Made by a program: the position numbers and the translations under genes | Part shown: piece after piece, positions 1-64,000 of the stretch | Position numbering within the stretch: the stretch's first letter is position 1 | Layout of the letters: every line of letters begins with the position of its first letter | Sequence record: OQ708376.1 | Length of the DNA: 64,000 bases | Direction: 5' to 3' (one strand) | Origin: Escherichia phage vB_EcoM_CRJP21 | Notes under the pieces: model-generated | Databases searched by the model: none | What the model was told of the DNA's origin: nothing | What the model saw: the letters and a program-made list of their open reading frames with translations, nothing else

Positions 1-11796: not shown

Positions 11797-13122
11797 ATGA
11801 CTACTCAAAACGATATCCTGAACGTTAAACTGACTCCAAAGAAAGCTAAAGAAGCAATGGCACTAGCTGACATGATTCAAGATAGCCTGATGATTTGGGG
11901 TAGCCCAGGTATCGGTAAGTCTGCAATCGCTCGTCAATACGCTGATGAAAATTACCCACTGCGTAAAGATAACGTAGCTAAAATCGAGTTCATGAAACAA
12001 CAAATCGAAGCTGACCCTGAAAATGCTGATCAGCTACGCCGTGAACTGGCTGCATTTGAAGCAAAACTAATCGACCAAGATACTAACTTTATCGATTTCC
12101 GTTTGTCTCAAATCGAACCAAGTGACCTTCGCGGTATTCCAGTACCAGAGAAGCTTTTCCGTAAAACTGACGGTTCTCTTCTGAAAGAATCTGAGCTTGC
12201 CGAAGCAAAAGATTATGTAGCTGAAACTGCGGTAGTATGGGCTGCACCTAAAGTTCTGAAATTGTCCGAAGATTGGAAAGGTGTTATTCTGTTTGACGAA
12301 ATTAACTCTGCAATGCCTATTGTTCAGGCAGCGTCTTATCAGCTAATCCTCGACCGTTGTGTTGGTGAGATGAAGCTACCTAAGACTGCACTGATTCTTG
12401 CAGCAGGTAACCGTGAAACTGATGGCGGTGTAACTTTCTCTCTTGCTACACCACTGCGTGACCGTATGACTCACATTGAGATGATTCCTTATCATCAAGA
12501 TTGGATTAACGATTATGCGATTGCAAAACGTTTGAACCCAGCAACTGTTGCGTTCATCAACAACACTGGTTCTAAGTACTTTAACACACTTAGTCCACAA
12601 GATCCTTCTCACAGTGGTGGTACTTCTCCACGTTCATGGGAAGCAGTAGCACGCTACGAAGATCTCAAGAAAACTAAGACAATTGATAAAGAAGTGTTCC
12701 GTGCAATGATTGCTGGTCGTGTTGGTGAAGGTGTTGCAACTGAATACATTGAGTACGTTGAGAACGTTGCTAAATTACCAGATACTATGTCTATTCTGTC
12801 TGGTGAAATCAAAGAAATCGACGCAACGCTGGATATTTCTGCGAACTACTTTATCACTCTGAACTTGGTTTATAAAATTATCGACCTGTTCAATGAGAAG
12901 CAAGAACAACGTCTACCAGTGGAAGAATGGGGTAAACTGTGTAACAACTTCATCACCTTCCTAGACCATAACTTCTCTGCAACTCAAGCAGAACTGGCAG
13001 TACTGGCAATTCGTACCATCACGCTTCATAAGGTTGCGATTTCCATTAAAGATGTACCAGCGTTTAAAGATTTCATCGCTAAGTACTCTGATCTTGTACG
13101 TAAAGCACGCTCTCTTGGCTAA
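11797..13122 (+). CDS. MoxR/CobS-type AAA+ ATPase
   Basis: 441 aa; Walker A GSPGIGKS; Walker B ILFDEINSA; MoxR-like sensor/second-region stretch LPKTALILAAGNRE...ATPLRDRMTHIEM. Confidence 0.8.
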   Translation: MTTQNDILNVKLTPKKAKEAMALADMIQDSLMIWGSPGIGKSAIARQYADENYPLRKDNVAKIEFMKQQIEADPENADQLRRELAAFEAKLIDQDTNFIDFRLSQIEPSDLRGIPVPEKLFRKTDGSLLKESELAEAKDYVAETAVVWAAPKVLKLSEDWKGVILFDEINSAMPIVQAASYQLILDRCVGEMKLPKTALILAAGNRETDGGVTFSLATPLRDRMTHIEMIPYHQDWINDYAIAKRLNPATVAFINNTGSKYFNTLSPQDPSHSGGTSPRSWEAVARYEDLKKTKTIDKEVFRAMIAGRVGEGVATEYIEYVENVAKLPDTMSILSGEIKEIDATLDISANYFITLNLVYKIIDLFNEKQEQRLPVEEWGKLCNNFITFLDHNFSATQAELAVLAIRTITLHKVAISIKDVPAFKDFIAKYSDLVRKARSLG

Positions 13123-13142
13123 TTAACAAAGAGTTGTTGACA

Positions 13143-13175
13143 AGAAGGATGCCTAATGGTATCCTTCTTTTATCT
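13143..13175 (+). terminator. Hairpin with T-tract between the MoxR-like and VWA genes (possible partial terminator)
   Basis: AGAAGGAT-loop-ATCCTTCT followed by TTTATCTT; overlaps a TTGACA hexamer at 13137-13142. Confidence 0.45.
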
Positions 13176-13196
13176 TAACTAAACGAGGAAATATAC

Positions 13197-14621
13197 ATGT
13201 CAGATAACAAATCTACTTCAAGATTCAATGAAGTATCTCCGGCACTCCAGAAAGAATGTCAAGAACGTCTGGTTCTGGCTCGTACATCTTTGATGTTAAC
13301 TGCACCATTCTTTGGTGTACTCGCTTCACGTTTACGTCCAGTTCCTAATAATACATGGTGTCGTACTCTAGCAGTGGATGGTAAACATCTATTCTACAAC
13401 GTAGAATTTGTAATGGGCATTCAAGACCCATCTAAAAAGAAAGAATATGAAGAAGCTATTCGTGAAAAGCACCCTGAAGTTACAGACGAACAATTAAAAG
13501 AAATGACTGAAGGTTTGACTGATGAAAACCTTGTTGCTGTAATTTGTCATGAAATTCTACACTGTGCTTACGATCACTTCCTTCGTCGTGGTATGCGTGA
13601 TCCACAACGTTATAACCGTGCAGCGGATTATGCCATTAACCAAATCATCGTTCGTGAGAAAATTGGGAAAATCCAAAGTTCATGGTTGTATGATAAAAAA
13701 TATGAAGGCATGACCGCAGAAGAGATTTACATTCTTCTTGAAGAAGAAGAACAAAAAGAAGATGGTGAAGGTGAAGGTCAACCACAAAGTGGCGGCGGTG
13801 AAGGTGAAGGTAAAAATCGCGGTACTTTTGGCGATATTAAAGATGGTAAGGGTAAACCAAAAGGTACTACCATTGACCAGCATGACGTTCCACAAGAAGG
13901 TCAAGAGGGTGGTTCAAGTGAACAGCAAAAACGTGATTACATGGATGATTTCAAAACAGCAATGATGAATGCTGCTCGTGCAGGTGGTACACCAGCAGAA
14001 ATCGCTCGTATGATTAACAACTTTAAAGAACCAAAGATTGACTGGCGTTCAAAACTTCAACGTACACTTCGTAGTTGGTTGAAGTCTGATGCAACATATC
14101 AAAATCCGAATCGTCGTTCTTGGGGTGCAGGTTTTGGTTCTAATGGCTCATTCTATGGTAATCCAATTTACCCAGGGATGAAACCAGATGATGATATTGA
14201 TATTGCGATTGCACTAGATGCTTCTGGGTCTATTTCTGAAGATATGCTTCGTGATTTCATTAGTGAAGTTCTTGGCATCACTAAACAATTCAAACAGTTT
14301 AAGATTCGTATCATGACTTTTGATACTGAAGTTTATACTGTAAAGGATTACAAAACTGGCGAAGAACGTAAGATTCTGGAATATCCAGTAAAAGGTGGTG
14401 GTGGTACTGACTTTGAAGCAGTATGGGTTCATATGAAGAACGACAACTACAAGCCTAAACAGCTTGTAATGTTTACTGATGGTGAACCGTGGCAGTCATG
14501 GGGTGATCCAAACTACTGTAAAACACTGTTCGTGATTCACAGTAACCCAAATAAAGTTGCACCATTTGGTGAGACTGTACACTACGAATATGAAGCTGAT
14601 AAAAAGCGTCAACGTAGTTAA
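13197..14621 (+). CDS. VWA (MIDAS) domain protein with N-terminal HExxH putative metallopeptidase domain
   Basis: 474 aa; N-terminal HEILH (HExxH); G/E-rich low-complexity linker; C-terminal VWA with MIDAS residues DASGS ... GGGTD ... TDGEP. Confidence 0.7.
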   Translation: MSDNKSTSRFNEVSPALQKECQERLVLARTSLMLTAPFFGVLASRLRPVPNNTWCRTLAVDGKHLFYNVEFVMGIQDPSKKKEYEEAIREKHPEVTDEQLKEMTEGLTDENLVAVICHEILHCAYDHFLRRGMRDPQRYNRAADYAINQIIVREKIGKIQSSWLYDKKYEGMTAEEIYILLEEEEQKEDGEGEGQPQSGGGEGEGKNRGTFGDIKDGKGKPKGTTIDQHDVPQEGQEGGSSEQQKRDYMDDFKTAMMNAARAGGTPAEIARMINNFKEPKIDWRSKLQRTLRSWLKSDATYQNPNRRSWGAGFGSNGSFYGNPIYPGMKPDDDIDIAIALDASGSISEDMLRDFISEVLGITKQFKQFKIRIMTFDTEVYTVKDYKTGEERKILEYPVKGGGGTDFEAVWVHMKNDNYKPKQLVMFTDGEPWQSWGDPNYCKTLFVIHSNPNKVAPFGETVHYEYEADKKRQRS

Positions 14622-14633
14622 GTACTAAATAAT

Positions 14634-14664
14634 GAGAACGGAAAATTCCGTTCTCTTCTTTTAT
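14634..14664 (+). terminator. Rho-independent terminator after the VWA gene
   Basis: GAGAACGG-aaaatt-CCGTTCTC followed by a T-rich tract. Confidence 0.6.
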
Positions 14665-14668
14665 AAGT

Positions 14669-14696
14669 GGGACAACTTATAAAAATATGATATAAT
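14669..14696 (+). promoter_or_regulatory. Sigma70-type promoter (GGGACA-16-TGaTATAAT) for the unknown/SLOG/thyA operon
   Basis: -35-like GGGACA at 14669-14674, 16-nt spacer, TATAAT at 14691-14696 preceded by ATGA, as in P1/P2. Confidence 0.45.
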
Positions 14697-14730
14697 AGTT
14701 AATGTACCAATATACATGGAGAGTATTAAA

Positions 14731-14976
14731 ATGGAACAAGAAAATAATCAAATTCAACTAACCCTTCTAGACCTAATCAATGCTGCAAAAATCATGGAAG
14801 CTGCTGTTGCACGAAACACCTTTAAAGTTGAAGAACTTGTTGAGGTTGCTCCAGTTGTATCTAAATTTGTTTCTTTTGCAAATGTAGCTCTTGAAGATAT
14901 TAAAGCACAAGAAGATGCAGCTAAAGAAGAAGCTGAATCACAAGATAGTGAAACTCAAGAAGATAAAGGAGAATAA
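14731..14976 (+). CDS. Small acidic hypothetical protein
   Basis: 81 aa from the ATG at 14731, which has a GGAGAG RBS; the track start at 14716 lacks an RBS and lies only ~20 nt from the predicted -10. Confidence 0.4.
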   Translation: MEQENNQIQLTLLDLINAAKIMEAAVARNTFKVEELVEVAPVVSKFVSFANVALEDIKAQEDAAKEEAESQDSETQEDKGE

Positions 14977-14978
14977 TT

Positions 14979-15635
14979 ATGGCAGCTATTCGTCATGTTG
15001 GTGTAATGCGTAATACAGGTTCTCGTGTTTTTGTTGTTTGGCGTTCACTACCAGATGATCCTGAACACTGCCTTATCGTTTATCGTGATTCACTACCAGA
15101 AGCATATGTACACGCAGTAACTGATATTGTTATGGGTCATGGTCAATCTAATATTGATTTGTGGGAAGTAATGCATAAAATTGGTTATCTCGATGGACGC
15201 AAAATGCTAGATGTTCTACACAACATGCAGCATCTACGTCGCGTTCGTACTTGTGATATTGATATGCACACTGGTGGTAATAATAAAATTTCTCTTGATG
15301 TTCTAAACAAAGCATTAGATGAAAATCAAGCGAAAGTACAAGAAGATGGTAAAGTAAAAGACTTTAACCCATTCAATCCACAAGAAGCAGACACTAAAGT
15401 AGAAGAAGCTACTATTGTAGAACAACTTCTCACTGATGCACAAAAATATGAAAAACTGGCTAAAGAACATTATGAACGTGCATACAATTTAGAGCCAAGC
15501 TTGCGTCCGCAAACACAAGTTGTTGAACAACCGAAAGATAGTAAAACAATTTATCTAGAAATTCCAGAAGGTATTTCACAGACTAAAGCTATTGAGAAAG
15601 TAAAACAACTATTTGCAGAACGTAAAGCAAAATAA
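14979..15635 (+). CDS. Hypothetical protein
   Basis: 218 aa; starts 3 nt after the previous stop; no recognisable motif. Confidence 0.5.
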   Translation: MAAIRHVGVMRNTGSRVFVVWRSLPDDPEHCLIVYRDSLPEAYVHAVTDIVMGHGQSNIDLWEVMHKIGYLDGRKMLDVLHNMQHLRRVRTCDIDMHTGGNNKISLDVLNKALDENQAKVQEDGKVKDFNPFNPQEADTKVEEATIVEQLLTDAQKYEKLAKEHYERAYNLEPSLRPQTQVVEQPKDSKTIYLEIPEGISQTKAIEKVKQLFAERKAK

Positions 15636-15638
15636 AAT

Positions 15639-16232
15639 ATGAAAAAGAATGAATTAGATGAAGCAATTAAAGGTTTATCTAATGTATGTTTTAGTGGCGG
15701 GGCAGCAGGTGCTGACCGCCTTTTTTCTATCTATGCAAAAAATAATGGATTTGAAGTTATTAATTTTTCATTCAAAGGTCATGAGCATAGTGTAGATGAA
15801 AGTACTATATTAGAAATACCATCCAATATTCTATCTGATATTTCTATATTAAATCAACTAAACATTGCATGTTACTCGTTGCAGCGAAAAGTACCAAAAC
15901 CTGGTTCTTATGTTTACAACTTACTTGCAAGGAATAGTTATCAGATACTTAATACAGAAAGAATATATTGTATTGCAAATATCACATCACCAACTAAGGT
16001 AAGTGGTGGTACTGCATGGGCAGTACAGATGTATATGGATTCAGTTGAAAATCCTGAAATTTATTGTTATGATATGAATTCACGTTCAGTATTTTATTTC
16101 GATACAGTACTGAAAGAGTTCACACAAACATTCGTCGTTCCAGCACCACATGGTAACTGGACTGGTATTGGTTCACGCAATGCCACAGAAAAACATATGG
16201 AACATTTTATTACATTTTTCAAGGAAGAATAA
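15639..16232 (+). CDS. SLOG/DprA-like Rossmann-fold nucleotide-binding protein
   Basis: 197 aa; glycine-rich motif FSGGAAGADRLF plus second motif ARNSYQIL...VSGGTAWAVQM, matching the paired motifs of DprA/Smf/YpsA-type SLOG domains; TAATG overlap with thymidylate synthase. Confidence 0.4.
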   Translation: MKKNELDEAIKGLSNVCFSGGAAGADRLFSIYAKNNGFEVINFSFKGHEHSVDESTILEIPSNILSDISILNQLNIACYSLQRKVPKPGSYVYNLLARNSYQILNTERIYCIANITSPTKVSGGTAWAVQMYMDSVENPEIYCYDMNSRSVFYFDTVLKEFTQTFVVPAPHGNWTGIGSRNATEKHMEHFITFFKEE

Positions 16233-17161
16233 TGAAACAACTACAAGAACTATATCAAAAAATTCTAGATGAAGGCGTAGAAAGCGTTGACCGTACTGGT
16301 GTTGGAACAATCAAACTTATCGGTCAACAAATGCGTTTTGACCTTAAAGATGGTTTCCCAGCAGTGACGACAAAACGTCTAGCTTGGAAAGCAATGACTT
16401 CAGAATTACTATGGTTTATTGAAGGTTCCCATGATGAGCGTCGCCTTTGTGAAATTTTGCATGGAACTCGTGATACAGAAAAGAAAACTATTTGGACAGA
16501 TAATTACCTAAATCAAGGCGTTGCTCTTGGTTATACTGATGGTGAGTTAGGTCCAGTGTATGGTAAGCAATGGCGTGAATGGGAAGATTATAAATTTAGT
16601 TCCAGTACTGAAGAAATTCAAGAATTAAAAGATAAAGGATACAAAGTTATCGATTATACTGGTTCACATGGTGTTGTTATGAAACGTACAACTGACCAAT
16701 TACAGGAACTAATCAATGGTATAAATTCCGATCCATATGGTCGTCGCCATATTCTAAGTGCATGGAACGTTGGTGAGCTTGATGATATGACGTTGCCACC
16801 TTGTCATAGCTTTGTACAATTTTGTGTAGTACAAGGGAAACTAAGCTGCATTCTACATCAAAGATCCGCTGATCTATTTTTGGGAGTTCCATTTAATATC
16901 AGTAGTTATTCACTACTAACTCATATGATTGCACAAATTACGGGTTTAGATGTTGGTGAATTTATTTGGAATGGTGGTGATTGCCACATTTATAAAAACC
17001 ACGTTGAACAAGTAAAAGAACAACTACAGAGAAAACCTCGTGAATTACCTGAATTATGGCTTGATCCTACAATTACTAATATTGAAGATTTCACAATGGA
17101 TTCTTTCAAATTAGTGAATTACAATCCAATGCCAACAATTAAAGCACCGATGGCTGTATAA
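16232..17161 (+). CDS. thyA: Thymidylate synthase (ThyA/Td family)
   Basis: 309 aa; DRTGVGT; catalytic-Cys motif LPPCHSF; HQRSADLFLGVPFNISSYSLLTHMIAQ parallels E. coli [27 protein letters not shown]; C-terminal ...PMAV. Confidence 0.85.
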   Translation: MKQLQELYQKILDEGVESVDRTGVGTIKLIGQQMRFDLKDGFPAVTTKRLAWKAMTSELLWFIEGSHDERRLCEILHGTRDTEKKTIWTDNYLNQGVALGYTDGELGPVYGKQWREWEDYKFSSSTEEIQELKDKGYKVIDYTGSHGVVMKRTTDQLQELINGINSDPYGRRHILSAWNVGELDDMTLPPCHSFVQFCVVQGKLSCILHQRSADLFLGVPFNISSYSLLTHMIAQITGLDVGEFIWNGGDCHIYKNHVEQVKEQLQRKPRELPELWLDPTITNIEDFTMDSFKLVNYNPMPTIKAPMAV

Positions 17162-17162
17162 A

Positions 17163-17195
17163 AGAAAAGGGAGAACTGACGTTCTCCCTTTTTTA
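17163..17195. terminator. Bidirectional rho-independent terminator between convergent thyA and fibre genes
   Basis: A-tract, GGGAGAAC-tgac-GTTCTCCC, T-tract. Confidence 0.65.
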
Positions 17196-19160
17196 TTATC
17201 TAATTGTTACCAATGTTCTTCCGTCGAAACGTACATCAGGTGTTGAAGGTATACTGAACACTACGTTAGTGCCGTTAAACGTCACGCTATCGACCTCAAC
17301 ACGAGTATAGACACCAGAACTAACCTGTTCCTGTATCTCTGCTGTGACGATGTTTGAGGCTGTTACAGTAAGGGTGTAGTAGTTACCACTTAAGACCCAA
17401 GATGAAATGGTAAAAGCATCGGTTCTCACTGAACCTGAACCAATTGGAACCCATTGACCTTGAACTTTTTGCATTGAAGTACGCTCGGTATTGGAGTATG
17501 CAATCATACCATCAACGCCAACAGAGTTATCAATAGTAGCTAGTACAGGTAATTGGATACCATATCTATTAAAACGTGTTCTTATAGTTCCATTATCATA
17601 GATACTTACATCAGCATAATTACCCATTGATAGTTTTAAATCAGAACTAACTAATTGGATTGTACTTTGATTAGTAGCACTTTCTAATGTAATTATACCA
17701 TTAGCTAATAGATTTATATTTTTAAATTTATTAGTTGTTCCATTAAAATTAGTATTAGCTGTAAAAGTACTAACACCATTAACTGTAATGGTATCTGATG
17801 CAGCATCACCTAATGTGGTATTACCTTGAATGTTCAAATTACCACTAGCAGTTATATTACTAGCTGATGTATCCCCAGTTAATGTACTTGTACCATCAAC
17901 AACAATATTACCATGAAACGCACTTTCGCCATTTTTAAATTCAACTTGAACTTTATTCATTGAACTAAATGAAATAATATTACTACTAGCACTTAATCCC
18001 ACATTAGTATTAGTTGCATTATCAAATCTTAGTACTGGCGTTGATGCAGGTGTTGATGTTGATTGATATAATGTTAGTGTTGAATTATTAATTCGAACAC
18101 GTTCTGTACCAGCAGTACTGAACCCAATTGCGTCATCGGCTGGATGAAATATACCAGTATTAGCATCTGACCACTTAGTTGGGTCATTACCTGGGTTATT
18201 CGTTGGGTCAAACGGATTATTGTTAAATGTCAATGCTGGTGCTGCTGCACTTCCATACACCACCCCAAAACGCCCAGAGCCGTCTGTTCCATCATTATAC
18301 ATGGAATCACCAGTTCTACGTAAACACTCAATCACAACGTTATCTATGGATGTTTGAACGGTCCCTGCGTTTGTCCTAAATTGACGATGATTTGCAATCA
18401 TTACAGTATTGTCATATAATACTGAAGCAGCGGAAATGCTTGTTCTTGACTGGCGTAGACGTATGTTTTTATCTTCAGTTATAATAATCCAATCACCATC
18501 TGATAGTGCGGTTTGGTTCATTGGAACACCTGAAGCAAATGGTTTGGTTAAGTCAGCATCTGTTGCTAAATTTTTAAGACCATCATGACCAGTACTCGGA
18601 ATAGATGCAGGAATAATTCTAGCGAAAGCGTATGTTACTAGTTTAGCACCAGATATATTTGGATTAGAGTCAACATAATATAAAATTTCAATCCAATTAC
18701 CTTGTCCAGTTGGATTTGTAGGAGTAAATGTAACAGGACTTGTTTGTGGATTATTTGCTTCATAATGGGCTTGTGCGGCATCCATAATACCACGAACAAC
18801 ATAATAATCACCATTTAGTGATGCTGCTGGTGCTGGTAGTGGAGTTTGTGCTAAAGGTGGATCAATATCATCTGGAATAGGATTATATGTACCAACAAAT
18901 TGTAAACCACTAGTTACTGAATCTGGTAATTGGGAAGTAAGAAGTTTACCATTTGCATCTAAGTTTGCAAAACGGCGATATGCCATAGTACCATCTTCAA
19001 AATCCAGAACACCTTCAAACGATTTCCATTCCTTATTGTATCTAATCATCCCTGATCTTATTACATCAGCGGTTTCTTTTGATGGTGCTTTCGGTAACTC
19101 TAAAAAAGATTTACTATCGATAATTACACCACCATCACCTCTAATTCGATTTATACTCAT
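17196..19160 (-). CDS. Tail fibre-like protein
   Basis: 654 aa; GAGGAA RBS; Ser/Thr/Asn/Gly-rich beta-structure-like composition (NxT/S-rich stretches); located in the fibre cluster. Confidence 0.5.
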   Translation of the reverse strand: MSINRIRGDGGVIIDSKSFLELPKAPSKETADVIRSGMIRYNKEWKSFEGVLDFEDGTMAYRRFANLDANGKLLTSQLPDSVTSGLQFVGTYNPIPDDIDPPLAQTPLPAPAASLNGDYYVVRGIMDAAQAHYEANNPQTSPVTFTPTNPTGQGNWIEILYYVDSNPNISGAKLVTYAFARIIPASIPSTGHDGLKNLATDADLTKPFASGVPMNQTALSDGDWIIITEDKNIRLRQSRTSISAASVLYDNTVMIANHRQFRTNAGTVQTSIDNVVIECLRRTGDSMYNDGTDGSGRFGVVYGSAAAPALTFNNNPFDPTNNPGNDPTKWSDANTGIFHPADDAIGFSTAGTERVRINNSTLTLYQSTSTPASTPVLRFDNATNTNVGLSASSNIISFSSMNKVQVEFKNGESAFHGNIVVDGTSTLTGDTSASNITASGNLNIQGNTTLGDAASDTITVNGVSTFTANTNFNGTTNKFKNINLLANGIITLESATNQSTIQLVSSDLKLSMGNYADVSIYDNGTIRTRFNRYGIQLPVLATIDNSVGVDGMIAYSNTERTSMQKVQGQWVPIGSGSVRTDAFTISSWVLSGNYYTLTVTASNIVTAEIQEQVSSGVYTRVEVDSVTFNGTNVVFSIPSTPDVRFDGRTLVTIR

Positions 19161-19247
19161 TTAAATATTTCCTCAGAATAGATTTATATGATGTATTTAT
19201 TTTAGTTAAAAGAAAAGGCCAAGCATAGACTTGACCTTAATATGTTA

Positions 19248-20615
19248 TTAAACTACAGAAACTCCACTCATTGAAGGTGGAACGATTTGTTCAGCAATTA
19301 ATAATAAATTAGTTACTGTAAACTTACCACCATGTGACATTAACGTAATAGGTGTTCCATTAGTTACTAGGTTACCATTTTCATCAACACTTAAAAATGT
19401 ATTAAATGAAATAGTATCAACCGTGATAGTTGGTGTTCTAACTTGATTAATATTATTAAATTGAGTATTTGTAAAATTAATAGCAAAACTCATATTAGAC
19501 GAACTAGTAGTCCATGTGCCGTATATATTTAATTTGAAATTTAGAGAGGAATTGAAATTATAAACATTTAACTTATTACTTGTTGTATTGAAGAAACTAT
19601 CTAGTGTTCCACTAGTGGGTGTGAATGATTTAAGTATTTGAATTAAATTTTGTTCAATTCCATCAGTGAATTGTATATTTAAGTTTGAATAATATAATTC
19701 TCTTTTTCTACGAATTAGGTTAGTAGTATTATTACCATTAACAAATAATCCAGTACTATCTGATGTTAATATATTACCAGAGGTATTACTGATTTTAGAT
19801 GAAATTACATTAGCGTCAATAGATATACCATTTCCCGCAGTATATGAGGATGGTCCAGTTGGAACATACAACCCATTTACGTCAGTTGTTAACGTATTTC
19901 CTGGAGTTGTGCTTATTTTAGTTGAAATTGTTTCTGAACTAATAGATATACCAGTACCACCAACGTAATTTATTCTTGTATTAGGTACAAATAATCCAGT
20001 ACTGTCAGTAGATAGTATATTACCAGAAGTAGAACTAATTTTAGTACTGATTACTTCACCACTGATAGAAACACCGGAACCAGCACTATAAGATACTGAA
20101 TTATCAGGCACAAATAAACCATTACTTGTAGAAGATAGTATGTTTTCTGATGTCGGGTCAACCTTCACACTTATTACATCATCACTAATAGTAATGCCAG
20201 TACCAGCATTGTAAGTTATCGAATTATCCGGTACGAATAGACCAGTACTATCAGTTGTAAGGATATTTCCTAAAGATGTGCTTATTTTTGATGATATAAT
20301 ATTATTATCTATTTTAATACTGTCACTACCTGTATATGTTACTGTATTATCAGGTACATATAAACCATTAGAATCATTACTAAGAATATTTCCTTGTGTT
20401 GAACTTATTTTTGTGGATATTAAATTAGAGGATATTGATATACCAGTTCCACCTTGATAGATAATAGTGTTATCTGGAACATATAAACCATCACTTTCAT
20501 GAATTAAAATATTTTTATTTTTAGTACTAATATCAGGCACTGGTATCTTGCCTATTAGTTCTCCGTCATAACTAATATCACCATTTACAATAATATCTGT
20601 TCTTATATTATACAT
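19248..20615 (-). CDS. Tail fibre protein with ~35-aa tandem repeats
   Basis: About 8 repeats of the form ISTKISS..GNILS.DS.GL(Y/F)VPDN...Y..G.G..I; ATG at 20615 (M9 of the track ORF) has an AAGGAA RBS, whereas the track start at 20639 is a TTG. Confidence 0.55.
   Translation of the reverse strand: MYNIRTDIIVNGDISYDGELIGKIPVPDISTKNKNILIHESDGLYVPDNTIIYQGGTGISISSNLISTKISSTQGNILSNDSNGLYVPDNTVTYTGSDSIKIDNNIISSKISTSLGNILTTDSTGLFVPDNSITYNAGTGITISDDVISVKVDPTSENILSSTSNGLFVPDNSVSYSAGSGVSISGEVISTKISSTSGNILSTDSTGLFVPNTRINYVGGTGISISSETISTKISTTPGNTLTTDVNGLYVPTGPSSYTAGNGISIDANVISSKISNTSGNILTSDSTGLFVNGNNTTNLIRRKRELYYSNLNIQFTDGIEQNLIQILKSFTPTSGTLDSFFNTTSNKLNVYNFNSSLNFKLNIYGTWTTSSSNMSFAINFTNTQFNNINQVRTPTITVDTISFNTFLSVDENGNLVTNGTPITLMSHGGKFTVTNLLLIAEQIVPPSMSGVSVV
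19770..20550 (-). repeat. In-frame ~105-bp tandem coding repeats within the fibre gene
   Basis: Repeated GL(Y/F)VPDN-containing units at protein level with matching DNA periodicity; boundaries approximate. Confidence 0.5.
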
Positions 20616-20640
20616 ATATTTTTCCTTATAATGAAACAAA

Positions 20641-20667
20641 AAAGGTCAACAATAGTTGACCTTTATT
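20641..20667 (-). terminator. Palindromic hairpin / putative terminator between fibre-cluster genes
   Basis: AAAGGTCAAC-aata-GTTGACCTTT, with a T-tract on the minus strand. Confidence 0.4.
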
Positions 20668-20669
20668 AA

Positions 20670-21449
20670 TTAACGTATACGTTCAGGAATATCAATACCT
20701 TCATATACCCAAATTGCAGCTTGTTGTGCTTTATAAATTGCATCAGGATCTAAATCATCAACTGCATCAATTGCAGCACACTGTTTGTCACATTCCGAAA
20801 ACAATTGTTCAATCATTGCAAATGCTTCAGTATATAGTTGAGTCATTTCAGCAGCAGATAATTTTACAATTGCGTCATCAAGAAAAATAGAAACACTTTC
20901 AGAGCCTGAAGTAACTTGTGTATAATAATTAAGAAGCATTTGACGACCAGACATATCAGTACTGTAACGATGACCATTGAACATATAACCAGAATTCATA
21001 CGATTTGTACGTTCTGATATAGTTCTTGCTTTTAAATCAGCTTTAACATCTGCTATTGGCATATCAATATAATGATATGTTTTAAGAACAGTTAGTGCTT
21101 TATATTCTTCGGTAGCGTCTTCTAAAAATTCAACAATAGGTTGATTTTCATCTTTTAATTTAATAAACTCCAACGGTTGTTCAATAGCATTAACATTTCC
21201 AAGATTTTTATACACTAACCACCAAAAACCTTCTTCTTTTCTAACAGCATCATTAGGTTCTACTGGGGAACCATCTTTACTTGAAATACCATAAAGAGTT
21301 CTAATATCACTATAAAGATAACGATAGGTTTGTGGATCTTCTGGTGTTGCACCTGGACGTTCTTTAAGTCCTTTTACACCAATTGGATTGGAAATAATAC
21401 TTCCCAATTCATAATTTTCTTTTGAATTTCCTTTCACATATGTGAACAT
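20670..21449 (-). CDS. Hypothetical protein (possible fibre assembly or accessory protein)
   Basis: 259 aa between two fibre genes; GAGGT RBS; no catalytic motif recognised. Confidence 0.4.
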   Translation of the reverse strand: MFTYVKGNSKENYELGSIISNPIGVKGLKERPGATPEDPQTYRYLYSDIRTLYGISSKDGSPVEPNDAVRKEEGFWWLVYKNLGNVNAIEQPLEFIKLKDENQPIVEFLEDATEEYKALTVLKTYHYIDMPIADVKADLKARTISERTNRMNSGYMFNGHRYSTDMSGRQMLLNYYTQVTSGSESVSIFLDDAIVKLSAAEMTQLYTEAFAMIEQLFSECDKQCAAIDAVDDLDPDAIYKAQQAAIWVYEGIDIPERIR

Positions 21450-21513
21450 ATAACTACCTCACTTGTTATGATGGTGTCACCCAAAATGAGTGACACCTTT
21501 ATTATTATAATTA

Positions 21514-24500
21514 TTAAGCAGTACGTTGTGCAATAAACATATCTGTTACTGGACTCACCCCGTCATAAATGACTTGGTAGATAGTTACAGAGTTTGCAGT
21601 TTTGTTTAGAGTTCCATCAACAACCGCATAAGTACCATCAGTAGTAAAGTTTCTATTACCTGTTGCATCTTGTTTTACATAAATGTATACTGAAGATGCT
21701 TTACCACCACCGATTAGACCAGTGATTGGTGCTAGAGTTGTATCTTGATCTAGAGTGATAAAGTATACGTTGCTAGTACCGTCTGGGGTCCAAGTGCCAG
21801 TTGGTGCAATAACAGAAGAAGTTACTTGATTAGGAATAACATCATATTTTTTAGTAGTTACTGTTGTAGTAGTCAAGTCAGCATTAGTAGTTGTTAATTG
21901 ACCAGTTACAGTTACATCTTTATCAAATACTGCATTTTCTTTGAAAGAAGATGTTGCATTGACAGTTAATGTATCAGCAGCCGCGTCACCTAAAACAACA
22001 CTACCATTTGCAGTCATTAATCCAGTAACAGTTAAAGTACCACCGATTGTTGCTGCTCCAGTAACAGATGCACTAGCAAGTGTTGCTGCACCAGAAGTAG
22101 TAATAGTAGTTACTGAAGTTGCTGCTAGGGTTGCAGTACCTGTTGCAGAAATATCACCACCAACAGTTAGGTTACCAGAAGTAATCCCAACGGTTCCAGT
22201 AATGTTAGCACCACTTGACATTGTTACTGCACCACCAAATGAACCAGTAGTAGTTACTTCAAGGGTGTTCCCTTTTAGCAGACCAGTTGCAGTAATACTT
22301 GTACCTGCGGTAATGCTAGTACCAGCAGCAACACTGTTGGTTGCAGTTAATGATTTAACAGCTACATCAGAGTTTGCTTGGTTTAGTGTTGCGTTTAGAA
22401 CACCAGTTACTGTAAAGTTACCGTTGTTAACTACGTTACCATTGATTGTTAAGTTGTTGTTTTGTGAACCAACATCACCAATAGTTGCTGATTTAGAAAT
22501 CAACTCTGCACCAGAAGTAATATTACCCGCTGCACTAATAGTGTCAGCCGCAACAACTGCATAAGGTTCGATTGTTTGACCACTAACATCAATATCAGCG
22601 TTGATACCACCATCTACACGCAAGGAACCAGCAATGTAAGTGTTAGGGAAAATCTGAACTGTTTCTGGTTGTTCACCGATCTTAGTACCAATAATAACAT
22701 TAGAACCAGTTTTCACTGCACCAGAAGTTGTTAGTGAACCTAAAGTTGCTGCACCAGTTACACCTAGTGTACCACCAATTGTTGCATTGTTAGTAACTGC
22801 TAATGCAGTTCCTTCACCATTAAGAGTGATTGATGGAGCAGTTGCTGCACCAGTTACACCTAATGTACCACCAATTGTTGCATTACCATCTGAATGTAGT
22901 GTGGTTGCAACAGAAAGACTGTTTGCAACTACATCAGTACTAGCTAAATCCAATGCACCTGGCGTTAATGTACCAGTAATGTTAACATTATTACCAAAGG
23001 TTGCTGCACCAGTTACATCTATTGTAGTACTAAATGTACCAGAAGTTGCAGATACCGCACCTGAATCTAGTGAACCGACAGTTGCCTTTCCAGTTACACC
23101 TAGTGTACCACCAATTGTTGCATTGTTAGTAACTGCTAATGCAGTTCCTTCACCATTAAGAGCGATTGATGGAGCAGTTGCTGCACCAGTTACACCTAGT
23201 GTACCACCGATTGTTGCATTGCCGTTTGAATGTAGGGTTGTTGCAACAGAAAGACTGTTAGCATCTACATCAGTACTAGATAAATCCAATGCACCTGGGG
23301 TTAACGTGCCAGTAATATTAACATTGTTACCAAATGTTGCTGCACCTGTTACACCTAGTGTAGTACTAAATGTACCAGAAGTTGCAGATATTGCACCTGA
23401 ATCTAGTGAACCGACTGTTGCCTTTCCAGTTACATCTAAAGTACCACCAACTGTTCCATTTGTGGTTACTGCCAATGTACCAGTACTTAATTCTTGTGCA
23501 GTTACCTTACCGGATGCAGTAACAGTTGAAGTGGAAACACCACCAGTTAGAGTACTTGCACCAGTAACACTTAATGTGGTTGCAGCAGTTACGCTATTCA
23601 CGTTAAGATCAGCACCGGATAGGTCCAAACCACCTTCAGGAATAAATGCACCCTTAACAGTTAGTTTTTGTACAGTACTGTCACCAGTTACATCTAGAGT
23701 AGATGCTGTAAGGCCACCATTCATACTAGCTGCACCAGTAACACCAAGGGTAGTAGTTACAGTTGCACTATTAAGGGTAGAGTCACCAGAAATATTAGCA
23801 CTTGGTGCGGTAATAGTTCCTGCATCAACTTGAATACCACCATCAACTACTTGAATACCACCAGTATTAACTGTTAGTTTACCACCAGTTGACAATGTGT
23901 TTGAAACTGTAGTTGCACCAGTTAACGTTGTGGTTCCAGTAACACCCAAGTTACCAGAAATAGATGGACTACCTGTAATGTTACCTGTAGTTAGAATCAA
24001 ATCAGTACCTACAGTGGTAGAGCCAGTACTTTCTAGTGTTACACCGACGATGTTTGCAGAACTTAGGTCAATAGAACCATCAACAGTTAAGTTACCTTGA
24101 ACGGTTGCATCACCTAGAGAAGTTAATGTCTTCACAGACACATCAGTTGTGCTAAGATCAATAACACCCGCAGTTAGTGTTCCAGATACTGCTAAATTAC
24201 CAGTAATCGCGGTATTTTTAGTAATGGATACATTTTCTGCCGCTGAAGTAATAGAACCAACAGTAAGTACACCACCAACAGTTGCGTTATTAGTTACATT
24301 TAGAGCAGTTCCAACACCAGATAGTGTTGCTGACCCACCAGTAATTGCACCTGAGATTGAAGCTGTTGCTGCTGAAACATCACCAGAAACTACTGCATTT
24401 GTTGCATTTAGAGCAGACACTGTAACTTCAGTACTTTGAACTTTAGGTAGAACGTTGATACCTTCTGCACTACTAACTGTAATAATACCAGTACTTGTTA

Positions 24501-27500
24501 GAGATTTAACAGATACATCAGAACCACTTAAATCAACTGTACCAGAAACAACAAGATCTCCACCAATATTTGCTCCAGCGGTAGTAGTAATGGATTTTGC
24601 ACTTACATCAGTTGTGCTCAAATCAATTGCACCTGGTGTTACTGTACCAGAAACTGTTAGGTCACCAGTAATAGATGTATTATTGGAAATAGATACACCA
24701 TCAACGTTACTAATTGTTGGGGTTTCTACAGAAACTGCTTTAACTTTACCTGAAGAAGTTACGTCAGCTACGGTAGATGCACCAGTAACATTCAAATTAG
24801 TAATATTTGCAGTTGTTGAACCAAGGGTTGCAATAGTTGCATCAGTACTTTGAAGTTTAGGTAGAACACTACTAATTGTAGATTCATTACTAACAATTGC
24901 ACCAGTACTAGTTAAAGATTTGACAGTAACATCAGCAGTAGTAAGATCTACTGTACCATTAACAGTTAGGTTACCACCAATAGTTGCACCAGCAGTAGTA
25001 GTAATGGATTTAGCATTAACATCAGTTGTTGCTAGATCGATAGAGCCTGGAATAACTGCACCAGTAACGGTTAGGTCACCAGTTACATTTGTATTATTGG
25101 AAATAGTGACACCACTTGCATTTGAAATGGTTGGGGTAACCAACGATGCAGTTGTAGTTTCACCAGTTACAGTTAAAGTTGACCCAACTAGAACAGATGA
25201 GCTTGAGTAAATTGTACCCAAATTAGCAGATCCGGTAACAGTTATATCATCAGCATTAACAGTAGTTGCCGTTATGGTAGTACTATTAAGTACAGGAAGT
25301 ACGTTAGCATTAACAAGGTCATTACTTTTAACAATACCAGAAGAAGTTAGTGATTTAACGTTAATGTCTGCTGCTGATAAATCAAAAGAACCTTGAACCA
25401 CAAGATCTCCACCAATATTTGCACCAGCGGTAGTAGTGATTGATTTCGCACTAACATCAGTAGTACTCAAATCAATTGTACCTGGGGTTACTGTACCAGT
25501 AACTGTTAGATTTCCAGTAATATCAACATTTTCTGTGAAGTTAGTATTACCACTAATAGTTGGTGCAGTCAGAGTTGTTGCACTAATATTAGTACCGTTA
25601 ATTGTTTGTCCACTTACAGTTCCACTCGCAGTGATAGTAGGAGCCGTTACTTCAGTAGATGCACTAATTGTTGGTGCAGATACAGAAGTTGTACCAGTAA
25701 TAGAACCAGAACTTACTGAACCAGCGGATAATGCACCAGAAAGAGTTGCAGTTGTACCAGCAATATCACCAGTAACAGTTAGTTTAGCACCCACGGTAGT
25801 GTTACCAGTACTTTCAAGGGTTGCACCTTTAATATTTGTCGCAGCAACAACTGAGTTTGGTGTTAGATCCTGACCACTTACATCAACAGTTAACCCAGTT
25901 ACGGTGCCAGTAAAATCGACATCATTAAGAATTGCTTTACCACCAACTTGTAGGAATGGTGTACTAGGGTCTTGTGTTGCGTTACCTGTAATGGTTAGGT
26001 AATCTAATTTGTTTAGGCCATTACCAGTAATACCATACGTAGAAAGTGCAGCATTACCAAAAGTTGCCGTTTTTAGAACGTTCAGTGTTGAAGGAGAAAC
26101 TAATTCTGATTGAACTTCGTTAGGTAAAATCACGGTTGGACGTTGACTTGGTGCAGTATATCCAAATCCAAGTTTTACAGCAGAATCTTGACTACTTTGG
26201 CCTAAGCTGATAGCTTTAAATGATGCAGTACTATTATACCCAGTAATATTAGAACCAAGAGTAACACCACCAACTAATGAAGTTGCACCAGTAACGTTCA
26301 AAGATGCTGCATTAATATCGTCTAATTGGAATGTTCCACCAAGAACACCAGAAATATTAATATTATTAAAATTAGCAGTTCCAGTACTTTCAATATTTGG
26401 TATAGTTGCAGTTCCGGTGACTTCAAAGTCAGCAACTTTGGTTTTTCCTTTTTGAACTTCTAATAGTGGTGTATCTGGAGCTTGTGTTTCGTTACCAGAA
26501 ACTGTTAGATAATCTAATTTGTTTAGGCCATTACCAGTAATGCCATAAGACGATAATGACGCATTACCAAAAGTTGCAGTTTTAAGAACGTTCAATGTAG
26601 AAGGAGAAACTACTTCTGATTGAACTTCATTAGGTAGAATAACTGTTGGGCGTTGACCGGGTGCAGTATATCCAAAACCTAGTTTCACTGCTGCATCTTG
26701 ACTATTTTGACCTAAGCTAATAGCTTTAAAGGTAGCAGTACTATTATACCCAGTAATATTAGAACCAAGAGTAACACCACCAACTAACGAAGTGGCCCCA
26801 GTAACGTTCAATGTTACTGCATTAATATCATCTAGTTGGAATGTTCCACCAAGAACACCAGAAATATTAATATTATTAAAATTAGCAGTTCCAGTACTTT
26901 CAATATTTGGTATAGTTGCGGTTCCTGTAACTTCAAAATCGGCAACTTTGGTTTTTCCTTTTTGAACTTCTAATAGTGGGGTGTCTGGTGATTGTGTATT
27001 GTTACCAGAAACTGTTAGATAATCTAATTTGTTTAGACCATTACCAGTAATACCATAAGAAGATAATGACGCATTACCAAAAGAAGCAGATGTCAAAACT
27101 GTTAAGTTTGCAGGTGACATTAACTCGGACTGAATTTCGTTTTGTAGAATAACAGTTGGGCGTTTACCAGGAGCAGTGTAAGGGAAGCTTAATCTGAAGG
27201 TTTGTGATTCAGAGTTAGAACCAATACGAATGTCTTTAAAAGTAGCAGTACTGTTAATACCAGTTACGTTAGCACCGAAAGTTACTGCACCTTGTTGGTT
27301 AGATGCACCAGTAACGTTCAATGTTACTGCATTTAAGTCAGATAGATTAAACTCACCACCAAGTGTACCACTAATTGTCACATCTTTAAATGTAGCAGTA
27401 CCAGTACTACTAATATCTGTTGTACTTACATTAGTAATTTCTGCGGTATTAGCAGTAATTTTATCAAATGCAGCAGTAGTCCCAACATCAGCAGTAATAT

Positions 27501-27903
27501 TACCTTTAAATGCTGTTGTTTCAGCAACTTCTAAGTTTTTAACTTTAGTTGCTTGTAGAGTGGTTGTACCAGCAGTTTGTGTAAAATCAGAACCAACTGA
27601 TACAGTACCGTTAAAGGTAGCGTTTGAATTAATTGTTGCTGTATCAGACCCGACCACTGCACTACCGATTGTAGTATTACCCTCAACACCAAGACCACCA
27701 GAAAGTGTTGCTTTGCCACCTACATCTAAAGTAGATGTAATATTGGCAGTTGATGATTCAATGGCAGTAAAAGTTGCATTTGCAAAAGTTACAGTACCAT
27801 TTACAGTTAGGTTATTGTTGAAAACAGCATTTCCTTTGACTAAAAGATCCTTACCAACCGTACCAGCACCAGTAATATCTAAGTCAGTTTTTATTGAGTA
27901 CAT
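21514..27903 (-). CDS. Giant repetitive fibre / adhesin-like structural protein
   Basis: 2129 aa, Thr/Gly/Ala/Val/Ser/Asn-rich; GGAGGG RBS; built from at least three families of tandem repeats; no enzymatic motif. Confidence 0.6.
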   Translation of the reverse strand: MYSIKTDLDITGAGTVGKDLLVKGNAVFNNNLTVNGTVTFANATFTAIESSTANITSTLDVGGKATLSGGLGVEGNTTIGSAVVGSDTATINSNATFNGTVSVGSDFTQTAGTTTLQATKVKNLEVAETTAFKGNITADVGTTAAFDKITANTAEITNVSTTDISSTGTATFKDVTISGTLGGEFNLSDLNAVTLNVTGASNQQGAVTFGANVTGINSTATFKDIRIGSNSESQTFRLSFPYTAPGKRPTVILQNEIQSELMSPANLTVLTSASFGNASLSSYGITGNGLNKLDYLTVSGNNTQSPDTPLLEVQKGKTKVADFEVTGTATIPNIESTGTANFNNINISGVLGGTFQLDDINAVTLNVTGATSLVGGVTLGSNITGYNSTATFKAISLGQNSQDAAVKLGFGYTAPGQRPTVILPNEVQSEVVSPSTLNVLKTATFGNASLSSYGITGNGLNKLDYLTVSGNETQAPDTPLLEVQKGKTKVADFEVTGTATIPNIESTGTANFNNINISGVLGGTFQLDDINAASLNVTGATSLVGGVTLGSNITGYNSTASFKAISLGQSSQDSAVKLGFGYTAPSQRPTVILPNEVQSELVSPSTLNVLKTATFGNAALSTYGITGNGLNKLDYLTITGNATQDPSTPFLQVGGKAILNDVDFTGTVTGLTVDVSGQDLTPNSVVAATNIKGATLESTGNTTVGAKLTVTGDIAGTTATLSGALSAGSVSSGSITGTTSVSAPTISASTEVTAPTITASGTVSGQTINGTNISATTLTAPTISGNTNFTENVDITGNLTVTGTVTPGTIDLSTTDVSAKSITTTAGANIGGDLVVQGSFDLSAADINVKSLTSSGIVKSNDLVNANVLPVLNSTTITATTVNADDITVTGSANLGTIYSSSSVLVGSTLTVTGETTTASLVTPTISNASGVTISNNTNVTGDLTVTGAVIPGSIDLATTDVNAKSITTTAGATIGGNLTVNGTVDLTTADVTVKSLTSTGAIVSNESTISSVLPKLQSTDATIATLGSTTANITNLNVTGASTVADVTSSGKVKAVSVETPTISNVDGVSISNNTSITGDLTVSGTVTPGAIDLSTTDVSAKSITTTAGANIGGDLVVSGTVDLSGSDVSVKSLTSTGIITVSSAEGINVLPKVQSTEVTVSALNATNAVVSGDVSAATASISGAITGGSATLSGVGTALNVTNNATVGGVLTVGSITSAAENVSITKNTAITGNLAVSGTLTAGVIDLSTTDVSVKTLTSLGDATVQGNLTVDGSIDLSSANIVGVTLESTGSTTVGTDLILTTGNITGSPSISGNLGVTGTTTLTGATTVSNTLSTGGKLTVNTGGIQVVDGGIQVDAGTITAPSANISGDSTLNSATVTTTLGVTGAASMNGGLTASTLDVTGDSTVQKLTVKGAFIPEGGLDLSGADLNVNSVTAATTLSVTGASTLTGGVSTSTVTASGKVTAQELSTGTLAVTTNGTVGGTLDVTGKATVGSLDSGAISATSGTFSTTLGVTGAATFGNNVNITGTLTPGALDLSSTDVDANSLSVATTLHSNGNATIGGTLGVTGAATAPSIALNGEGTALAVTNNATIGGTLGVTGKATVGSLDSGAVSATSGTFSTTIDVTGAATFGNNVNITGTLTPGALDLASTDVVANSLSVATTLHSDGNATIGGTLGVTGAATAPSITLNGEGTALAVTNNATIGGTLGVTGAATLGSLTTSGAVKTGSNVIIGTKIGEQPETVQIFPNTYIAGSLRVDGGINADIDVSGQTIEPYAVVAADTISAAGNITSGAELISKSATIGDVGSQNNNLTINGNVVNNGNFTVTGVLNATLNQANSDVAVKSLTATNSVAAGTSITAGTSITATGLLKGNTLEVTTTGSFGGAVTMSSGANITGTVGITSGNLTVGGDISATGTATLAATSVTTITTSGAATLASASVTGAATIGGTLTVTGLMTANGSVVLGDAAADTLTVNATSSFKENAVFDKDVTVTGQLTTTNADLTTTTVTTKKYDVIPNQVTSSVIAPTGTWTPDGTSNVYFITLDQDTTLAPITGLIGGGKASSVYIYVKQDATGNRNFTTDGTYAVVDGTLNKTANSVTIYQVIYDGVSPVTDMFIAQRTA
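22640..23460 (-). repeat. Tandem coding repeat family 1 (~321-bp units) in the giant fibre gene
   Basis: Near-identical DNA blocks around 22770-22900 and 23090-23230, encoding repeated ...NATIGGTLGVTGAATAPSI.LNGEGTALAVTNNATIGGTLGVTG...; boundaries approximate. Confidence 0.6.
24450..25520 (-). repeat. Tandem coding repeat family 2 (~420-bp units) in the giant fibre gene
   Basis: Repeated DNA around 24590, 24990 and 25420, encoding ...IDLSTTDVSAKSITTTAGANIGGDLVV.G..DLS... units; boundaries approximate. Confidence 0.55.
25950..27430 (-). repeat. Tandem coding repeat family 3 (~510-bp units, about 3 copies) in the giant fibre gene
   Basis: The string taatctaatttgtttaggccattaccagtaat recurs near 26001, 26511 and 27021; protein repeats GNASLSSYGITGNGLNKLDYLTVSGN..Q.PDTPLLEVQKGKTKVADFEVTGTATIPNIESTGTANFNNINISG... 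Confidence 0.65.
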
Positions 27904-28006
27904 TTATACCCTCCATTATAACCTTGTTAATATGTATATATTTAGTTTTATTATGCTGTTATCCAACAATTAATATGTTATTTGACAAAAGCAAATATAA
28001 TAAAAA

Positions 28007-28042
28007 ACCAGACTTATTTAGGACAAGTCTGGTTAATTTTTT
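28007..28042 (-). terminator. Rho-independent terminator after the 298-aa fibre gene
   Basis: Perfect 10-bp stem AACCAGACTT / AAGTCTGGTT flanked by an A-tract upstream and a T-tract downstream (so a U-run follows the stem on either strand). Confidence 0.55.
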
Positions 28043-28939
28043 TTACTTACCAGAGATGACAATCTTACCACTGAAAGAAATATCAGAAGTGAAGATTACA
28101 TCACCAGTACTACTAATTTGTGTATCAGTCACTACCAATTCAAATGGAGATGACGCAACACTCCCAGGTGTTTTATTTGCATAAATTGAAATATACAAAT
28201 TATCTGGTGTTTGATTGTGTTCAGATGCAGGAATAGTGATTGTAAAATCACCAGCACTAGAAACCCAATCTGCTTGGTTTACCAATTTACTATAAGGTAC
28301 TGTCATTGTTGTTGCTCCTATAATGTTTACTTTAACACTTGCATAATCTGTGATTTGACCAATCACATCAATTGTTATATCCCCAATACCACTAACTGTT
28401 ACTGTGGTTTGGAATACTGATTCCAATGCAACATTACCTGGGTCACCTTGTAGTTGGATCATAATATCAGAACCTCTACCATGAACTGATTCTGGTAGTG
28501 TGTAAGTATAATGATCAGTAGTATCTGGTACTAATGTAAATGCAGAAACAGGAACTATTTCAGTAGTTACATATGAACTATCAGTCCCAGGTGAGCTACC
28601 TTTAAATGGTTTCCAAATACCAAGATCTTTAATATAAATTTGAAGAACATTAGTACTATCAACCAAAAAGTAAACGTCACCATCTAGACCGATTGAATCG
28701 GATGGTGCTGTTGTTCCACGTAAGATACCAGAACTACCACCACCACTGTGTGCGTTTAAATATCCCAATGTAACCAAGTGTGTGTTTGCAGTTGGTTCAC
28801 CTGCTGAAATTGGAAGAAGTTGTGTTCCTGAGTAGTTTTGAATTTGCACAACACTACCATTTGTGGTAATCTGTGCACCATTCTTCCCAAGAATGAAGGA
28901 CTTCTTCATGGTTCCTTCTAAATTAGAAAAAACTGCCAT
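28043..28939 (-). CDS. Receptor-binding / tail fibre protein sharing an N-terminal adaptor with the next gene
   Basis: 298 aa; AAGGAG RBS; N-terminus MAVFSNLEGTMKKSFILGKNGAQI nearly matches the start of 28956..31097. Confidence 0.5.
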   Translation of the reverse strand: MAVFSNLEGTMKKSFILGKNGAQITTNGSVVQIQNYSGTQLLPISAGEPTANTHLVTLGYLNAHSGGGSSGILRGTTAPSDSIGLDGDVYFLVDSTNVLQIYIKDLGIWKPFKGSSPGTDSSYVTTEIVPVSAFTLVPDTTDHYTYTLPESVHGRGSDIMIQLQGDPGNVALESVFQTTVTVSGIGDITIDVIGQITDYASVKVNIIGATTMTVPYSKLVNQADWVSSAGDFTITIPASEHNQTPDNLYISIYANKTPGSVASSPFELVVTDTQISSTGDVIFTSDISFSGKIVISGK

Positions 28940-28955
28940 TTTAATATAATCTCCT

Positions 28956-31097
28956 TTATGGTAGGGTTATGTAAGTTACGGGTTGGGCAGCTTTTAATGC
29001 TGCACCAGCGGCAGTTGCTGTTATGATAGGATCTGCAATATCAATTCTATATACGTTGTTTACAACATACACTGCACGAGTTATATACGTTCTCAAATCA
29101 CCACCATTTTCACCAGCACCGGATATAATGATCTCAGTACCAGCAGCTTTTGCATATTGGTTTTCACCCCATGACACACCCAATGCTTCTATGTATGTTT
29201 GTCCTGCTACCGTTTGTCTAATTGTGTCATATTTTCCGAAAAAAGAACCACCAACAGTTACAATATATTTTCCACCCGATTGTTTATGAATAATCGTGCC
29301 TTCAGAGAAATAGCGTCCCCCAGGAAAAGTATCGTATGGAATATAATATTGCTCAACTACAGGTATCAGTACTGGGCCACGGTGACCTGTACCATCGATT
29401 GCAGTTGTAACTTTAAAGTTATTAGATGATTGGTCTATTCTGTCTACATACATTTTAGAAAAACTATATTTTGAAACATTACAATCATCTTGAACAACAC
29501 AGTTAGTCCAATTAGTATAAGTATATTTAGAGCGAGTATAGATACCACCACCTTCGCCTTCGGTAGAGAGGTGTTGACCAATTACATCTAATTCTTTAGT
29601 TCTAATATCACTAAATTTAGATGATGATGGCAAACCACGCCAAAGGATTTTAGAACAAGTGATATTGCTCAATTCTGTATTATTTAACCAATTATCAGAA
29701 CCGGAAGTATAAACAAGTATAGAAGACTCTGGAATATAGAGATTAGAAATTTTAAAGTTTCTAGGTGGTCCAGCAAAACGACCAGAAGTTACACCCCAGT
29801 TTATTGAAACCATTCTATTTGTGATAGAAGGATCATTAAGCAAATGACCAGTCAACCCATCAATAATGAATTCTTTCGAACCATAAGTTATAACACCAGC
29901 AGTGGTTAATCCAGTACCAACAGAAACTAAAGATGATGGATAAACTTCATTATTAAGTATTTTAAAGTCCATTCCTAATTCAACGTGTATACATTGTCTA
30001 ACATTATATAGTCTGTTATTTTTAATAACAAAGTTTCTGACATATTGTGTATCTGGTGCATCTAAACCATAAGGACCAGAACCAGCAACGCCAATACCAA
30101 TGCCCCAGTTTGAAAGTGGGATTGGAGCGTTAGAACCATCAACGTTTTCAATTACGTTTCCTTCAATCACAAAACCATCAGGATAATGTGAGTTAATTAC
30201 GTTTAGTTCAATTGCATCACCATAGATATCATGAATATGGTTATATGAATATCTACCAACCTTCATTTTCTCACCAGTACCTTGTTGAAGAACACCATAC
30301 TTACATTGGGTCATTTCATTAAAGCAAAAATCTATTGTTCCTGGTTGTGTCATACCTTGCATTAAAAATGCAGCAGTACTTGTGATGTTTATAAATTTAT
30401 TAAAATAAAACTTACCATCGCCACCGAAGAATTTTAAATAACATCCAGTAAGTGTTGCAAATTGTATTTGGGAATTAATAACAGATACCATAGTACCACC
30501 GTTACCAGTAATAGTTCCCCCAAACCAAGTTACATCTTCTAGGTATATTGCAGTTTTGATACGGTAATTACCACCAGCCTGAATTTGGATTTTATTTTCT
30601 TTAGCATAAGCAGCACATAAATTTACAGCAGCAGTGTCATCAGTTTCGCCATCACCTTTAGCACCAAATTCTTCTGGTGTTATATAAAACTGGGCCTGTT
30701 GAACTGTACCTCCAGTAATAAGTCCGATGAAATCGCCACCATTTTTACTGGATAGAACTTTTTTATTAATGTATAATGATTTTACCCATGTACCATTACT
30801 TTTTGCAAAAATATCAACAATACCATCTTCATCAATTTGAAAATACGTATTATTGTTCTTTCCTACATCATCGGTAGGGGGTACAACACCAAATAATGCA
30901 TTAGGGTTATCTTCAAGATATTTTACGTTAACTGCTGAATTAGGGTCAGATGAAGTTCCTACCTTCAGTGGTAGGAACTGTTCTCCTAGATAATCTTTTA
31001 TAGAAACTGAATCATTGATAAAATTTATTGAAGCACCTTTTTTCCCCAATATGAATTTGGGCTGCATAGTTCCTTCAAAATTAGAAAATACTGCCAT
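28956..31097 (-). CDS. Tailspike-like protein with pectate-lyase-type (right-handed beta-helix) domain; putative polysaccharide depolymerase
   Basis: 713 aa; GGAGGA RBS; shared N-terminal adaptor MAVFSNFEGTMQPKFILGKKGASI; motif TPEEFGAKGDGETDDTAAVNLCAAYAKE typical of pectate-lyase-3-type tailspike beta-helices. Confidence 0.6.
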   Translation of the reverse strand: MAVFSNFEGTMQPKFILGKKGASINFINDSVSIKDYLGEQFLPLKVGTSSDPNSAVNVKYLEDNPNALFGVVPPTDDVGKNNNTYFQIDEDGIVDIFAKSNGTWVKSLYINKKVLSSKNGGDFIGLITGGTVQQAQFYITPEEFGAKGDGETDDTAAVNLCAAYAKENKIQIQAGGNYRIKTAIYLEDVTWFGGTITGNGGTMVSVINSQIQFATLTGCYLKFFGGDGKFYFNKFINITSTAAFLMQGMTQPGTIDFCFNEMTQCKYGVLQQGTGEKMKVGRYSYNHIHDIYGDAIELNVINSHYPDGFVIEGNVIENVDGSNAPIPLSNWGIGIGVAGSGPYGLDAPDTQYVRNFVIKNNRLYNVRQCIHVELGMDFKILNNEVYPSSLVSVGTGLTTAGVITYGSKEFIIDGLTGHLLNDPSITNRMVSINWGVTSGRFAGPPRNFKISNLYIPESSILVYTSGSDNWLNNTELSNITCSKILWRGLPSSSKFSDIRTKELDVIGQHLSTEGEGGGIYTRSKYTYTNWTNCVVQDDCNVSKYSFSKMYVDRIDQSSNNFKVTTAIDGTGHRGPVLIPVVEQYYIPYDTFPGGRYFSEGTIIHKQSGGKYIVTVGGSFFGKYDTIRQTVAGQTYIEALGVSWGENQYAKAAGTEIIISGAGENGGDLRTYITRAVYVVNNVYRIDIADPIITATAAGAALKAAQPVTYITLP

Positions 31098-31111
31098 TAT
31101 GACATCCTCCC

Positions 31112-32227
31112 TTAAATATTATCTTGAATCGGTTGGATAGGAGCTTGCCATGAAAGAGTACAAATAATTTCCATTTTTCCATAAGGACTGTTGTTAACAG
31201 AATCGTTGAATACACATGAAATAATTTCATCAACATCGGATGCTGCATGATTAGTTTCATTAACAATAAAACGCATCTGACGATTGATATCAAAGTAGGA
31301 AGTTGGTGCAATTACCGTCCCGCCAATATCTTCTTGTGCTTCACCACCAAAACGTACAAACATATCAGTTACTGGAAGAGAATAAGGTTGTATAACGTTT
31401 ACATCAATATTAGAAACTACATATCCAGCAGGACATGTACCAATAACTAATAGTGCGTTAGTCCATGAGCTATCTATGGTATTTCTAATAGAAATTGTAT
31501 CTTTACCTGGTGCACCTGGTTCGCCTTGTATACCTTGAATACCTTGCTGGCCTTCTTTACCACGGAATAGAATACCCTCACTCCACTCTTTTGAAGGAGG
31601 GGTAGTTGTAGTTACTTCATCAACATAATATAGTTTTCCATCAGTGTTGTTATAAAAACAATAATCAACTGGAAGATTTTCAATACTTGGAAATTGATCA
31701 CCACTGCTATCAATATGGAAACGACCACGCGGACCTTGTTCACCACGGAAAGGTATACCATCACTCCAAGTAGCAGTTACACTTTGATAGAAATAAAGTT
31801 TACCATCTTGAGTATTATAAAATGTATAGTTATTAAAAAGACCAGTTGTTGGGAAAGTAGTTCCAGCACTATCAATGTGGAACGGCTTACCCGCTTCACC
31901 CGTATCACCTTTACCAAACTCAACACTAATCCATGTACTTGTCGGATCTTGTGCATCATTTGATTTAAAGTATAGAGTACTGGTATTGTTAGCCAAGCTT
32001 AAGTAGCACCACCCAAGTGGTTCACCAACTTTAAATTGTTCGGAAGGAATTTCAAAACCAATCTCATTAGGATAAAAGTTTTTACCATTCTCGCCATTCT
32101 GTCCTACAACAAGACCTAAATCTTGAATTGTGTTATCTGCATAGGTTACAATTAAATGCCCAGCACCATTAATAACTAGACTTTTGATGCCGGAGTTATT
32201 ACATGAACCATTAAATGAAATTGTCAT
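31112..32227 (-). CDS. Collagen-like (G-X-Y repeat) fibre protein
   Basis: G-X-Y runs GEQGPRG and GKEGQQGIQGIQGEPGAPGKD; ATG at 32227 (M13 of the track ORF) has an AGGGA RBS, whereas the track start at 32263 is a TTG. Confidence 0.55.
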   Translation of the reverse strand: MTISFNGSCNNSGIKSLVINGAGHLIVTYADNTIQDLGLVVGQNGENGKNFYPNEIGFEIPSEQFKVGEPLGWCYLSLANNTSTLYFKSNDAQDPTSTWISVEFGKGDTGEAGKPFHIDSAGTTFPTTGLFNNYTFYNTQDGKLYFYQSVTATWSDGIPFRGEQGPRGRFHIDSSGDQFPSIENLPVDYCFYNNTDGKLYYVDEVTTTTPPSKEWSEGILFRGKEGQQGIQGIQGEPGAPGKDTISIRNTIDSSWTNALLVIGTCPAGYVVSNIDVNVIQPYSLPVTDMFVRFGGEAQEDIGGTVIAPTSYFDINRQMRFIVNETNHAASDVDEIISCVFNDSVNNSPYGKMEIICTLSWQAPIQPIQDNI

Positions 32228-32337
32228 AATATTTCCCTTGTATGAGTTAATGTCATATACCAATATTTATCAGTACAAAATACATTTCGTTATCATTAAT
32301 AAATAAATGAAAGTTCACTACTAAAAGGGCTTAAACA

Positions 32338-32835
32338 ATGGCATTAAGATCAAAAGACTTTCTCTTCAGAAGAAAAACAAAAGATGGTTCATGGCAAGAT
32401 TTTCCTGAATCTGATAGCTGGTATCCAGCTAACTTGGATTATCACTGGAATGAACAAACGTTACCACTCGCAAGTGGTGGCTACTATGGCTGTACTACAG
32501 GTTTACATACTATTTCATTTACACTACGTAATTTTATTGGTAGAATTTATGTATTAGCTACATTAGCTAGTAATCCTACTGATGATGATTGGTTTCCAAT
32601 TAAATTCACTGAAAGTTGTAATTATTATCTTGAATTTACTGATATGGTTATTTTAAATCCAAATGGTGGGGATTTAATTAGACAACAAGGAACTACCGGA
32701 ACATTTGCTGAAACAGTAACTGGTAATTTTACTTACCTTAAAGTTGGTATAGACCGTGATTATATTAGTAAGTATCCATCAGATGTCCAAAAAAGTTTAG
32801 CTGGGAAGTTAGAACAAATTTTAATTAACTACTAA
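32338..32835 (+). CDS. Hypothetical protein (possible baseplate or fibre accessory)
   Basis: 165 aa with RBS; no recognisable motif. Confidence 0.4.
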   Translation: MALRSKDFLFRRKTKDGSWQDFPESDSWYPANLDYHWNEQTLPLASGGYYGCTTGLHTISFTLRNFIGRIYVLATLASNPTDDDWFPIKFTESCNYYLEFTDMVILNPNGGDLIRQQGTTGTFAETVTGNFTYLKVGIDRDYISKYPSDVQKSLAGKLEQILINY

Positions 32836-32844
32836 GGATTAGAA

Positions 32845-33453
32845 ATGAAATTAGAAACAGAACAACCAAAACTATTTGTTAAAGGTCATGTCCTAATTAC
32901 TGACGTTACTGATCCATCAAATCAAAAAATCGTTTTAGATAAATCTAACGCTATTCACCCTGAAAATATGAGTACTGCCATTGCTAATGCGTTAGCATAT
33001 AATCAAGACAGTACTGGTATTCCTATTGGTTCTATTAGCGAGATGCGTTTTGGTAATGGTGGTACAGTAGTTTTAAGTACTGGTCGTGTTACTTATAAAA
33101 AACCACGTGTTACATCATTCGGTGGTTTGTATTCACAAACATATTTGAAAAAAATCAACCCACGAATTACGGCAGGTATTGATTCACAATACAATAATAT
33201 TACAACTGTACATATACCAGGACAGTCCTATACTGATATTGTATGTATTTGTACTCTAGGGTTAGGTGAACCATCCGACCAAGGTGTAAGCTCAGGGACA
33301 AGCATGGATGGAACTTATGTATTTGATGAATTGGGATTGTACACGGATGGCGATAGTGGTATTCCTTTAACCCATATCATTTTTCACCCAGTTGAGAAAA
33401 GTGCAAACCGTGTCTTACAAATTAAATACACAGTTCGTGTACAATTACAATAA
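32845..33453 (+). CDS. Hypothetical structural protein
   Basis: 202 aa tightly following the previous ORF. Confidence 0.4.
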   Translation: MKLETEQPKLFVKGHVLITDVTDPSNQKIVLDKSNAIHPENMSTAIANALAYNQDSTGIPIGSISEMRFGNGGTVVLSTGRVTYKKPRVTSFGGLYSQTYLKKINPRITAGIDSQYNNITTVHIPGQSYTDIVCICTLGLGEPSDQGVSSGTSMDGTYVFDELGLYTDGDSGIPLTHIIFHPVEKSANRVLQIKYTVRVQLQ

Positions 33454-33465
33454 TGGGGACATATA

Positions 33466-34566
33466 ATGAGTGTTAATTATACAATTTATAGAAGTAATGG
33501 TAGTGTTTATGCTACCATTCCAAATAATGTTATTTTAGGACCAAACCAGCCCGGAAGTAACCCAGTTCCGTTAAATTTAGTTGGTAGAAATAAAGTAAGT
33601 TACGGTCAAGCGTGGAATGAAAACTTTTTACATTTAGTTGAAAATTTCAGTTCAGCATCTGCACCACGTGGCAACGTCAATGGTCAACTTTGGTATAGAA
33701 ACACTGGTAGTACTGGTGAGTTATTGATATCATTAGTTGATAATGCTAGACAACCTGCTGATATGGTAAGTGAAGCTGAATGGGCGTCTATCCCTATGAT
33801 TACTGTTTTTAACACAGTACCTGATGGTGAAAATAGTGTTATGGGTCGTATGGTATTAACTAGTAACGGTGATTCTCTTCGTGTGTTAATGAAAAACAAA
33901 GAATGGCGTGAAATTCAAACATCTAGACCAGAAAACAAAGAGTATTCATCATTATTAGATATTAACTATGATAATGGTAAAAAATATATAGAGTTCACAC
34001 AAAGTAATAGTACTAAACCGATTGCGTATTTTAACTTAGGTGGTACTTCACAAGTAGATACAAATAACTGGACAACATTAACTAATGGTACTGGTGTCTT
34101 TGAATTTGGTAGCAACTATTTCTATGAATTAAAAATTATGATTAGAGAAGTAAATGATTCTTCTGGTGAGATAGTTTCTCTTCCATACAATTCCAAAACC
34201 TTTTTTATAAAAGGGCAATTTTATGTAGATAATCAAGGAACTTTTGTTCCTGGTTCGGTGGGGGCAAGTCAAATGCCAGACCCACGTAGGATTACACAAT
34301 TAGAATCCATTAAAGATGTTATTACCAGTAGTCGCCCAAACTGGGACGTAAATATTGTTATTAATGGTGTAGATCCATCTATCCCAAATCCTAATGGAAC
34401 ATCTAAAGCTGATTATGAAAATTGGGTTATCAATTCTCTAAACTCAAATAAAAATTTAGGTTTTCGAGTTGATGGTAGTATTAGTAATCTAACTGCTGGT
34501 GAATCCGTTAAACTACAAGCATCCGTGTTGTTAAATATTACAGGTATTCCGATTATTGGAGTATAA
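33466..34566 (+). CDS. Putative tail fibre / baseplate protein
   Basis: 366 aa; N-terminal region with PLNLVGRNKVSYGQAWNENFLHLVENF, reminiscent of fibre N-terminal attachment regions (weak). Confidence 0.35.
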   Translation: MSVNYTIYRSNGSVYATIPNNVILGPNQPGSNPVPLNLVGRNKVSYGQAWNENFLHLVENFSSASAPRGNVNGQLWYRNTGSTGELLISLVDNARQPADMVSEAEWASIPMITVFNTVPDGENSVMGRMVLTSNGDSLRVLMKNKEWREIQTSRPENKEYSSLLDINYDNGKKYIEFTQSNSTKPIAYFNLGGTSQVDTNNWTTLTNGTGVFEFGSNYFYELKIMIREVNDSSGEIVSLPYNSKTFFIKGQFYVDNQGTFVPGSVGASQMPDPRRITQLESIKDVITSSRPNWDVNIVINGVDPSIPNPNGTSKADYENWVINSLNSNKNLGFRVDGSISNLTAGESVKLQASVLLNITGIPIIGV

Positions 34567-34597
34567 AAAAAGGAGCCACACGGCTCCTTTTTGTTTT
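34564..34597. terminator. Bidirectional rho-independent terminator
   Basis: A-tract, AGGAGCC-acac-GGCTCCT, T-tract, between convergent genes. Confidence 0.65.
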
Positions 34598-35060
34598 AAT
34601 ATCTATATGGTAAACTGTTGACAAACTGTGTACCTTCACGTATACTTTCCCATAGTGAGTAAAAATCTTTCATTAAGTTTGTGTTAAGTAAAGTATTTTT
34701 AGCACCAGGGTGTAATGGTTTAGGCCAAGAACCAATTCTAACCCAAGCATAACCAGAGCTTTCATGATTTAAAGTTGGTACAAATTCATTCTCAACTACA
34801 ATAACAAATGAATAATATTTAAATTTACCATTTTTTGTACAAAATACATCAAACGGTATAATATCAATAATGTTAGGTATTGAGTTGCCCAACTCTTCTT
34901 TAATTTCTCGCATCAGACCTTGTAGTGGTGTTTCGTTATGTTCAAGCTTTCCACCAACAAATGCCCAGTTGTTAGAATAGGTACTTCTTTCAGAACGCAA
35001 GTTTAACATCATATGTCCAGTACTTTTTGATAAAAATATAGCACCAACCGCTTCATTCAT
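34596..35060 (-). CDS. Nudix hydrolase
   Basis: 154 aa; AGGAGG RBS; Nudix box GGKLEHNETPLQGLMREIKEELG (GX5EX7REUXEEXGU). Confidence 0.75.
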   Translation of the reverse strand: MNEAVGAIFLSKSTGHMMLNLRSERSTYSNNWAFVGGKLEHNETPLQGLMREIKEELGNSIPNIIDIIPFDVFCTKNGKFKYYSFVIVVENEFVPTLNHESSGYAWVRIGSWPKPLHPGAKNTLLNTNLMKDFYSLWESIREGTQFVNSLPYRY

Positions 35061-35073
35061 AACAACACCTCCT

Positions 35074-36417
35074 TTATTTGTCAGTGAAAGTTATTTTCCA
35101 ATATCCCTGACGATACACAGGCATGATACTTTTATGCCATTTAAATTTGTCATTATATCTATAATAACCATTGTCTTCTTTATTATAAATGTAATTTCGT
35201 ACAGTAGATGGATCAATTAATTGTGCACCGTCATTTGTAATTTTAAACAAATAATTTGATGGGATTTCGGTTTCTTTATAAATGATGTTATGTATACTGT
35301 TATTTACATAATATTGTTCAGGTAATGCACTTGAAAGTACTGAATCTTTCTGCACAAACCCATGTATAGTGTAATCAACAGTATAATTGGTATTATCAAG
35401 CTGTACTATAATTTTGTTGGCATCTTCATTTTCACCATACGACGCTATATGACCTTTTAGTGGGTTGTCTTCTTCAATAGATTGTTGAAATTTAATCCCT
35501 ACTTTTTTGTCATCAAAATTTGGTTCTAGATATTTAAGATATTTTTCCCATGAATATATTCCACCGTTGGGAGAAACCGCAGATAGCGATTGGCTAACCA
35601 AGGTAAGTTGGTATGTATCAGGTAAATTATACTTGGAATTAGTAATTTCTTCAACTTTAATGCATAAATTCTTGGGTGTAAAAACATCTGTTATTATATC
35701 TGAATAATTTCCCATTTCAAAATCAAATTCGTCACGAGCACCTTTAATATTTGTAGTAATCTGTTGGATTAATTTTGGTTTTTCAACAATAGCTGGTAAA
35801 GAAAACCATATTGTCGTTTCAAATGTTAAAACCATTATATCCAAATCTGGGTCAGTTCCTTGTGGAAAACCACGAGTAGAAAACTGACAATCTATTAGTT
35901 CAACATCACTAAGCGATGTCCAATCTAACGGGTTATCAGATAATTGAAGTTGTATACTAGGTGCAAACAAAGTTGAGATTTGTTCGAATAATTCCATTTT
36001 AGTTTGAGTTTGAGTTACCCAAATATTCAAATCAAACGTAAAAGTCCAAGGTACTGGGTTATGTCTTACAATTTTGTATTGTGTGTCAAGATCTTTTGTG
36101 TACTCATTAATAGCAGGGGACTTGTTAGACCCCATTACTATAGTTTCGTTGGCATTAGAACGAATATTTTTACGATCCAACTTTAGTTGATTAACACTTA
36201 TGGTCATTATAGGTGCTGATGGGAGAACATTTTCACTATTCCCATTTATAATTGCTGCTGCCATTCTTGAAATATCGGCATAGCGACATGGAACCTTTTT
36301 GTATTTTGGGTTTCCATTAGCATCAATACCATTTTGTACTTGAAATTCACCAAAAACTCTGATAAGATGTTTCAGTACTCTGCGAAATTGACCGTCATAA
36401 TAATAATCTATTTTCAT
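35074..36417 (-). CDS. Tail sheath stabiliser / tail completion protein (T4 gp15-like)
   Basis: 447 aa; N-terminus MKIDYYYDGQFRRVLKHLIRVFGEFQV...PKYKKVPCRYADISRM...LPSAPIMTISVNQLKLD parallels T4 gp15 MFGYFYNSSFRRYATLMGDLFSNIQI...DKFIRVPITYASKEHF...LPRINLHLVDFSYNA. Confidence 0.6.
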   Translation of the reverse strand: MKIDYYYDGQFRRVLKHLIRVFGEFQVQNGIDANGNPKYKKVPCRYADISRMAAAIINGNSENVLPSAPIMTISVNQLKLDRKNIRSNANETIVMGSNKSPAINEYTKDLDTQYKIVRHNPVPWTFTFDLNIWVTQTQTKMELFEQISTLFAPSIQLQLSDNPLDWTSLSDVELIDCQFSTRGFPQGTDPDLDIMVLTFETTIWFSLPAIVEKPKLIQQITTNIKGARDEFDFEMGNYSDIITDVFTPKNLCIKVEEITNSKYNLPDTYQLTLVSQSLSAVSPNGGIYSWEKYLKYLEPNFDDKKVGIKFQQSIEEDNPLKGHIASYGENEDANKIIVQLDNTNYTVDYTIHGFVQKDSVLSSALPEQYYVNNSIHNIIYKETEIPSNYLFKITNDGAQLIDPSTVRNYIYNKEDNGYYRYNDKFKWHKSIMPVYRQGYWKITFTDK

Positions 36418-37907
36418 TCTGTGTCCTTATGTATGCGATAAACAGTATTAGGTTTAACTGCGTCATGTAATGGAACTTTGTTATCACTATTTACAAACTG
36501 TGTAAGTGCTAAGTCTGCACCTTCCCACGGTTTTCTTCCACCATAATCAAAAATAACCCATGAATTCTTAGTTGCATTGAATTCCCATAACGTAACTGGA
36601 GTATAATCGGTGCGATAGAAATAGTCACCATCTACTGCATCAGTTGGGAACATATTTCCTTCAGGGACTGTACCTCGTGCTGGTGGAATTTTAGGACGAT
36701 AATCTTGTTGCGAATCAATATTACCATATACACAATTGGACGTGAATGGTTCATTGACATAAGTTACCTTTGGTTCCCCCCACTTGTCATCATTATACTG
36801 ATAAATGTGTGGTTCTTTATAAAAAATACAAAAATCTTCCACATCTTCTGGTGGAACATCACTGGTAGTATATTCTACATCACAATTTAACCATTTTTTA
36901 GCACTTTTATCATATTGATACAACGTATAACCTGTCACATCTGCGTCATTTTCTTTAAAGAAGAAGTCACCATCCATTGGTTTTCTGGGAAAGATGGTTC
37001 CACGCTTGACTTCCACAGAAATCCATGTATCATTAACAAACTCTTTGAGTACTGGGTATGTTTTTTTCAAAAAATACATTCCATCGGCAGGTTCTTCTGG
37101 AAAATCATAACCGTTAAGCATATATTTTGATAAATCTACTGTATCAGGTCGATCATCATACAAATGTTCGTTTGTATAATGAATATAGGGTACTTCATCA
37201 TCAGCTTGCATGATGATACGGTTCATGATATCCATTTCATTGCCATAGTTACTGTTTTCCGACGAACCATCATCGGTATTTCCATTACCATTATTAGGGT
37301 CATCTGGATTATCAGGATAATTATTGTTACCGAGTAAATCGGAGTACTCAGGTGAGTCGGTTAGCGGTTTAACTCTAAGTTTATAAATGTGATGTTGCCA
37401 CGTAACCGAGTATCCCTCAGATGTACGAAATGCATCTTGGACGACATAGAAGCGGTTTAGACCTGTATCTTTACCCAATACATCAAAATCACGTAAATTT
37501 GGTAGTTCTATCACATCCCCTGGCATGATTTTTCTACCTAAACGCTGCATCATTGTATTATAATGGATTGTGATGTCCATAGTGTTGAAATTAAAGAACA
37601 ATCCTGGGATTTTCAAGTCTGGAGTTGCTTCTTGAACTTGATAGACACAACTAAGTGTGATAGCTTCAAGGTTGTAGTTTCTGTTTGGTGTGTCACCAAA
37701 AATTAAATCGCCAATACTTGACACAACTGATCCTGAAGATGTATAATCACCTCCATAGGATAAGTCAGTGTTGTCAGCAACTTGTTTTGGACCGACATAT
37801 GCATAAAGCCACATGTCAACTCCACCAATGTTGTATTGTTCAGCAATGGCAGAATCAATGAACTTGTAATCATTGGTTCTACCTTTTTTCCACATTCTAT
37901 ATGTCAT
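36414..37907 (-). CDS. Putative neck protein (by position relative to gp15-like; gp13/gp14-like?)
   Basis: 4-nt overlap with the downstream gp15-like gene; ATG at 37907 (M5 of the track ORF) has a GGAGA RBS, whereas the track start is a TTG; acidic N/D/G-rich low-complexity insert; no direct motif match. Confidence 0.35.
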   Translation of the reverse strand: MTYRMWKKGRTNDYKFIDSAIAEQYNIGGVDMWLYAYVGPKQVADNTDLSYGGDYTSSGSVVSSIGDLIFGDTPNRNYNLEAITLSCVYQVQEATPDLKIPGLFFNFNTMDITIHYNTMMQRLGRKIMPGDVIELPNLRDFDVLGKDTGLNRFYVVQDAFRTSEGYSVTWQHHIYKLRVKPLTDSPEYSDLLGNNNYPDNPDDPNNGNGNTDDGSSENSNYGNEMDIMNRIIMQADDEVPYIHYTNEHLYDDRPDTVDLSKYMLNGYDFPEEPADGMYFLKKTYPVLKEFVNDTWISVEVKRGTIFPRKPMDGDFFFKENDADVTGYTLYQYDKSAKKWLNCDVEYTTSDVPPEDVEDFCIFYKEPHIYQYNDDKWGEPKVTYVNEPFTSNCVYGNIDSQQDYRPKIPPARGTVPEGNMFPTDAVDGDYFYRTDYTPVTLWEFNATKNSWVIFDYGGRKPWEGADLALTQFVNSDNKVPLHDAVKPNTVYRIHKDTE

Positions 37908-37949
37908 GATTGTCTCCAAAATAAATCGGGTATATCTTTATTTACCTTG

Positions 37950-37977
37950 TAGACAAACCGTAAGAATGTGATATAAT
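37950..37977 (+). promoter_or_regulatory. Sigma70-type promoter (TAGACA-16-TGaTATAAT) for the ClpA-like gene
   Basis: -35-like TAGACA at 37950-37955, 16-nt spacer, TATAAT at 37972-37977 preceded by AATGTGA; same extended -10 core as P1/P2. Confidence 0.45.
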
Positions 37978-38017
37978 GTTTATTAATTAGAGTGACGTGA
38001 ATCACATAGGAGAATAC

Positions 38018-40306
38018 ATGAATCTTACTCAATTGTTCAAAAAAAGCGACGAACTGGCAACATCTCTAGGTCATACATTCTTGACTATTGACCACGTAAG
38101 TGCCACAGTACTGACTATTGATAGCATCAAGAACGTATTTGAAGATATGAACATTGATGCAGACAAACTGCACAACCGCCTAATGAACTATCTTAAAAAT
38201 ACAACAGTTCCACATGCACCAAAAAGTGTTAAAGATGAAGACGCGAATCGCACTTCACTTCTAGTGAATCGCGTTGTACATGAGCTTTCTAAAAAATCAG
38301 TTATTGAACAACTAAAAAGTGATGATTTTTCGATTGATGCATATTTTGTTCTATTCGAATGTCTGTCTTTCCCTAACACAGCACTAGAAGCTGCGTTAAA
38401 AGAAGAAGGTGTTAGCTGTACTGAAGCTGCACGTGCATTACAGAAACACGTTGAGTCACTTGATAAGGGTATCAACTTACAAAGTATTAATGACGAACCG
38501 ATTGGAGATAAAAAAGTGGCCCAACAGCAGCAATCATCTAAACAAAAAGGTTTGGAAGACTATACAACGAATCTAACTGCTCTTGCAAAAGAAGGCAAAC
38601 TAGATCCTATGATTGGTCGCCAGAAAGAATTGTCTGCATTGATTGAGACTCTTGCTCGCAAAACCAAAAAGAATGCTATTCTCACTGGTGAAGCTGGTGT
38701 AGGTAAAACACAAATCATCGACGGGCTTGCACAAGCTATTGCTGATGGTAACGTACCTGAACACCTAAAAGACGTTGAAATTCTTTCACTAAATGTTGGT
38801 GCATTGACTGCTGGTACTAAGTATCGTGGTGAATTTGAAGAACGCATCGACAATTTGCTAAAAGAACTAAAGAAACGTGAAAATACTATTGTTTTCATTG
38901 ATGAAATTCATATTATGGTTGGGGCTGGTTCCGCAAGTAATGGTTCTATGGACATGAGCAATATGCTTAAGCCAGCACTTTCACGTGGTGAGATTCGTGT
39001 AATTGGTGCAACAACATATGATGAATATCGTAAAAATATCGAGAAAGATAGTGCATTAACTCGTCGTTTTATGAAAATTGACGTAGTTGAGCCGACAATT
39101 GATGAAACTCGTGCAATTGTTAATGGTTTGAAACCAACGTATGAAAAATTCCATAATGTTGAGTTCACATCTGATGCAATGGATGCTGTAATTTCTCTCA
39201 GTGATAAATTCCTGAAGAATAAGCACTTCCCAGATAAAGCAATTGATCTAATGGATGCTGCTGCGGCTAAAGTTCGTTCACGTGACAACAATAGTAAGCT
39301 TATTACTTCCAATTTGATTCAAGAAGTTGTTGCTGGTATTGCCAATTTGGATATCAACGTGGTTGCATGTACTGAAAGTGATCGTATGCGTAATCTACCA
39401 GATGCACTACGCTCACGTGTATACGGTCAAGAGGAAGCTATTCAAAAATTAGTTGATAACGTGATGGTAGCTCGTGCAGGACTGCGTGACAAATCTAGTG
39501 TTCAGGGTGCATTTATGTTTGTTGGACCATCTGGTACTGGTAAAACAGAAATTACCAAAGCATTAGCAGACGCAACTGGTGCGGAACTCATTCGCTTTGA
39601 TATGTCAGAATTTTCTCAAGAACATACTGTTTCTAAACTAATTGGTTCACCTCCAGGTTATGTTGGTCATGATTCTGGTAACGGTTTACTGTTGGATAAA
39701 ATTGAGCAGTTCCCTAATGCAGTACTGTTACTTGATGAAATTGAAAAAGCAGATCGTAAAGTACTACTAACCTTCCTACAGGTTTTGGATGAAGGTCGTC
39801 TGACTGGTTCTCAAGGTAAAACTGTATATTTTAATAACGTAACTGTTATTATGACTACAAACCTTGGTGCGGCTGATTCAACAAAGCGTAGCATTGGTAT
39901 GAGCGGTAGTGACACTGCACAGGACAAGGCAATTAAAGCATTCTTGCCACCAGAGTTTATTAACCGTATTGATAGTATCGTTACGTTTAAAGACCTAAGC
40001 AGTGAAGCTATTGACAGCATCATTGATAAGTTCATGGGTGGTTTGAATGAACAAGTCAAAGACCGTAATGTTAAAGTTACATTGACAAAAGCTGCACGTG
40101 AATGGCTTGCGAAAAATGGGGTAAAAGTTGGTATGGGTGCACGTCCAATGAAACGTACCATTGAACAAAACATTCGTGTACCACTAGCTAAAGAAATGTT
40201 GTGTGGTTCACTTGTGAATGGTGGTAACATTACATTTGATGTTATTGATGGTAAAATCGGTATTAAGCCGAAACGTACCAAAGCTGTAGATAAAGCACTA
40301 GTATAA
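38018..40306 (+). CDS. ClpA-like two-domain AAA+ unfoldase
   Basis: 762 aa from the ATG at 38018 (AGGAG RBS); D1 Walker A GEAGVGKT and Walker B IVFIDEIH; D2 Walker [10 protein letters not shown] and Walker [10 protein letters not shown]; long collinear similarity to E. coli ClpA (e.g. [16 protein letters not shown] vs GREKELERAIQVLCRR); retains [10 protein letters not shown] where ClpA has the ClpP-docking RKSIGLIHQD loop. Confidence 0.85.
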
Positions 40307-40343
40307 AAAAAGAAAAGGAGAGCATAATGCTCTCCTTTTTTTA
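40306..40343. terminator. Bidirectional rho-independent terminator between the ClpA-like gene and the giant gene
   Basis: A-tract, GGAGAGCAT-a-ATGCTCTCC, T-tract. Confidence 0.6.
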
Positions 40344-43300
40344 TTACTTAACTAATAATATATTTTTAATATCATTACCACTAACTTGTAGACTATCAGT
40401 GTATACTGAAAGATCTATAGTGTAACTATTTTGTGTGTAACGTTTTAACATATCATAATTACCTAAATTAATTCCATTGAAAGAATATGTAGTATTAAGT
40501 TTAAAATCATGTTCTGCACTATACATTACACCACGGAGTAAATTATTTGCATTTCTAACTTCAACTTTTTCATATCCAATCGATATAATATCATTCATGT
40601 TTGCGGCTGAACCGGATAAAACATTATTTCTAATACTATAAGGACTTATTGATTTAGGTTGAGAAACATAGGTTGTATTTTCTTCACTAATGGTTGTGAT
40701 GTTAGTAACAGTACCACCAACAACACCGATATACATACCGTCAACCATTGGGAATCCATAAACCCATATCCCTTCATTATTTCTAAACGGTTGAATAACA
40801 CTTGAATCATATTCGATAACGTTGATTTCTAAACTATCAGTCATTTTAGTTCTTGCCAATTCACTAAGAACTCCCGCACCCGTAATTGGTAAGTTATAAC
40901 CGTTATCGATAGTAATTCCATCAACATCAAATATTTCATTAGAGATTATCCAAACGTCAACGTCATCTGGTGTTATTCCGTCATTGTACTTACCACCATT
41001 TAAAGTAGTATCGTAGAAAACATCATAATTAATTACATCAATGGTGTAATTTCTATTTTGTTCATACAATTTAATACCATTCTTGACAAATTCAGGGTCA
41101 GCAAATGTTCTAACACGAACAATGTTCAATGCTAGAGGCTGTACTGGCTCATTTTGTTGTGCAAGAGTGATGTTATCATAACGGAGAACTGCACCAGTAC
41201 TCTCATCAATCAATTCAATCGTTTCCTTACCTGTATTTCTTACAGTGAATAGGATCGGAGTTGTATTGTTTTTGATGTTAGATACACGCAAGATTGTTTC
41301 CCATGTGTGATTTTGATATCTCACAAAATCTTCACCATCAGGAGTGAAAATCATCACCTTATCACCATCAGATAGGTCATTGTCAACTATTTCTGCTTCA
41401 GTTAAGCTATTAATAGATCTCACACGATAGAAATATTTTTCATCAAACTTCGATGTTGTTTTATTAATATCATTTTCAATCTTAGCATATGAAGGAATAC
41501 TTACAATTGCTTCTGTATGTTTATATGGATTGATAATTGCCATACCTTCAGTTTGATATCTGCTGTTATCACGTAATTGTACAAGAGATACATTGTCAAA
41601 CCCATATCCATCAACTGTAAATCTAATTTGACCTACATCACGCCCAGAAGGGTTTATGTCAGATATATCCACAATATAAGGATCAACTTCATCATCTTTA
41701 ACTTCCCATTTTATTGAAGAAGTTTGAGATTCCAATGCTAGGTTATCAAATGCATTCATATCATTGAAGTACTTAGCTTCAGTAATACTATCAAGTATAT
41801 ATTGATAATCAGAATACATTGGATTATTTTGATCTAGTGGTAAATCATCAAGATTTATTTCAGCTAGTTCAACCATTTCACCATTTGTGATAAAATAATC
41901 TTCCATGAAATCATCAATACTTTGTTCATCAGGTATACTTTGATATACACCGTTAACATTTAAGTAAACATATTTTCGTGGAATCATTGTAATTGCATAG
42001 ATATCAATTGGGGTCTTACTAAGAATCTCTTCAGCTTTTTCGTACTTATCAGTAGCGTCTTTGTCGAATAACCCTCTCATACCTGCTAATACGTGAATAG
42101 CATCAGTATAGAAACGGGTATCACCACCTACTTCATCATAACGATAAACATATACACCATACTCAACTTCAAGTTTAACTTTTACTTCATAGTCTGATGC
42201 GTCAGGATTTTTATCTTTAATTAATGAAATGTATTTTTGATACAATTCACTGCTTATTTCAAAATATCCATAGTTATAATCATTACTAGAAGAAAAGCCT
42301 AATGGAAGTCTAGTACTAGGATTGTCATTATAAGTAAGTCCACTAAATCCACATCCAACTTCATCGTGAATTTTCTCATCACTTATATCTTTATAAAGTT
42401 TCAAACGGTTTGCCAATGTGTTATACTGAACATATTGTCTAAGGTCAGTAAACATATCGTTATGCGTTGATTCTTTATAAACACGTTCCAATGTAGCAGT
42501 GAATTCATCAGTTGCTTCTAAATCTTCCGCATGGTCTTTATACCACTGGTTAACGCCATATGCTGTTCCTAGTGTTACATCCAATTCTGGATAGTAGATT
42601 TGCATTTGATAAGCAATAAGAAGATCGAAAGTTTCTTCACTATATTCTGGGAAAGAATATATATAACGTTGTAATTCATAGTTACTAACAGCATCCTTTT
42701 CATTGGATTGATATTTGTTATTAACACTTACTAATTCATTTATGCTTGCCAAATCTTCATTTGGTTTACACTGAATATTATCATAATGCATAATAATATC
42801 AATTTCTTGGAATCTTCTATTTGGTGTAACGAAATCACTTGGTAGTGAACCTACCTGTTCCCATTTTTGGGTAATTTCATTAAATTGAGCGTACTCATAA
42901 TCCCAAATATCTTTTTCAGTTTTGATCCAAGAACCATCAACGAAAATATATCCATTAGGATCTAAATCATTACATAGACCTTTTATTAAATCATCATCAG
43001 ATGTCTTTTGCTCTATTTGTGAACGAATTTTAGTTCTATAAGGTTTAACTTCTTCAAAATATTCAACAATTTGATTAATCAAATTATCGTTTGAATAGTT
43101 TTGAACTAATGATTGTTCCAAACCAACAATATAGATATATGATGTTTTAAATACCCAATCCACAACACTTTGTTCAACATGTACATATTTGACCATATCA
43201 AAAACAATTTCGCTTTGATGTAAATCGAAAGAATTTTTGAGTAAAGCTAGTGCTTTACGAACGTTGATTTCACGATTGCTTAGTGAACCATTATCATTAT

Positions 43301-46300
43301 GAACACTATAATCTGCGTAAAGCATATCATTGAGTTCAACTGTACTGTTTTCACGACCAATCGCTTTCCAATAAATTGAATCGCGTGATTGTGATTTAAT
43401 ATACAATGTCCAAATGTTTTCACTATCGGTAACTCTGATAATATCGCCAACTTGGTAGTTTTTAGTATTAGCATCTTCTAAGCTTGACTCTTGAGTATAA
43501 GTCGTGTTACTATCATATCCAACATCATACCAATCAGCATATGACCAGTACTGAGTCATGTCTAATGAGGTTCCTAGTGATTCAACATAATCAGATTGTT
43601 TAATCATTTTATGTTGTCCCTCACCTTTGTTTTCTAACGTTATAGTAACAACACTACCCGCGTTTGCTGGACTATTCATTAACTGAATATATCCATTTTC
43701 GTCGAAGTGAATAAAATAAACAGCACTAGAAGTTAATGGATTTGGTAGATATCCACTAGTACTTAAAATAACAGCGTCATTTTCTTTAAATTTATCACTT
43801 TCAACTGCAATAACTAATTCATTATTGTAAGACAACACACGGAAAGAAACTTCATTAGGGTTAACTTCAGTGGTTTTAACATTAAACACATCTTCCATAA
43901 CAACACTATTAGTGGTTATGTTTTGTGACCTATAATAATTATTAGCACTTTCTACAAAGTTTCTACGAGCTTCTATAACATTTTGGAACCAAGTTTTGTT
44001 TGATCCTAAACCGTTATCAACATCTGGATATAATAAATTAATCACAGAACCTGATTCAGTTGTTTCTTGACCAATTAGTGAGTTCCACATTGAATCCCAA
44101 ATTAGTGGGTTAAAGTTATAGCTGTCACCTTCTTTACATAGTTGATACTGGTCATGTTTAACAACTTCAGTACTATCCATGTAATAAGAAACAGTTAAAA
44201 TACTGGTATCATCATTCACTTTAAATTGCATATTACTAAGAATAAACGAGTTTTCATTTATTGGAGCGAACCAAGGAATGTTTAGCTGTGTTGGATCTTT
44301 AATAATACGAGCAATGTCAGTACATGATTTCGTTCTGGTATGTAGTGGTGGTACATAAATTGTATCACGTACCCAGAAATAGTATTTTGTTACATAACTA
44401 TCAGTTGAACTATCATATTCCAAAAATGTACTATAATTATCTTCAAGTGCAGTTCCACTTGGTAGATACATAGTATTATTTTTGTTTTTCTTAGCAACAT
44501 CTTTACAGTATTTGTCCCAGTTATATGGCTCAACTGGTGAACAAACCCACTCTAACACATCAATGGTACTATGTGGTAACAAACGGCCCCAGTTGTAACG
44601 TTTGTATTCATTGGTTGCATCAATATCAACATTACCGTCTGCGTCATAAATTGCACGAGTATAATCCAAATAAAATGCAGTGCTAGTGTTCCACCATACT
44701 TGACCAACTTTATCAGCACCCCAAGCCTGGATTAACTCTCCATTACTATTATACTGTGCAGGATCAACTGGTGAAGTATATGTTACGTTTTGCATAGCCG
44801 CACCTGGAATAACACCATTAATTGGGTCATAAACGTTTAGATATAGCTCAGTAATGTTAGTACGTTCATCATATGTCGTTGGACGATCAAATAAAGTACT
44901 TTGTGGTGCTTTAAAACTATATTTCTTGTCAATGTAAGCTTGACGATCATCAGTACTGGCAAAACGTGATACATAACGATACAAACGTGGACGTGTATCT
45001 GGATCAGTAAATTCAATATCAATAGAAGTGTCAAATGGAACTACCATAACTTTAGGATCAGAACCAGCAGTATAATATTGACTTTCTACTGTTAAAGTAT
45101 CTGGCATAAAGTTAGTTTCATCAACAAAATAATAATAATCACCATCTTCAAGTGGTACATTATCAGTTAAAGTTACTTTACAAAATTGTTCAGCATACAC
45201 ATCGGTATTTTCAATAGGTGTTATAGAAACCATTTGTACATTAGTATCAACCAATTCAAAAATGTTCCACAAACCATTACCGTCTTTAAACATCCACACA
45301 GATTCAGGATTTTCACCTTTACCATTAGTATAAGTTATGCGGTCATTATATGCAGTACTGAAATCTTTTGTTGTGTACGATACTTCATCCAATGTTACTG
45401 GACCAATATCTGGAAGTTGGATGTTTTCACTTCTTCCACTACGCATTGGGAATGAGAACTTACCATTTGGACGTGTAATCCAACGAGGATCTTTACCTTG
45501 CTCACCGAAGTATACAATATGATTACCATTACCATTTGAAGTTGCATTTACATCAAAAGAAACCATTTGAGGTTGTTGTTTAAATTGGTCATTGATTAGT
45601 TTAAATTGAAGGTTTTTCTTACCATCAATATTACCATATGTACCAATTTTAAATGCCCATTCTTGTAATGCTTTATATTCATCAGTGTCATATGATTTAG
45701 AAACACGAAGTACACGTTCTAAAACTTGGTTAGTACCTTTATCGTGAATGAATCCTTTATAGAAATCAACACGACTAACATCACTACTAATCATACGCTG
45801 TAGATAATCACGAGATTGATAACCAATCAAATGGTTTGACAACTCTTGTAATTGTACATCACTTACTGGAGTTTCACTATCATAATAATGTTGGAAATCC
45901 GACACTAATTTTTCAAATGATGGTAGTGTTCCAGCTTCCAAGATAATAAATCCAGGAGCTTGTAGGCGACCAGTCCATGAACCAGTAATATATCCATACA
46001 TTTTAATTAGTTCTTGAATAGAACCATATGTTGGCTGATAAATGTAATCACCAAAAATAGTTTTATCATCAAAAATAACAGCATGTTCATATGAACACAA
46101 ACTTAAACGAATCAATGCAATGCGTTTATTAGATTCTAAAGTTCTAACAGTGAAGATATTTCCAATACGAGAAGTTTCAATTTCATATTGGCGAATACCT
46201 TGGTTATTATCATCAAGTAATGACCATACACCACCATTATTTTGCGTAATAGATTGTACTGAACCAAAGTCTGCCCCAAATTTAGCGTTTGCAGCACTTG

Positions 46301-49300
46301 GGGTACAAGAAATAAATTCACCAGTTACTAGAGAATTCTGACTCCAGATCACGAAATCTTTAGCAATAGTGTTCCAATCTTGTTGAGCACCACTATCATT
46401 TACATCTTCAAAAATCCAACCATGTTCTTTAAGATATTCACCATATCCACAAATAAAAGTATAAACTTCTTGGTAACTATTGAAAACTTTACCATATTCA
46501 ATTGAAGCTTCAGACTTCCATTCATTATAATGAACAACATTACGGTTTTCCAATTTAAGAGTTACTTTTCTACCATTTTTTACTGGAAGTTTATATTTAA
46601 ATTTAGCACCAACTAGATCATATCCATCAATCTGATATGCACTACCATTCCAAGTAATTTTGATCGCACTCATTTGCTCATCACGGATATTATTAGAACG
46701 AACAAGACCAATGGTTTGGTTTTCTTGTGAAATAAGACCGAAAGATTTAGCATTGAATGTTAGCTGATCTGCTTTAGTAAATCCTCCAATTTTATGACCA
46801 ACATTTATATAAGAAGAACGAACTACATCCCCATACTTGGTGGTAATATTTTTATTTTGATACATCAAATGGTCACTTACAAACATTTGATAACCAATTG
46901 TTCTTGTGCTATTTTCACCATGAACTACTGTATTTTTATCAAAATTAATACGCTTACGTGTATCACCATAAAGGAATTGTGAACCATCAGTGAATACTTC
47001 TTTTAAGTTATCGTTGCGGGTATCCCAGAAATAGTTAGCAAATTGTGCTGGTTTAGCTTTATACAAAAGCATCATTTGGTCATATGCAAACAATGTAGTG
47101 TTCATGTATGTAAATTCCATGTCACCCATATCACCATATGTCCAAGGTTCTGCTCTATGATTTAAAGATCCAGACACTAAACCTAAAATTTCAGGTGCAA
47201 TATATTCAACCACACAAATATCAATACCAGAAGATGTTTTATTTCCAGTTTTTGTAATTTTGAATGGCTGTACACCAAATCTTTTATATTTGTCATATTG
47301 ACCACGACGATCACCAAATAAAATAGTTCCAGTACTGCTATCTCCAATAGTTCCGTCAATATCCCAAAGACCACTAGGAACTAAATCACCTTGCTCATTC
47401 ATAACAAGTGCTTCATATACATATACAACATCACTATCACGTTCACCAACTTGAACAGCCGTTGGTTCGTATTCTTGGTTCCACCAAGTTGGACGTTGTG
47501 TAAAGCCAAACATTTCCCACGGATGGGTAGCTGGGCGATATGTACCATATTGGTCAGTGTAAATGGCACGCCATGAACCACGTGCAGGAATTTCAGTACT
47601 TTGACCATTAACTACATAATAAGTGCCAGTATAGTTCCAAGTTCTCCAATTGTTAGGATCATAATCATGTGTACTATTACTGATACCATTAGTTGCGGTG
47701 AAGTTAATGTATCCACGTAGTAATAATGTTTGTTTCTCTTCAGCACTATATTCAGTTTTAGTGAAATATGGTGTAGGGAAAAGGTCATCACTATTCAATA
47801 CTGGTACGTAATCAACATCTTTGAATTTATTATCAATACTATTAAAAATTCTATTTTCTAATTCATATACAACATCATCCATTTTATCAACACCATTGAT
47901 AACACGGTATGCTTTGGAAATAATACCAGTATGACTGATGTTATAACAGCTTGGTTTACTACCAGCAGTGAGGAATGTCGCTTTTTCTGGTACATATGCT
48001 TGAAGAATACCTAAGAACTGTGGTGTTGGTGGTATAAATGCACGAATGAATCCAGAAGTACTTCCAACATTATCATAATAGAATGGGAATGAACTATCAC
48101 GTCCCATATTAATAGTAGTTAAAATTGCATCAACAATGTTTGCAGCACTATTTTGTAAAAAGTCTGATGGATTTTCATCATACATACGAAGCATTTGTGT
48201 ATTAAATTTATTAATGAATCTAAAATATTCAGATTGCATAAACATAGTTGCTTCAAACAAATCAATATCTTCATTTGCAGTATGTGCCATCAATGGAAGC
48301 ATAGATGCTTCATTTTGGATAATTTTAGTACCTACGCCATTATTAACCAATCCTTTAGCCAAACGTTCTTCATAGTCATTGAAATCATCAGAAGAACCAC
48401 GTGTAATGTTCTTTTGAATAATATCCTGAAAATGTAAAGTGTAGTCACCTTGGTTAATGTATATAATATTAGAATTATATGGGTTATTTTGTAGGTTGAT
48501 TGGAACTTCATATGCACCTAATTCTTTATTAGGAGTTACAGTACTGCTATAAGTTCTAATTTGAATAACAGAATCTTCATCCAATTCTACAGTACTATCT
48601 AGAGTGATGCTTTGTACTTGACCTTTTGAAACATTTTTGGTATATTTGGACACATCAACACCATCAACCACAACTTCAATAATATCAGAATCATTATCTA
48701 AAACTTTTTGTGCCAATTCGAATGTATGGTCATATTTTACAATCTGAACACCATCACCAGTAATTGGATGCCAATCTAGATAAGTTTCACGGTCAGCTTT
48801 ATAGTACTGATATGTTCTATCAACTTCAATAACATATGCATACATACCATCAACTGGTTCTTTAAAAACTTCCATATCATAAACAGTACTGAATACACGA
48901 TACATATCAGTACGTTGGACTTGTGGAGTTTGTTTTACAAATTGTTTAGAGTACTCTTCTGAACGAACCCAATCGGTTTGAAGATTCATTTCATTATTTT
49001 CATCAATAATGTTATAATAGTATAAACCATCAATTTCAACTTCTTTTCCAAGATGGTCATAGGTATAACGTTGGGATTGTAAAAAGTTTTCATAAATGTA
49101 ATAATTATAATCACCAAGTTCAATGTTATATCCATATACACTATCAGTTGCATAGTTGTAATTTATTTTAAAACCAAACAACTCTGAACCTTTAAAGTTA
49201 CTTGATGGATATGTAGTACTGTTGTCAAGTTTGATACCATTACGATCATAAAGTTGGAATTTAGGGAATACGTTAACACTAGTTTTTGATTGTGCACGAA

Positions 49301-50315
49301 CCCACAAAGATCCATTCCAGTACATAGAACTATTACCATACTCATTACCTTTAGTGATTAGAACAACATCACCATCTTGAGGTTCACCACTTGGGCGTGA
49401 TTCGGTTTCTTCTTCTGGATCTAGTGCTAAACCATAAACACGAGTACCATCTTGCATTTTTTTCACATATACATTATAAATTCTATTGTTTTCACCATTG
49501 TTACCAATACTGGTGAATAGAATACGCATTCCATCTTGCGGAATAATACCATCAATACGTATACCACTATTAATATCTTTTTGAACGATATCTTCAGGTT
49601 TAATAATATCAGAGAACAGATCAACAGTTCCACGGAATTTTGTACCGTAGTTAATTAGCTCAATATTTTTATTATATTCAATAATTGGTGCACGTGCACG
49701 AATAAAACGTGAATCTTGCATTAATTCTTCAGTTAATATTGAGCCATCTTCTAATGTTTCACCTAAAGTATACCAAAAGTTTTGTAGTGACCATGTATTA
49801 CCATTAAGTGCTCCACGTTCCATTACAATGTAATCAGGTGAAGTAATATTATAAGAGTTTTTAGTATCCCAAAGATATGAGCTAAAATTGTTCATTTTAT
49901 TTGGGTTAATAGCTGGAGTCCATGCATAAAACTTACCGTTGAACAAACGGCTTTCATTATCGGTTAGTGCTCCATAATGATTCATGTATCCAACTAGATC
50001 ATCATAAAATTGAATTGAACGAATTGTCGAATCATCATTTTTTGAGACGTAAGCAGTGGACAACTGATAAAGTTGACGTGCTACAGTACTTTCATGTAAG
50101 AAGATATTACCAGCAGCGGCAGGAGAACCCATATCACCAATATAGCCGTCAACTAATTCGTTTTCAGCCGGATTAAACCATTGTTGAATAACATCATCAC
50201 TGACTTTTTGAATATCTTCTAAGCCTTGCATCCACTCAGGCAATCTTTTAATAAAAAGCTTCTTCTGTACTGCTTCAGCCATCTGTGTAGGTTGAAACTT
50301 AAAATTATTAGTCAT
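40344..50315 (-). CDS. Giant virion-associated structural protein (baseplate/fibre-associated?)
   Basis: 3323 aa from the ATG at 50315 (GGAG RBS; the track ORF starts 10 codons upstream); uninterrupted ORF immediately downstream of the gp6-like and gp25-like genes on the same strand; N/Y/D/T-rich composition without an obvious catalytic motif. Confidence 0.55.
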   Translation of the reverse strand: MTNNFKFQPTQMAEAVQKKLFIKRLPEWMQGLEDIQKVSDDVIQQWFNPAENELVDGYIGDMGSPAAAGNIFLHESTVARQLYQLSTAYVSKNDDSTIRSIQFYDDLVGYMNHYGALTDNESRLFNGKFYAWTPAINPNKMNNFSSYLWDTKNSYNITSPDYIVMERGALNGNTWSLQNFWYTLGETLEDGSILTEELMQDSRFIRARAPIIEYNKNIELINYGTKFRGTVDLFSDIIKPEDIVQKDINSGIRIDGIIPQDGMRILFTSIGNNGENNRIYNVYVKKMQDGTRVYGLALDPEEETESRPSGEPQDGDVVLITKGNEYGNSSMYWNGSLWVRAQSKTSVNVFPKFQLYDRNGIKLDNSTTYPSSNFKGSELFGFKINYNYATDSVYGYNIELGDYNYYIYENFLQSQRYTYDHLGKEVEIDGLYYYNIIDENNEMNLQTDWVRSEEYSKQFVKQTPQVQRTDMYRVFSTVYDMEVFKEPVDGMYAYVIEVDRTYQYYKADRETYLDWHPITGDGVQIVKYDHTFELAQKVLDNDSDIIEVVVDGVDVSKYTKNVSKGQVQSITLDSTVELDEDSVIQIRTYSSTVTPNKELGAYEVPINLQNNPYNSNIIYINQGDYTLHFQDIIQKNITRGSSDDFNDYEERLAKGLVNNGVGTKIIQNEASMLPLMAHTANEDIDLFEATMFMQSEYFRFINKFNTQMLRMYDENPSDFLQNSAANIVDAILTTINMGRDSSFPFYYDNVGSTSGFIRAFIPPTPQFLGILQAYVPEKATFLTAGSKPSCYNISHTGIISKAYRVINGVDKMDDVVYELENRIFNSIDNKFKDVDYVPVLNSDDLFPTPYFTKTEYSAEEKQTLLLRGYINFTATNGISNSTHDYDPNNWRTWNYTGTYYVVNGQSTEIPARGSWRAIYTDQYGTYRPATHPWEMFGFTQRPTWWNQEYEPTAVQVGERDSDVVYVYEALVMNEQGDLVPSGLWDIDGTIGDSSTGTILFGDRRGQYDKYKRFGVQPFKITKTGNKTSSGIDICVVEYIAPEILGLVSGSLNHRAEPWTYGDMGDMEFTYMNTTLFAYDQMMLLYKAKPAQFANYFWDTRNDNLKEVFTDGSQFLYGDTRKRINFDKNTVVHGENSTRTIGYQMFVSDHLMYQNKNITTKYGDVVRSSYINVGHKIGGFTKADQLTFNAKSFGLISQENQTIGLVRSNNIRDEQMSAIKITWNGSAYQIDGYDLVGAKFKYKLPVKNGRKVTLKLENRNVVHYNEWKSEASIEYGKVFNSYQEVYTFICGYGEYLKEHGWIFEDVNDSGAQQDWNTIAKDFVIWSQNSLVTGEFISCTPSAANAKFGADFGSVQSITQNNGGVWSLLDDNNQGIRQYEIETSRIGNIFTVRTLESNKRIALIRLSLCSYEHAVIFDDKTIFGDYIYQPTYGSIQELIKMYGYITGSWTGRLQAPGFIILEAGTLPSFEKLVSDFQHYYDSETPVSDVQLQELSNHLIGYQSRDYLQRMISSDVSRVDFYKGFIHDKGTNQVLERVLRVSKSYDTDEYKALQEWAFKIGTYGNIDGKKNLQFKLINDQFKQQPQMVSFDVNATSNGNGNHIVYFGEQGKDPRWITRPNGKFSFPMRSGRSENIQLPDIGPVTLDEVSYTTKDFSTAYNDRITYTNGKGENPESVWMFKDGNGLWNIFELVDTNVQMVSITPIENTDVYAEQFCKVTLTDNVPLEDGDYYYFVDETNFMPDTLTVESQYYTAGSDPKVMVVPFDTSIDIEFTDPDTRPRLYRYVSRFASTDDRQAYIDKKYSFKAPQSTLFDRPTTYDERTNITELYLNVYDPINGVIPGAAMQNVTYTSPVDPAQYNSNGELIQAWGADKVGQVWWNTSTAFYLDYTRAIYDADGNVDIDATNEYKRYNWGRLLPHSTIDVLEWVCSPVEPYNWDKYCKDVAKKNKNNTMYLPSGTALEDNYSTFLEYDSSTDSYVTKYYFWVRDTIYVPPLHTRTKSCTDIARIIKDPTQLNIPWFAPINENSFILSNMQFKVNDDTSILTVSYYMDSTEVVKHDQYQLCKEGDSYNFNPLIWDSMWNSLIGQETTESGSVINLLYPDVDNGLGSNKTWFQNVIEARRNFVESANNYYRSQNITTNSVVMEDVFNVKTTEVNPNEVSFRVLSYNNELVIAVESDKFKENDAVILSTSGYLPNPLTSSAVYFIHFDENGYIQLMNSPANAGSVVTITLENKGEGQHKMIKQSDYVESLGTSLDMTQYWSYADWYDVGYDSNTTYTQESSLEDANTKNYQVGDIIRVTDSENIWTLYIKSQSRDSIYWKAIGRENSTVELNDMLYADYSVHNDNGSLSNREINVRKALALLKNSFDLHQSEIVFDMVKYVHVEQSVVDWVFKTSYIYIVGLEQSLVQNYSNDNLINQIVEYFEEVKPYRTKIRSQIEQKTSDDDLIKGLCNDLDPNGYIFVDGSWIKTEKDIWDYEYAQFNEITQKWEQVGSLPSDFVTPNRRFQEIDIIMHYDNIQCKPNEDLASINELVSVNNKYQSNEKDAVSNYELQRYIYSFPEYSEETFDLLIAYQMQIYYPELDVTLGTAYGVNQWYKDHAEDLEATDEFTATLERVYKESTHNDMFTDLRQYVQYNTLANRLKLYKDISDEKIHDEVGCGFSGLTYNDNPSTRLPLGFSSSNDYNYGYFEISSELYQKYISLIKDKNPDASDYEVKVKLEVEYGVYVYRYDEVGGDTRFYTDAIHVLAGMRGLFDKDATDKYEKAEEILSKTPIDIYAITMIPRKYVYLNVNGVYQSIPDEQSIDDFMEDYFITNGEMVELAEINLDDLPLDQNNPMYSDYQYILDSITEAKYFNDMNAFDNLALESQTSSIKWEVKDDEVDPYIVDISDINPSGRDVGQIRFTVDGYGFDNVSLVQLRDNSRYQTEGMAIINPYKHTEAIVSIPSYAKIENDINKTTSKFDEKYFYRVRSINSLTEAEIVDNDLSDGDKVMIFTPDGEDFVRYQNHTWETILRVSNIKNNTTPILFTVRNTGKETIELIDESTGAVLRYDNITLAQQNEPVQPLALNIVRVRTFADPEFVKNGIKLYEQNRNYTIDVINYDVFYDTTLNGGKYNDGITPDDVDVWIISNEIFDVDGITIDNGYNLPITGAGVLSELARTKMTDSLEINVIEYDSSVIQPFRNNEGIWVYGFPMVDGMYIGVVGGTVTNITTISEENTTYVSQPKSISPYSIRNNVLSGSAANMNDIISIGYEKVEVRNANNLLRGVMYSAEHDFKLNTTYSFNGINLGNYDMLKRYTQNSYTIDLSVYTDSLQVSGNDIKNILLVK

Positions 50316-50351
50316 TTTTGGACTCCATATAATTCGTTCATTCATTTGATT

Positions 50352-50359
50352 TATTTATG
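50352..50359 (-). promoter_or_regulatory. Possible T4-type late promoter variant (CATAAATA) upstream of the giant gene
   Basis: 7/8 match to TATAAATA on the minus strand, about 37 nt upstream of the start codon at 50315. Confidence 0.3.
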
Positions 50360-50362
50360 ATA

Positions 50363-50392
50363 TAAAAAAGGCGTTCCGAAGAACGCCCGTTA
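50363..50392 (-). terminator. Rho-independent terminator after the gp6-like gene
   Basis: On the minus strand: GGCGTTC-ttcg-GAACGCC followed by TTTTTT. Confidence 0.55.
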
Positions 50393-50394
50393 TA

Positions 50395-53300
50395 TTAAGA
50401 ACCGATATTAATATTACTTTTAGCTAGTGAGTTAACAATTTGAACATTTTCAACAGATGCAGTACTCAAAAATATTTGGTCTGAACGTGAAGGGATTTCA
50501 AATAGAGAGCCAAATTTTGAATTTGGATTTTGTGCAACTATAACAATGGTACTAATATGTCTACCTAACTGTGAGTGTATGTAAGTACACAAATCAGTAT
50601 AATAGAAACTTTCACCGAAATCCCAGTTGTCAACATTGAAGTATTCATTAGTTAATGCTATAACATTTTGACGAATTTCATCGTCACTCATTGTGCTGTT
50701 TGGTAATTTCACTACTTTAAAATCAGCTTTGTAATCTTCAGCAGCACTGTTGCCAAATAAAGGTAAGTACTCAGCACTATGCCAAATAATACTATCACTA
50801 ATGACTATTTTTTGTTCAACATCTTTGAACATATCTTTCAATTCAACCGATGTAGGTGGTTTAGGAATACTACCAACAGCATTATTTTTCAACCAAACGT
50901 CAACTTCAGTTTTATATGAATTGGTTAATACATACATATCAATTAAGTTTGTTCTACTAGGATCAATGCGATTGTCGTCAGGTGCATAGTGTTTCCAATG
51001 GAAGTCTATACTAGTACGTGCATTAGTTTTAACAGTGTACTGTGAAGTAACATCTTTGTATCCATAATAATCTAGCTTCTGATTCTCGTCAGCATTAGTT
51101 CCCATGTTATTAATTGCACGATAAAAAGCCAATTCAGGACTAACAGTGCCAGTATCATCGGAATAAGTTAAATTACTAATTAGCTGTCCTAAACGATCAT
51201 TGTTATTACCAACTGTTTGTTCAATAAAATAATATTTACCATCATAGTTAAAACCAACTAAAAATCCAGAACCTTTACTATATAATCCACTCAATGTGGT
51301 TGAACGAATTGCGTTATTTCTAACAAATTCAGTTCTTTTATATGCATTCGGCTCTGCCAAGGCTTGTTCCATTGTATAAGACCACGATGAATCAAGAAGT
51401 GTGAAGGTATCATTTGGTAACGACAGTACTGATATAGTGAAATCACTATTTTCCTGAAATACCAAAATACCACCATATTTTAATGCATCGGTTCCAGTCC
51501 AAGTAGGAACAATTTCTTTAAATTGGTTTGGTTCCAATGGTATACCATTACTATCTACTTTCCTAGATGTAACAATAACACGAGAACCATCTAGATAGCC
51601 ATTCTCTTGTTGAATTGTGTCATAAATTTGAAAATCTATATTACTTGTCAATCCTGAATTACTACTACTAGTAGTGTTAGATGATAAAATTTCAATCTTA
51701 TCACTTTGAACTGTACCAGTACTAATATCAGTAATTTTTTTAGATGATACAAAGTAAAATCTTACTTTTTCTCCACCCACAAAAATATATTCAATACCGT
51801 TAGCATCAAATTCCCAAGTTTCTGCTGTATATTTTACATTAATTATAATTAAAACTTCATTACCATTATATACAATAGTATCATCATTGGTACTTACTTC
51901 AATAGGAACCCATGATGTCGTTTCTTTGTCATGTACAATAACAAAATCAGTTTTTTTATCTAGCATAGCAGAAATTGCTTGAACTTCAACCGAGTTAAAT
52001 CTAGTTCTATATGGTAAAATGTACTCTATGGCTTGCATTCCACTTGGAACCGATGTACTCAGTACATAAAATCCATTATCCAATACACTAACTACACTAG
52101 CCCATATAGTAGTTCCAGAATTAGAAAATTTAATTAGAGTACCAACCTGATATGAACCATAAACTGTACCAGATGAACCCAAAATTCTACCATATGTGTT
52201 AGTTGTATAATTTGAATTGTATACCGGAGTCCATGCTTGTTGTATTTCAATACCAATTGTATTTGATGGAAACGCTTGGTAACGTTGTATTACCGCATTT
52301 TCACCAATCAATGGTTGAATATTGTCAATAACAATACTAGCATTTGTTTTTGTAGTTGGTAGCAATAATGATCTATTAAATTGTGTGTTTTCTTGATATA
52401 ATGCACCATCATCACTAAAAACATCGGTATTTTGATACTTACCAGTAGGATCATTAATATCAATAAATCTTGATTGTCCACTATAAATTCTATTAATAGC
52501 TTTAGATTTAAGTACAGTATTGCCTAAACTAAGTGGTGCAATATTATAATCTTCACCATTGACAAAACGGTTTTGTGTATAGTACATTTGTGGTGCACGT
52601 GCTTTAATCTGCTCAATAGTCTCTGCACTTTGTGCACGGTCGGACTCATATTGTAATGAAAAACGTATATCCAATGTACTAGATTCATAACTTGACTGTG
52701 TTTTTGTACGATATGTATATTTTACGCTTTTGTTTTGAATTTCAGAAGTTTTAATGTTATATGTTTTACCATTACTAACACGATACCATACGCGGAACGT
52801 CCCACGGGGAACAACACCACTTCTTGAGTCTGGATACTTAATTGTTATTTGATCTTTATCACGAGTAGTAACAGCAAAAATTGTTTTTAATTGACGATTA
52901 ACAGTGTTATATGCAATACTTTCCATTGATGGAACTTTTGTCCATTTGGTACGAACAATACCATCTTCATTTATTTCTTGAACCCATACATCAGTTTCGT
53001 TGATATTATCAACGTTAATATCTTGTATACGGTTCTCTTCACGGATAGCATATTGATAATCTTGATATGTCAATGTACCTTGTACGAAATATACAAAAAA
53101 ACCAGTATTTGGTGAACTAAATCCATTACCATCATTTTGATAAACAATATATTTTTGCTCTTGTGGTTCTGGATGTCGTTCTTCAACACCAACAGACGTA
53201 ATATCAGGATTCACTACTTCAAATGTCATAGATTCACCATTGACAGTTGCAATAAATGGAATACTGGGTGCTGTCATTGGGATGGTGTTCATTCGATATA

Positions 53301-53856
53301 GTTGACGAGAGACACCATTAACATCAATACGCTTGACTGGATTACCAAATTGGTTAGTACTGACAAATGAACTGTTCATTACTAGAATGAAGTTTTCATA
53401 CCAGTTAGCATCCATCGGGTCATTCCAACGAATGATTTTATCTTTTAATGATTCATTAAAACTATTACGAACATCTTGGTTTGTTTTAATTTCGGTTAAT
53501 TTAGCAACTGCACGACCTGGATATGAGCGGCGTGGTGAGTAAGAAATCATTTTAGCTAGTTTTAGTACTGATGCACGACGAGTTGCAGTATCTAAAAAGT
53601 TTTCACGTGTGTTCAAATCCATACGAAATGCCAAGTTCTGCCCTAGCATAGAAATCGTATCTAAAATAAAAATAAACTGGTCGTTTTCGATCCAGTCGTT
53701 GAATGAGTCTGGGTAAGTTGCACGTAGATAATCAATCATACTCTGACGGATAGTATCGAAGTCATAAGCTGTAAGATTGATTTTATAAAAACTTTCATAT
53801 ACTTGAGTCCAATCCTCACCAGCGTATAAATTTGATTGCCTTTTTTGTTGTGACAT
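50395..53856 (-). CDS. Baseplate wedge protein (T4 gp6-like / baseplate J-like)
   Basis: 1153 aa; AAGGAA RBS; N-terminal region YDFDTIRQSMIDYLRATYPDSFNDWIENDQFIFILDTISMLGQNLAFRMDLNTRENFLDTATRRASVLKLAKM follows the gp6 N-terminal pattern (IKQNLIEWL...LNVLCDLLAYNTLYIQQFGNAAVYESFMRTANLRSSVVQAAQ). Confidence 0.65.
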   Translation of the reverse strand: MSQQKRQSNLYAGEDWTQVYESFYKINLTAYDFDTIRQSMIDYLRATYPDSFNDWIENDQFIFILDTISMLGQNLAFRMDLNTRENFLDTATRRASVLKLAKMISYSPRRSYPGRAVAKLTEIKTNQDVRNSFNESLKDKIIRWNDPMDANWYENFILVMNSSFVSTNQFGNPVKRIDVNGVSRQLYRMNTIPMTAPSIPFIATVNGESMTFEVVNPDITSVGVEERHPEPQEQKYIVYQNDGNGFSSPNTGFFVYFVQGTLTYQDYQYAIREENRIQDINVDNINETDVWVQEINEDGIVRTKWTKVPSMESIAYNTVNRQLKTIFAVTTRDKDQITIKYPDSRSGVVPRGTFRVWYRVSNGKTYNIKTSEIQNKSVKYTYRTKTQSSYESSTLDIRFSLQYESDRAQSAETIEQIKARAPQMYYTQNRFVNGEDYNIAPLSLGNTVLKSKAINRIYSGQSRFIDINDPTGKYQNTDVFSDDGALYQENTQFNRSLLLPTTKTNASIVIDNIQPLIGENAVIQRYQAFPSNTIGIEIQQAWTPVYNSNYTTNTYGRILGSSGTVYGSYQVGTLIKFSNSGTTIWASVVSVLDNGFYVLSTSVPSGMQAIEYILPYRTRFNSVEVQAISAMLDKKTDFVIVHDKETTSWVPIEVSTNDDTIVYNGNEVLIIINVKYTAETWEFDANGIEYIFVGGEKVRFYFVSSKKITDISTGTVQSDKIEILSSNTTSSSNSGLTSNIDFQIYDTIQQENGYLDGSRVIVTSRKVDSNGIPLEPNQFKEIVPTWTGTDALKYGGILVFQENSDFTISVLSLPNDTFTLLDSSWSYTMEQALAEPNAYKRTEFVRNNAIRSTTLSGLYSKGSGFLVGFNYDGKYYFIEQTVGNNNDRLGQLISNLTYSDDTGTVSPELAFYRAINNMGTNADENQKLDYYGYKDVTSQYTVKTNARTSIDFHWKHYAPDDNRIDPSRTNLIDMYVLTNSYKTEVDVWLKNNAVGSIPKPPTSVELKDMFKDVEQKIVISDSIIWHSAEYLPLFGNSAAEDYKADFKVVKLPNSTMSDDEIRQNVIALTNEYFNVDNWDFGESFYYTDLCTYIHSQLGRHISTIVIVAQNPNSKFGSLFEIPSRSDQIFLSTASVENVQIVNSLAKSNINIGS

Positions 53857-53923
53857 AATTTATTCCTTTAAATCAGTAAAGTACTAGTTCAGTACTGGGA
53901 ATTATATATAGAAATATTTATTC

Positions 53924-53954
53924 AAAAAGAAAAGCACTCCGAAGAGTGCTTTTG
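53924..53954 (-). terminator. Rho-independent terminator after the gp25-like gene
   Basis: AGCACTC-cgaa-GAGTGCT stem with a T-tract on the minus strand. Confidence 0.5.
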
Positions 53955-53957
53955 TAA

Positions 53958-54353
53958 TTATAAAGACGATACTGAATATGTTGCCATTCTGTTATTACTT
54001 CTTGCATCGAATACAATAGTAAGTTCTTCTAATGTATCCAATACTACGTACTGTAATACAATATTCATTTGGTATCCATATTCTATTCTTGAAATTTGCA
54101 ATTTCTTAAGATTTAAGCGTGGATCTAAGCTAATTATTCTACGGGCATCTGCTTCCAAAAGGTTGATAGTATTATAACCTTCCAATTCAAACAGCAAATC
54201 CCATGCAATAAAACCATAGTCAGCATCAAATGCTCTTTCGCCTTTTTTTGTATTGAAATGATTCATTAAATCTTGGCGAACCAATTCACTATCATACAAT
54301 GTTTCAGTTCTACCCACTACTGGGGTAGAAAAACCTTTAAAAACAACTGCCAT
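53958..54353 (-). CDS. Baseplate wedge protein (T4 gp25-like / GPW family)
   Basis: 131 aa; LVRQDLMNHFNTKKGERAFDADYGFIAWDLLFE parallels T4 gp25 RSIKNSLLGIITTRKGSRPFDPEFGCDLSDQLFE; AAGGAA RBS. Confidence 0.65.
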   Translation of the reverse strand: MAVVFKGFSTPVVGRTETLYDSELVRQDLMNHFNTKKGERAFDADYGFIAWDLLFELEGYNTINLLEADARRIISLDPRLNLKKLQISRIEYGYQMNIVLQYVVLDTLEELTIVFDARSNNRMATYSVSSL

Positions 54354-54368
54354 TGACTATTTCCTTTA

Positions 54369-54857
54369 TTATACGGATTCAACAATACGTGCCATCTTTT
54401 CCGCTCTTGAAGTGGTTTGTTTATACCATGTACTATCACGCAATTCCTTACCAGCAGTTTTATAATCAGCCTTACCTAATGCGGTCATTGCTTTTTTAAA
54501 TTTTAAAACTTTGGTTTTTCCCATCTGGAATACCATCAACCATAATACACGTTGAACCTGTACAGGTGCGGTCATACCAAATTGTTCATAAATTGATTTT
54601 GCATCATTGTACGCAGTTTGAGCATCTTTAAGAAGAAGTTGGTCAGCTTGTGCTTCTGTTAAACCATTCTTGAAATTTTCACCAGGTAAAACTAGGTGAC
54701 CATAGCCAATAGTATCAAGACCTAAGCTGTCTTTATATACCCAAAACTTATCATTTTTAAAATAACCAAGTTTTTTCTGATAAGCAATAGTTCCTTCAAA
54801 TTCTTTAATTTCCTTAAAAAATTGCTCATCTGTATTTTTAATTTCCCATTTACTCAT
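54369..54857 (-). CDS. Endolysin, T4 lysozyme (GH24)-like
   Basis: 162 aa; EFEG...YKDSLGLDTIGYGHL supplies the catalytic Glu/Asp/Thr triad pattern of T4 lysozyme; MVFQMGKTKVLKF...W..QT.SRA..MARI matches T4L MVFQMGETGVAGF...WYNQTPNRAKRV. Confidence 0.8.
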   Translation of the reverse strand: MSKWEIKNTDEQFFKEIKEFEGTIAYQKKLGYFKNDKFWVYKDSLGLDTIGYGHLVLPGENFKNGLTEAQADQLLLKDAQTAYNDAKSIYEQFGMTAPVQVQRVLWLMVFQMGKTKVLKFKKAMTALGKADYKTAGKELRDSTWYKQTTSRAEKMARIVESV

Positions 54858-54873
54858 AAAGATATCCTCGTTT

Positions 54874-54881
54874 TATTTATA
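54874..54881 (-). promoter_or_regulatory. T4-type late promoter (TATAAATA) upstream of the endolysin gene
   Basis: Perfect TATAAATA on the minus strand 16 nt upstream of the ATG, with a GAGGA RBS between them. Confidence 0.45.
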
Positions 54882-54893
54882 GTACTAAAATAT

Positions 54894-57557
54894 TTATTGA
54901 CATGCCTCTAAACGACGAGCCATTAACTCAGCACGGCGAGTAGTTTGGCGATACCAAGCTGAATTACGTATTTGAGCAGCAGCTTGTTTATAATTACCTT
55001 TAGCTAATTCAGACAACATAGTTTTAAATTTAAGTACCCCACCTTTACCCATCTGGAATACCATTTGGCATAGTACTTGTTGAGCCAAATAAGGTGTTTT
55101 CATGTTGTATGAAGCATAAATTGATTTAGCATCATATATAGCTTTACTACTATCACGAACTAACATATCGTTGGCTTGCTGTTCAGTTATTCCATCTGAA
55201 AAGTTTTCACCACTAATAATTAAGTGACCATAACCAATAGTTGGATACCCACGACTATCCAAATAACGCCAGAATTTACCATTACGATAATATCCTTTTG
55301 CTTGTTGGTATTGTAATGTACCTTCATATTCTTTTAATTCAGAAATAAATTGTGCATCACCTGGAACAACTTTCCAATCGATTGCAGTTTTATCAACATT
55401 TCCAATATTATAGGTAGGTTGCTCCACCGGAGTTGTTGAAGCTCCACTTCTCTGTGTTCTTCTCCTACGAGGCACATGACGAGAACCACGTTGAGAATAT
55501 CCAGTACCTATCGTTTTGATTTTTGTTGTAACTACCAATTCATCACTATCAACTGAAGGTTGTACAACTGCTTTTGGAGCAGATTGATTAGTTGCTTGAC
55601 CACCAATTAATGTTTTATTCGCCGCATCAGACCCTGTTCCTGTTTGTGAAGCATAAAATAATCCTGGGTCAACAGAACCACTGAATCCAAGAACATTTGC
55701 TGATGTAACACGAATTTCAAACTGTATGACACCATTTGCTTTTCCAACAACTTGACCTTTTTGAACAACATCTTTGTTTAATAAATCAGATTGAATATTA
55801 TAAAAAATAGATTTATATCCAGACTTATGTTGTATTAAAAGAGCACCATTAGTAATTACTACCACACCACCATCTGGTGCAACTACATCACCTTTACATT
55901 GTATTTCCCAACCTGAACGGTCTGCCTTTCCTCCACTTTGTGTTGGAACACCTTTCCCCCAGTAACCATATTGTCGAATAGTACCGCTACATGGCATTAA
56001 CATATGTAAACCTTCATATGTAATACTATATCCAGTCATCCCAGGATCAGATGTCATCAAATCTTGTGATTGAACTTGTTCAGTTTCTGATGTATAGTTA
56101 ACAAACTGAACAGCTTCAGTGTCTTGTGCTACGGGTAATTCTGGTGATACATCATTTGCTGGTTGTGGTTGTACTGGTGATTCACTAGAACCACTTCCAC
56201 CACCTTGTCTTGGTGGTTCAACATAACTACCATGATTTTCAGCGTTAACCCATGCAGCAATATCATGAATGTGTTCATTAAGACCAGCAGATGGTGTTCT
56301 AAAGTTTGGTGCAGTAAATTCAGCAGTACCGCTATTACCACCACTATTAACTGTTAATGTTTGACCACCACCACTAATAATTGCTGATGATGATCCAATT
56401 AGGTTTGCAGATGTTGCGGCAGAAATAGAAGCATTTGAACCAGCCGTAATATCAGTACTGCTACCACTTTGCATACGTAATGATGCAGCAGTAACTAAAC
56501 GAAGGTCTGCCCCAGAATTAACAACAACTTGTCCACCAACTTTTGCATCAAGAGCACCAATTAGATCTAATTTAGTATTTGCACCAACTCGTGCATTGAA
56601 ATCTTGTCCGGTTTCAATATTATATGAACGTCCAGCAGTAATATTAATATCTTGACCAGCACGAATATTAATATTCTTATCACAGTGCATGTCAATATCA
56701 CCTTCACCAGTGAATTTTATACGTGCAGTGCCATCACGATTAATTAAAAGAACATCACCAGTAGCTTCTGATAAAAGAAGTTGTGCACCACTACGTGTTT
56801 TTATTACGACACCTTCATTTTTACGAGAACCAACACGTGTATCGTTTACTGGGTTATTAAATTGTGTATCTTGATATCCATCTGGGTCTTGATCCCACGT
56901 TGGTGCTGTTAATTCCTCTTCAGTATATCCATCATCAATAATAAAACTATTACCACGTGGCGAAGACATACCATATACAGTACTGGTGGTTTGTCGAGTA
57001 CTACTACGATTCGCCAACCCAGCTTCTTCGTCATATAAAAGGTTTTGCTTTTTAAGACCTGCGATAATTGGAACGTTAGCATATTTGTCTTGCATATCGG
57101 TAGTGATAGTGTTACGATCATAGTCAGTAACAGGAAGTGGCATATCAGTTCCACCATAATTACTTACTTCAGTTGCCATACCTGGAACCATCGTATTCAT
57201 ACGCTGGTCATATACACAACCAATCCAATATGCTTGGAATGTACGGGCTTGTGCAAAAATTACAACAACTGTACACCCTACGTCTGGTGGTACTGCCCAA
57301 AAACCGTATCCTTTTGGATATTGACCATATGCATCAGCACTTGGAATACCTGGTGTTTTACCAGCAAAAGGAGACATGTAAGATGCTTCTATCCATGATT
57401 CTTTTGAGTTTTTATCACTTTGAGAACCTTGTATCCAAACTTTCAGTTTTCCTGATTTAGTTGGATCTCTGTTATCCATAACAGTTGCTAACTGCGGATA
57501 AGATGGGTCAAAACGACCCAACTGCTGTTGTGCATACTTTTTACTTGTATCTGCCAT
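54894..57557 (-). CDS. Baseplate central spike / hub protein (gp5-like) with C-terminal GH24 lysozyme domain
   Basis: 887 aa; N-terminal gp5/VgrG-type OB-fold pattern (KSGKLKVWIQG...GYGFWAVPPDVGCTVVVIF...AYWIGCV); middle beta-helix-like repeats (NINIRAGQDINITAGRSYNIETGQDFNARVGANT...); degenerate M23-like segment; C-terminal T4-lysozyme-like domain (EYEG...YLDSRGYPTIGYGHL...MVFQMGKGGVLKF) paralogous to the adjacent endolysin. Confidence 0.75.
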   Translation of the reverse strand: MADTSKKYAQQQLGRFDPSYPQLATVMDNRDPTKSGKLKVWIQGSQSDKNSKESWIEASYMSPFAGKTPGIPSADAYGQYPKGYGFWAVPPDVGCTVVVIFAQARTFQAYWIGCVYDQRMNTMVPGMATEVSNYGGTDMPLPVTDYDRNTITTDMQDKYANVPIIAGLKKQNLLYDEEAGLANRSSTRQTTSTVYGMSSPRGNSFIIDDGYTEEELTAPTWDQDPDGYQDTQFNNPVNDTRVGSRKNEGVVIKTRSGAQLLLSEATGDVLLINRDGTARIKFTGEGDIDMHCDKNINIRAGQDINITAGRSYNIETGQDFNARVGANTKLDLIGALDAKVGGQVVVNSGADLRLVTAASLRMQSGSSTDITAGSNASISAATSANLIGSSSAIISGGGQTLTVNSGGNSGTAEFTAPNFRTPSAGLNEHIHDIAAWVNAENHGSYVEPPRQGGGSGSSESPVQPQPANDVSPELPVAQDTEAVQFVNYTSETEQVQSQDLMTSDPGMTGYSITYEGLHMLMPCSGTIRQYGYWGKGVPTQSGGKADRSGWEIQCKGDVVAPDGGVVVITNGALLIQHKSGYKSIFYNIQSDLLNKDVVQKGQVVGKANGVIQFEIRVTSANVLGFSGSVDPGLFYASQTGTGSDAANKTLIGGQATNQSAPKAVVQPSVDSDELVVTTKIKTIGTGYSQRGSRHVPRRRRTQRSGASTTPVEQPTYNIGNVDKTAIDWKVVPGDAQFISELKEYEGTLQYQQAKGYYRNGKFWRYLDSRGYPTIGYGHLIISGENFSDGITEQQANDMLVRDSSKAIYDAKSIYASYNMKTPYLAQQVLCQMVFQMGKGGVLKFKTMLSELAKGNYKQAAAQIRNSAWYRQTTRRAELMARRLEACQ

Positions 57558-57570
57558 AATATTTTATTCC

Positions 57571-59820
57571 TTAATCAACTATACTATCGTGACGTTTGAG
57601 TGCACGAATTACAATTGCAGCTTGAATTTGTTGTGTAAAAGAACCACCTGCACCAAAATCATGAACAATTTTATTAACACGATAAATTGTTTGGTTAAAT
57701 GTGGTTGGTGTATTAATATCCAAAACACCAGTGTTATCATTTATTGATATTACTGGTTGTAATTTTAGTAATAGATACGCTTCAGATGTTATATAATTTG
57801 CTACATGATAATCATCTGGGTTAATTTCCATATCTTCACCATTAATTACTTGTTCTAGATATTGTAAGTAAGAGTAATCACTCCACCCTAACCAGTACGG
57901 GTCGCCTACTACACGCATATCGAGTTTACACAAAAAAGGTCTATTGTAATAGTTGTCACGTATTTTACGTCTATCCATTTCATATGTGCTGCTGTTATCG
58001 TTTAACGAAGCGGATAAAGTTGTTTCATTGTTAGTTGCTTCAGTTGGCATTGTGAACACTTCACCATAACGGTGACCAACACCATCAGTACCGCCATCGT
58101 TTTCTTCATAAGTGGTTACATAATCCTCAATATATTGAGGTAAAACATTGACTTGATAGTTATTATAACGGTCTTGTTCTTCTGCGTTACCAACCTGCAT
58201 TTGATTTTTTGCTAAAGTTTCAACTTCAGTTAACAATTGTTGTTGGGCTTGTGTTAACATCCCTCCTAAATCACGAGTTACACGTAAATCACTTGTTTTT
58301 GCCCATGCGTCTGGTATACTATTGTATTGTACACCTTGAATATTGAGTTCTTGGGATGTATGTGTACCTGCATGGTTCGCTACATCTTGTATCGGACCAG
58401 GGTTACGTGTAGTGGCTACGAAAAATTGCTGATCAAATTTCAAATCCAAATCAAGTATCTCACTATTAAGCCCACTAAATTGATAATTATAAGTTTTCAT
58501 GTTTATTTTTGGTTTTTGATCATTAGGATCTACGTATTTTTCTGCGTTCTCAAAAAAGTACTCAAATGTGAAATTTTCAGGTTGTAAATCCGATTCATGA
58601 ACAATATCACCTATTTTAAATCTAACAATATAAAAAATTACTTTATAAACAGAAGTATTACGATAATTATCAAAACCAACGTATTGTTTAACTGGTATAA
58701 TGTTTACAAATTGACGCACACTAGTACTATCATCGGCTTGTACAGTACATGTATCAATAACGTCATCAATAATTCGAGATATAGGAGTACTTGGGTTCCA
58801 TGAAAAGTTTTTAGAACCTTGTGCACCACTTTTAGTTGTTCCGGCCTCTGCCATTTGTTTAGAATCATAGTTTATAAACAAATCTTGCAAATCAGGTGCT
58901 ACTTTAAATTCGAAAAATTTACCTTCGGATAATTCACCAAATTTATATCTAAGATAACCATATTGTTGGTCAGCCATCTGATTTAATTTATCTTCTAAAT
59001 CAAAGCAGAAGTCACCAAAGTTTTCAGCAGTACAATTGAATGGTTCTTTTAAGGTCCATTCAATGTTATCAACTAAAGCTGCTCTATTATGAACTAAGTT
59101 CATAGTATACATCATAGTACTACCACTTTGTGAAGCACTTGCAGTAACACTATTAATTTTAACTGACCAGCGTCTTGTTGTTTCTGGGATAATTTCAGGT
59201 ATTCCATTTTTATTAAAGCCAATAAACTTTAATTCCAAGATCAATGGCAAGTCCATAAATTTATGATATCTAAGTTTGTTACTTAACGAAATTAATTCAT
59301 CATATAGACTCATACTATTATTTTCAGACATATTAAGTACTGCTGTATTAAAACAATAGTTTGTTGTCATTCCTGGTGTTGAAGGTCCAGCTTGTGTCAT
59401 TTGTACACTAGTGATATTATATTTGCCAGTAACACCACTTTCTGATATCACATGTCGTTGCACTTCTGCATCTGGGTAAAGCCAAAAGTTTTTAAAATCA
59501 TCTTTATCTAAGGCAAATAAACAAAAGTGCCAAGTTGGGTTATCATATTTCAATAATTTATTGTCATACGGTATTACAAACTGACTTAAATCGAGATCTT
59601 CATAAACTTGATCAACACTAGCACTTTGTTTTGGTAATGATACTACATTACTTACATTTGCTTTGTAATTATTTTTTGTAATAGTTTTTACATCATTTTG
59701 TAATGTATTTGCTGTAGCTTTCAAACTATCAAGTGCATTAGATGTGGTGGTTTTAGCCTTACCAGTAATACTTGTAATATCATTTTGAAAATTATCAACT
59801 GTACTTCGTAAATCTGCCAT
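57571..59820 (-). CDS. Putative baseplate hub or tail-associated structural protein
   Basis: 749 aa immediately upstream of the gp5-like gene on the same strand; GGAGT RBS; N-terminal coiled-coil-like region; no motif recognised. Confidence 0.4.
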   Translation of the reverse strand: MADLRSTVDNFQNDITSITGKAKTTTSNALDSLKATANTLQNDVKTITKNNYKANVSNVVSLPKQSASVDQVYEDLDLSQFVIPYDNKLLKYDNPTWHFCLFALDKDDFKNFWLYPDAEVQRHVISESGVTGKYNITSVQMTQAGPSTPGMTTNYCFNTAVLNMSENNSMSLYDELISLSNKLRYHKFMDLPLILELKFIGFNKNGIPEIIPETTRRWSVKINSVTASASQSGSTMMYTMNLVHNRAALVDNIEWTLKEPFNCTAENFGDFCFDLEDKLNQMADQQYGYLRYKFGELSEGKFFEFKVAPDLQDLFINYDSKQMAEAGTTKSGAQGSKNFSWNPSTPISRIIDDVIDTCTVQADDSTSVRQFVNIIPVKQYVGFDNYRNTSVYKVIFYIVRFKIGDIVHESDLQPENFTFEYFFENAEKYVDPNDQKPKINMKTYNYQFSGLNSEILDLDLKFDQQFFVATTRNPGPIQDVANHAGTHTSQELNIQGVQYNSIPDAWAKTSDLRVTRDLGGMLTQAQQQLLTEVETLAKNQMQVGNAEEQDRYNNYQVNVLPQYIEDYVTTYEENDGGTDGVGHRYGEVFTMPTEATNNETTLSASLNDNSSTYEMDRRKIRDNYYNRPFLCKLDMRVVGDPYWLGWSDYSYLQYLEQVINGEDMEINPDDYHVANYITSEAYLLLKLQPVISINDNTGVLDINTPTTFNQTIYRVNKIVHDFGAGGSFTQQIQAAIVIRALKRHDSIVD

Positions 59821-59831
59821 ACGTTACTCCA

Positions 59832-60146
59832 TTAGCCTATGTTTCGAGTACCATTAAGATAATTCTGTACTCTTTGATTTGCTGGTATTCTAATTGTTAC
59901 TCCACTTTTAAAATTATATATAGGATCTTCTCCTAGTATGTCTGGATTTAACAATGCGAAAATATAATATAAGCGTTCATTACCATACATTTCGTATGCT
60001 AAACGCCAAGGTTGATATTCATATTTCAATGGGATCTCATAAAAATCATCAGTATCAGCCGGAACAATATCACGTGGTAAATTATACCCAAGATACCATG
60101 TTTGTTTCACCTTAGCGTAAGGTGAGTATTGACTATAGTTGGACAT
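59832..60146 (-). CDS. LysM-like baseplate protein (gp53 / P2 gpX-like)
   Basis: 104 aa; AGGAGG RBS; YEIPLKYEYQPWRLAYEMYGNERLYYIFALLNPDILGEDPIYNFKSGVTIRIPA fits the LysM-like tail protein X pattern (..a..YG......l...Np.......l..G..l.IP). Confidence 0.45.
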   Translation of the reverse strand: MSNYSQYSPYAKVKQTWYLGYNLPRDIVPADTDDFYEIPLKYEYQPWRLAYEMYGNERLYYIFALLNPDILGEDPIYNFKSGVTIRIPANQRVQNYLNGTRNIG

Positions 60147-60877
60147 TAAATGAATCCTCCTTTACGTAATAGTTCACCACGTTTGAATGCATTGAGGTTG
60201 AACGTTTTAGTCATATAATCCGATGTTGGCTGTTCTTCAAGTTGTAACATAACTGAGATTTTTTGTGGAACCCAAACTTCATCTTGTGGGTTCATATATC
60301 CAGTACTTCTAAGTTGTTCGAAGAATTTTCTACTATCCATGTCGGATAAATTAAAAGTACTATCGCTACTATTCAACGGAACTTGAATATAAGAAACATC
60401 ATTTGGGTAAGTAAAATTATAAGATTTTAAAATAACAGGAATATCATTATATGTATAACGACCATATCCACTTAGAAGTAAGATTGGTGGTGGTGCACCT
60501 GCAATTGCGAGTTCGGGGTTATTAGCCGAAGCAGCTTGTCTACCAAAATCCATCAACGAAACAGAACGTATAAAATGAACACATGCCAACGCATACATAG
60601 CTTCTGCTGCTGTATTCGCATAAAATTCACCCTGAATCGTGAAAACTGTATTAGTAGTGTTCTTATAGTTGTTATAGTTACTGTTAGTATGTATAGGGGA
60701 CTGTGTTTCATACTGAATTGACCTTTGTTCAGTAATTGTTGGTGTTACAGTCCAAACCAACCCATTAGTTGGACGCAGAAACGAAAGTAGAGTTGGTTCG
60801 GAGCTATCTCCAAAATCACCATATACATAGTTAGCACCTGCGGCTTTAGGTCGTAATCGAATTCTACGATCAATCAT
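60146..60877 (-). CDS. Putative baseplate structural protein
   Basis: 243 aa from the ATG at 60877 (GGAGAA RBS; the track ORF extends 30 codons further upstream); stop overlaps the start of the LysM-like gene (ATGTCCAACTAT... on minus strand). Confidence 0.4.
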   Translation of the reverse strand: MIDRRIRLRPKAAGANYVYGDFGDSSEPTLLSFLRPTNGLVWTVTPTITEQRSIQYETQSPIHTNSNYNNYKNTTNTVFTIQGEFYANTAAEAMYALACVHFIRSVSLMDFGRQAASANNPELAIAGAPPPILLLSGYGRYTYNDIPVILKSYNFTYPNDVSYIQVPLNSSDSTFNLSDMDSRKFFEQLRSTGYMNPQDEVWVPQKISVMLQLEEQPTSDYMTKTFNLNAFKRGELLRKGGFI

Positions 60878-60912
60878 CTTTTTGATTCTCCATAATAAGG
60901 GAACATTTGATG

Positions 60913-60920
60913 TATTTATA
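60913..60920 (-). promoter_or_regulatory. T4-type late promoter (TATAAATA) for the baseplate operon
   Basis: Perfect TATAAATA on the minus strand about 36 nt upstream of the ATG at 60877. Confidence 0.5.
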
Positions 60921-61008
60921 CGTGGGACAAACTGCTTTTTGGTGCTATAATAACATTGATGGTACAAGGATTGTACCTATTGGATTTAAACATGGAGAGT
61001 AAAATACA

Positions 61009-64000: not shown

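Follow-up and report, generated by a model that had tools for sequence, protein, structure and literature searches.

Why does a jumbo coliphage carry a gene for a SLOG-type protein whose stop codon overlaps the start of its thymidylate synthase gene, and what might such a protein do there? The question is raised by a 64,000-nucleotide stretch of Escherichia phage vB_EcoM_CRJP21 (OQ708376.1), hereafter called the window, in which a sequence-only reading had described an early operon coupling a SLOG/DprA-like protein to thymidylate synthase. The window matches Escherichia phage PBECO4, an Asteriusvirus, at 99.9% identity.

A compact cassette with its own predicted promoter and terminator

A sequence scan placed four packed ORFs of 81, 218, 197 and 309 aa, in that order, between a terminator followed by a sigma-70-like extended -10 promoter and a bidirectional terminator. 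The spacings between the ORFs are 2, 3 and -1 nt. All elements of the compact cassette described earlier, including a predicted promoter and terminator of its own, were found in place:

14634-14655, plus strand: intrinsic terminator hairpin (terminator scan; 9-bp stem, then a T-run)
14669-14696, plus strand: sigma-70-like promoter (-35-like GGGACA at 14669-14674, 16-nt spacer, TATAAT at 14691-14696)
14731-14976, plus strand: ORF1, 81 aa, very acidic (pI 4.2, net charge -12.5)
14979-15635, plus strand: ORF2, 218 aa, N-terminal SH3/KOW-like barrel, then long helices
15639-16232, plus strand: ORF3 (PBECO4 gp006), 197 aa, single-domain SLOG-fold protein
16232-17161, plus strand: thyA/td (PBECO4 gp005), 309 aa, canonical thymidylate synthase; its ATG and the ORF3 stop share the sequence TAATG
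17165-17192, both strands: bidirectional intrinsic terminator (12-bp stem; AAAAGGGAGAAC...GTTCTCCCTTTT, T-runs on each strand)

The upstream hairpin closes the preceding N4 gp24/gp25-like gene pair, insulating the cassette, and RaK2, GAP32 and Serratia phage BF have a hairpin with a T-run at the equivalent position. The predicted promoter gave 10 of 12 matches in the promoter scan and includes the TG of an extended -10 (TGATATAAT, 14688-14696), which four genera keep at the equivalent position. It had been described as carrying a motif shared with other early promoters. The predicted promoter is indeed present, but the window has just two copies of the exact arrangement GGGACA-N15-17-TATAAT, where 0.06 would be expected. 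Further promoter-like TGnTATAAT sites, intergenic in appearance, lie at 11619, 37969 and 60943. At the downstream end, the terminator is common to the cassette and to a convergent 654-aa structural gene (17196-19160, minus strand).

Judged from their sequences, the cassette ORFs are real genes and not chance ORFs, because every one of them has a PHROG family, identity of the cassette across about 20 Asteriusvirus genomes is 98.5-99.9%, and its synteny is kept in other genera (Alcyoneusvirus, Mimasvirus and Eneladusvirus). The promoter, terminator and Shine-Dalgarno architecture is also kept in four genera. Rak2-like jumbo phages would share the cassette as one conserved transcription unit, read from a host-type (sigma-70-like) promoter.

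The ORF1 family is phrog_13789 (E 1e-35). An alternative start at 14716 (86 aa) is given in the ORF list and in RefSeq. We favour the 81-aa acidic product proposed earlier, because the ATG at 14731 is preceded by a conserved GGAG Shine-Dalgarno sequence (14718-14721) and because this start agrees with the alignment with RaK2, GAP32 and Serratia BF. Against NCBIfam, ORF1 gave one far sub-threshold match and ORF2 none. ORF2 is confined to Rak2-like jumbo phages, ORF1 is likewise specific to that lineage, and the two (a small acidic protein, and an SH3-like barrel with helices) may be either lineage-specific passengers or partners.

The fourth gene encodes an ordinary thymidylate synthase

The assignment of the fourth gene to the ThyA family was borne out by profiles and residues alike. 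Its product scored 338.5 bits against Pfam PF00303 (threshold 24.3), 340.8 bits against the NCBIfam equivalog NF002497 (cut-off 327) and 325 against TIGR03284 (108). Aligned to E. coli TS structures, it keeps DRTG, ELLWF, GPVYGKQWR, GRRHILSAWN, PPCH, QRSADLFLGVPFN, GGDCHIY and KAPMAV. Retained are the catalytic Cys in PCH, the phosphate-binding Arg residues, the dUMP-specifying Asn, Glu58, Tyr94, His207/Tyr209 and the C-terminal KAPxA[IV] tail; all catalytic and folate-closing residues of E. coli TS that were checked are kept. Residues 119-151, an insertion of about 33 aa, have no equivalent in the E. coli enzyme. The suggestion that this homologue might be a dUMP hydroxymethylase found no support, on indirect evidence: the protein passes the TS equivalog cut-off with the TS residues retained, the base-specifying position is Asn, not Asp, and RaK2 has methylation-type restriction resistance only, with neither hydroxymethylase nor glucosyltransferase genes (PMC3622015). 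At the level of sequence, the cassette shows no sign of thymidine hypermodification, and ThyA would carry out the usual TS conversion of dUMP to dTMP.

As in T4, whose genes for dNTP precursors include td (Td), frd, cd, gene 1 dNMP kinase and nrd, Rak2-like phages have a set of this kind, with tk, dNMP kinase, td, cd, frd, nrdAB and nrdDG; RaK2 is without dUTPase and dCTPase (PMC3622015). When the phage collection was searched with the SLOG protein, T4 yielded no match.

ORF3 has a SLOG fold and conserved ligand-binding-type loops

ORF3 has a three-layer alpha/beta Rossmannoid fold whose nearest structural relatives are SLOG members, and the glycine-rich ligand-binding-type loops of this superfamily are present at its strand ends and helix N-termini. 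This agrees with the earlier description of the 197-aa protein as SLOG-type, with predicted nucleotide-binding loops. The two glycine-rich motifs on which that description was based lie at residues 20-26 (GGAAGAD, within SGGAAGAD at 19-26) and 122-128 (SGGTAWA). A third conserved motif, absent from it, is GIGSR at 176-180, and ORF3 also has R98-N99-x-x-Q102. Among 137 diverse members, G20, D26, R98, G124, T125 and G178 are invariant, while conservation is 90% or higher at S19, G21, A22, G24, N99, Q102, W127, A128, G176, I177 and R180. We infer that the glycine-rich loops (SGGAxGxD, GGTxWA, GIG[ST]R) and the Arg-Asn-x-x-Gln helix come together in a pocket that accepts a phosphorylated (deoxy)ribose.

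The protein is 100% identical among many Asteriusvirus isolates, and identity goes down to about 50% across the four genera; the phAPEC6 annotation splits its ORF. Nearly all of its SLOG family is viral. The family falls into about 2,800 clusters at 50% identity, with neither a solved structure nor a Pfam model that captures it. Searches of all PDB chains, 3IMK included, with ORF3 and with profiles of 63 and 137 sequences gave no meaningful sequence match; the fused relative P0285 had no match among PDB chains, and ORF3 had none in NCBIfam. In the structural search, by far the best match was 3imk, a 'putative molybdenum carrier protein' of Syntrophus aciditrophicus which we take to be the structural representative of cpYpsA (PF12694), and DprA was no closer a match than LOG enzymes.

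To which SLOG family does ORF3 come closest? Its motifs had earlier been read as typical of SLOG/DprA/YpsA-like domains. ORF3 had no match to the Pfam models of DprA or LOG (Lysine_decarbox). YAcAr/DUF2493 (PF10686) was the sole Pfam family matched, at 20.2 bits against a gathering score of 28.2. The match, between residues 6-44 and profile positions 21-60 of 66, covers one loop region only, namely the SGGAxGAD loop and helix. YAcAr is matched by 15 of 63 family members, and in some GenBank records the ORF3 orthologue is named "DUF2493 domain-containing protein". YAcAr starts with a strand-GSR element, whereas ORF3 has that element at its C-terminus. cpYpsA was not matched by ORF3 at E <=1, and was matched by two fused relatives only (19.5 and 17.4 bits, threshold 26.2); the R-N-x-x-Q helix and a beta-meander (residues 141-164) are specific to ORF3's family when it is set against cpYpsA. 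We propose that ORF3 consists of a single free-standing SLOG domain whose loop order is circularly permuted in the manner of cpYpsA/YAcAr. YAcAr SLOG domains have been noted in jumbo phages by Aravind's group (PMC7824862).

The LOG/PpnN nucleotide 5'-monophosphate nucleosidases differ from ORF3 at the active-site motif, with PGGxGTxxE there and SGGTAWAVQ, lacking the Glu, in ORF3. Gln130 of ORF3 presumably occupies the position of the catalytic Glu of LOG and is not conserved family-wide, which argues against a LOG-type N-glycosidase.

Gene neighbourhoods suggest a possible link to deoxynucleotide metabolism

ThyA lies downstream of the SLOG gene in all 14 loci from Rak2-like phages and is its neighbour in none of 57 other viral loci. 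In 32 of these 57, the gene directly upstream encodes DNMK, a T4 gp1-type dNMP kinase (Pfam PF21448, 53.6 bits), the junction usually being a 4-nt overlap, and in 40 DNMK is found no more than four genes away. The pairing spans at least five flank arrangements and 11 of 28 SLOG clusters (60% identity), and it also occurs in megaphage contigs, Atu_ph07 and Phosso. The link to nucleotide metabolism suggested earlier from the coupling to ThyA gains independent support from other phage lineages, where SLOG genes of this family show translational coupling to the gene for a T4 gp1-type dNMP kinase. Other nucleotide-metabolism neighbours include dCMP deaminase, an NMNAT-Nudix protein, NAMPT and NUDIX; annotation of same-strand neighbours in 15 unique-context loci revealed no additional recurrent partner. 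In keeping with such a link, a family member is fused to a histidine phosphatase domain.

Because DNMK is so often immediately upstream in the non-Rak2-like viral loci, the reading that we favour, tentatively and as something short of probable, is that ORF3 acts in (deoxy)nucleoside-monophosphate handling. It would bind, and possibly process, a (deoxy)nucleoside 5'-monophosphate or a closely related phosphoribosyl compound. It may work on the phage DNA-precursor pool beside enzymes that handle dNMPs (in this phage ThyA, in others the T4 gp1-type dNMP kinase), either as a pool-editing enzyme or as a regulatory or channelling partner. A small-molecule ligand would fit better than DNA, since ORF3 is acidic (pI 5.75) and basic character is not uniform in the family (pI 4.8-10.1). 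The analysis shows the fold, the motifs, a canonical ThyA, the operon layout and the gene neighbourhoods; the ligand of ORF3, any catalysis, any contact with ThyA or dNMP kinase and early timing are inferred.

Several observations temper a role in dNMP handling. The adjacency to ThyA is confined to one viral lineage and could therefore be inherited synteny. The dNMP kinase of PBECO4 itself lies about 15.4 kb from the cassette, so DNMK coupling is absent from that genome. The DNMK-SLOG pair is often part of a T4-like structural region (gp13, sheath) that is itself syntenic, and its conservation is therefore partly ancestry. Counting against such a role are also the contexts with gp46/47 (Cr30) and with WYL-topA (Flavobacteriaceae), a NADAR fusion, and the giant proteins ejected from virions, which are considered below.

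Could the SLOG-ThyA adjacency be functionally meaningless, with unrelated lineage-specific genes placed under one promoter and the Asteriusvirus TAATG produced by loss of an intervening ORF? We consider this somewhat unlikely. The TAATG coupling emphasized in the sequence-only reading is present here but is not general, being specific to Asteriusvirus: most Rak2-like relatives, among them GAP32, Serratia BF, CBB and most metagenomic Rak2-like loci, have an ORF of about 115 aa between the SLOG gene and ThyA and another of about 100 aa ahead of the SLOG gene, and both extras are missing in PBECO4. The restriction of the ThyA neighbour to Rak2-like phages and the lineage-restricted nature of ORF1 and ORF2 are also consistent with an adjacency of no consequence. 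Yet the order ORF1-ORF2-SLOG-ThyA, the promoter and the terminator are retained in four genera although SLOG identity to ORF3 drops to as little as about 50%, and the independent, recurrent coupling to DNMK elsewhere makes a purely accidental link with dNMP metabolism less likely.

Recombination and counter-defence as alternative roles

PHROG 768 and the RefSeq annotation label the family of ORF3 as a DprA-like recombination mediator. Under that label ORF3 would bind ssDNA and load a phage or host recombinase, replacing UvsY, which is absent from Rak2-like phages. We regard this as unlikely, although some features speak for it. ORF3 shows the pairing of GSR with SGxAxGxD that is in the style of DprA, and in Caulobacter phage Cr30 the SLOG gene comes right after the gp46/gp47 recombination nuclease genes. 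Chromosomal homologue loci, for which the search query was the 63-sequence alignment, pair the gene with a WYL-WCX regulator beside topA in Flavobacterium, Myroides and Paenimyroides; WYL regulators, PafBC and DriD among them, sense ssDNA, and bacteria often have dprA next to topA. We also counted in its favour that UvsY was not found by the authors of the RaK2 study (PMC3622015), and that a DprA/SLOG protein was proposed as an extra ssDNA binder of jumbo phages (Iyer et al., 2021; PMC7824862).

The DprA-like database name is nevertheless supported by none of the tests run. ORF3 has no match to DNA_processg_A (DprA/Smf, PF02481) at E <=1; 2 of 63 relatives match it, at E 0.006 or worse and below threshold, and two fused relatives, at 26.0 and 20.2 bits, fall short of the gathering score (29.6). 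Unlike DprA, ORF3 is a single domain without SAM or winged-helix domain, its loop order is probably permuted, and the protein is acidic in a family of widely varying pI. Structurally, LOG enzymes are as near to it as DprA, and both are far behind 3imk. The prevailing conserved neighbours of ORF3's family are dNMP enzymes and not recombination genes, recA or competence genes. ShosA, according to the ShosTA paper a true ssDNA- and RecA-binding DprA-like protein, is no closer than LOG enzymes to the family.

Also improbable, in our estimate, is that ORF3 is an NAD+/ADP-ribose or counter-defence factor, which would bind, make or destroy a nucleotide signal very early in infection, for instance as a signal sponge, an idea raised in the sequence-only reading, that mimics the SLOG sensor of Thoeris ThsA. 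Domains of the family do occur inside giant proteins whose packaging in the virion and ejection are either annotated or presumed: at residues ~981-1144 of the annotated virion RNA polymerase of Pylas, an N4-like Klebsiella phage, and within crAss-like proteins of 4,300-5,800 aa. A 2,942-aa protein has a SLOG domain followed by NADAR, and in several loci NUDIX, NMNAT-Nudix, NAMPT or NAD synthetase is close by. YAcAr-family SLOG domains of jumbo phages were listed among predicted NAD+-utilising domains (Iyer et al., 2021; PMC7824862), and a sigma-70-type promoter, as predicted here, would be consistent with expression early on. Giant polyvalent proteins, however, are mosaics, so fusions within them only weakly indicate a shared pathway, and the NAD-related neighbours are sporadic in comparison with DNMK and ThyA. 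PADLOC (E <=0.1) gave no match for ORF1, ORF2, ORF3 or the upstream gene, and for ORF3 none to defence or counter-defence SLOG proteins (ThsA, ShosA and others); the top structural matches exclude ThsA-type SLOG domains. The gene is moreover syntenic and its protein invariant among many Asteriusvirus isolates, whereas anti-defence loci are typically variable. A link to the NARP3 pathway was dropped, as that pathway has no SLOG protein.

A candidate for a nucleotide-pool step in large phages

The ORF3 protein is partly annotated already, the feature belongs to the known SLOG superfamily and the ThyA is ordinary. Returning to dNMP handling, one could speculate, as a long shot, that the permuted SLOG family is an unrecognised component of phage deoxynucleotide metabolism that binds or edits a dNMP, such as dUMP, together with ThyA or gp1-type dNMP kinase. 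Some phages would bring the protein in with the infecting particle: N4-like and crAss-like phages as part of an ejected giant protein, Asteriusvirus perhaps in company with ThyA. It would then act on the host nucleotide pool from the onset of infection. The recurrent coupling to two different dNMP-handling enzymes and the occurrence in ejected giant proteins make the family a testable candidate for a new nucleotide-pool step in large phages.

Organization of the cassette

Region 14600-17200 of the window matches Escherichia phage PBECO4 (NC_027364, 5934-8534, reverse strand) at 99.9% identity, and about 20 other Asteriusvirus jumbo phages, among them 121Q, slurp01, Sharanji, phAPEC6 and G17, at 98.5-99.8%. 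The promoter, four tightly packed ORFs and TAATG overlap described in an earlier, sequence-only reading were all found in the sequence, with inter-ORF gaps of 2, 3 and -1 nt and TAATG at the ORF3/ThyA junction:

14634-14655, terminator hairpin closing the upstream gene pair
14669-14696, sigma-70-like promoter (GGGACA, 16 nt, TATAAT preceded by TG)
14731-14976, ORF1, 81 aa
14979-15635, ORF2, 218 aa
15639-16232, ORF3, the SLOG protein, 197 aa
16232-17161, ThyA, 309 aa
17165-17192, 12-bp bidirectional terminator, common to the cassette and a convergent 654-aa structural gene

RefSeq names the four genes, gp008 to gp005, hypothetical, hypothetical, "DprA-like DNA recombination-mediator protein" and thymidylate synthase. 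It starts ORF1 at 14716, but our alignment with RaK2, GAP32 and Serratia phage BF shows conservation of GGAG at 14718-14721 and of the ATG that follows it, so the 81-aa start is preferable. Four genera share this succession: a terminator, an extended -10 promoter, a Shine-Dalgarno site and the ATG. The -35 region of the GAP32 and BF cassettes reads TGAAACG or TGAAACA, the "divergent RpoD-like" motif reported by Buttimer et al. upstream of CBB and GAP32 DNA-synthesis genes (PMC5259590). Other sigma-70-like promoters, which combine an extended -10 (TGnTATAAT) with a TTGACA, TAGACA or GGGACA -35 element, lie at 11619-11627, 37969-37977 and 60924-60951; they resemble the cassette promoter and are probably the shared motif of the sequence-only reading.

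ORF1 is very acidic (pI 4.2) and belongs to a PHROG of unknown function. ORF2 occurs only in Rak2-like phages, the jumbo phages that include Asteriusvirus; its model (pLDDT 79.8) has an N-terminal SH3/KOW-like barrel followed by long helices and gave no informative structural match. Neither ORF received a PADLOC or NCBIfam assignment. The 474-aa protein upstream (13197-14621, + strand; "HNH endonuclease" in RefSeq, N4 gp25-like or DUF2201 in other records) contains two motifs: HEILHCAYDH, of the HExxH metallopeptidase type, and DASGS, a vWA MIDAS motif. Since it forms an ATPase-vWA pair with the MoxR-like, N4 gp24-like ATPase upstream, the HNH label looks wrong.

A large, mostly viral SLOG family

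ORF3 (gp006 of PBECO4) is a member of a large, mostly viral SLOG family that is mislabelled DprA-like in databases, and the SLOG fold first proposed for it was right. Its sole Pfam match is a sub-threshold one to YAcAr (20.2 bits against a gathering score of 28.2), the "YspA, cpYpsA-related SLOG family", over the SGGAAGAD loop; the "DprA-like" name comes from phrog_768, to which it belongs in PHROGs. Among 5.8 billion proteins searched we identified 106 relatives, all lacking a precomputed Pfam domain, and profile searching against 1.84 billion cluster representatives returned 2,804 clusters at E <= 0.001 (1,966 at <= 1e-10), whose members are mostly stand-alone proteins of 175-210 aa. The AlphaFold2 model, built on a 63-sequence alignment, was very confident (pLDDT 96.8, pTM 0.92). 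No PDB chain was matched by sequence with the 63- or 137-member profiles. No relative has a solved structure, and the link of the family to known structures is at the level of fold only.

Across 137 diverse members G20, D26, R98, G124, T125 and G178 are invariant, and S19, G21, A22, G24, N99, Q102, W127, A128, G176, I177 and R180 show conservation of at least 90%. These residues form an R-N-x-x-Q helix and three loops rich in glycine, SGGAxGxD, GGTxWA and GIG[ST]R. The G[ST]R-type loop, which is the first in DprA and LOG, is the last here, an order that fits circular permutation as in cpYpsA and the collinear match to PDB structure 3imk. At the position which, by motif registration, we take to be that of the LOG catalytic Glu (PGGxGTxxE), the SLOG protein has Gln130, not conserved across the family; a LOG-type hydrolase mechanism therefore seems doubtful.

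ThyA is an ordinary thymidylate synthase by sequence

ThyA scores 338.5 bits on Pfam Thymidylat_synt and passes the NCBI thymidylate synthase equivalog cut-off (340.8 against 327). Aligned with E. coli TS structures, it keeps the E. coli residues Arg21, Glu58, Trp80, Tyr94, Arg126, Arg127, Cys146-His147, Gln165-Arg166-Ser167, Asp169, His207, Tyr209 and the C-terminal KAPxA tail, as well as Asn177, which specifies dUMP. Two insertions account for its extra length: one of about 33 residues (119-151), without E. coli counterpart, and a shorter one near residues 66-103. RaK2 was reported to have a T4-like precursor gene set with no hydroxymethylase or glucosyltransferase, and its DNA behaves as methylated only (PMC3622015). 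The equivalog score, the retained residues and the lack of a hydroxymethylase in RaK2 all speak against the earlier suggestion of a dUMP hydroxymethylase; by its sequence, ThyA is an ordinary thymidylate synthase.

Gene neighbourhoods and possible function

We fetched 79 viral loci with a SLOG relative, called ORFs, clustered the neighbours and annotated recurrent clusters. All 14 Rak2-like loci have the order N4 gp24-like ATPase, N4 gp25-like protein, ORF1, ORF2, SLOG gene, ThyA. Most also have an ORF of about 100 aa before the SLOG gene and one of about 115 aa between it and ThyA; both are missing only in Asteriusvirus, and RaK2 lacks the second, so the TAATG coupling is a local feature. PBECO4-like phages appear to have lost both. 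In RaK2, GAP32 and Serratia BF (L008-L010) the small ORFs lie at locus positions of about 3206-3514 and 4095-4448; the first overlaps the SLOG gene start and the second is acidic and coiled-coil-like.

ThyA lay near the SLOG gene in none of the 57 non-Rak2-like viral loci. In 32 of them the gene directly upstream codes for a T4 gp1-type deoxynucleotide monophosphate (dNMP) kinase (DNMK in Pfam, 53.6 bits against 27.1) and usually overlaps the SLOG gene by 4 nt; in 40 the kinase gene is no more than four genes away. The adjacency occurs with at least five different flanking-gene sets and in 11 of 28 SLOG clusters (60% identity), and the pairing extends to 0.5-Mb megaphage contigs, Agrobacterium phage Atu_ph07 and Sinorhizobium phage Phosso. 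PBECO4-like phages have a dNMP kinase about 15.4 kb upstream of the SLOG gene, not adjoining it; its C-terminal end occupies 1 to about 215 (+ strand) of the window, where 55 aa align with the Atu_ph07 kinase at 45% identity. Annotated genes in the 8 kb upstream of the cassette are mostly virion structural. Atu_ph07/Phosso-like SLOG proteins (P0084, P0088, P0093 and P0096; Phosso locus L012, 3483-4397) share a conserved C-terminal extension of about 100 aa (DIIYVP...PGKG.LNR.GGWATVRR) that has no Pfam match.

Because these are two independent associations with enzymes using deoxynucleoside monophosphates, we tentatively prefer the explanation that the SLOG protein binds, and possibly processes, a (deoxy)nucleoside monophosphate in connection with ThyA and the dNMP kinase; it is the best-supported reading, though unproven. 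That the ThyA adjacency is merely inherited synteny is less probable, but a serious alternative.

An ssDNA or recombination-mediator function is unlikely. In Caulobacter phage Cr30 the SLOG gene directly follows the gp46/gp47 recombination nuclease genes, and scanning bacterial genomes turned up 13 loci, eleven of them in Flavobacteriaceae, where ten of the eleven have a conserved pair of SLOG gene and WYL-WCX regulator, nine of these also with topA. In bacteria, dprA-topA neighbourhoods and ssDNA-sensing WYL regulators exist, and the flavobacterial arrangement is reminiscent of both. Together with the absence of UvsY from RaK2 (PMC3622015), it keeps the DprA-like reading alive, but the pI of the SLOG protein (5.75) and its range in the family (4.8-10.1) argue against general DNA binding. 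Chromosomal homologues occur in Flavobacterium, Myroides and Paenimyroides (L097-L107; for example Flavobacterium sp. xlx-214, L100 4986-9129), the pair and DNA topoisomerase I lying next to miaB; the Capnocytophaga homologue stands alone. This cellular context may reveal the ancestral role of the family.

We give similarly little credence to an NAD/ADP-ribose or counter-defence function. A 2,942-aa metagenomic protein has a NADAR domain after its SLOG domain, NUDIX, NMNAT-Nudix, NAMPT and NAD synthetase genes are nearby in some loci, and Iyer et al. (2021) placed jumbo-phage YAcAr-family SLOG domains among predicted NAD+-utilising domains (PMC7824862). The SLOG gene already carries an annotation, and SLOG domains had been described in jumbo phages earlier. 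A defence-related role is opposed by the lack of a PADLOC match for the SLOG protein and by its 100% identity in many Asteriusvirus isolates at a fixed syntenic position. Another fused relative has a histidine-phosphatase domain before the SLOG domain.

Giant-protein fusions and virion proteome

SLOG domains were also found in a 3,819-aa protein of the N4-like Klebsiella phage Pylas (NC_049444), annotated as virion RNA polymerase (residues about 981-1144), and, towards the C-terminus, in crAss-like phage proteins of 4,300-5,800 aa. Such giant proteins are presumed, or stated in their annotation, to be packaged in the particle and ejected into the host, a context that points away from the preferred reading:

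L014, 6001-6492, SLOG domain of Pylas
L013 and L016, 3501-3989, SLOG domain of crAss-like cr113_1 and cr130_1

In the published proteome of purified phAPEC6 particles, 3 peptides came from thymidylate synthase (gp259c), 1 from the ORF2 homologue (gp262c) and 6 from the N4 gp24-like ATPase encoded upstream (gp265c) (PMC7247149). This single study is weak evidence that the three are virion-associated. Thymidylate synthase in particles recalls old reports, themselves disputed, that T4 baseplates contain Td and Frd, and the detection gains interest from the SLOG domain in ejected proteins of other phages. The SLOG protein is not identifiable in that proteome because its intact 197-aa ORF (MK817115, L096 2520-3094), a full-length open frame 100% identical by tblastn, is annotated as two short ORFs, gp261c and gp260c. 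The K64-1 record (AB897757, 37169-37756) likewise holds an unannotated full-length SLOG frame, 62% identical by tblastn.

What the first reader, a model, noticed from the sequence alone, without database searches (positions are those of the whole stretch)
21514..27903. 2129-aa fibre gene composed of three families of high-identity tandem repeats
At least three distinct repeat families (about 321, 420 and 510 bp) are present, with some copies nearly identical at the DNA level. Such arrays are recombination-prone, so copy number and hence fibre length or antigenicity could vary between isolates or within a population. The protein is Thr/Gly/Ala/Val-rich, consistent with beta-solenoid or Ig-like shafts.
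Basis: seen in the sequence. Interest (0 to 1): 0.5.

Follow-up and report, generated by a model that had tools for sequence, protein, structure and literature searches.

The report
Jumbo-phage tail fibre with variable repeats
This is the giant (2129-residue) tail-fibre gene of a PBECO4-like jumbo coliphage, and its shaft is built from repeated modules whose number differs by whole units between closely related phages, which is an ordinary kind of phage-fibre evolution caught in unusually clean form.

Summary
The ORF (21514-27903, minus strand, 2129 aa) is real. It holds three tandem repeat families. The periods need correcting: 510 bp x3, 414-465 bp x4 and 336 bp x2.1. Whole units are 87-90% identical at best, with exact blocks of no more than 84 nt. 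The window is a PBECO4-like Asteriusvirus, a jumbo coliphage.

The gene is the annotated tail fibre of this genus. Its 1841-aa allele computes to 180.38 kDa, the mass listed for virion protein gp256 of phAPEC6.

Orthologue lengths fall into classes that differ by exact units:
- 2129 aa in the window and JP4.
- 1959 aa in UB and PBECO4, which is one 170-aa unit fewer.
- 1841 aa in the 121Q type, which is one 170-aa unit, one 112-aa unit and 6 aa fewer.

The shorter alleles carry chimeric units with two different junctions. One junction lies inside the 84-nt identical block. This is the signature of unequal homologous recombination, although collapsed short-read assemblies could mimic it in the closest pairs.

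The ends of the protein are conserved and the shaft varies. A beta-helical shaft has only weak support, and Ig-like domains have none.

This is a new, well-documented example of a known kind, of moderate-to-low interest. Speculative links to flagellum binding or to the tail "hairs" of these phages remain open.

The parts
21514..27903 (-). Tail-fibre gene, 2129 aa, 208.8 kDa, pI 4.2
   Evidence: The ORF is listed and translated. It matches PHROG 4549 at E=9e-263. It is 99.5% identical in nucleotides to the JP4 'tail fiber protein'.
27484..27903 (-). Conserved N-terminal region (aa 1-140), the presumed virion-attachment end
   Evidence: The first residues (MYSIKTDL...) are nearly invariant even in homologues of 30-35% overall identity (alignments). 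Hydrophobic residues recur every 6 residues, with autocorrelation 0.27, 0.24, 0.14 and 0.21 at lags 6, 12, 18 and 24. The attachment role is inferred from the general organisation of phage fibres.
26974..27483 (-). Repeat unit A1 (aa 141-310), the divergent copy
   Evidence: It is 62-67% identical in nucleotides to A2 and A3. The family-A HMM matches it with 302 bits.
26464..26973 (-). Repeat unit A2 (aa 311-480)
   Evidence: It is 88.6% identical in nucleotides and 91% in amino acids to A3, with dS 0.42 and dN/dS 0.11.
25954..26463 (-). Repeat unit A3 (aa 481-650), the copy that has no counterpart in UB, PBECO4, SD-6_S16 or 121Q-type alleles
   Evidence: The 170-aa gaps appear. The 510-nt gap in PBECO4 is at gene nt 985-1494.
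26836..26919 (-). 84-nt block in A2 that is exactly identical to a block in A3 (26326-26409); it holds the deletion junction of the PBECO4 and SD-6_S16 alleles
   Evidence: It is the longest exact direct repeat in the gene. It corresponds to the identity run at unit nt 55-138, and PBECO4 and SD-6_S16 switch from A2 to A3 states across it.
26326..26409 (-). The partner 84-nt block in A3
24001..25635 (-). Repeat array B: four units of 138-155 aa (aa ~757-1301), the older and more divergent family
   Evidence: Spacings are 465, 414 and 435 bp with 61-73% identity. blastn gives 77% over 278 nt and 89% over 127 nt. The family-B HMM finds four matches.
23140..23475 (-). Repeat unit Cb (aa 1477-1588)
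   Evidence: It is 90.2% identical in nucleotides to Cc, with dS 0.27 and dN/dS 0.19. Tandem Repeats Finder reports a 336-bp period, 2.2 copies and 91% matches over 22732-23460.
22804..23139 (-). Repeat unit Cc (aa 1589-1700), followed by a 48-nt start of a third copy at 22756-22803
   Evidence: 121Q-type alleles have one C unit fewer, seen as a 112-aa gap.
21517..21819 (-). C-terminal beta-sandwich domain (aa ~2029-2129), conserved
   Evidence: AlphaFold2 gives pLDDT 83-94 for this part. It aligns to the C-terminus of the phiTE fibre, PDB 9cuy_g, within a whole-protein match of E=5e-28. It occurs at the extreme C-terminus of 41 cluster representatives, most of them 487-2120 aa long; the shorter ones are probably fragments. 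In BFVD it matches the C-termini of many phage tail fibres. It is nearly invariant across the genus.
28006..28034 (-). Terminator-like hairpin (12-bp stem followed by a T run) between the upstream 298-aa gene and the fibre gene
   Evidence: This is a consensus scan only.
28043..28939 (-). Upstream neighbour: 298-aa virion structural protein
   Evidence: It matches PHROG 10468 at E=5.5e-100. It has no relative in the PDB by sequence.
28956..31097 (-). 713-aa depolymerase-type tailspike (colanic-acid degradation family)
   Evidence: It matches PHROG 6117 at E=3e-264. The Pfam pectate-lyase-like match scores 24.3 bits, below the 27-bit cut-off.
20670..21449 (-). Downstream neighbour: 259-aa virion structural protein with DUF4376
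   Evidence: It matches Pfam PF14301 at E=1e-9 and PHROG 17968.
19248..20639 (-). 463-aa protein with an Sf6-type tail-needle knob domain; its presence varies among relatives
   Evidence: It matches Pfam PF16532 at E=2e-27 and PDB 3rwn and 4k6b at E~1e-27. It is present in PBECO4, UB and BAU.Micro_ELP-22 and absent in JP4, 121Q and SP27.

Best explanation
The gene encodes the long virion fibre of a PBECO4-like Asteriusvirus, a Rak2-like jumbo myovirus of E. coli.

Architecture:
- A conserved N-terminal end (aa 1-140), presumably the anchor to the virion.
- A long Thr/Gly/Ser/Ala/Val-rich shaft of short beta-strands with a six-residue hydrophobic period. It is most likely a beta-helix that needs oligomerisation, presumably a trimer, to fold.
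- A conserved ~100-residue C-terminal beta-sandwich.

The shaft is modular. It holds 170-aa A units, 138-155-aa B units and 112-aa C units.

Because adjacent units share up to 84 nt of identical DNA, unequal homologous recombination (or copy-choice replication) removes or adds whole in-frame units. The fibre therefore changes length in quanta without touching either functional end.

The window and JP4 carry the longest allele found among the relatives compared here (3 A units, 2 C units). UB, PBECO4 and SD-6_S16 lack one A unit. The 121Q/phAPEC6 type lacks one A unit and one C unit.

Shown here: the repeats, the whole-unit length classes, the chimeric junctions and the conservation pattern. 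From the literature: virion association of the orthologue. Inferred: trimeric state, beta-helical fold, which end attaches, and any functional consequence of length.
For: Repeats and exact blocks.

Whole-unit differences between orthologues that are 97-99% identical in amino acids:
- UB lacks 170 aa.
- The 121Q type lacks 170, 112 and 6 aa.
- PBECO4 differs from the window by only about 10 mismatches plus a 510-nt gap at gene nt 985-1494.

Chimeric retained units:
- UB switches from A2 states to A3 states between unit nt 243 and 255.
- PBECO4 and SD-6_S16 switch inside the 84-nt identical block.
- The single C unit of the 121Q type is Cb-like at its 5' end and Cc-like at its 3' end (Fisher p=0.0016).

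Both copies are under purifying selection, with dN/dS 0.11-0.19.

Unit counts vary across the wider family: A 1-3, B 1-4, C 0-2.

Fibre identity:
- PHROG 4549 and the tail-module context.
- A mass of 180.38 kDa, equal to phAPEC6 gp256, which was found in virions with 15 unique peptides (PMC7247149).
- CBB_226 of phage CBB, which lies under the protein match to that genome and was also detected in virions (PMC5259590).

Relation to phiTE: the sequence matches the 793-aa fibre of phiTE (PDB 9cuy_g) at E=5e-28, covering an A-like unit and the C-terminal domain. The phiTE long tail fibre is described as a trimer with a predicted extended beta-helix (PMC11972413).

Beta-helix reading:
- Hydrophobic periodicity at 6, 12, 18 and 24 residues.
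- A homologue scores 27.7 bits against Pfam Bactofilin, just under the 27.9-bit cut-off.
Against: - The closest allele pairs could differ through collapsed short-read assemblies rather than biology. The PBECO4, SD-6_S16 and SD-2_S15 records all end inside this gene, and one junction lies in the longest identical block, where an assembler would also mis-join.
- The units are not recent copies. dS between A2 and A3 is 0.42, against 0.03-0.09 between orthologues. The alleles may therefore be old and exchanged between phages, rather than generated repeatedly.
- The shaft models have low confidence: pLDDT 52-65 for the distal shaft and 48 for the A units. The fold and the oligomeric state are not established.
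- There is no direct evidence on where the fibre sits on the virion or what it binds.
Confidence: 0.72

Rival explanations
1. The one-unit-shorter alleles of the nearest relatives (PBECO4, SD-6_S16, perhaps UB) are assembly artefacts. Short-read assemblers collapsed A2 and A3 at shared k-mers, so these phages do not really differ in copy number. Only the deeper difference from the 121Q type would then be real.
For: - The PBECO4 junction falls inside the 84-nt identical block, and PBECO4 shows a small mixed patch of A2 states.
- The PBECO4 record's two ends overlap inside this gene, at gene nt 4779-5419, starting at the C repeat.
- The SD-6_S16 and SD-2_S15 records also end in this gene.
- PBECO4 has several gap openings in the gene's 3' part.
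Against: - The UB junction lies where the window's A2 and A3 share only 11 identical nt. That is too short for a k-mer collapse.
- UB is an intact 1959-aa ORF annotated from a complete genome.
- The single unit of the 121Q type is about 90% identical to both A2 and A3 and has private states. The same 1841-aa form was recovered in the 121Q, SP27 and SHEFM2K records fetched, and eight further records gave matches of the same extent (unit comparison).
- JP4, assembled from Illumina reads with SPAdes at 3588x depth, recovered three units (PMC12648861). Short reads can therefore resolve the array.
Confidence: 0.3
2. The length classes are old, stable alleles moved between co-infecting phages by ordinary homologous recombination in the flanks (mosaicism). 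They are not products of ongoing intragenic unequal crossing-over, so the array is not notably unstable.
For: - The units are old: dS is 0.27-0.42, against 0.03-0.09 for orthologues.
- The A2 region of the 121Q type is 10% diverged from the window's, while A1 next to it is 98.8% identical.
- Mismatches cluster in patches along the gene.
- A tract of differences near the 3' end separates the window from JP4 and UB.
Against: - There are two distinct chimeric junctions among sequences that are otherwise 98-99.8% identical.
- PBECO4 differs from the window by only about 10 substitutions yet lacks a unit. That points to a recent event inside this lineage.
Confidence: 0.3
3. The product is not the baseplate fibre. 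It forms the long 'hairs' or whiskers seen along the sheath of phAPEC6 and CBB-type virions.
For: - The baseplate fibres of these phages look short by EM: 28.6 nm in CBB, and 'short tail fibers' in phAPEC6 and fEgEco12.
- The tail hairs of CBB measure 119 +/- 10 nm, and their gene is unassigned (PMC5259590, PMC7247149, PMC13070987).
- At 0.54-0.65 A per residue, 1841-2129 residues give about 100-138 nm. These ratios come from T4 gp34 (1289 aa, ~70 nm, my own knowledge) and the phiTE long tail fibre (predicted 512 A; the 793-aa length is that of PDB chain 9cuy_g, which I take to be that fibre) (PMC11972413).
- The orthologue CBB_226 is a virion protein (PMC5259590).
Against: - The gene lies among baseplate, tailspike and fibre genes.
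- The phiTE long tail fibre is anchored on the baseplate wedge (PMC11972413). I take the 793-aa chain 9cuy_g matched here to be that fibre, on length alone.
- GAP32 has a homologue, but the CBB paper leaves open whether GAP32 has hairs.
- If each chain forms its own solenoid, the fibre would be only about 50 nm long.
Confidence: 0.2

Closest known systems
Asteriusvirus tail fibre orthologues (JP4 CDS0665, UB AXC36801, 121Q gp571, phAPEC6 gp256, SHEFM2K M2K_0545)
   Same: They occupy the same locus with the same neighbours, are 84-99.7% identical in amino acids, and share the same N- and C-terminal regions and the same A, B and C modules.
   Different: The window, like JP4, carries the longest allele (2129 aa). 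It has one more A unit than UB and PBECO4, and one more A unit and one more C unit than the 121Q type.
Pectobacterium phage phiTE (Vequintavirus) 793-aa 'putative tail fiber protein', PDB 9CUY/9MJN chain g
   Same: The sequences are significantly similar (E=5e-28). The match covers an A-like unit (query 550-776 against chain 205-445) and the C-terminal domain (1944-2126 against 611-792). BFVD also gives a structural match to phiTE K9L5R6. The phiTE long tail fibre is described as a trimer with a predicted extended beta-helix (PMC11972413).
   Different: The phiTE protein is 2.7 times shorter. Its N-terminal region, which holds the only residues built in the cryo-EM map (14-171), has no counterpart here. 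No solved coordinates therefore cover the parts that match.
T4 gp34, long tail fibre proximal subunit (the name given to relatives in GenBank)
   Same: It is also a very long fibrous virion protein with internal repeats, encoded in a fibre gene cluster (my own knowledge of T4).
   Different: No sequence similarity is detectable. The PDB sequence search at E<=1 returned only phiTE, although gp34 fragments are in the PDB (my own knowledge). Pfam, NCBIfam and PHROGs gave no gp34-type family. The name is a label of convenience.
'Long tail fiber proximal subunit' of Rak2-like jumbo phages (CBB_226, GAP32, Serratia BF, Salmonella 7t3, Klebsiella fENko-Kae01, Erwinia, Yersinia and Xanthomonas phages)
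   Same: These are full-length homologues at 31-38% identity with the same terminal regions. CBB_226 was detected in virions (PMC5259590). In fENko-Kae01 it is the only long tail fibre its authors identified, and that phage is flagellum-dependent (PMC11218385).
   Different: Their shafts are shorter, and the family-A HMM finds 1-3 weakly scoring A units. The high-identity A2/A3 and Cb/Cc pairs are specific to the PBECO4 lineage.
Phage receptor-binding or fibre genes with variable internal repeats (for example the collagen-like repeats in Streptococcus thermophilus phage host-range genes, and T-even fibre mosaics) - my own knowledge, not tested here
   Same: In-frame repeat units are gained or lost by recombination, which changes fibre length or specificity.
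   Different: The units here are much longer (112-170 aa). They lie in the shaft, and the tip stays nearly invariant.

Membership tests
Phage tail fibre protein (PHROG 4549) | Significant profile match over much of the protein | tested here: met
   E=9.2e-263, 875 bits, nine matched stretches.
Phage tail fibre protein (PHROG 4549) | Physically present in virions | not testable with these tools
   The evidence is indirect. The 1841-aa orthologue computes to 180.38 kDa. That equals phAPEC6 gp256 'tail fiber protein', found in virions with 15 unique peptides (PMC7247149). CBB_226 was also detected in virions (PMC5259590).
Phage tail fibre protein (PHROG 4549) | Encoded within the tail and baseplate gene module | tested here: met
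   It is flanked by a depolymerase tailspike, virion structural proteins and a knob-domain protein. Baseplate wedge, hub-lysozyme and sheath genes lie in the same window.
phiTE-type (Vequintavirus) long tail fibre | Shared C-terminal domain and A-like shaft unit | tested here: met
   PDB 9cuy_g at E=5e-28, with both regions aligned. BFVD K9L5R6 at E=8e-9.
phiTE-type (Vequintavirus) long tail fibre | N-terminal helical 'rip-cord' bundle that docks on the wedge and sheath initiator | tested here: not met
   No alignment covers phiTE residues 1-204. The window's N-terminus consists of beta-strand hexapeptide-like repeats.
T4 gp34-like long tail fibre proximal subunit | Detectable homology to gp34 | tested here: not met
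   No gp34 chain appeared in the PDB sequence search at E<=1. Pfam, PHROGs and NCBIfam gave no gp34 family.
YadA-like trimeric autotransporter head (the PBECO4 record calls the 3' fragment 'YadA domain protein') | Match to YadA head or stalk repeat profiles | tested here: not met
   Pfam gave no family even at E<=10.
Beta-solenoid / bactofilin-like beta-helix | Profile match or a confident beta-helical model | tested here: inconclusive
Ig-like domain shaft | Match to Ig-like or Big domain profiles, or Ig folds in the model | tested here: not met
   Pfam gave no Ig-like family. The models show short-strand solenoid-like segments, not Ig sandwiches.
Recombination-driven repeat-number polymorphism | Alleles that differ by integral in-frame units | tested here: met
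   Gaps of exactly 170 aa and 112 aa and a 510-nt gap in PBECO4.
Recombination-driven repeat-number polymorphism | Chimeric junction units at the deletion point | tested here: met
   UB, PBECO4 and SD-6_S16 show A2-to-A3 switch patterns with two different junctions.
Recombination-driven repeat-number polymorphism | Heterogeneity within a clonal population, or a measurable rate of change | not testable with these tools
   This needs read-level or long-read data from lysates.

The most novel reading that the evidence does not exclude
This fibre family may be the organelle that engages bacterial flagella, possibly identical to the ~120-nm tail 'hairs' of phAPEC6 and CBB-type virions. In that case the number of A and C modules would tune its reach.

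Three phages with homologues are reported to be flagellum-dependent:
- phiTE (PMC11972413).
- fENko-Kae01, whose only identified long tail fibre is the homologue (PMC11218385).
- The Asteriusvirus SHEFM2K, whose orthologue is 97.6% identical. I know of this report only through its citation in PMC11895373.

The nearly invariant C-terminal domain across hosts would fit either a conserved target or a docking role.
Probability: 0.15. Interest if true: 0.6.

Novelty: new member of a known kind. Interest (0 to 1): 0.33.

Why it matters
Fibre genes decide what a phage can reach and bind, and Asteriusvirus phages are being proposed for therapy. Three practical points follow from this gene.

- Length classes in exact module steps, with recombinant junctions, give a simple marker for typing these phages and checking their assemblies. 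The gene breaks or collapses several published assemblies and was left unannotated in the PBECO4 record.
- The natural 2-unit and 3-unit alleles in near-isogenic backgrounds are a ready-made experiment on whether fibre length affects adsorption.
- The conserved ends mark where an engineered shaft could be shortened or lengthened safely.

The phenomenon itself, modular fibres reshaped by recombination, is well known.

Tried and rejected
- Pfam and NCBIfam gave no family for the protein, even at E<=10. PF26209, precomputed for the homologues, is not in the Pfam copy at hand, so I could not name it. From the 184-aa partial protein P0019 it appears to cover the C-terminal region.
- A whole-protein self-BLASTP returned only the diagonal. 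I replaced it with 100-aa chunk searches.
- The AlphaFold2 model of A2, A3 and the linker (aa 300-770) was unusable, with pLDDT 48. The internal fold of the A unit is therefore unknown.
- The word-indexed protein search with the last 140 aa found only one partial protein. The full HMMER scan was needed.
- No other gene in the window shares the repeats. The arrays are therefore not copied from a paralogue within these 64 kb.
- My first attempt to rebuild the PBECO4 gene by joining the record ends failed. The end-to-start comparison was done by BLAST and MAFFT instead.
- The SHEFM2K paper is not held, so its flagellum claim is second-hand.
- I considered and dropped three readings: an N4-like virion RNA polymerase for the 3333-aa neighbour (it is a virion structural protein, PHROG 10938), homology to T4 gp34, and a YadA relationship (see the membership tests).

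Full report
OBSERVATION

Tandem Repeats Finder, the repeat finder and a self-BLASTN all show three families of tandem direct repeats inside it.

In protein coordinates the families are as follows.
- Family A has three 170-aa (510-bp) units at aa 141-310, 311-480 and 481-650. A2 and A3 are 88.6% identical in nucleotides and 91% in amino acids. A1 is only 62-67% identical to them.
- Family B has four units of 138-155 aa, with spacings of 465, 414 and 435 bp, over about aa 757-1301. Nucleotide identity is 61-77%, and one 127-nt piece reaches 89%.
- Family C has two 112-aa (336-bp) units at aa 1477-1588 and 1589-1700, plus the first 16 codons of a third. The two full units are 90% identical.

The longest exactly identical blocks are 84 nt (A2/A3), 73 nt (Cb/Cc) and 53 nt. 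'Nearly identical' is true only of sub-blocks.

The three arrays cover about 61% of the protein. The remainder, up to about aa 2010, is also repetitive at 25-40% amino-acid identity. Composition is T 18.7%, G 12.2%, S 10.5%, A 10.0% and V 9.8%.

WHAT THE WINDOW IS

The gene is 99.5% identical in nucleotides to the 'tail fiber protein' of Escherichia phage JP4. It matches 32 records by DNA, all but two of them Escherichia phages, and every record fetched belongs to the genus Asteriusvirus (PBECO4/121Q group, genomes of about 350 kb).

Over its whole length the window is 99.67% identical to PBECO4, and positions 17000-21500 are 100% identical. It is therefore a PBECO4-like isolate.

The surrounding genes form a tail and baseplate module: sheath, baseplate wedge, hub-lysozyme, a colanic-acid-type depolymerase tailspike, several virion structural proteins and an Sf6-type needle-knob protein.

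The protein matches PHROG 4549 'tail fiber protein' at E=9e-263. It has no Pfam or NCBIfam family.

The 1841-aa allele found in 121Q, SHEFM2K and phAPEC6-type phages computes to 180.38 kDa. That is exactly the mass listed for phAPEC6 gp256 'tail fiber protein', which was detected in purified virions with 15 unique peptides, three genes before thymidylate synthase as in the window (PMC7247149). The homologue CBB_226 was likewise found in CBB virions (PMC5259590; homology).

THE KEY TEST: DO RELATIVES DIFFER IN UNIT NUMBER?

They do, and in exact units.
- JP4 has 2129 aa, with no gaps against the window.
- UB has 1959 aa and a single gap of exactly 170 aa.
- SP27, SHEFM2K and 121Q have 1841 aa, with gaps of 170, 112 and 6 aa. 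By match extent the same form is present in G17, phAPEC6, Sharanji, slurp01 and E9.1.
- ph0011 and UE-S1 show the same two unit gaps.

The PBECO4 record ends inside this gene. Its two ends overlap over gene nt 4779-5419. Aligned to the window, PBECO4 shows only about 10 mismatches but a 510-nt gap at gene nt 985-1494.

At the 58 sites where A2 and A3 differ, the single remaining unit of each shorter allele reads as follows.
- In UB it is A2-like for the first 16 sites and A3-like afterwards. The switch lies between unit nt 243 and 255.
- In PBECO4 and SD-6_S16 it switches from A2 to A3 across the 84-nt identical block at unit nt 55-138. PBECO4 also has a three-site A2 patch.
- In the 121Q type the unit is about 90% identical to both A2 and A3 and has private states, so it is a distinct allele.
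- The single C unit of the 121Q type is Cb-like at its 5' end and Cc-like at its 3' end (Fisher p=0.0016).

Chimeric units with two different junctions are what unequal homologous recombination between neighbouring units produces.

HMMs built from the window's units find 1-3 A units, 1-4 B units (a fifth, weak match in UE-S1) and 0-2 strong C matches in the homologues examined. Three A units also occur in P0002 (58% identical) and in P0007 and P0008 (about 34% identical).

CAVEATS

First, a collapsed short-read assembly would give the same picture as a deletion, especially at the 84-nt block. Three records (PBECO4, SD-6_S16, SD-2_S15) break in this gene. Three observations argue against a general artefact.
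- The UB junction lies where only 11 nt are shared.
- The 121Q-type allele is distinct in sequence and was recovered in the same 1841-aa form in the three records fetched, with matches of the same extent in eight more.
- JP4, assembled from Illumina reads at 3588x depth, resolved three units (PMC12648861).

Second, the units are not recent duplicates. dS is 0.42 for A2/A3 and 0.27 for Cb/Cc, against 0.03-0.09 between window and 121Q or UB orthologous flanks. dN/dS is 0.11-0.19. The three-unit state is therefore old or was imported. The short alleles of near-identical phages look like losses, and both copies are functionally constrained.

ARCHITECTURE AND LIKELY MECHANISM

The N-terminal ~140 aa are nearly invariant even in homologues at 30-35% identity.

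The last ~100 aa fold as a confident beta-sandwich in AlphaFold2, with pLDDT 83-94. They are almost unchanged across the genus, even where the mid-shaft drops to 30-60% identity. This C-terminal domain sits at the very end of 41 cluster representatives, most of them 487-2120 aa long. In BFVD it matches the ends of many phage tail fibres.

The only relative with an entry in the PDB is the 793-aa 'putative tail fiber protein' of Pectobacterium phage phiTE (9CUY chain g, E=5e-28). The match covers an A-like unit and the C-terminal domain. Only the N-terminal residues of the phiTE fibres were built. The phiTE long tail fibre is described as a trimer with a predicted extended beta-helix of 512 A (PMC11972413).

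For the shaft, three lines of evidence point the same way.
- Hydrophobic residues recur every 6 residues.
- A homologue just misses the Pfam Bactofilin cut-off.

I therefore read the shaft as a beta-helix that needs oligomerisation to fold. Ig-like domains are not supported.

Length per unit cannot be fixed without a trimer model. At about 0.6 A per residue (intertwined trimer, as predicted for phiTE), an A unit adds about 10 nm and a C unit about 7 nm, and the fibre is about 100-140 nm long. If each chain is its own solenoid, these figures fall to less than half.

The mechanism I commit to is this. Whole in-frame modules are lost or gained by recombination between partly identical neighbouring units. 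Shaft length changes while both conserved ends stay intact.

COMPARISON WITH KNOWN FAMILIES

This is the annotated tail fibre of Asteriusvirus and a member of a fibre family spread through Rak2-like jumbo phages of Enterobacterales and Xanthomonas. A-like units also occur in vequintaviruses.

The GenBank label 'long tail fiber proximal subunit' (T4 gp34) and PBECO4's 'YadA domain protein' are not backed by any detectable similarity.

Variable internal repeats in phage fibre or host-range genes are a known phenomenon (my own knowledge). I found no description of this locus's unit polymorphism in the papers I could read on JP4, fEgEco12, phAPEC6, CBB or Sharanji.

OPEN AND MORE SPECULATIVE POINTS

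Three phages with homologues are reported as flagellum-dependent: phiTE, fENko-Kae01 (where the homologue is the only long tail fibre identified) and the Asteriusvirus SHEFM2K. The SHEFM2K report reached me only through a citation (PMC11972413, PMC11218385, PMC11895373).

By EM these phages show short baseplate fibres (28.6 nm in CBB) but tail hairs of about 119 nm whose gene is unassigned (PMC5259590, PMC7247149). A fibre of 1841-2129 residues could fit the hairs better than the short fibres. Neither idea can be tested here.

VERDICT

Variation within a population is untested.

This is a clear but ordinary case of modular fibre evolution, a new member of a known kind. Interest is about 0.33.

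Noticed in passing
window 19248-20639 (-): A 463-aa protein with an Sf6-type tail-needle knob domain (Pfam PF16532 E=2e-27; PDB 3rwn and 4k6b E~1e-27) varies in presence. It is present in the window, PBECO4, UB and BAU.Micro_ELP-22. It is absent from the same position in JP4, 121Q, SP27, SHEFM2K, G17 and Sharanji. It looks like a swappable receptor-binding cassette next to the fibre gene.
   Followed up: partly
L008, L012 and L013 (KC295538.1, PBECO4 record ends); window 22787-23833 (+), 24920-25210 (+), 27230-27973 (+): In the PBECO4 GenBank record the fibre gene is not annotated as one CDS. The linear record starts and ends inside it, with about 640 nt present at both ends. Only the last 515 codons are called, as 'YadA domain protein'. 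Three antisense ORFs are annotated as hypothetical proteins. The same long antisense ORFs (up to 348 aa) exist in the window and are almost certainly by-products of the codon bias of the repeats.
   Followed up: partly
L010 (Ecwhy_1) 3001-7935 and 8085-12506; L011 (BF17) 1-2272 and 2422-8142: In the fEgEco12, Ecwhy_1 and BF17 subgroup there are two fibre genes in tandem at this locus (about 1640 aa and about 1900 aa). Ecwhy_1 gene 207 and BF17's second gene both start MYSIKTDL. The first gene has a different C-terminus. This is gene-level duplication on top of the intragenic repeats.
   Followed up: partly
window 21514-21720 (last ~200 nt of the gene): Fifteen of the 35 nucleotide differences between the window and JP4 fall in the last 200 nt, and UB shows a similar cluster. 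PBECO4 and 121Q-type phages are identical to the window in protein there. This suggests a short recombination tract over the C-terminal domain.
   Followed up: partly
window 25480-25497 (aa 802-807): There is a 6-aa in-frame indel inside unit B1. It separates the PBECO4, JP4 and UB group from the 121Q, ph0011 and UE-S1 group.
   Followed up: no
window 40344-50345 (-): A 3333-aa ORF matches PHROG 10938 'virion structural protein' end to end. It probably corresponds to phAPEC6 gp245 (381.9 kDa), which lies next to the baseplate wedge gene in that phage's virion protein table and was detected in virions. Its function is unknown. It is a giant protein next to the baseplate wedge gene.
   Followed up: no
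window 21514-27903: The gene is 38.7% G+C against 34.8% for the whole window. This fits its Thr/Gly/Ala/Val codon content.
   Followed up: no
homologues P0001-P0019: Almost all homologues carry a precomputed Pfam family, PF26209, that is absent from the Pfam copy I could scan. From the 184-aa partial protein P0019 it seems to cover the C-terminal region. Its name and curated description could not be checked.
   Followed up: partly

Follow-up and report, generated by a model that had tools for sequence, protein, structure and literature searches.

Two neighbouring genes of a jumbo phage, encoding proteins of 298 and 713 residues, open with almost the same amino acids, which raises the question of whether they are two receptor-binding proteins on a common adaptor or partners of a different kind. 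The 64-kb stretch of DNA analysed here (the window) belongs, by its sequence, to a PBECO4/121Q-type jumbo myovirus; it is 99.9% identical across 6 kb to the Escherichia jumbo phage PBECO4 (Asteriusvirus), and its gene order matches that of 121Q. An earlier sequence-only reading had taken the pair for a swappable host-range cassette with dual receptor specificity. We find this reading partly supported: the two proteins do have an N-terminal region in common, more extensive than had been claimed, and the longer one is a colanidase by homology, but the shorter one looks like a conserved structural protein of the virion.

Table 1. Features of the locus and its surroundings (positions in the window)
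Feature	Position	Strand	Basis or remarks
Downstream giant fibre gene, 2129 aa	21514..27903	-	121Q gp571 ortholog; context
Intrinsic-terminator-like hairpin, then T-run	28006..28034	-	12-bp stem; directly after 298-aa gene; closes unit 371 aa - 713 aa - 298 aa
298-aa conserved virion protein	28043..28939	-	121Q gp572 ('structural protein'); CBB_227 ortholog
Two beta-sandwich (Ig-like) domains, residues 124-296 of 298-aa protein	28052..28570	-	Structure model
N-terminal module (1-65) + fibre repeat (70-112), residues 1-112 of 298-aa protein	28604..28939	-	BLASTP vs 713-aa protein; AF2 model
73-nt direct repeat, copy 1, across start of 298-aa gene	28875..28947	.	Repeat search + DNA alignment
713-aa colanidase tailspike-type protein	28956..31097	-	121Q gp573 ('colanic acid-degrading protein'), 100% identical protein
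Neck + catalytic domain, residues 96-712 of 713-aa protein	28962..30812	-	Homologous to Phi92 gp150 (6E0V); contains FGAKGDGETDDTAAV
One copy of widespread fibre repeat (G..P....G..Y.Q.D......I..K..G.W), residues 66-110 of 713-aa protein	30768..30902	-	Profile positions ~65-112
Portable N-terminal module (MAVFSNFEGTM...ILGKKGA...), residues 1-65 of 713-aa protein	30903..31097	-	Profile positions 1-67/72
73-nt direct repeat, copy 2, across start of 713-aa gene	31033..31105	.	Repeat search + DNA alignment
Upstream co-oriented gene, 371 aa from annotated ATG	31112..32227	-	121Q gp574 'tail protein'; context, outside paralog pair

Both open reading frames lie on the minus strand, their coordinates in Table 1 include the stop codons, and each has a Shine-Dalgarno-like sequence upstream (AAGGAG and GGGAGGA). 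The ORF listing confirms the adjacent pair, and BLASTP confirms its shared N-terminus, with 41 of 109 aligned residues identical (38%, E 1e-19). The roughly 25 nearly identical residues described earlier are there (72% identity over residues 1–25), but the statement that the proteins 'diverge completely' beyond them is wrong: the similarity spans 109 residues and is not limited to a few, with residues 26–108 still 29% identical in the window. Across six Asteriusvirus genomes (the window and five others), the corresponding values are 72–76% for residues 1–25 and 25–32.5% for residues 26–108. Judged from these alignments, the homology of the pair extends to about residue 105–110. The shared region is bipartite: an N-terminal module of ~65 residues precedes a single ~45-residue fibre repeat. 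Neither tblastn nor a profile search revealed a third copy within the 64-kb window. The copies of the direct repeat that spans the two gene starts are 75% identical and lie 2158 nt apart. Because two of the three differences within the first 11 codons of the pair are synonymous, this segment appears to be constrained at the protein level. The AF2 model of the 298-aa protein places strands at residues 14–35 and 72–111 of the N-terminal region, with pLDDT below 50 at residues 1–9 and 51–69 and a Gly-rich, low-confidence stretch at residues 47–69; the low-pLDDT residues 1–9 would fit an arm that becomes ordered on a partner.

The two parts of the region behave differently outside this locus. When 1.84 billion cluster representatives were searched with a profile, the module (profile positions 1–67/72) was found at the extreme N-terminus of at least 23 representatives whose C-termini differ, the proteins it heads ranging from 113 to 1366 aa. 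Among these bearers, from uncultured phages, are BNR-repeat fibres, a Beta_helix spike and a beta-helix spike that carries a chaperone domain of the Peptidase_S74 type. The fibre repeat (profile positions ~65–112) recurs in long fibre proteins of the collagen-containing kind, each of which has 2–16 stretches matching it. Searches of Pfam and of PDB sequences returned no match to the module. It is the sole similarity between the window and the other module-bearing contigs in the DNA compared, where no homolog of the upstream 371-aa protein was found either. The N-domain also exists by itself, as stand-alone ORFs of 113–115 aa in RaK2/K64-1 and in a second lineage whose N-domain is ~52% identical to that of RaK2/K64-1 over the first 65 residues; that these ORFs stop at the domain boundary argues for the autonomy of the domain. 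Two copies of the module are found only in Asteriusvirus and one elsewhere, and all 32 module-carrying Escherichia records have two. Related N-terminal and unrelated distal domains within one phage are likewise a feature of branched or multivalent tailspike systems, which assemble by way of conserved N-terminal domains (CBA120 TSP1-4, G7C, RaK2 gp526-534 and phiKp24).

The pair would be expressed within a single leftward tail-fibre transcription unit that runs from the 371-aa short fibre through the 713-aa spike and the 298-aa protein to a terminator; the UE-S1 record has a terminator annotated at the position equivalent to the hairpin in Table 1. The 371-aa protein is modelled as a short fibre in which repeats and a brief collagen-like segment are joined to a jelly roll at the C-terminus. 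We considered this protein as a T4 gp10-like docking platform or socket and found no support for such a role: its model shows no gp10-like platform domain of the kind used in CBA120/G7C-type systems, and its modelled C-terminus resembles trimeric capsid cement proteins. The analysis turned up no other docking partner for the module.

The distal part of the 713-aa protein has a relative of solved structure. The protein matches PHROG 6117, 'colanic acid degradation' (E 3e-264), and phmmer aligns its residues 96–712 with residues 11–623 of 6e0v_A (E 1.8e-235), the solved structure of the Phi92 colanidase tailspike gp150, so that homology to the gp150-type colanidases covers the whole length of neck and catalytic domain. 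It is 57.3% identical to the colanidase of W22 (Phi92-like), and its neck/catalytic part is homologous end to end to Phi92 gp150 (PDB 6E0V/6E0W) and to the colanidase spikes of Justusliebigvirus, Phapecoctavirus and small podoviruses, with 57–58% identity to Phi92-like ones. Relatives of the colanidase are present in 255 phage records, and BF17 ORF313 has been reported to be homologous to PBECO4 gp547, the counterpart of this gene. The N-termini are another matter, as Phi92-like colanidases (804 aa in total) carry an unrelated N-terminus of ~190 residues, whereas the 713-aa protein begins with the ~95–110-residue region that it has in common with its neighbour. At 57% identity to a solved tailspike with a right-handed beta-helix, the 713-aa protein would probably adopt a beta-helix fold as well.

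The earlier description of this protein as a pectate-lyase-type depolymerase, prompted by a signature string, can be kept only in part. The string, FGAKGDGETDDTAAV, is present at residues 144–158 (window positions 30624..30668), and the likeness to gp150 supports a tailspike-type protein that would degrade polysaccharide. Pfam PF12708 (Pect-lyase_RHGA_epim), however, scores 24.3 bits on residues 143–250 (E 3.2e-5), under its 27-bit gathering cut-off, and its homolog gp150 has been reported to act on colanic acid as a hydrolase rather than a lyase (Xu et al. 2025, as cited in PMC13450770); 'pectate-lyase' can therefore describe the fold at most. A literature search returned no assay of the PBECO4/121Q colanidase itself. 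The phage colanic acid-degrading enzyme that Kim and colleagues reportedly described in AEM in 2015 comes from another phage and is not counted as evidence here. For a protein that belongs to a phage and starts with an N-terminus of fibre type, the label 'colanic acid biosynthesis protein' found in records misleads. There is a precomputed Pfam match to PF27800 (WcaM), and residues 262–459 match the NCBIfam model for WcaM, a protein of the E. coli colanic acid gene cluster, with E 2e-26, but the score of 92.6 bits is far under the equivalog cut-off of 794.6.

The neighbouring 298-aa protein is of a different character. It matches PHROG 10468, 'virion structural protein', over residues 1–298 (E 5.5e-100) and is a full-length member of this CBB_227/GAP32_221 family of Rak2-like phages, 52–57% identical to the GAP32 and CBB groups and with no substantive difference from them. 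Its ortholog CBB_227 was detected in CBB virions by mass spectrometry (5 peptides, 32% coverage). Among 73 homologs, 41–100% identical, all but one cover the full query, and full-length homologs at 41–85% identity come from phages of Escherichia, Cronobacter, Pectobacterium, Erwinia, Yersinia and Salmonella. The C-terminus is modelled as two generic Ig-like sandwiches, in which we found neither a host-varying distal domain nor a recognisable receptor-binding fold. Alcyoneusvirus lacks both the downstream giant fibre, whose ortholog has been detected in JP4 virions, and the Ig-like part of the 298-aa gene; this joint absence may reflect one deletion event and hence linkage rather than function. 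Overall, a structural or accessory function connected with the giant fibre is likelier for the 298-aa protein than host-specific receptor binding, and its proposed role as a second binder conferring dual specificity is unsupported in view of its full-length homology over six host genera and its generic C-terminus.

The explanation that we consider probable on the combined evidence is that of a common anchor module carried by a colanidase spike and by an older virion protein. The ~65-residue module would be a portable attachment element, probably one that nucleates trimers, which mounts different distal domains at the same kind of virion site; its position suggests this role, as particle-binding domains sit at the N-terminus of known spikes. 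The distal part of the 713-aa protein would be a Phi92-gp150-type, WcaM-related colanidase that hydrolyses colanic acid and thereby cuts through the slime that coats mucoid E. coli, allowing the phage to reach the cell surface. This protein would presumably be a trimeric, virion-borne and active enzyme. The 298-aa gene, which Rak2-like phages infecting six host genera conserve as a single copy, would be the older of the two, and the colanidase gene an Asteriusvirus-specific addition in which a diverged copy of the N-terminal region was joined to a colanidase module near residues 96–110. The nearest relatives of that module outside the genus are found in Phi92-like coliphages.

The host-range cassette, in which both proteins would bind receptors through exchangeable distal domains on a common adaptor, a capsule-degrading spike being paired with a second binder, is an unlikely alternative. 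The portability that it assumes is real, since the module is fused elsewhere to very different spikes and fibres, and an unrelated 120-kb contig encodes two module-bearing spikes within one fibre-gene cluster. Ig-like domains can bind glycans, and among coliphages the C-terminal part of the 298-aa protein varies more than its N-domain (57–82% versus 78–93% identity). Exchange at this locus is nevertheless not what we observe: across the compared phages the 298-aa C-terminus, homologous over the six host genera, is never replaced by an unrelated domain, and within the genus the second module copy heads a colanidase in all five Asteriusvirus genomes compared in detail, or else the deletion allele of one in JP4. 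Four of these genomes differ from the window, and in three of the four the N-domain of the colanidase has diverged more than the catalytic part (67% versus 89% identity in Turkey5). Colanic acid structure is common across Enterobacteriaceae, so the spike would remove a barrier rather than confer strain specificity.

A more doubtful possibility is that the common region serves as a folding or trimerisation unit, or as a chaperone handle, and not for virion attachment, in which case the sites of the two proteins need not be equivalent. Such a role would accord with the second half of the region being a repeat of which long collagen-containing fibres hold many copies and with the occurrence of the module in contigs otherwise dissimilar to the window in the DNA compared. 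The first ~65 residues, however, are confined to the extreme N-terminus and never internal in every module-bearing representative listed, and the retention of stand-alone N-domain ORFs in two diverged lineages is hard to explain for a folding aid.

The JP4 virion proteome (49 proteins) includes neither protein, and the virion table of phAPEC6 lacks the 713-aa protein. The predicted beta-helix is recurrently lost by in-frame deletion with the N-terminal region retained, and when residues 1–168 of the spike served as query in a word-index protein search, two truncated alleles were the only matches. It is very improbable, however, that the colanidase is a soluble, non-virion enzyme freed at lysis to thin slime for the spread of progeny, its N-terminus being a leftover of gene fusion: the PHROGs category of the family ('moron, auxiliary metabolic gene and host takeover', not 'tail'), the viability of the deletion alleles and the two proteome absences would agree with it, but those absences carry no information (JP4 has a truncated gene, and the phAPEC6 record leaves both genes unannotated), the gene lies inside a fibre operon, its N-terminal 25 residues remain close to those of the virion paralog in every genome tested, which points to continuing selection, and the literature refers to its homolog gp150 as a tailspike, even though a 2026 phi92 study was unable to fit the predicted structure of gp150 to the density of fibre II, its earlier speculated site.

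The attachment reading can be extended to a bolder one, which we regard as improbable. The MAVFSN-type module might serve as a universal plug that fits a common socket on the tails of jumbo phages and could mount any distal domain, be it a colanidase, an Ig-like protein, another depolymerase or a BNR fibre, with the stand-alone 113–115-aa versions of RaK2-like phages acting as socket caps; one candidate site would be the sheath ring or collar that carries the 'hairy' appendages of phAPEC6 and CBB.

Taken as a whole, the pair follows the usual modular plan of phage tails, its colanidase having already been annotated, and what it adds is minor. The new details are that a spike and a conserved virion protein have a two-part N-terminal region in common, that the first ~65 residues of this region are a portable module absent from the Pfam and PDB sequences searched, and that the predicted beta-helix is repeatedly deleted in frame. 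The frequent record label that assigns the protein to biosynthesis is thereby corrected. The presence of a predicted colanidase in PBECO4/121Q-type jumbo phages is confirmed, and such an enzyme is of practical use against E. coli that is mucoid and resists phages. If the module is an attachment element, residues ~96–110 would mark the boundary for exchanging distal domains in phage engineering, and if the plug-and-socket extension were true, it would name long-sought genes for the 'hairs' and provide a handle for engineering them.

The 713-aa colanidase tailspike-type protein and the 298-aa conserved virion protein share an N-terminal domain (N-domain) that aligns with 41/109 identities by BLASTP (E 1e-19). 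The sequence-only reading was thus correct in assigning a common N terminus to the two genes but understated its extent, as the similarity runs approximately four times farther than the ≈25 residues proposed. In 6/6 Asteriusvirus genomes compared, the paralogs are 72 to 76% identical over residues 1 to 25 and 25 to 32.5% identical over residues 26 to 108. The starts of the two genes also constitute a direct DNA repeat of 73 nt (75% identity), its copies 2158 nt apart. The first 11 codons differ at three places, two of them synonymous, and therefore the constraint acts on the protein.

We searched 1.84 billion cluster representatives (E ≤ 0.001) with an N-domain profile built from an alignment of both window proteins and 11 relatives (alignment A4), and the 480 matches fall into two classes. 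In class 1, profile positions 1 to ≈67–72 form the extreme N terminus of proteins differing widely in length and make-up: P0169 (780 aa, beta-helix and Peptidase_S74 chaperone domain), P0183 (705 aa, Beta_helix domain), long fibres of 1204 to 1366 aa (P0194, P0203, P0233, P0255, and P0281, with BNR-type repeats in P0194 and P0233, the two scanned), several ≈290-aa proteins, and stand-alone proteins of 113 to 115 aa. In class 2, positions ≈65 to 112 match within long fibre proteins, usually multiply (2 to 16 stretches per protein), and collagen repeats are frequent in these proteins. Given these two classes, the shared region is a portable N-terminal module of ≈65 residues (N-module) joined to a single copy of a common fibre repeat. 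The N-module had no matches in the Pfam copy searched, NCBIfam, or PDB sequences.

P0169 and P0183 are encoded in one fibre-gene cluster of a 120-kb contig that, over the 22 kb compared, has no similarity to the window apart from the N-module, and the design of two spikes with one N-module is therefore a recurrent one. Both beta-helix spikes at this uncultured phage locus (L015) start with MAIFS(N/S)L.GTM, and between them lie two paralogous fibre genes of ≈900 aa whose N termini resemble the 909-aa JP4 virion protein JP4_235.

All 32 Escherichia records that carry the N-domain have two copies per genome, whereas GAP32, CBB, Serratia BF, and the Yersinia, Erwinia, Xanthomonas, and other Salmonella phages have a single one, the ortholog of the 298-aa gene. 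This makes the 298-aa gene the older of the two and the colanidase gene a genus-level addition. Of the four genomes differing from the window, three have a colanidase N-domain more divergent than the catalytic part (67% versus 89% identity in Turkey5, 77% versus 88% in BF17, and 84% versus 95% in UE-S1), and in phage A4 the two are similarly divergent (58% versus 63%). The 298-aa protein has the reverse pattern, its N-domain being less divergent than the remainder. The proposed swapping of host-range cassettes was not observed, since no alternative distal domain was seen at this position. At the syntenic position, RaK2 and K64-1 carry a 115-aa ORF consisting of the N-domain alone, and the genes for the giant fibre and DUF4376 are absent. 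An uncultured lineage is organized likewise, with an ORF of 113 aa; over the first 65 residues, the N-domain of this lineage shares ≈52% identity with the RaK2-type ORF. That an intact ORF ending at the domain boundary is kept across such divergence suggests that the N-domain functions in its own right.

Residues 96 to 712 of the 713-aa protein can be aligned from end to end with Phi92 gp150 (6E0V; E 1.8e-235), named in the literature as the Phi92 colanidase tailspike, and identity to a Phi92-like ortholog is 57%. According to Xu et al. 2025, as cited in the 2026 phi92 paper (PMC13450770), gp150 hydrolyses the beta-1,4 glucose–fucose bond of colanic acid. The solved homolog predicts a beta-helix; the pectate-lyase-type signature read from the sequence reflects a Pfam pectate-lyase-like match that falls below threshold. 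Host WcaM models also match the protein. Several records (nucleotide matches H4, H15, H17, H23, and H27) label the ortholog "colanic acid biosynthesis protein," a name carried over from the host's WcaM family; by homology to gp150, the phage protein is a degrading enzyme. Relatives of the catalytic part are found in 255 phage records with several different N termini; unlike the 713-aa protein, Phi92-like colanidases have their own unrelated N terminus of ≈190 residues. The join lies at approximately residues 96 to 110, a stretch similar to the paralog and gp150 alike. In the JP4 colanidase allele, the entire beta-helix (512 codons) is missing, and the deletion is joined at a GGCGAAA/GGTGAAA microhomology. 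A JP4-type deletion offset by one codon (GDGET|GGD versus GDGE|NGGD) is present in P0075, from an NCBI E. coli assembly, so the two seem to be independent events; both alleles retain the N-terminal 151 and last ≈50 residues.

The 298-aa protein has 73 relatives (203–309 aa, 41–100% identity) in phages of Escherichia, Cronobacter, Yersinia, Erwinia, Salmonella, and Pectobacterium, all covering the full query length except P0073 (203 aa). The CBB ortholog, CBB_227, was detected in purified virions (5 peptides, 32% coverage). The AF2 model (pLDDT 80) contains a three-strand unit (residues 14–35), the fibre repeat (72–111), and two beta sandwiches (124–207 and 216–296), with low confidence at residues 1 to 9 and 51 to 69. 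The protein bears no mark of the second receptor binder that had been suggested, and its distal part is never swapped for an unrelated domain at the locus.

Features of the window and of the loci compared
Feature	Sequence	Coordinates	Strand	Remark
713-aa ORF	window	28956..31097	-	ORF listing
298-aa ORF	window	28043..28939	-	ORF listing; 16 nt from 713-aa ORF, co-oriented
Hairpin	window	28034..28006	-	12-bp stem and T-run, directly after 298-aa stop codon
Giant fibre gene	window	21514..27903	-	2129 aa
Tandem repeat in giant fibre gene	window	22732..23460		336 nt, 2.2 copies, 91% matches
Ortholog of next gene in RaK2 and K64-1	window	17196..19160		
JP4 deletion	window	29109..30644	-	residues 152-663 of 713-aa protein
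Three divergent genes	window	32338..34566	+	165, 202, 366 aa
3333-aa ORF	window	40344..50345	-	ortholog of 121Q gp582 "virion structural protein"
JP4 colanidase gene	L006	8001-8606		201 aa, in frame
phAPEC6 orthologs of both genes	L003 (MK817115.1)	6905..10110		
Beta-helix spike, S74 chaperone domain	L015	10001-12343		780 aa
Beta-helix spike	L015	18571-20688		705 aa
Stand-alone N-domain, K64-1 gp067	L002	12001-12348		
Stand-alone N-domain, RaK2 ORF061w	L008	5001-5348		
Stand-alone N-domain, P0145	L018	10001-10342		

Shine–Dalgarno-like sequences precede both ORFs, a 371-aa gene (counted from the annotated ATG at 32227; 383 aa from a TTG in the mechanical ORF list) lies 14 nt upstream of the 713-aa ORF, and the giant fibre gene follows 139 nt further downstream, past the 298-aa gene. 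From their spacing, orientation, and the hairpin, the 371-, 713-, and 298-aa genes look like one transcription unit. No promoter was assigned because shuffled sequence yields promoter-like matches at least as often as the DNA around these genes.

Over a 6-kb stretch, the window is 99.9% identical to PBECO4 and 99.7% identical to 121Q, G17, and Sharanji, all Asteriusvirus jumbo myoviruses. The 121Q counterparts of the 371-, 713-, and 298-aa genes are annotated as "tail protein" (gp574), "colanic acid-degrading protein" (gp573), and "structural protein" (gp572), and that of the giant fibre gene as "long tail fiber proximal subunit" (gp571); both paralogs were therefore already annotated publicly. 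The phAPEC6 GenBank record contains both orthologs (DNA 99.2% identical) without CDS features, so neither product could have appeared in the published phAPEC6 virion proteome. The JP4 virion proteome likewise lists no colanidase, but the JP4 gene is the truncated allele.

The giant fibre varies in length among near-identical phages (2129 aa in the window and JP4, 1841 aa in 121Q and phAPEC6, and 1959 aa in UB), and its internal tandem repeat suggests change by repeat recombination. Every Rak2-like phage inspected keeps the three divergent genes beside this fibre unit, and the 165- and 366-aa products are present in JP4 virions; all three products may be partners for the fibre proteins. More very large minus-strand ORFs (1153, 887, and 749 aa) follow the 3333-aa ORF.

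The N-module most likely serves to anchor each protein to the particle, as it sits at the N terminus, is portable, and is strongly conserved over the first 25 residues; no partner for this attachment was found. The fibre repeat may aid trimer formation, and the colanidase would remove colanic acid. The 298-aa protein may be a structural or accessory component, possibly tied to the giant fibre because both are lost together. Conserved N-terminal domains that mount variable distal domains are well described for CBA120, G7C, RaK2 gp526–534, and phiKp24, and our literature search returned no paper mentioning an N terminus common to these two Asteriusvirus genes. This makes the shared N terminus a modest new example of an established design, in a phage annotated earlier.

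Follow-up and report, generated by a model that had tools for sequence, protein, structure and literature searches.

Among the closest known counterparts of the protein analyzed here is ClpA of Escherichia coli, the unfoldase of the ClpAPS system (PDB 1KSF, 6W1Z and 7UIV), whose loop contacts with the ClpP pocket have been described (bioRxiv 10.1101/820209). Comparative reviews have already remarked on a jumbo-phage ClpA family, and a translocase or assembly role has been suggested generically for jumbo-phage ClpA and ClpX (Iyer et al. 2021). The gene that concerns us lies in a 64,000-nucleotide stretch of DNA from Escherichia phage vB_EcoM_CRJP21 (OQ708376.1; hereafter, the window) and belongs to PHROG 4871, 'ATP-dependent protease'. 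It is not new: clpA-like genes have been sequenced and named in GenBank for dozens of jumbo phages, and the same gene with the same neighbors is present in 121Q (gp581, 'ClpA-like protein'), G17 (G17_00342) and PBECO4. DNA identity to these phages is 99.7–99.9% over 2.5 kb (99.9% for G17 over the 2.5 kb compared) and protein identity is 99.9%, with no difference of substance; the names in those records are based on homology only, and our literature search found no functional study of the 121Q, G17 or PBECO4 protein.

The clpA gene call by itself therefore adds nothing new. What may be of value is the system view, in which about 70 Rak2-like genomes have inherited clpA together with an intact clpP and a clpS-like gene. 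Our literature search did not find this view of the three genes stated in the searchable papers.

A ClpA-type unfoldase with two intact AAA+ modules

The open reading frame extends from a GTG at 37997 to 40306. The GTG was rejected as a start codon in favor of the ATG at 38018, which has an AGGAG Shine-Dalgarno sequence and agrees with the start annotated in GenBank, giving a protein of 762 residues (Table 1). The AGGAG is kept upstream of clpA in the aligned Asteriusvirus, Munch and CBB sequences.

Table 1. Positions of the clpA features in the window
Feature	Position	Strand	Details
Sigma70-type clpA promoter	37950..37977	+	-35 TAGACA 37950–37955; 16-nt spacer; extended -10 TGATATAAT 37969–37977
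Shine-Dalgarno AGGAG	38008..38012	+	5 nt 5' of the ATG; read from sequence
clpA-like CDS, 762 aa + stop	38018..40306	+	ORF, profile, structure and relative comparisons
N-terminal domain (about aa 1–150), divergent Clp_N double repeat	38018..38467	+	Pfam, AF2
D1 AAA+ module	38543..39352	+	Walker A 38687–38710; pore-1 KYRG 38819–38830; Walker B 38888–38911
D2 AAA+ module and small domain	39353..40252	+	Walker A 39524–39547; pore-1 GYVG 39656–39667; Walker B 39722–39751
ClpP-docking-type loop, aa 623–632	39884..39913	+	Aligned to ClpA S616-I617-G618-L619-I620
Hairpin AAAAGGAGAGCATAATGCTCTCCTTTT	40313..40339		A-run and T-run flanks

A preliminary description of this DNA had proposed two complete AAA+ modules collinear with ClpA, and both points are borne out. 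Pfam AAA, AAA_lid_9, AAA_2 and ClpB_D2-small are matched, and the motifs can be read directly: Walker A is GEAGVGKT in D1 and GPSGTGKT in D2, Walker B is IVFIDE and VLLLDE, respectively, and the sensor-2 GAR of D2 is found at 40136–40144 (+ strand). In a phmmer search of the PDB, E. coli ClpA (1ksf) aligns in a single collinear stretch (query 17–741, ClpA 20–734; E = 4e-180), whereas ClpB and ClpC match only in two stretches because the query has no coiled-coil middle domain. The protein is thus of the ClpA type and not of the ClpB or ClpC type, although it has the Hsp100 double-ring fold in common with both and matches them with high scores. ClpB and Hsp104 are distinguished by a long coiled-coil middle domain in D1 and by the lack of a ClpP-docking loop; the phage protein lacks the former and has the latter, and its 633 bits on the ClpB model fall below the cut-off of 1232.

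The relationship to cellular ClpA is nevertheless a distant one. The order of N-domain, D1 and D2 is common to both proteins, neither of which has a middle domain, and all ATPase and pore motifs of E. coli ClpA are also present in the phage protein. D1 and D2 are 52% and 46% identical, but overall identity is only 41–43%. Of the NCBIfam models, ClpA TIGR02639 fits best; it aligns from residue 3 and gives 754.7 bits against an equivalog cut-off of 993.15; the score on NF008263 is likewise below its cut-off (654.3 against 1350). Judged by these profiles, the unfoldase is best placed in a divergent ClpA-like subfamily rather than as an equivalog. Divergence is greatest in the N-domain, which is 19% identical to that of E. 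coli ClpA and 41% identical inside the phage clade, and whose Pfam Clp_N match is weak (21.7 bits against a cut-off of 20.7). The AF2 model (pLDDT 79) has eight helices in the N-domain (aa 3–148), followed by a low-confidence linker (aa 157–175), and Foldseek superposes it on the ClpA D1D2 chains of ClpAP complexes with TM scores of 0.76–0.87 (mostly 0.84–0.87) over about 575–583 columns.

Among 115 clade homologues, which reach down to 53% identity, the catalytic apparatus is preserved throughout. The D1 lysine, glutamate and arginine fingers are kept in 115/115, with tyrosine (104) or phenylalanine (11) as the D1 pore aromatic, and Walker A and B, the pore tyrosine and sensor-2 of D2 are invariant in 115/115.

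clpA is a single-gene unit with a replication-class promoter

The clpA gene forms a transcription unit by itself, with its own promoter and terminator. The sigma70-type promoter that had been proposed for it can be read directly as TAGACA-16-TATAAT with a TG extension; the predicted transcription start is near 37984. The extended -10 is kept upstream of clpA in UE-S1, WPEC5, RaK2, Munch and CBB (four genera), with divergence in the remainder of the spacer. The CBB equivalent is the published promoter Porf_235, of a class separate from the CBB early RpoD-like promoters. On the 3' side, the hairpin AAAAGGAGAGCATAATGCTCTCCTTTT looks like a two-way terminator between clpA and the convergent gene for a virion protein of 3333 aa, and a terminator is annotated at the equivalent position in G17, UE-S1 and Munch.

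Sharing of this promoter with other genes was evaluated at two levels. The 12-mer ATGTGATATAAT has two exact copies in the window, one at 37966 and the other, upstream of a MoxR-like ATPase gene, at 11616, and one-mismatch copies at 11523 and 14685; its count of 5, where 1.84 would be expected, is a slight excess over chance, and the 12-mer alone was dropped as a regulon marker for that reason and replaced by the full -35/-10 pattern. This architecture, xGACA-N13-TGATATAAT, is clearly enriched, with 27 occurrences where 1.7 would be expected in the 275 kb of 121Q. It precedes clpA (window 37950) and clpP (121Q 214302), and also SSB, primase, topoisomerase II, MoxR and a gp55-like late sigma factor. 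A promoter type common to clpA and the MoxR module, as had been suggested, is upheld, whereas the 'early regulon' to which the two were assigned is not established by a class that drives replication genes, clpP and a late sigma factor as well. Given these associations, expression of clpA would therefore precede the late phase, and the structural neighbors, unlike clpA, have late TAAATA-type promoters. For Asteriusvirus and RaK2-like phages, our literature search found no transcriptome.

The position of the gene is fixed. In Asteriusvirus, RaK2, Munch and CBB, clpA lies within the tail/baseplate module, flanked by a gp15-like sheath stabilizer/500-aa structural gene and by the gene for the virion protein of roughly 3330 aa noted above. 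The clpA product itself is not structural: virion proteomics of CBB, GAP32 and RaK2 detected the products of both flanking genes but not the clpA orthologue. Likewise, gp246 and gp247 of phAPEC6, which by gene order we take to occupy the clpA slot, are absent from the virion proteome of that phage and the flanking gp245 and gp248 are detected.

A ClpP-docking-type loop is retained but diverged

The ClpA segment RKSIGLIHQD aligns with the phage loop, and the tripeptide IGM (aa 626–628, nt 39893–39901) therefore sits at the position of the ClpA IGL. The preliminary description had assigned IGM to the ClpP-docking loop, and the alignment agrees with it on this position; nor does the protein group with the ClpB-type disaggregases. 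The low AF2 confidence of aa 624–630 (pLDDT <50) suggests that this segment forms an exposed flexible loop. Compared with the tripeptide pattern [ILMV]-G-[FL], the loop at the exact position reads IGM, with methionine at position 3. It is also two residues shorter than the E. coli ClpA loop, and the ClpA contacts I620, H621 and Q622 are replaced by Ser, Gly and Ser.

Across the clade, I, M, L or V occupies position 1 of the tripeptide in 112/115 sequences, glycine position 2 in 96/115, and M, V, F or L position 3 in 94/115. The variants include IGM, LGL, IGV, IGA, IGG, IAG, TGM, MSM and MNM, the last two being glycine-free tripeptides of the Salmonella SE_PL/7t3 clade. The docking tripeptide is thus looser than in cellular ClpA and ClpX, while the ATPase motifs are invariant. 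IGF mutants of ClpX dock weakly and, by analogy, IGA, IGG, IAG, MSM and MNM should weaken docking likewise. For covariation between the ClpA tripeptide and the ClpP pocket, five or six matched genome pairs were available, a number too small to bear a conclusion, and the contigs of the IGG and IGA subclades are too short to reach a gene about 80 kb away.

Phage-encoded ClpP and ClpS-like proteins

The statement that no ClpP is encoded holds for the window, where tblastn with E. coli ClpP and with phage ClpP finds none at E ≤ 1, but not for the species, as related genomes carry one outside the corresponding region. In 121Q this is gp464, which matches Pfam CLP_protease (4e-41) over profile positions 2–179 of 182. 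Its Ser-His-Asp triad is intact by alignment with S97, H122 and D171, and the N-terminal axial motif IPYVVE...ER is retained. G17 carries this ClpP at 100% identity. The RefSeq name of gp464, head-maturation protease, was set aside: the head-module protease is the T4 gp21-like gp601, and on cellular ClpP models the score of gp464 (155 bits) is three times that on the head-maturation model (51 bits). At 151.6 it is nonetheless below the NCBIfam ClpP equivalog cut-off of 308.6. A second candidate partner, the 'ClpP-like' 121Q gp473, was also rejected, having a Pfam score (16.7 bits) below the cut-off, 21% identity to ClpP and a signal-peptide-like N-terminus.

The docking sites of gp464 have changed extensively. 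Of 13 contacts examined (12 pocket positions and R192), 12 differ from E. coli ClpP, and the substitutions Y60T, F82S, L114G and R192P remove several aromatic or hydrophobic contacts. The protein also bears a 25-aa C-terminal extension.

A divergent ClpS-like protein, gp48, is encoded by 121Q as well. Its homology to ClpS is weak: the Pfam ClpS score is 24.7 bits against a cut-off of 23, all eight PDB matches are to ClpS but with E of about 0.2, and there are long N- and C-terminal extensions. At the positions that we take to form the N-degron pocket of E. coli ClpS (N34, D35, T38, M40 and H66), gp48 has D, D, T, A and N, a partly changed set. The gene is found at 99% identity or more in at least 21 records, and tblastn matches to gp48 were confined to phages of the nine host genera that the Rak2-like clade infects.

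The three genes co-occur and are co-inherited in about 70 Rak2-like phage records, with ClpA (60% identity or more) in 70, ClpP (60% or more) in 69 and the ClpS-like protein in 71, across the same host genera. They are dispersed rather than arranged in one operon, with clpP about 80 kb from clpA. The PA5oct-like Pseudomonas jumbo phages (Wroclawvirus), a related lineage, likewise encode ClpA (41–43% identity) and ClpP. There, however, the ClpA loop is a canonical SIGF, the ClpP is 46–48% identical to that of E. coli (35% for the Rak2-like ClpP) and the two genes are only about 13 kb apart.

These observations bear on the proposal that, with no ClpP in the window, the unfoldase could dock on the ClpP of the host, perhaps to destroy defense or competitor proteins. 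That step fails: 121Q and G17 encode their own ClpP with an intact triad, and 121Q also a ClpS-like protein. A phage so equipped need not hijack host ClpP. In contrast to its cellular E. coli counterpart, the viral ClpA probably has as partners the divergent phage ClpP and the ClpS-like protein.

A model for the phage ClpA and its alternatives

We favor the interpretation that the clpA product is part of a phage-encoded ClpA-ClpP(-ClpS) protease of Rak2-like jumbo phages, to which we give a probability of about 0.55. What the analysis shows directly is the family, domain order, motif integrity and loop position of the unfoldase, that the three genes occur together, that clpA and clpP have promoters of one architecture, and that virion proteomes lack the clpA product. 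In this model, host sigma70 RNA polymerase would transcribe clpA from its extended -10 promoter in the replication phase, before the surrounding late structural genes, and the product would be an active ClpA-type unfoldase of Asteriusvirus, presumably a hexameric double ring. The flexible D2 loop at the IGL position would dock on a ClpP tetradecamer into which unfolded substrates are fed. The likeliest partner is the ClpP that the phage itself encodes (the gp464 orthologue), a coupling suggested by clade-wide co-inheritance and the common promoter class, and the gp48 orthologue may act as an adaptor on the fast-evolving N-domain. Counting against the model are the looser tripeptide, the replacement of I620 by Ser, the shorter loop, the altered ClpP pocket, the dispersed genes, the sub-equivalog score and the weak ClpS homology.

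Docking on E. coli ClpP with redirection of host proteolysis, alone or besides phage ClpP, appears unlikely to us. At the right position, IGM differs conservatively from IGL and has similar flanks (RS-IGM versus KS-IGL), host ClpP is abundant when a sigma70 promoter would fire, and such docking is compatible with pairing to the phage ClpP. Yet the phage has an intact ClpP of its own, co-inherited and under the same promoter class, and the loop is shortened and has lost the three E. coli contact residues. Moreover, the tripeptide drifts among phages of closely related enterobacteria with near-identical ClpP, which an interface with the host protein would not predict. We are similarly doubtful of a protease-independent unfoldase or chaperone that remodels or disaggregates proteins, helps the adjacent, very large tail and baseplate proteins to fold or assemble, or translocates unfolded proteins. 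E. coli ClpA alone has chaperone activity, as in RepA remodeling, and, with the ATPase motifs invariant, the tripeptide of some subclades has degenerated to IGG, IGA or MSM. The strictly conserved location in the tail/baseplate module could point to an assembly role instead of proteolysis, in line with the suggestion of Iyer et al. (2021), but this is weak evidence because these genomes are broadly syntenic. Moreover, nearly all homologues retain the whole loop with a hydrophobic residue in first place, a loop that ClpB-type disaggregases lack, and there is no middle domain for cooperation with DnaK. The replication-class promoter, rather than the late type of the structural neighbors, and the co-conservation of the ClpP and ClpS-like genes also argue against it.

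A decaying or neutral host-derived passenger with no role in infection is the least credible reading and is effectively refuted by the conservation pattern, in which catalytic and pore residues are invariant and the promoter, the Shine-Dalgarno sequence and the terminator have been kept as well. With identity to E. coli ClpA of only about 41% across the clade, the capture was ancient and not recent.

Implications

Both halves of the presumed docking interface, the ClpA loop and the pocket of the phage ClpP, have diverged, and clpA and clpP share their promoter class with replication genes in 121Q and the window. If the three proteins cooperate, infection would introduce a regulated AAA+ protease of phage origin into the cell. 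These phages would then offer a tractable system for finding what a virus must degrade during takeover, and a natural orthogonal ClpAP pair. A bolder and more tentative extension of the phage-protease model is that Rak2-like phages carry a self-contained proteolytic machine orthogonal to host ClpAPS, with a re-tuned ClpA tripeptide, a ClpP with a remodeled pocket and clade-specific C-terminal extension, and a ClpS-like protein with an altered N-degron pocket, switched on with the replication genes. Such a machine would allow chosen host proteins (for example, defense proteins) or early phage proteins to be degraded without competition with, or control by, host ClpAPS.

Family and domain organization

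The 762-aa product of clpA belongs to a known family of phage ClpA-like proteins and has been annotated before. Over the 2.5-kb region that carries the gene, DNA identity is 99.9% to vB_EcoM_G17 and to Sharanji, and 99.7% to 121Q (NC_025447.1) and to PBECO4; these phages are jumbo myoviruses (Asteriusvirus) with genomes of roughly 350 kb. Existing records name the product 'ClpA-like protein' (121Q gp581) or 'ATP-dependent Clp protease ATP-binding subunit', and PHROG 4871 ('ATP-dependent protease') matches it with 1035 bits. A comparative review of jumbo phages raises the possibility that the ClpA and ClpX proteins of the Rak2-like group act as translocases or as chaperones in assembly (PMC7824862); our literature search found no experimental studies on any phage ClpA.

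The preliminary description of two AAA+ modules collinear with Escherichia coli ClpA is borne out. In a PDB search, E. coli ClpA aligns as a single collinear stretch (E=4e-180), whereas ClpB, ClpC and Hsp104 align in two stretches because the phage protein has no middle domain; alignment to these families thus identifies it as ClpA-type. Pfam domains occur in ClpA order (Clp_N, matched weakly, AAA, AAA_lid_9, AAA_2 and ClpB_D2-small), and among NCBIfam models ClpA TIGR02639 scores highest (754.7 bits for residues 3–740, under the equivalog cut-off of 993). An AlphaFold2 model based on an alignment of 32 homologues (mean pLDDT 79) predicts an N-domain of eight helices, followed by a disordered linker (aa 157–175) and two AAA+ modules, with Foldseek TM-scores of 0.84–0.87 to the ClpA chains of ClpAP cryo-EM structures.

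Identity to E. coli ClpA is 52% in the first AAA+ module (D1) and 46% in the second (D2), but 19% in the N-domain. A database search returned 114 close homologues (53–93% identity), below which identity falls abruptly, to about 40% for bacterial ClpA; the homologues with a source name come from Rak2-like jumbo phages, and many of the others are encoded on contigs of about 350 kb. These sequence relationships indicate that the viral lineage is old and was not captured recently from a host. No variation is seen among the 115 sequences in the Walker A lysines, the Walker B glutamates, the arginine fingers, the D2 pore tyrosine or the sensor-2 arginine, pointing to strong selection on both rings for ATP hydrolysis and polypeptide translocation. 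Within the clade, the N-domains share 41% identity, versus 64–70% for D1 and D2.

The ClpP-docking loop

HMMER aligns the phage loop with R-K-S-I-G-L-I-H-Q-D of ClpA, and the IGM tripeptide (aa 626–628) therefore occupies the IGL position. Cryo-EM of E. coli ClpAP has shown that ClpA residues I617, G618, L619 and I620 enter a ClpP pocket comprising L23, L48, F49, A52, Y60, Y62, F82, I90, M92, F112, L114 and L189, and that ClpP R192 and E26 touch ClpA H621, R614 and Q622 (bioRxiv 10.1101/820209). The phage loop is two residues shorter than that of E. coli ClpA; its first three positions are conservative, but I620, H621 and Q622 are replaced by Ser, Gly and Ser. Predicted pLDDT falls below 50 over the IGM segment, as expected for an exposed flexible loop.

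Of the 115 clade sequences, 112 have I, M, L or V at the first tripeptide position and 96 have the glycine; at the third, M occurs in 60, V and F in 12 each and L in 10, the rest having A, G, I or H. Entire subclades carry IGA, IGG or LGG, IAG and LNI are also seen, and the Salmonella SE_PL/7t3 group has MSM or MNM, while the ATPase motifs are invariant throughout. The tripeptide is under looser constraint than those motifs. The claim of a retained docking loop thus stands for the position of IGM but not for a canonical motif strictly conserved in the lineage. In the lineages with deviant tripeptides, either the interface has been re-tuned or docking on ClpP has been lost.

ClpP and ClpS-like proteins outside the window

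The window had been described as lacking ClpP, and tblastn indeed gave no ClpP match in it; for the phage as a whole the statement fails. The 121Q record, covered here outside 275–320 kb (the stretch equivalent to the window), encodes gp464, and a gp464-type ClpP at 100% identity is present in G17, whose identity to the window is 99.9% over the 2.5 kb compared. The missing ClpP on which the suggestion of docking on host ClpP rested is therefore a window-edge artefact. gp464 scores 155 bits on the cellular ClpP model versus 51 on the 'head maturation, ClpP-related' model, keeps the Ser-His-Asp triad and N-terminal axial-loop residues, and is 35–37% identical to E. coli ClpP, features that identify it as a ClpP. 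A role as head protease was ruled out, the T4 gp21-like gp601 in the head module filling that role. The Salmonella 7t3 phage also still encodes ClpP despite its MNM tripeptide.

Rak2-type ClpPs differ from E. coli ClpP at the docking contacts (Y60 to T/V, F82 to S/Y/N/C, L114 to G and loss of R192) and are all extended at the C-terminus by about 25 conserved aa, with ...KRRGGVEEWV at the end. The extension (...NEEGKYLVKRRGGVEEWV) is found in gp464 and its orthologues from RaK2, GAP32, XbC2 and 7t3, and is absent from the ClpPs of E. coli and PA5oct. Because the C-terminus of ClpP lies at the edge of the docking pocket, an effect of the extension on partner binding is conceivable.

The ClpS-like gp48 exceeds the Pfam ClpS cut-off (24.7 vs 23 bits), and all eight of its weak PDB matches are ClpS. 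It consists of a core of ~70 aa between long terminal extensions, with changes (N34D, M40A and H66N) at positions of the N-degron pocket of E. coli ClpS. Its gene adjoins an IF3-like gene and a KTSC/DnaJ-like gene, and an extended −10 element, TGATATAAT, lies upstream of this block at about 30.36 kb of 121Q. Among the other candidates, gp473 looks secreted; no HslU-like product name occurs in the 121Q annotation tables (names only, outside 275–320 kb).

GenBank phage records with ClpA (at least 60% identity) number 70, those with ClpP (at least 60%) 69 and those with a ClpS-like gene 71. They span the same host genera (Escherichia, Klebsiella, Salmonella, Erwinia, Yersinia, Pectobacterium, Serratia, Cronobacter and Xanthomonas), and identities drop in parallel. 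ClpA and ClpP also occur together in the more distantly related PA5oct-like jumbo phages of Pseudomonas, whose ClpA loop has a canonical SIGF.

Coordinates of features in the window and, where named, in 121Q (NC_025447.1)
Feature	Coordinates	Strand	Remarks
MoxR-like AAA ATPase, then metallopeptidase (DUF2201_N) plus vWA-like protein	11797-13122, 13197-14621	+	two tandem class promoters 5'
Promoter-class sites	11507-11534, 11600-11627, 14669-14696, 37950-37977, 60924-60951	+	
~500-aa virion protein gene	ORF 36414-37919, annotated ATG 37907	-	clpA neighbour, divergent
T4-type-late-like motif GGTAAATA	37946 down to 37939	-	same spacer as clpA promoter
clpA promoter	37950-37977	+	TAGACA-16 nt-TATAAT with TG extension
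clpA ORF, mechanical start	GTG 37997	+	lone plus-strand ORF between two minus-strand structural genes
clpA Shine-Dalgarno	38008-38012	+	AGGAG
clpA start codon	ATG 38018	+	AGGAG upstream; also GenBank start; product 762 aa
Terminator-type hairpin	40313-40339		12 bp, GC-containing, A-run and T-run on its sides; separates convergent clpA and 3333-aa gene
3333-aa virion protein gene	40344-50345	-	clpA neighbour, convergent
T4 gp55-like late sigma factor gene	61009-61848	+	promoter 60924, same class as clpA
ClpS-like gp48, 181 aa	121Q 34461-35006		annotated ClpS
ClpP gp464	121Q 214364-215059		Pfam CLP_protease 4e-41, nearly whole profile
gp473	121Q 218420-219028		very divergent ClpP-superfamily protein, signal-peptide-like N-terminus
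gp475	121Q 219356-219952		weakly HslV-like

Transcription unit and promoter class

As first described, clpA has its own promoter and is oriented opposite to both structural neighbours; with the downstream hairpin, this makes it a self-contained single-gene transcription unit. The 3333-aa protein (382 kDa) has been detected by mass spectrometry in phAPEC6, CBB, GAP32 and RaK2 virions, and its gene holds the same place beside clpA in four genera.

The 12-mer promoter box ascribed to clpA and the MoxR module does precede both, as two exact copies in the window, with near-copies at 11523 and 14685. The informative unit is, rather, the full promoter, [G/T][G/A/T]GACA, 13 nt, TG[A/C]TATAAT. A scan of 303.5 kb of 121Q (the first 275 kb plus 320–348.5 kb) found 31 such sites, every one on the plus strand. 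The first 275 kb hold 27 of them, where a first-order Markov model predicts 1.7, and the remainder holds the other 4. Matched by eye to the 121Q tables, many lie just 5' of annotated genes, including those for SSB, primase, exonuclease, topoisomerase II, the DNA polymerase block and the MoxR ATPase, as well as the late sigma factor (window 60924) and ClpP gp464 (121Q 214302). Because a promoter of the class drives the late sigma gene, the class stands above late transcription in the regulatory cascade. The MoxR-like ATPase and metallopeptidase/vWA protein are a chaperone/co-chaperone pair of the Rak2-like group (Iyer et al. 2021).

The extended −10 of the clpA promoter is kept in UE-S1, WPEC5, RaK2, Munch and CBB, the remaining spacer having diverged, and RaK2 has a perfect TTGACA. 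The CBB equivalent was published as Porf_235 of a 'divergent RpoD-like' class, found mostly 5' of DNA-synthesis genes and the late sigma gene; UP-element RpoD-like promoters form a separate class, clustered in the presumed early region (PMC5259590). The clpA class looks like the counterpart of the published CBB 'TGAAACG' class.

Back to back with the clpA −35, and 32 nt 5' of the annotated ATG of the ~500-aa structural gene, lies the late-like motif, at a position common to the six phages aligned. Two divergent promoters that differ in temporal class thus seem to share the spacer, which suggests a timing for clpA other than that of the flanking structural genes. Our literature search found no transcriptome able to fix clpA timing; the sequence places it before late expression, with the replication genes, and no more finely. 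Of the proposed early regulon, the promoter class common to the MoxR module stands, but 'early' becomes 'pre-late', the CBB equivalent being set apart from early-region promoters.

Virion proteomes

In the CBB, GAP32 and RaK2 virion proteomes, the products of both genes flanking clpA were detected and the ClpA orthologue was not; ClpP was found in CBB only, by one peptide. The phAPEC6 virion contained gp244, gp245 (382 kDa) and gp248 but not gp246 or gp247, of which gp246 would, from gene order alone, be ClpA. By these proteomes, phage ClpA is not a virion protein.

Partner and function

Most likely, phage ClpA docks on ClpP and degrades selected proteins. An active ClpA-type hexamer would be produced ahead of late gene expression, its D2 loops would dock on a ClpP ring, and substrate choice would be set by the ClpS-like protein and the fast-evolving ClpA N-domain. 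Phage ClpP is the more parsimonious partner because it is co-inherited with clpA and preceded by the same promoter class, and because the docking loop and the ClpP pocket have each diverged from their host counterparts. Docking on host ClpP could coexist with this pairing.

A protease-independent role in assembly is kept alive by the place of clpA, strictly conserved in four genera, next to the gene for the 3333-aa virion protein and by the degenerate docking tripeptides of some subclades. What interest remains is that these phages may own a complete Clp protease, orthogonal to that of the host.

Follow-up and report, generated by a model that had tools for sequence, protein, structure and literature searches.

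A 382-kDa virion protein of RaK2-like jumbo myophages, encoded directly after the gp6-like baseplate gene, as a candidate peripheral wedge protein

INTRODUCTION

In the baseplate wedge of phage T4, the large, multi-domain protein gp7 joins the gp6 dimer in a (gp6)2-gp7 heterotrimer, held together by a helical core bundle and a trifurcation unit, and is encoded right after gene 6 in the collinear block 53-5-6-7. In phage P2 the genes run W (gp25)-J (gp6)-I (gp7-like), and P2 gpI, Mu gp48 and TssG of the T6SS are minimal gp7-like wedge partners of about 180-330 aa, likewise encoded after a gp6-like gene. Afp12, Pvc12 and Alg12, from extracellular contractile injection systems, are large wedge proteins of about 1000 aa in which gp6 and gp7 are fused. 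Their outer, 'gp7-like' portion is a hotspot of variation where different fibres are bound (PMC8894135). The N-terminal anchor and gp10-like branching domains of CBA120 TSP4 (PDB 7rfv) were also counted among the closest known systems.

The protein studied here is already present in several described jumbo phages, as 121Q gp582, phAPEC6 gp245, the PBECO4 and G17 orthologues, CBB_236 and PA5oct gp128, always in the same place after a gp6-like gene. Using mass spectrometry of purified virions, phAPEC6 gp245 was found with 17 unique peptides at 7.6% coverage (PMC7247149), and CBB_236, which is 58% identical, was found in virions with 21 peptides (PMC5259590). PA5oct gp128 is among the two largest proteins of that phage, with its neighbour gp129 annotated as baseplate wedge, and 'the largest ORF' served as anchor for genome alignments in the CBB study (PMC5259590). 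The gene and its presence in virions were thus already known from GenBank and published proteomes, and nothing sets the present protein apart from the 121Q, phAPEC6, CBB and PA5oct entries, whose assignment stops at 'structural'. We here compare this locus with the systems above.

RESULTS

Reading frame and identity of the giant gene

The window analyzed here is a stretch of 64,000 nucleotides from Escherichia phage vB_EcoM_CRJP21 (OQ708376.1). Its minus strand holds an uninterrupted open reading frame at 40344-50345, giving 3333 aa from the first ATG and translated without any internal stop. We preferred the start at 50315 over the ATG at 50345, because a GGAG located 7 nt upstream, the 9972-nt length of the annotated 121Q CDS, the N-termini of homologues (45 aligned sequences) and the protein mass all agreed with it. 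The features are as follows.

40344-50315, minus strand: giant CDS, 3323 codons plus stop (9972 nt), stop codon at 40344-40346
50323-50326, minus strand: GGAG, resembling a Shine-Dalgarno sequence, with a 7-nt spacer to the ATG at 50315 (seen by direct reading of the sequence)

The coordinates and codon count of the original prediction were hence right, with the strand, which it had not given, being minus. The protein produced from the 50315 start has a calculated mass of 381.86 kDa and a pI of 4.6, with phAPEC6 gp245 listed at 381.88 kDa (PMC7247149). Its computed composition (D 8.1, N 7.9, Y 7.1 and T 7.1%) agreed with the description of an N/Y/D/T-rich product having no obvious enzymatic motif, and a motif and transmembrane scan found neither catalytic motifs nor a transmembrane segment. 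The 10-kb stretch had an identity of 100% to its counterparts in Escherichia phages vB_EcoM_G17 and Sharanji, 99.9% to those in phAPEC6 and PBECO4, and 99.2% to that in 121Q; these phages are RaK2-like jumbo myophages of the genus Asteriusvirus. The gene is annotated as 'hypothetical' or 'virion structural protein' in these records (gp582 in 121Q, gp245 in phAPEC6), and PHROG 10938, 'virion structural protein', matched over residues 1-3320 with E=0. It was therefore correct that this is a giant virion protein of the baseplate module, as mass spectrometry of the relatives attests, but not that it is novel, being annotated in GenBank/RefSeq and found in published virion proteomes. Taken together, it is the largest virion protein of the Asteriusvirus (RaK2-like) jumbo myophages, a 382-kDa, acidic, non-repetitive, multi-domain and mostly beta-structured chain.

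The giant ORF was covered to at least 80% in 34 of the 57 matching phage records, and 17 were at least 99% identical. Comparison with 121Q gave a dN/dS of 0.013 (78 synonymous and 4 non-synonymous changes), and these data showed that the ORF is a real gene under strong purifying selection, neither a chance reading frame nor an artefact. Of the 82 codon differences to 121Q, 57 fell within codons 1-1000, and the last ~820 codons had none; this uneven spread suggests a putative recombination mosaic inside the gene.

Frameshifts or stops revealed by resequencing had been named as signs of an assembly artefact, and that reading, or the related one of a pseudogene, draws on three Salmonella phage SD-* records that annotate the ORF in 3-4 pieces. 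In SD-1_S14, three CDSs resulted from deletions of 11 nt and 13 nt (24 nt together) near residues ~570 and ~1907, at these window equivalents.

44583-44594 and 48592-48605: sites equivalent to the two SD-1_S14 deletions

SD-2_S15 and SD-6_S16 are also split, and the SD-series splits represent either assembly errors or viable split variants. Another candidate for a natural split was seen in L005, a 315-kb metagenomic contig (10001-10700) in which the N-terminal domain forms an ORF of 167 aa apart from one of 4730 aa, but was rejected, since the reading frames showed two frameshifts that compensate each other, one at a T-run and the other at a (CA)n tract, with a sequencing error as the probable cause. 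The search for a split ORF among related phages gave no convincing natural case. A single intact ORF was found in most independent isolates, the listed relatives were all giant ORFs, and peptides have been recorded from the 381.88-kDa product, which together with the dN/dS effectively refuted the artefact or pseudogene reading, now the least credible of all considered here. Absence of the protein from virions, which would also have spoken against the original prediction, was not the case either, considering its detection in phAPEC6 and CBB virions.

Gene order in the baseplate module

The window contains homologues of gp53, gp5, gp25 and gp6, all encoded on the same strand upstream of the giant gene.

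59832-60146, minus strand: gp53-like wedge gene of 104 aa, the first in the collinear 53-5-25-6-giant block (CBB_242 in PMC5259590)
57571-59820, minus strand: virion structural protein of 749 aa without a family match, between the gp53-like and gp5-like genes
54894-57557, minus strand: gp5/VgrG-like hub-lysozyme, 887 aa, with the lysozyme domain at its C-terminus
54369-54857, minus strand: T4-type lysozyme, a separate gene of 162 aa
53958-54353, minus strand: gp25-like sheath-initiator/wedge gene, 131 aa (Pfam GPW_gp25, 1.2e-8)
50395-53856, minus strand: gp6-like baseplate wedge gene, 1153 aa, immediately upstream of the giant gene (PHROG 219 'baseplate wedge subunit', E 1.2e-20)

The order in the window is thus 53-like, 749 aa, 5-like, lysozyme, 25-like, 6-like and giant. 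Next come a Clp-like gene in convergent orientation, a structural protein of 501 aa and a gp15-like gene. In the T4 record the order is 53-5-6-7-8-9-10-11-12, so that 53-5-(25)-6-giant is collinear with 53-5-6-7 of T4 and the giant gene stands where T4 has gene 7 and the genes after it; this comparison bore out the placement originally proposed, after the gp25-like and gp6-like genes at the site of gp7. No other candidate for gp7 was found in the baseplate module of the window. The order gp25, gp6-like (Pfam DUF8360, 1123-1519 aa) and giant was furthermore kept in five loci of relatives at 24-31% identity (L003, L005, L006, L007 and L008), such that the giant gene directly followed the gp25-like and gp6-like genes in all six loci examined, the window included. 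In L003, L007 and L008 the start of the giant gene overlaps or abuts the stop of the gp6-like gene, which suggests translational coupling and a stoichiometric partnership of the two products.

Several neighbouring features were seen in the same region. The hub region has two lysozyme domains in tandem genes (54369-54857 and 54894-57557, minus strand). The 749-aa protein (57571-59820) is a possible tape-measure or hub candidate, and at ~1.5 A per residue its length would correspond to ~112 nm, near that of the tail (123-128 nm). The gene convergent with the giant gene, at 37997-40306 on the plus strand, encodes a full-length ClpA/ClpB-like double-AAA+ protein of 769 aa (AAA_2 at 2.5e-49, ClpB_D2-small and Clp_N), and was not found beside the giant gene in the distant relatives examined. 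In 121Q, an HNH homing-endonuclease gene (L001 25518-26282) separates the gp25-like and gp6-like genes; at the corresponding site of the window, which is of the G17/Sharanji type, there is no HNH gene at 53857-53957 but a gap of ~100 bp, in which an ATAAATA motif and a terminator-like hairpin are found. Finally, the phAPEC6 text mentions a 'Gp44 baseplate wedge', by which Gp244 seems to be meant, the gp6-like protein of Table 1 in that study (PMC7247149), and if so, no additional wedge protein was reported there.

Promoter-like and terminator-like signals

The signals around the giant gene, and the ATAAATA sites in the window, are as follows.

50369-50388, minus strand: terminator-like hairpin with a T-run, located between the stop of the gp6-like gene and the giant gene
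50352-50359, minus strand: CATAAATA, T4-late-promoter-like element before the giant gene, the sole copy in the window with 8.3 expected
40313-40339, minus strand: terminator-like 12-bp hairpin directly after the giant gene stop, before the convergent ClpA/B-like gene
32264-32305, 50352-50359, 53915-53921, 54874-54897 and 60913-60920: ATAAATA (T/CATAAATA) sites near structural genes

The late-promoter-like motif that had been noticed ahead of the giant gene was thereby confirmed. A second form, TATAAATA, was found in 2 copies in the window as compared to 10.4 expected, both being intergenic and upstream of minus-strand baseplate genes, and the core ATAAATA occurred 14 times versus 38 expected, i.e. 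was about 3-fold depleted. Several of the ATAAATA copies were intergenic and located just before gene starts, at 53915, 54874 and 60913 on the minus strand and at 32299 on the plus strand. This depletion together with the placement before genes fits a T4-type late promoter, and in the 121Q record a gene shortly upstream of the baseplate module is annotated as late sigma factor. As judged from these signals, the giant gene is expressed late and was shown to have its own late-promoter-like element, Shine-Dalgarno-like sequence and flanking terminator-like hairpins. The hairpin at 40313-40339 is common to the giant gene and the ClpA/B-like gene.

Family, conserved blocks and structure models

A search of 5.8 billion proteins gave 199 relatives, and all of the 120 listed were giants of 2780-5638 aa. 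Their comparison divided the protein into a conserved and a variable part, with two segments standing out within the former.

42966-50315, minus strand: residues 1-2450, the family-wide conserved part
40347-42965, minus strand: residues 2451-3323, the lineage-specific, faster-evolving C-terminal part
49869-50276, minus strand: residues 14-149, conserved N-terminal domain (LP..Q.E...KF...GYIG...R..YQL...YSW.PPI...YYW)
45666-46058, minus strand: residues ~1420-1550, among the most conserved stretches (EH..FD..T.F, W.GRL.APGF and FY.G.I..KGT)

Mapping the distant relatives (24-31% identity) on the query gave conserved blocks at residues 20-150, 150-465, 550-950, 1050-1700, 1805-2130 and 2250-2450, with large lineage-specific insertions between blocks, especially after W149 and near residue 1750-1800. 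Among close relatives, identity per 100-residue window was 44-73%, mostly 55-73%, over the first 2500 residues and 29-51% over the last 820, with residues 2450-3323 being alignable only in relatives of at least 44% identity. When the C-terminal 874 aa were searched against 1.84 billion representatives, only seven matches were obtained, two of them giant proteins aligned over their own C-terminal region and five short proteins of 60-343 aa at 36-79% identity, which are apparent fragments of the giant family; no domain shuffling of this part was seen among these representatives. Similarly, a profile of residues 14-149 searched against 5.8 billion proteins matched no smaller named relatives, the domain being found only in the giant family, with short matches (up to 244 aa, most on contigs of a few kb) that we take to be fragments of that family. 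No internal repeats were found in the giant protein. Larger relatives among the distant homologues (P0074-P0120 and L007, up to 5638 aa) carry additional CBM_5_12, FG-GAP_2, Laminin_G_3 and Gly_rich domains between the conserved blocks, which hints at insertion sites that may be surface-exposed and used for carbohydrate or host binding.

AlphaFold models built on 23-sequence alignments covered residues 1-1000 and 1040-2200. The AlphaFold2 model of residues 1-1000 (pLDDT 73.7) had confident beta-rich domains at 130-600 and a ~50-residue helix at 686-735, with residues 1-70 being of low confidence yet highly conserved. In the model of residues 1040-2200 (pLDDT 68.8), confident beta-rich domains were found at 1209-1419 and 1559-2129, and the very conserved residues ~1420-1550 were helical with low confidence. 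As modelled, the domains appear globular and beta-rich, not of fibre or tape-measure architecture.

Searches for relationship to known baseplate proteins

The domain-wise search for known domains that had been proposed for segments of the ORF found none, with Pfam, NCBIfam and PHROGs applied to the whole protein and six segments at E up to 10 returning only its own PHROG. PDB sequences gave no match at E<=10 to the protein (phmmer), to a 46-sequence family profile or to the N-terminal-domain profile. The family HMM scored at most 0.3 bits against T4 gp5-gp12, gp53 and wac. Using hhalign, probabilities were 0.07-0.35% against T4 gp7, gp10 and a 22-sequence alignment of the gp7 family (for the family 0.35% and 0.1%, and with deeper alignments 0.2% and 0.1%, the latter two runs being on trimmed alignments), and at most 1.8% against gp6, gp8, gp9, gp11, gp12, gp53, gp5 and wac. 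No fold similarity to T4 gp6-gp12, gp53 or wac was detected with the models of residues 1-1000 and 1040-2200 (pLDDT 73.7 and 68.8). The proposal that the ORF represents a fusion of wedge and fibre functions thus found no support, as no segment was similar to these T4 proteins in sequence or profile, none was seen to be so in fold within the modelled residues, and no fibre-like repeats were seen.

With regards to the gp7 family, Pfam Gp7_helical, Gp7_5th and Gp7_6th had no match to the giant protein or its segments at E<=10, with T4 gp7 itself, as positive control, scoring 1e-30 to 1e-47 on its Pfam domains. The giant gene does lie immediately downstream of the gene 6 counterpart, as does gp7 in T4, and this is kept in the five distant loci. 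Among the gp7 properties compared, that position is the one found in the giant protein, and membership in the gp7 family is unsupported; we infer that it is an analogue of gp7 in function and position, homology not being demonstrable. Its chain has three times the length of T4 gp7 and gave no similarity to it in sequence or profile, nor in fold as far as modelled, and it would be expected to partner a gp6 dimer. The gene order gp25-gp6-giant also matches that of the minimal wedge partners P2 gpI, Mu gp48 and TssG, but the giant segments had no Pfam match to these even at E<=10. The conserved core and variable C-terminus of the giant protein have a parallel in the variable hotspot of Afp12, Pvc12 and Alg12; these three proteins are however fusions, whereas the gp6-like protein is here encoded by a separate gene, and no homology was detected.

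Searching for signs of a tail fibre or tailspike (repeats, coiled coil, beta-helix, Collar, Peptidase_S74 or Gp34_trimer) gave none, the models being globular and multi-domain. The features of a tape measure, i.e. a predominantly alpha-helical chain with a length matching the tail, were not those of this protein, with its beta-rich models and a chain about four times too long. Neither polymerase motifs nor a polymerase fold match, as for an N4-like virion RNA polymerase, were found.

DISCUSSION

Our analyses lead us to favour, with moderate confidence, a role of the giant protein as the chief component at the periphery of the baseplate wedge, in the gp7 slot, with its conserved part binding the gp6-like ring and its variable end facing fibres or host. 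Structurally it would stand in for T4 gp7, and probably also for much of gp8-gp11, with one copy per wedge and six per virion. The conserved 2450-residue part would bind the gp6-like dimer or ring together with gp25 and gp53, with residues 1-70 and ~1420-1550, segments highly conserved yet of low confidence in the models, as candidate inter-subunit interfaces. The fast-evolving C-terminal ~870 residues may face outward and either anchor lineage-specific fibres or touch the cell surface. Upon host binding, a trigger would then be passed to the gp6/gp25 ring, whereupon sheath contraction starts. Published measurements (including PMC5259590) give a baseplate of 35-36 x 15 nm and a tail of 123-128 nm, and by mass arithmetic such a baseplate would accommodate six copies of the giant protein (2.3 MDa) together with twelve of the gp6-like protein (1.6 MDa).

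It is also conceivable, but rather unlikely, that the protein forms a scaffold for the tail surface or a fibre network, produced from the baseplate module yet located outside the wedge core, for example as a branched-fibre hub or an anchor of 'hairy' whiskers. The tight linkage to the gp6-like gene, with overlap in three loci, argues against this, as do the lack of repeats, coiled coils and trimeric fibre motifs, the retention of the gene in very distant relatives as well as in RaK2, which is described without whiskers, and the report that RaK2 fibres attach via gp528 and not via the giant protein. That T4-type gp7 was fused in evolution with the gp8-gp12 wedge and fibre modules, or that the ORF is an extremely diverged homologue of them, would agree with the location in place of T4 genes 7-12, between the gp6 and gp15 homologues, with a length of 3323 aa comparable to the summed T4 peripheral wedge chains, and with the ~50-residue helix at 686-735 being placed like T4 Gp7_helical (643-689), a resemblance only; considering the negative sequence and profile comparisons with those T4 proteins, we regard such an origin as improbable.

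Two further readings take the protein out of the wedge altogether. N4 gp50 is a precedent for a giant ejected virion protein, and a size of more than 3000 aa together with presence in the virion could suit an internal protein of the head or tail lumen that is injected into the host. The gene is however found in the baseplate block and not in a head module, the protein has no polymerase or other catalytic motifs and no RNAP fold match, and a late sigma factor of T4 type is annotated in the phage, making this alternative very improbable. Being the largest gene of the tail module, it might also be taken for the tape measure, but 3323 aa at ~1.5 A per residue would give a tail of ~500 nm as compared to the 123-128 nm observed, and the 2200 modelled residues are mostly beta-structured, so that this idea can hardly be upheld.

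Returning to the peripheral wedge protein, a more far-reaching version of this assignment would be that a single 382-kDa chain, built of folds unrelated to those of solved baseplate proteins, replaces the whole T4-type periphery (gp7-gp11), and may even replace the supposedly universal gp6-dimer partner of gp7/TssG type. We regard this version as unlikely, but if it is true, RaK2-like jumbo phages build the wedge of a contractile tail on a different architectural principle.

As the gene is known, annotated and verified by mass spectrometry, the observation of the ORF itself adds little, and the mildly surprising part is limited to the failure of all homology tests. Nonetheless, in a widespread clade of jumbo phages, of which several members are under study for therapy, no gene product is larger than the giant protein, and it is probably the main block of the baseplate periphery, which links host recognition to tail firing. 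One giant chain is kept from E. coli phages to contigs of ~500 kb, with no match to a known fold detected. This wide conservation together with the lack of a detected known-fold match makes it a reasonable target for cryo-EM, and a test of whether the gp6-gp7 wedge core is universal.

Follow-up and report, generated by a model that had tools for sequence, protein, structure and literature searches.

What is the domain architecture of the baseplate spike of Escherichia phage vB_EcoM_CRJP21, which of its peptidoglycan-hydrolase domains are likely to be active, and how is its lysozyme domain related to the small lysozyme encoded by the adjacent gene? We considered these questions for a stretch of 64,000 nucleotides of the phage sequence (OQ708376.1; hereafter the window). 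The layout of the spike, or hub, protein is real but largely known, having been published for related phages in 2017 (PMC5259590), and it does not constitute a new system; the small lysozyme, too, has already been expressed and assayed, as LysUE1 (PMC12805682). What we add is that the M23 domain of the hub is an ancient, conserved but dead LytM domain; that the protein is best understood as a spike of the gpV/VgrG type that has an HxH element and bears enzymes at its C-terminus as cargo, one of a broader group of spikes whose cargo is GH24, GH19 or lacking; and that the lysozyme pair reflects an old duplication in phages with three GH24 paralogues. We consider it probable that the hub is a membrane-piercing spike with a dead LytM domain and a lysozyme as cargo and that the neighboring 162-codon gene is an ancient paralogue encoding a lysis or accessory muramidase. 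These findings should be of use for annotation, for the engineering of lysins from these phages, and for interpreting the baseplate of a Rak2-like phage once a cryo-EM map is available.

A Hub Gene and a Lysozyme Gene among Baseplate Genes

The two open reading frames under study were located exactly, in both coordinates and length, by an earlier first-pass annotation (Table 1). The hub gene is the tail-spike gene already annotated in jumbo phage PBECO4, and its product matches PHROG 13211 from end to end. Annotated relatives of the gene pair were found in 43 phage records. The neighbors of the 162-codon gene are the hub gene and a gene for a gp25-like wedge protein, that is, baseplate genes, and no holin or spanin gene was found among its neighbors by inspection of open reading frames, Pfam matches and annotation. 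The order hub, small lysozyme, gp25 is kept in five lineages, three of which are named genera (Asteriusvirus, Alcyoneusvirus and Eneladusvirus, together with PHA46 and Kaldavass). Orthologues of the hub (phAPEC6 gp241 and CBB_240) have been detected in virions by mass spectrometry, with a low coverage of 9.9% for phAPEC6 and 4.1% for CBB (CBB: PMC5259590).

Table 1. Features of the hub–lysozyme locus and its surroundings (coordinates are those of the window; residues are those of the hub protein)
Feature	Residues	Coordinates	Strand	Remarks
Hub ORF		54894..57557	-	887 aa; 99.9% identical to PBECO4
OB-fold domain, gp5/VgrG type	23-116	57210..57491	-	Pfam PF04717 (Phage_base_V), E 8e-7
Strongly conserved stretch between OB fold and beta-helix	117-250	56808..57209	-	many invariant columns among 87 homologues
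Beta-helix	~251-422	56292..56807	-	DUF2345 (VgrG-type beta-helix, Pfam) at 278-329
Putative apex / His-cage element, H429-x-H431	~423-445	56223..56291	-	His conservation among 87 homologues
First linker, Gly/Ser/Pro-rich with small structured element	446-511	56025..56222	-	sequence GGGSGSSESPVQPQPAN read directly
Degenerate LytM / M23-fold domain	~512-640	55638..56024	-	profile, Pfam, AlphaFold2 and fold searches
Second linker	641-724	55386..55637	-	conserved IGSGYSQRGS...P motif and Arg-rich stretch (RRRR, 697-700)
C-terminal GH24 lysozyme domain	725-887	54897..55385	-	Pfam Phage_lysozyme at 765-882
Hub–lysozyme junction		54858..54897	-	36-nt spacer (54858-54893) plus hub stop codon; two late-promoter-like motifs
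ATAAATA, late-promoter-like		54891-54897	-	overlaps hub stop codon; 34 nt before lysozyme ATG
TATAAATA, late-promoter-like		54874-54881	-	17 nt before lysozyme ATG
Stand-alone lysozyme ORF		54369..54857	-	162 aa, soluble GH24; PBECO4 gp535; orthologue of LysUE1
TATAAATA, second copy		60913..60920	-	36 nt upstream of 60146..60877 (-), first gene of the baseplate operon
gp55-like late sigma factor gene		61009..61848	+	divergent from the baseplate operon

A Probable Spike Core of the gpV/VgrG Type

From N- to C-terminus the hub consists of an OB fold, a β-helix, an HxH element, a linker, a domain of the LytM/M23 fold, a second linker and a GH24 lysozyme domain. The first-pass annotation had the order of the four domains right, as Pfam matches to three of them and the placement of the M23-like segment confirmed, but its description was incomplete in that the invariant, apex-type HxH had been overlooked. 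The OB fold scored 29.8 bits against PF04717, above the cut-off of 23.8, and its region matched the OB region of VgrG 9jg8 (phmmer, E 9.6e-6); among proteins of solved structure, those nearest to the hub core in sequence are VgrG proteins. Between the OB fold and the β-helix, the columns that are invariant among 87 homologues include P125, P142, R148, Q171, D176, R188, P200, R201, D208–G210 and W221, and here the confidence of the AlphaFold2 model was moderate (pLDDT 54–84). Because the model was of a monomer, the β-helix and the apex were poorly modeled (pLDDT about 48–66 at residues 420–460). In the first linker, confidence was low at residues 420–460 and 501–511, and a strand (478–486) and a helix (490–499) were predicted.

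Two histidines of the apex element, H429 and H431, are present in all 87 homologues, H442 in 81 and H433 in 70. In spikes of the P2 gpV type, the Fe-binding apex is defined by an HxH sequence, although HxH cages are also found internally in phage fibers (bioRxiv 10.1101/2023.02.25.529910). We therefore regard the element of the hub as a putative apex of the P2 gpV type, which, to judge from its motif, may bind a metal as gpV-type spikes do, in which six histidines of the trimer hold an Fe ion. In the hub it directly follows the β-helix and lies 456 residues before the C-terminus, whereas the motif of P2 gpV is 12 residues from the C-terminus. Its position between the β-helix and the M23-like domain argues for a spike of the gpV/VgrG type with a C-terminal extension rather than for a permuted gp5. 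Indeed, the C-terminal cargo of distant relatives of the spike core is a GH24 domain, a GH19 domain or absent altogether, which points to a modular design of spike plus cargo.

A LytM Domain Lacking Catalytic Residues

The middle of the hub had been described as an M23-like barrel, with the possibility that it was simply part of the β-helix. A profile built from 20 homologues of the segment matched solved M23/LytM chains, among them SpoIIQ (E 6.7e-7) and LasA (E 2.1e-6) and, further, zoocin A, DipM and EnvC. Nineteen of the 20 homologues matched PF01551 (E ≤ 1; best E 5.9e-11), and the hub segment itself did so with an E value of 1.1e-4 and 22.8 bits, which is below the gathering score of 28.7. 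The AlphaFold2 model of the segment had a pLDDT of 86. Thus, profile, Pfam and fold searches agreed on a LytM fold and ruled out the β-helix.

The first-pass annotation had also held that the barrel lacks the HxH motif, quoting a string, GKANGVIQFEIRV, which lies at residues 605–617; we found that the catalytic motifs are absent across the 87 homologues. At the positions equivalent to the zinc-binding motif H(x)nD (547 and 551) the hub has R and E. Among the homologues the His position is R in 71 and His in only five, and the Asp position is I in 50 and Asp in two. Active M23 enzymes have an additional catalytic His about 30 residues upstream of their HxH; the equivalent position (587) is occupied by D, G or N in the homologues and by His in none of them, nor is His ever found at positions 611/612, which align with the HxH of M23; the loop that bears this motif is about nine residues shorter than that of SpoIIQ. 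Meanwhile, W550, G580, R616, G624, G627, D630, G632 and F634 are invariant in homologues down to 37% identity. The loss of all catalytic and zinc residues while other positions of the domain remained invariant indicates that purifying selection has preserved the domain for something other than catalysis. By these residue patterns the M23 domain of the hub is an ancient, conserved and catalytically dead LytM domain; degenerate LytM folds are known as interaction modules.

Three GH24 Paralogues

Both lysozymes were recognized by PF00959, with 45.2 bits for the C-terminus of the hub and 37.0 bits (E 5e-9) for the 162-residue protein, as compared to a cut-off of 22.3. The catalytic residues E11 and D20 of T4 lysozyme aligned with Glu and Asp in both proteins. 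In the hub these are E745 and D767, which are conserved in 86 of 87 hubs, and the equivalent of T26 is Thr in 61 of the 87. The catalytic residues of the hub lysozyme thus look intact, and the domain is predicted to be active. In the linker that precedes it, I683, R690, G691, S692 and P696 show little or no variation, and residues 700–719 have a pLDDT below 50 in the AlphaFold2 model.

The hub domain and the 162-residue protein are 53% identical over 158 residues without gaps (E 3e-57), as against 29% identity to T4 lysozyme, and this protein alignment upheld the designation of the small gene as a clear paralogue. Relative to T4 lysozyme, both have an insertion of 13–14 residues between the catalytic Glu and Asp. 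The same insertion is present in the endolysin of the T5-like phage AAS21 and in a third GH24 paralogue, and it is therefore a trait of the subfamily and not a sign of recent copying. This third paralogue, in which a membrane anchor and a LysM domain precede the GH24 domain, is encoded in another part of the genome (phAPEC6 gp293c); a tblastn search revealed no third lysozyme copy within the window. The phages of this group in fact carry three GH24 paralogues.

Promoter-Like Motifs

The first-pass annotation assigned to the small lysozyme gene a perfect late promoter of its own. The motif preceding the gene is real, but it is not special to it, as ATAAATA, the proposed late-promoter motif of phages CBB and GAP32 (PMC5259590), precedes many late genes in the window. 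The 8-mer TATAAATA occurs only twice in the window, both times in an intergenic position upstream of late genes, and is depleted relative to expectation (2 copies found versus 10.4 expected). Non-coding sequence makes up 5.6% of the window, and it is here, directly upstream of genes, that both copies of the 8-mer and 11 of the 14 copies of ATAAATA are located. Given this placement in spite of the depletion, we rejected a chance match and accepted the 8-mer as promoter-like. The usual spacing (34 nt) is held by the 7-mer at the hub stop codon and not by the perfect 8-mer (17 nt). From these positions we infer that the motifs at the junction may have a promoter function for the small lysozyme gene. 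The hub gene is presumably co-transcribed from the baseplate operon that starts with 60146..60877 (-).

A Model for the Spike and Its Alternatives

We propose that the hub is the membrane-piercing central spike of a Rak2-like jumbo myovirus. Its core would be of the VgrG/P2 gpV type, with an OB fold, a trimeric β-helix and an HxH His cage, to which an extension of about 440 residues comprising the non-catalytic LytM domain and the GH24 lysozyme would be joined by flexible linkers. By analogy with T4 gp5, three copies of the extension would enter the periplasm with the spike when the tail contracts, and the lysozyme would there make a local opening in the peptidoglycan through which the tail tube could pass. 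The dead LytM domain would most likely be a binding module and not a peptidase; its ligand could be peptidoglycan, to be targeted or held, or else the lysozyme or some other partner, to be docked and restrained. The stand-alone lysozyme, meanwhile, would be expressed with the help of its own late-promoter motif and would be a muralytic enzyme, as its orthologue LysUE1 is in vitro, rather than a detectable component of the virion.

The adjacency of the lysozyme genes, their gap-free alignment at 53% identity and the insertion common to both copies would fit the earlier suggestion that a recent duplication, or shuffling of domains between a virion-associated lysin and an endolysin, gave rise to the pair. 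This is, however, very improbable. At the nucleotide level the genes are only 60% identical, with 52.5% identity at third codon positions, matches at 11 of 26 four-fold sites and a longest exact run of 17 nt; the values for third positions and four-fold sites indicate that synonymous sites are saturated. The same gene pair is found in the same order in five lineages, orthologues of the lysozymes are more alike (60–78%) than are the paralogues within one genome (52%), and the AAS21 endolysin and the third paralogue have the insertion as well. In a neighbor-joining tree, the stand-alone copies of five phages grouped in a single clade (93% bootstrap) to which no hub domain belonged; only this clade and shallow nodes were used, the bootstrap values of deeper nodes being unreliable since the rooting differed between replicates. 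Taken together, the low nucleotide identity, the saturation, the shared gene order and the stand-alone clade indicate that the duplication is old and not recent. As to what the ancient paralogue does, the term endolysin was unproven: the protein is a GH24 paralogue, as stated, but the endolysin candidate of the literature is the third paralogue, with its membrane anchor, LysM and GH24 domains (PMC5259590). This, the fixed place of the gene between the hub and gp25-like genes of the baseplate operon in five lineages, and the lack of an adjacent holin gene would be accounted for if the product were a low-copy baseplate component or assembly factor and not a lysis enzyme, occupying, for example, the position at the side of the spike that the lysozyme domain of gp5 holds in T4. 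We consider such a role unlikely. The protein is absent from the virion proteomes of phAPEC6 and CBB, in which the hub and gp25-like proteins are present (CBB: PMC5259590); its nearest relative outside the stand-alone clade, the lysozyme of T5-like phage AAS21 (44% identity), adjoins a holin; and LysUE1, whose cloning primers match the start of the 162-codon gene, lysed E. coli together with EDTA, as is typical of Gram-negative endolysins (PMC12805682). Most likely, then, the protein acts as a holin-dependent lysis enzyme or as an accessory muramidase beside the membrane-anchored LysM–GH24 paralogue.

A further question is whether the extension stays on the spike. Like T4 gp5 or lactococcal Tal2009, the hub could be cleaved during maturation or infection, in which case the HxH apex would be the tip of the mature spike, with the LytM–lysozyme piece attached only non-covalently or lost. 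Consistent with this, a Gly-rich linker (GGGSGS) with a near-invariant G452 follows the apex immediately, the second linker has its conserved motif and RRRR, the apex is C-terminal in P2-type spikes (bioRxiv 10.1101/2023.02.25.529910), and coverage of the hub in virions by mass spectrometry was low. On the other hand, 86 homologues have retained the complete extension, which speaks for a function within the virion protein, and in phage fibers HxH cages are also found at internal positions. Proteolytic release, which would be compatible with our main explanation, strikes us as a possibility worth entertaining, albeit a doubtful one. A more specific proposal for the dead LytM domain is that it mimics EnvC or NlpD, in that it would bind AmiA/B/C in the periplasm and relieve their auto-inhibition, or otherwise dock on the cell-wall machinery, so that recruited host amidases would thin the wall next to the fused phage lysozyme. 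We think both the mimicry and the recruitment improbable; if true, this would be the first virion protein to hijack a host mechanism of autolysin activation.

Comparison with Known Systems

The closest known system is the orthologous pair CBB_240/CBB_239 of Pectobacterium phage CBB, with its Rak2-like homologues, in which the order of the genes is the same. Buttimer et al. (2017) described CBB_240 as having the OB domain of gp5 at its N-terminus, a lysozyme at its C-terminus and possibly an M23 domain in between (pfam01551, E 6.5e-4). They already noted that this layout differs from that of T4 gp5 and that a T4-type lysozyme, unconfirmed as a structural protein, is encoded next to it (PMC5259590). 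The missing M23 catalytic residues, the HxH element and the dating of the duplication are not in that paper and come from the present analysis. Our literature search found no cryo-EM study of a Rak2-like baseplate and no papers mentioning dLytM in phage spikes.

As in T4, an OB fold, a GH24 domain and a β-helix are united in one spike protein, a separate soluble GH24 paralogue is encoded in the genome, and the spike is presumed to digest peptidoglycan locally as the phage penetrates the cell wall. The two lysozyme genes of T4 are far apart, whereas those studied here are adjacent. In gp5 the lysozyme is central, between the OB fold and the β-helix (residues 190–326 of 584; 1k28), whereas in the hub it comes last, after the HxH and the dead LytM domain, a difference that the first-pass annotation had correctly drawn. 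Also, the helix of gp5 lacks an HxH and ends the chain, being capped by the PAAR protein gp5.4 (bioRxiv 10.1101/2023.02.25.529910), whereas that of the hub is followed by H429xH431 and about 456 further residues.

Spikes of the P2 gpV and phi92 gp138 type share with the hub an OB fold, a triple-stranded β-helix and an absolutely conserved HxH after the helix, but the apex of gpV (residues 191–211) ends the protein, whereas the chain of the hub continues for 456 residues beyond the HxH. In this respect the hub resembles the "evolved" VgrG spikes of type VI secretion systems, which carry C-terminal effectors, an example being VgrG-3 of Vibrio cholerae with its peptidoglycan-degrading domain. In both cases an enzymatic cargo is fused behind the β-helix. 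The hub differs in having no fused gp27-like N-terminal domain (its OB fold starts at residue 23) and in belonging to a phage virion rather than to a secretion system; it functions in the manner of an evolved VgrG without being one.

EnvC, NlpD, DipM and SpoIIQ, which gave the best structural and profile matches to the dead LytM domain, likewise have an M23 fold without zinc and catalytic residues, but they act as regulators in the bacterial periplasm and combine the fold with coiled-coil or LysM domains. Among phage proteins, gp13 of phi29 also joins an M23 domain to a lysozyme-type domain. Both gp13 and Tal2009 of Tuc2009 resemble the hub in that a domain of the M23 fold is part of a protein at the tail tip of the virion, but their M23 domains are active endopeptidases directed at Gram-positive hosts (PMC9662197), whereas that of the hub is predicted to be dead. 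[quoted passage not shown]

A Spike Protein and a Lysozyme in the Baseplate Operon

The genes for the hub (spike) and for the stand-alone lysozyme are neighbors, with exactly the boundaries that the first-pass annotation had assigned to them. The 3.2-kb stretch that they occupy is 99.9% identical to that of Escherichia phage PBECO4, a Rak2-like jumbo myovirus of the genus Asteriusvirus (~348 kb), and 95%–99.9% identical to that of 121Q, phAPEC6, JP4, UB, and other phages. The order of the baseplate operon is gp531, gp53-like, a 749-aa structural protein, hub, lysozyme, gp25-like, gp6-like wedge, and a giant (3333-aa) structural protein. The 749-aa virion protein encoded immediately upstream of the hub has no match in Pfam and could be a gp27-like hub partner. 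A gp55-like late sigma factor (gp530 in the PBECO4 annotation) is encoded divergently from the operon, and its gene and the operon have in common a 131-nt intergenic region that contains a copy of TATAAATA.

Positions of features (window coordinates unless a hub residue or another locus is named)
Feature	Position	Strand	Remarks
Hub ORF	54894..57557	-	887 aa
Stand-alone lysozyme ORF	54369..54857	-	162 aa
OB fold	hub residues 23-116		Pfam PF04717
VgrG-type beta-helix	from hub residue 278		Pfam DUF2345
Phage_lysozyme	hub residues 765-882		Pfam
IGSGYSQRGSxxxP and basic stretch	hub residues 683-700; 55458-55511	-	second linker
749-aa virion protein	57571-59820	-	immediately upstream of hub
3333-aa structural ORF	40344-50345	-	downstream of gp6-like wedge gene
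gp55-like sigma factor gene	61009-61848	+	divergent from baseplate operon
TATAAATA	54874-54881		36-nt hub-lysozyme spacer; 17 nt upstream of lysozyme ATG
TATAAATA, second copy	60913-60920		36 nt upstream of first gene of baseplate operon
ATAAATA	54891-54897		overlaps hub stop codon; 34 nt upstream of lysozyme ATG
ATAAATA sites	210, 272, 3346, 4188, 7057, 7582, 19194, 32264, 32305, 50352, 53915, 54874, 54891, 60913
GH24 insertion	54369-54857; 54897-55385; L007:4501-4998		L007, Pantoea phage AAS21 locus
phAPEC6 gp293c	L002:37101-38027	-	308 aa; N-terminal hydrophobic anchor, LysM, GH24; L002, phAPEC6 locus
Muenster insertion	L003:3492-4384	-	L003, Klebsiella phage Muenster locus

The domain order proposed for the hub (OB fold, beta-helix, M23-like domain, lysozyme) is upheld by Pfam for the OB fold, the helix, and the lysozyme and by a profile search for the M23-like domain. 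By sequence, the solved structures nearest to the N-terminal 460 residues are T6SS VgrG spikes (9jg8, E = 9.6e-6; 4uhv, E = 1.3e-3). In an alignment of 87 full-length homologues, with identities down to 37%, the helix is followed directly and without exception by an HxH element (H429-x-H431), and further histidines come after it at H433 (70 of the 87) and H442 (81 of the 87). HxH is, according to a study of P2 gpV, the single sequence feature conserved in all central spikes; it builds the Fe-binding histidine cage at the apex, and spikes that lack it, such as T4 gp5, have a PAAR protein as their cap (bioRxiv 10.1101/2023.02.25.529910).

Past HxH, a Gly/Ser/Pro linker (GGGSGSSESPVQPQP...) leads to a small predicted strand-helix element and then to the M23-like domain, which a second linker, bearing a conserved IGSGYSQRGS...P motif and an RRRR stretch, joins to the lysozyme. 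The basic stretch that follows IGSGYSQRGSxxxP is RRRR in PBECO4 and dibasic in many homologues, not all; together the two may serve in processing or docking. In an AlphaFold2 model of the full-length hub (mean pLDDT 79), the domains are predicted with confidence, whereas the stretches between them (residues 420–460, 501–511, 662–664, and 700–719) have low confidence.

A LytM Fold without Its Active Site

The M23-like segment has a real M23/LytM fold. A profile of hub residues 500–645, built on 20 homologues and searched against solved chains, matched the M23/LytM proteins SpoIIQ (6.7e-7), LasA (2.1e-6), zoocin A, DipM, Pgp3, and EnvC. PF01551 matched 19 of the 20 profile sequences (best E = 5.9e-11), the PBECO4 segment scoring under the gathering score (E = 1.1e-4, 22.8 bits), and precomputed PF01551 matches exist for about 13 full-length homologues. 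The domain is predicted with a pLDDT of 86, and a Foldseek search of the PDB with the model returned the LytM domains of EnvC and DipM at the top, followed by many active M23 enzymes; many phage M23 proteins matched it in BFVD.

The active site is another matter. M23 enzymes are defined by an H(x)nD motif, an HxH motif, and an extra histidine about 30 residues upstream of the latter (PMC9662197). Of the 87 hub homologues, only five have the histidine of H(x)nD (71 have Arg there) and only two its aspartate (50 have Ile); the upstream histidine occurs in none of them, its column holding Asp, Gly, or Asn. Compared with SpoIIQ, the loop expected to carry the M23 HxH is shorter by about nine residues, and none of the 87 has a histidine at the aligned positions. 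The absence of the catalytic HxH, proposed initially for this one protein, is thus family-wide, and judged by these columns the domain is degenerate throughout the hub family. Unlike the M23 residues, the catalytic pair of the lysozyme domain, Glu745 and Asp767, is kept in 86 of the 87 hubs. Within the LytM domain itself W550, G580, R616, G624, G627, D630, G632, and F634 are invariant. Given the loss of the M23 residues and the invariance of these other positions, the domain has evidently been kept by selection for a role other than that of a peptidase.

The hub is a virion component in which a spike-type OB fold and beta-helix and a conserved HxH are combined with a LytM fold that is dead and with a GH24 domain whose catalytic residues are intact. 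By analogy with T4 gp5, its trimer would form the central spike, which on contraction would pass through the outer membrane and so bring three lysozyme domains to the peptidoglycan. The dead LytM domain would serve as a binding or docking module whose partner may be peptidoglycan, the fused lysozyme, or something else; that it mimics EnvC we consider improbable.

An Old Duplication and a Third Paralogue

The 162-aa protein and hub residues 728–885 can be aligned with no gaps (53% identity, E = 3e-57), whereas either lysozyme is only about 29% identical to T4 lysozyme; the two are therefore genuine paralogues, as had been proposed. The accompanying suggestion of a recent duplication or shuffling between virion lysin and endolysin did not hold. 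The codon-aligned lysozyme sequences are 60% identical (52.5% at third positions, with 11 of 26 four-fold sites matching), and no exact match between them exceeds 17 nt. Hub, 162-aa lysozyme, and gp25-like follow one another in this order in PBECO4, Klebsiella phage Muenster (Alcyoneusvirus), Salmonella phage PHA46, Erwinia phage Kaldavass, and Serratia phage BF (Eneladusvirus). Stand-alone orthologues are 60%–78% identical to one another and hub lysozyme domains 49%–73%, as compared with about 52% for paralogues within one genome, and the stand-alone lysozymes form one clade (93% bootstrap). The DNA divergence, the shared gene order, and the clade indicate that these are not recent copies and that the duplication is old. 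The pair is not contiguous in every phage, for in Muenster hub and lysozyme are separated by a predicted terminator and by two small hypothetical ORFs on the opposite strand.

Most Rak2-like phages have three lysozyme sites per genome, as judged by tblastn; the third copy is absent from the 64-kb window. In phAPEC6 it is gp293c, whose GH24 domain shares 36% identity with the 162-aa protein. Its orthologue CBB_187 (homologues: 121Q gp532 and RaK2 gp506) was predicted by Buttimer et al. to be the endolysin, possibly of the signal-arrest-release type, and was toxic when induced (PMC5259590). A subfamily trait, common to all three paralogues and the AAS21 endolysin, is an insertion of 13–14 residues (GTxxYQxxxGYFxNxKFW) between the catalytic Glu and Asp, together with the absence of a segment of about 15 residues that follows the GYGH motif in T4 lysozyme.

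Expression and Role of the Stand-Alone Lysozyme

ATAAATA has been proposed as the late-promoter motif of CBB and GAP32 (PMC5259590). Eleven of its 14 copies in the window lie in the 5.6% that is non-coding, and the remaining three are 29–44 nt upstream of the next start codon (for the copy at 4188 we counted to the start at ~4220 that is annotated in locus L002, a crude call of a longer ORF having given 763 nt). The spacing is typically about 35 nt, most copies lying 29–59 nt ahead of a start. Concentrated as it is in non-coding DNA and near starts, the motif behaves like this phage's late-promoter motif. TATAAATA is depleted (two copies in 64 kb, both intergenic, versus 10.4 expected). Thus the lysozyme indeed has its own late-promoter-like element in the spacer, as do several neighboring late genes, and the motifs there are putative promoters.

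The 162-aa protein is encoded amid baseplate genes. Virion mass spectrometry detected the hub orthologues phAPEC6 gp241 and CBB_240, and the small lysozyme went undetected in both phages (for CBB, PMC5259590). Phage UE-S1 encodes an orthologue of it, LysUE1, that has been purified and lyses E. coli, best with EDTA (PMC12805682); LysUE1 was cloned with primers that match the start of the gene studied here. As read from the sequence, the N-terminus is not hydrophobic, and the protein would therefore need a holin to gain access to the wall. The nearest relative outside the stand-alone clade, a lysozyme of the T5-like phage AAS21 (44% identity), is encoded next to a holin. Most simply, the 162-aa protein is a soluble late muramidase that acts in lysis alongside the membrane-anchored paralogue; a structural or assembly role is less likely.

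Comparison with Known Systems

The arrangement of hub and lysozyme is real and already known: an OB fold, (M23), and C-terminal lysozyme, the contrast with gp5, and the adjoining T4-type lysozyme were published for CBB and said to apply to other Rak2-like phages (PMC5259590), public records carry annotations of the genes, and the small lysozyme is itself already characterized. What we add is that the M23 active site has been lost throughout the family, that the hub has an HxH element, that the duplication is old, and that there are three paralogues.

The hub domain has the fold of family M23 and none of its catalytic features, and hence belongs with the degenerate LytM folds. Our literature search found no paper on a dead LytM domain in a phage spike; the weld protein of phage 812 offers a precedent, in that its CHAP-like clip domain is a dead hydrolase fold located in the core of a baseplate (PMC13433997). 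From T4 gp5 the hub differs in two defining features, the position of the lysozyme, which comes last and past the helix as had been noted, and the C-terminal helix with its PAAR cap. With gpV-type spikes it shares the OB fold, helix, and HxH, but its HxH, unlike that of gpV, is far from the C-terminus. The C-terminal cargo of more distant relatives of the spike core varies (GH24, GH19, or none). Metagenomic homologues (P0095, P0099, P0107, P0110, and P0115) have only the OB fold and beta-helix in common with the hub; their cargo is a GH24 lysozyme or GH19 chitinase-like domain, those of ~500–600 aa having none, and some of the shorter ones have an SLxxLxGHxH motif about 95 residues ahead of the C-terminus. 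In design, a core spike followed by linkers and enzyme cargo, the hub is nearer to an "evolved" VgrG than to a permuted gp5.
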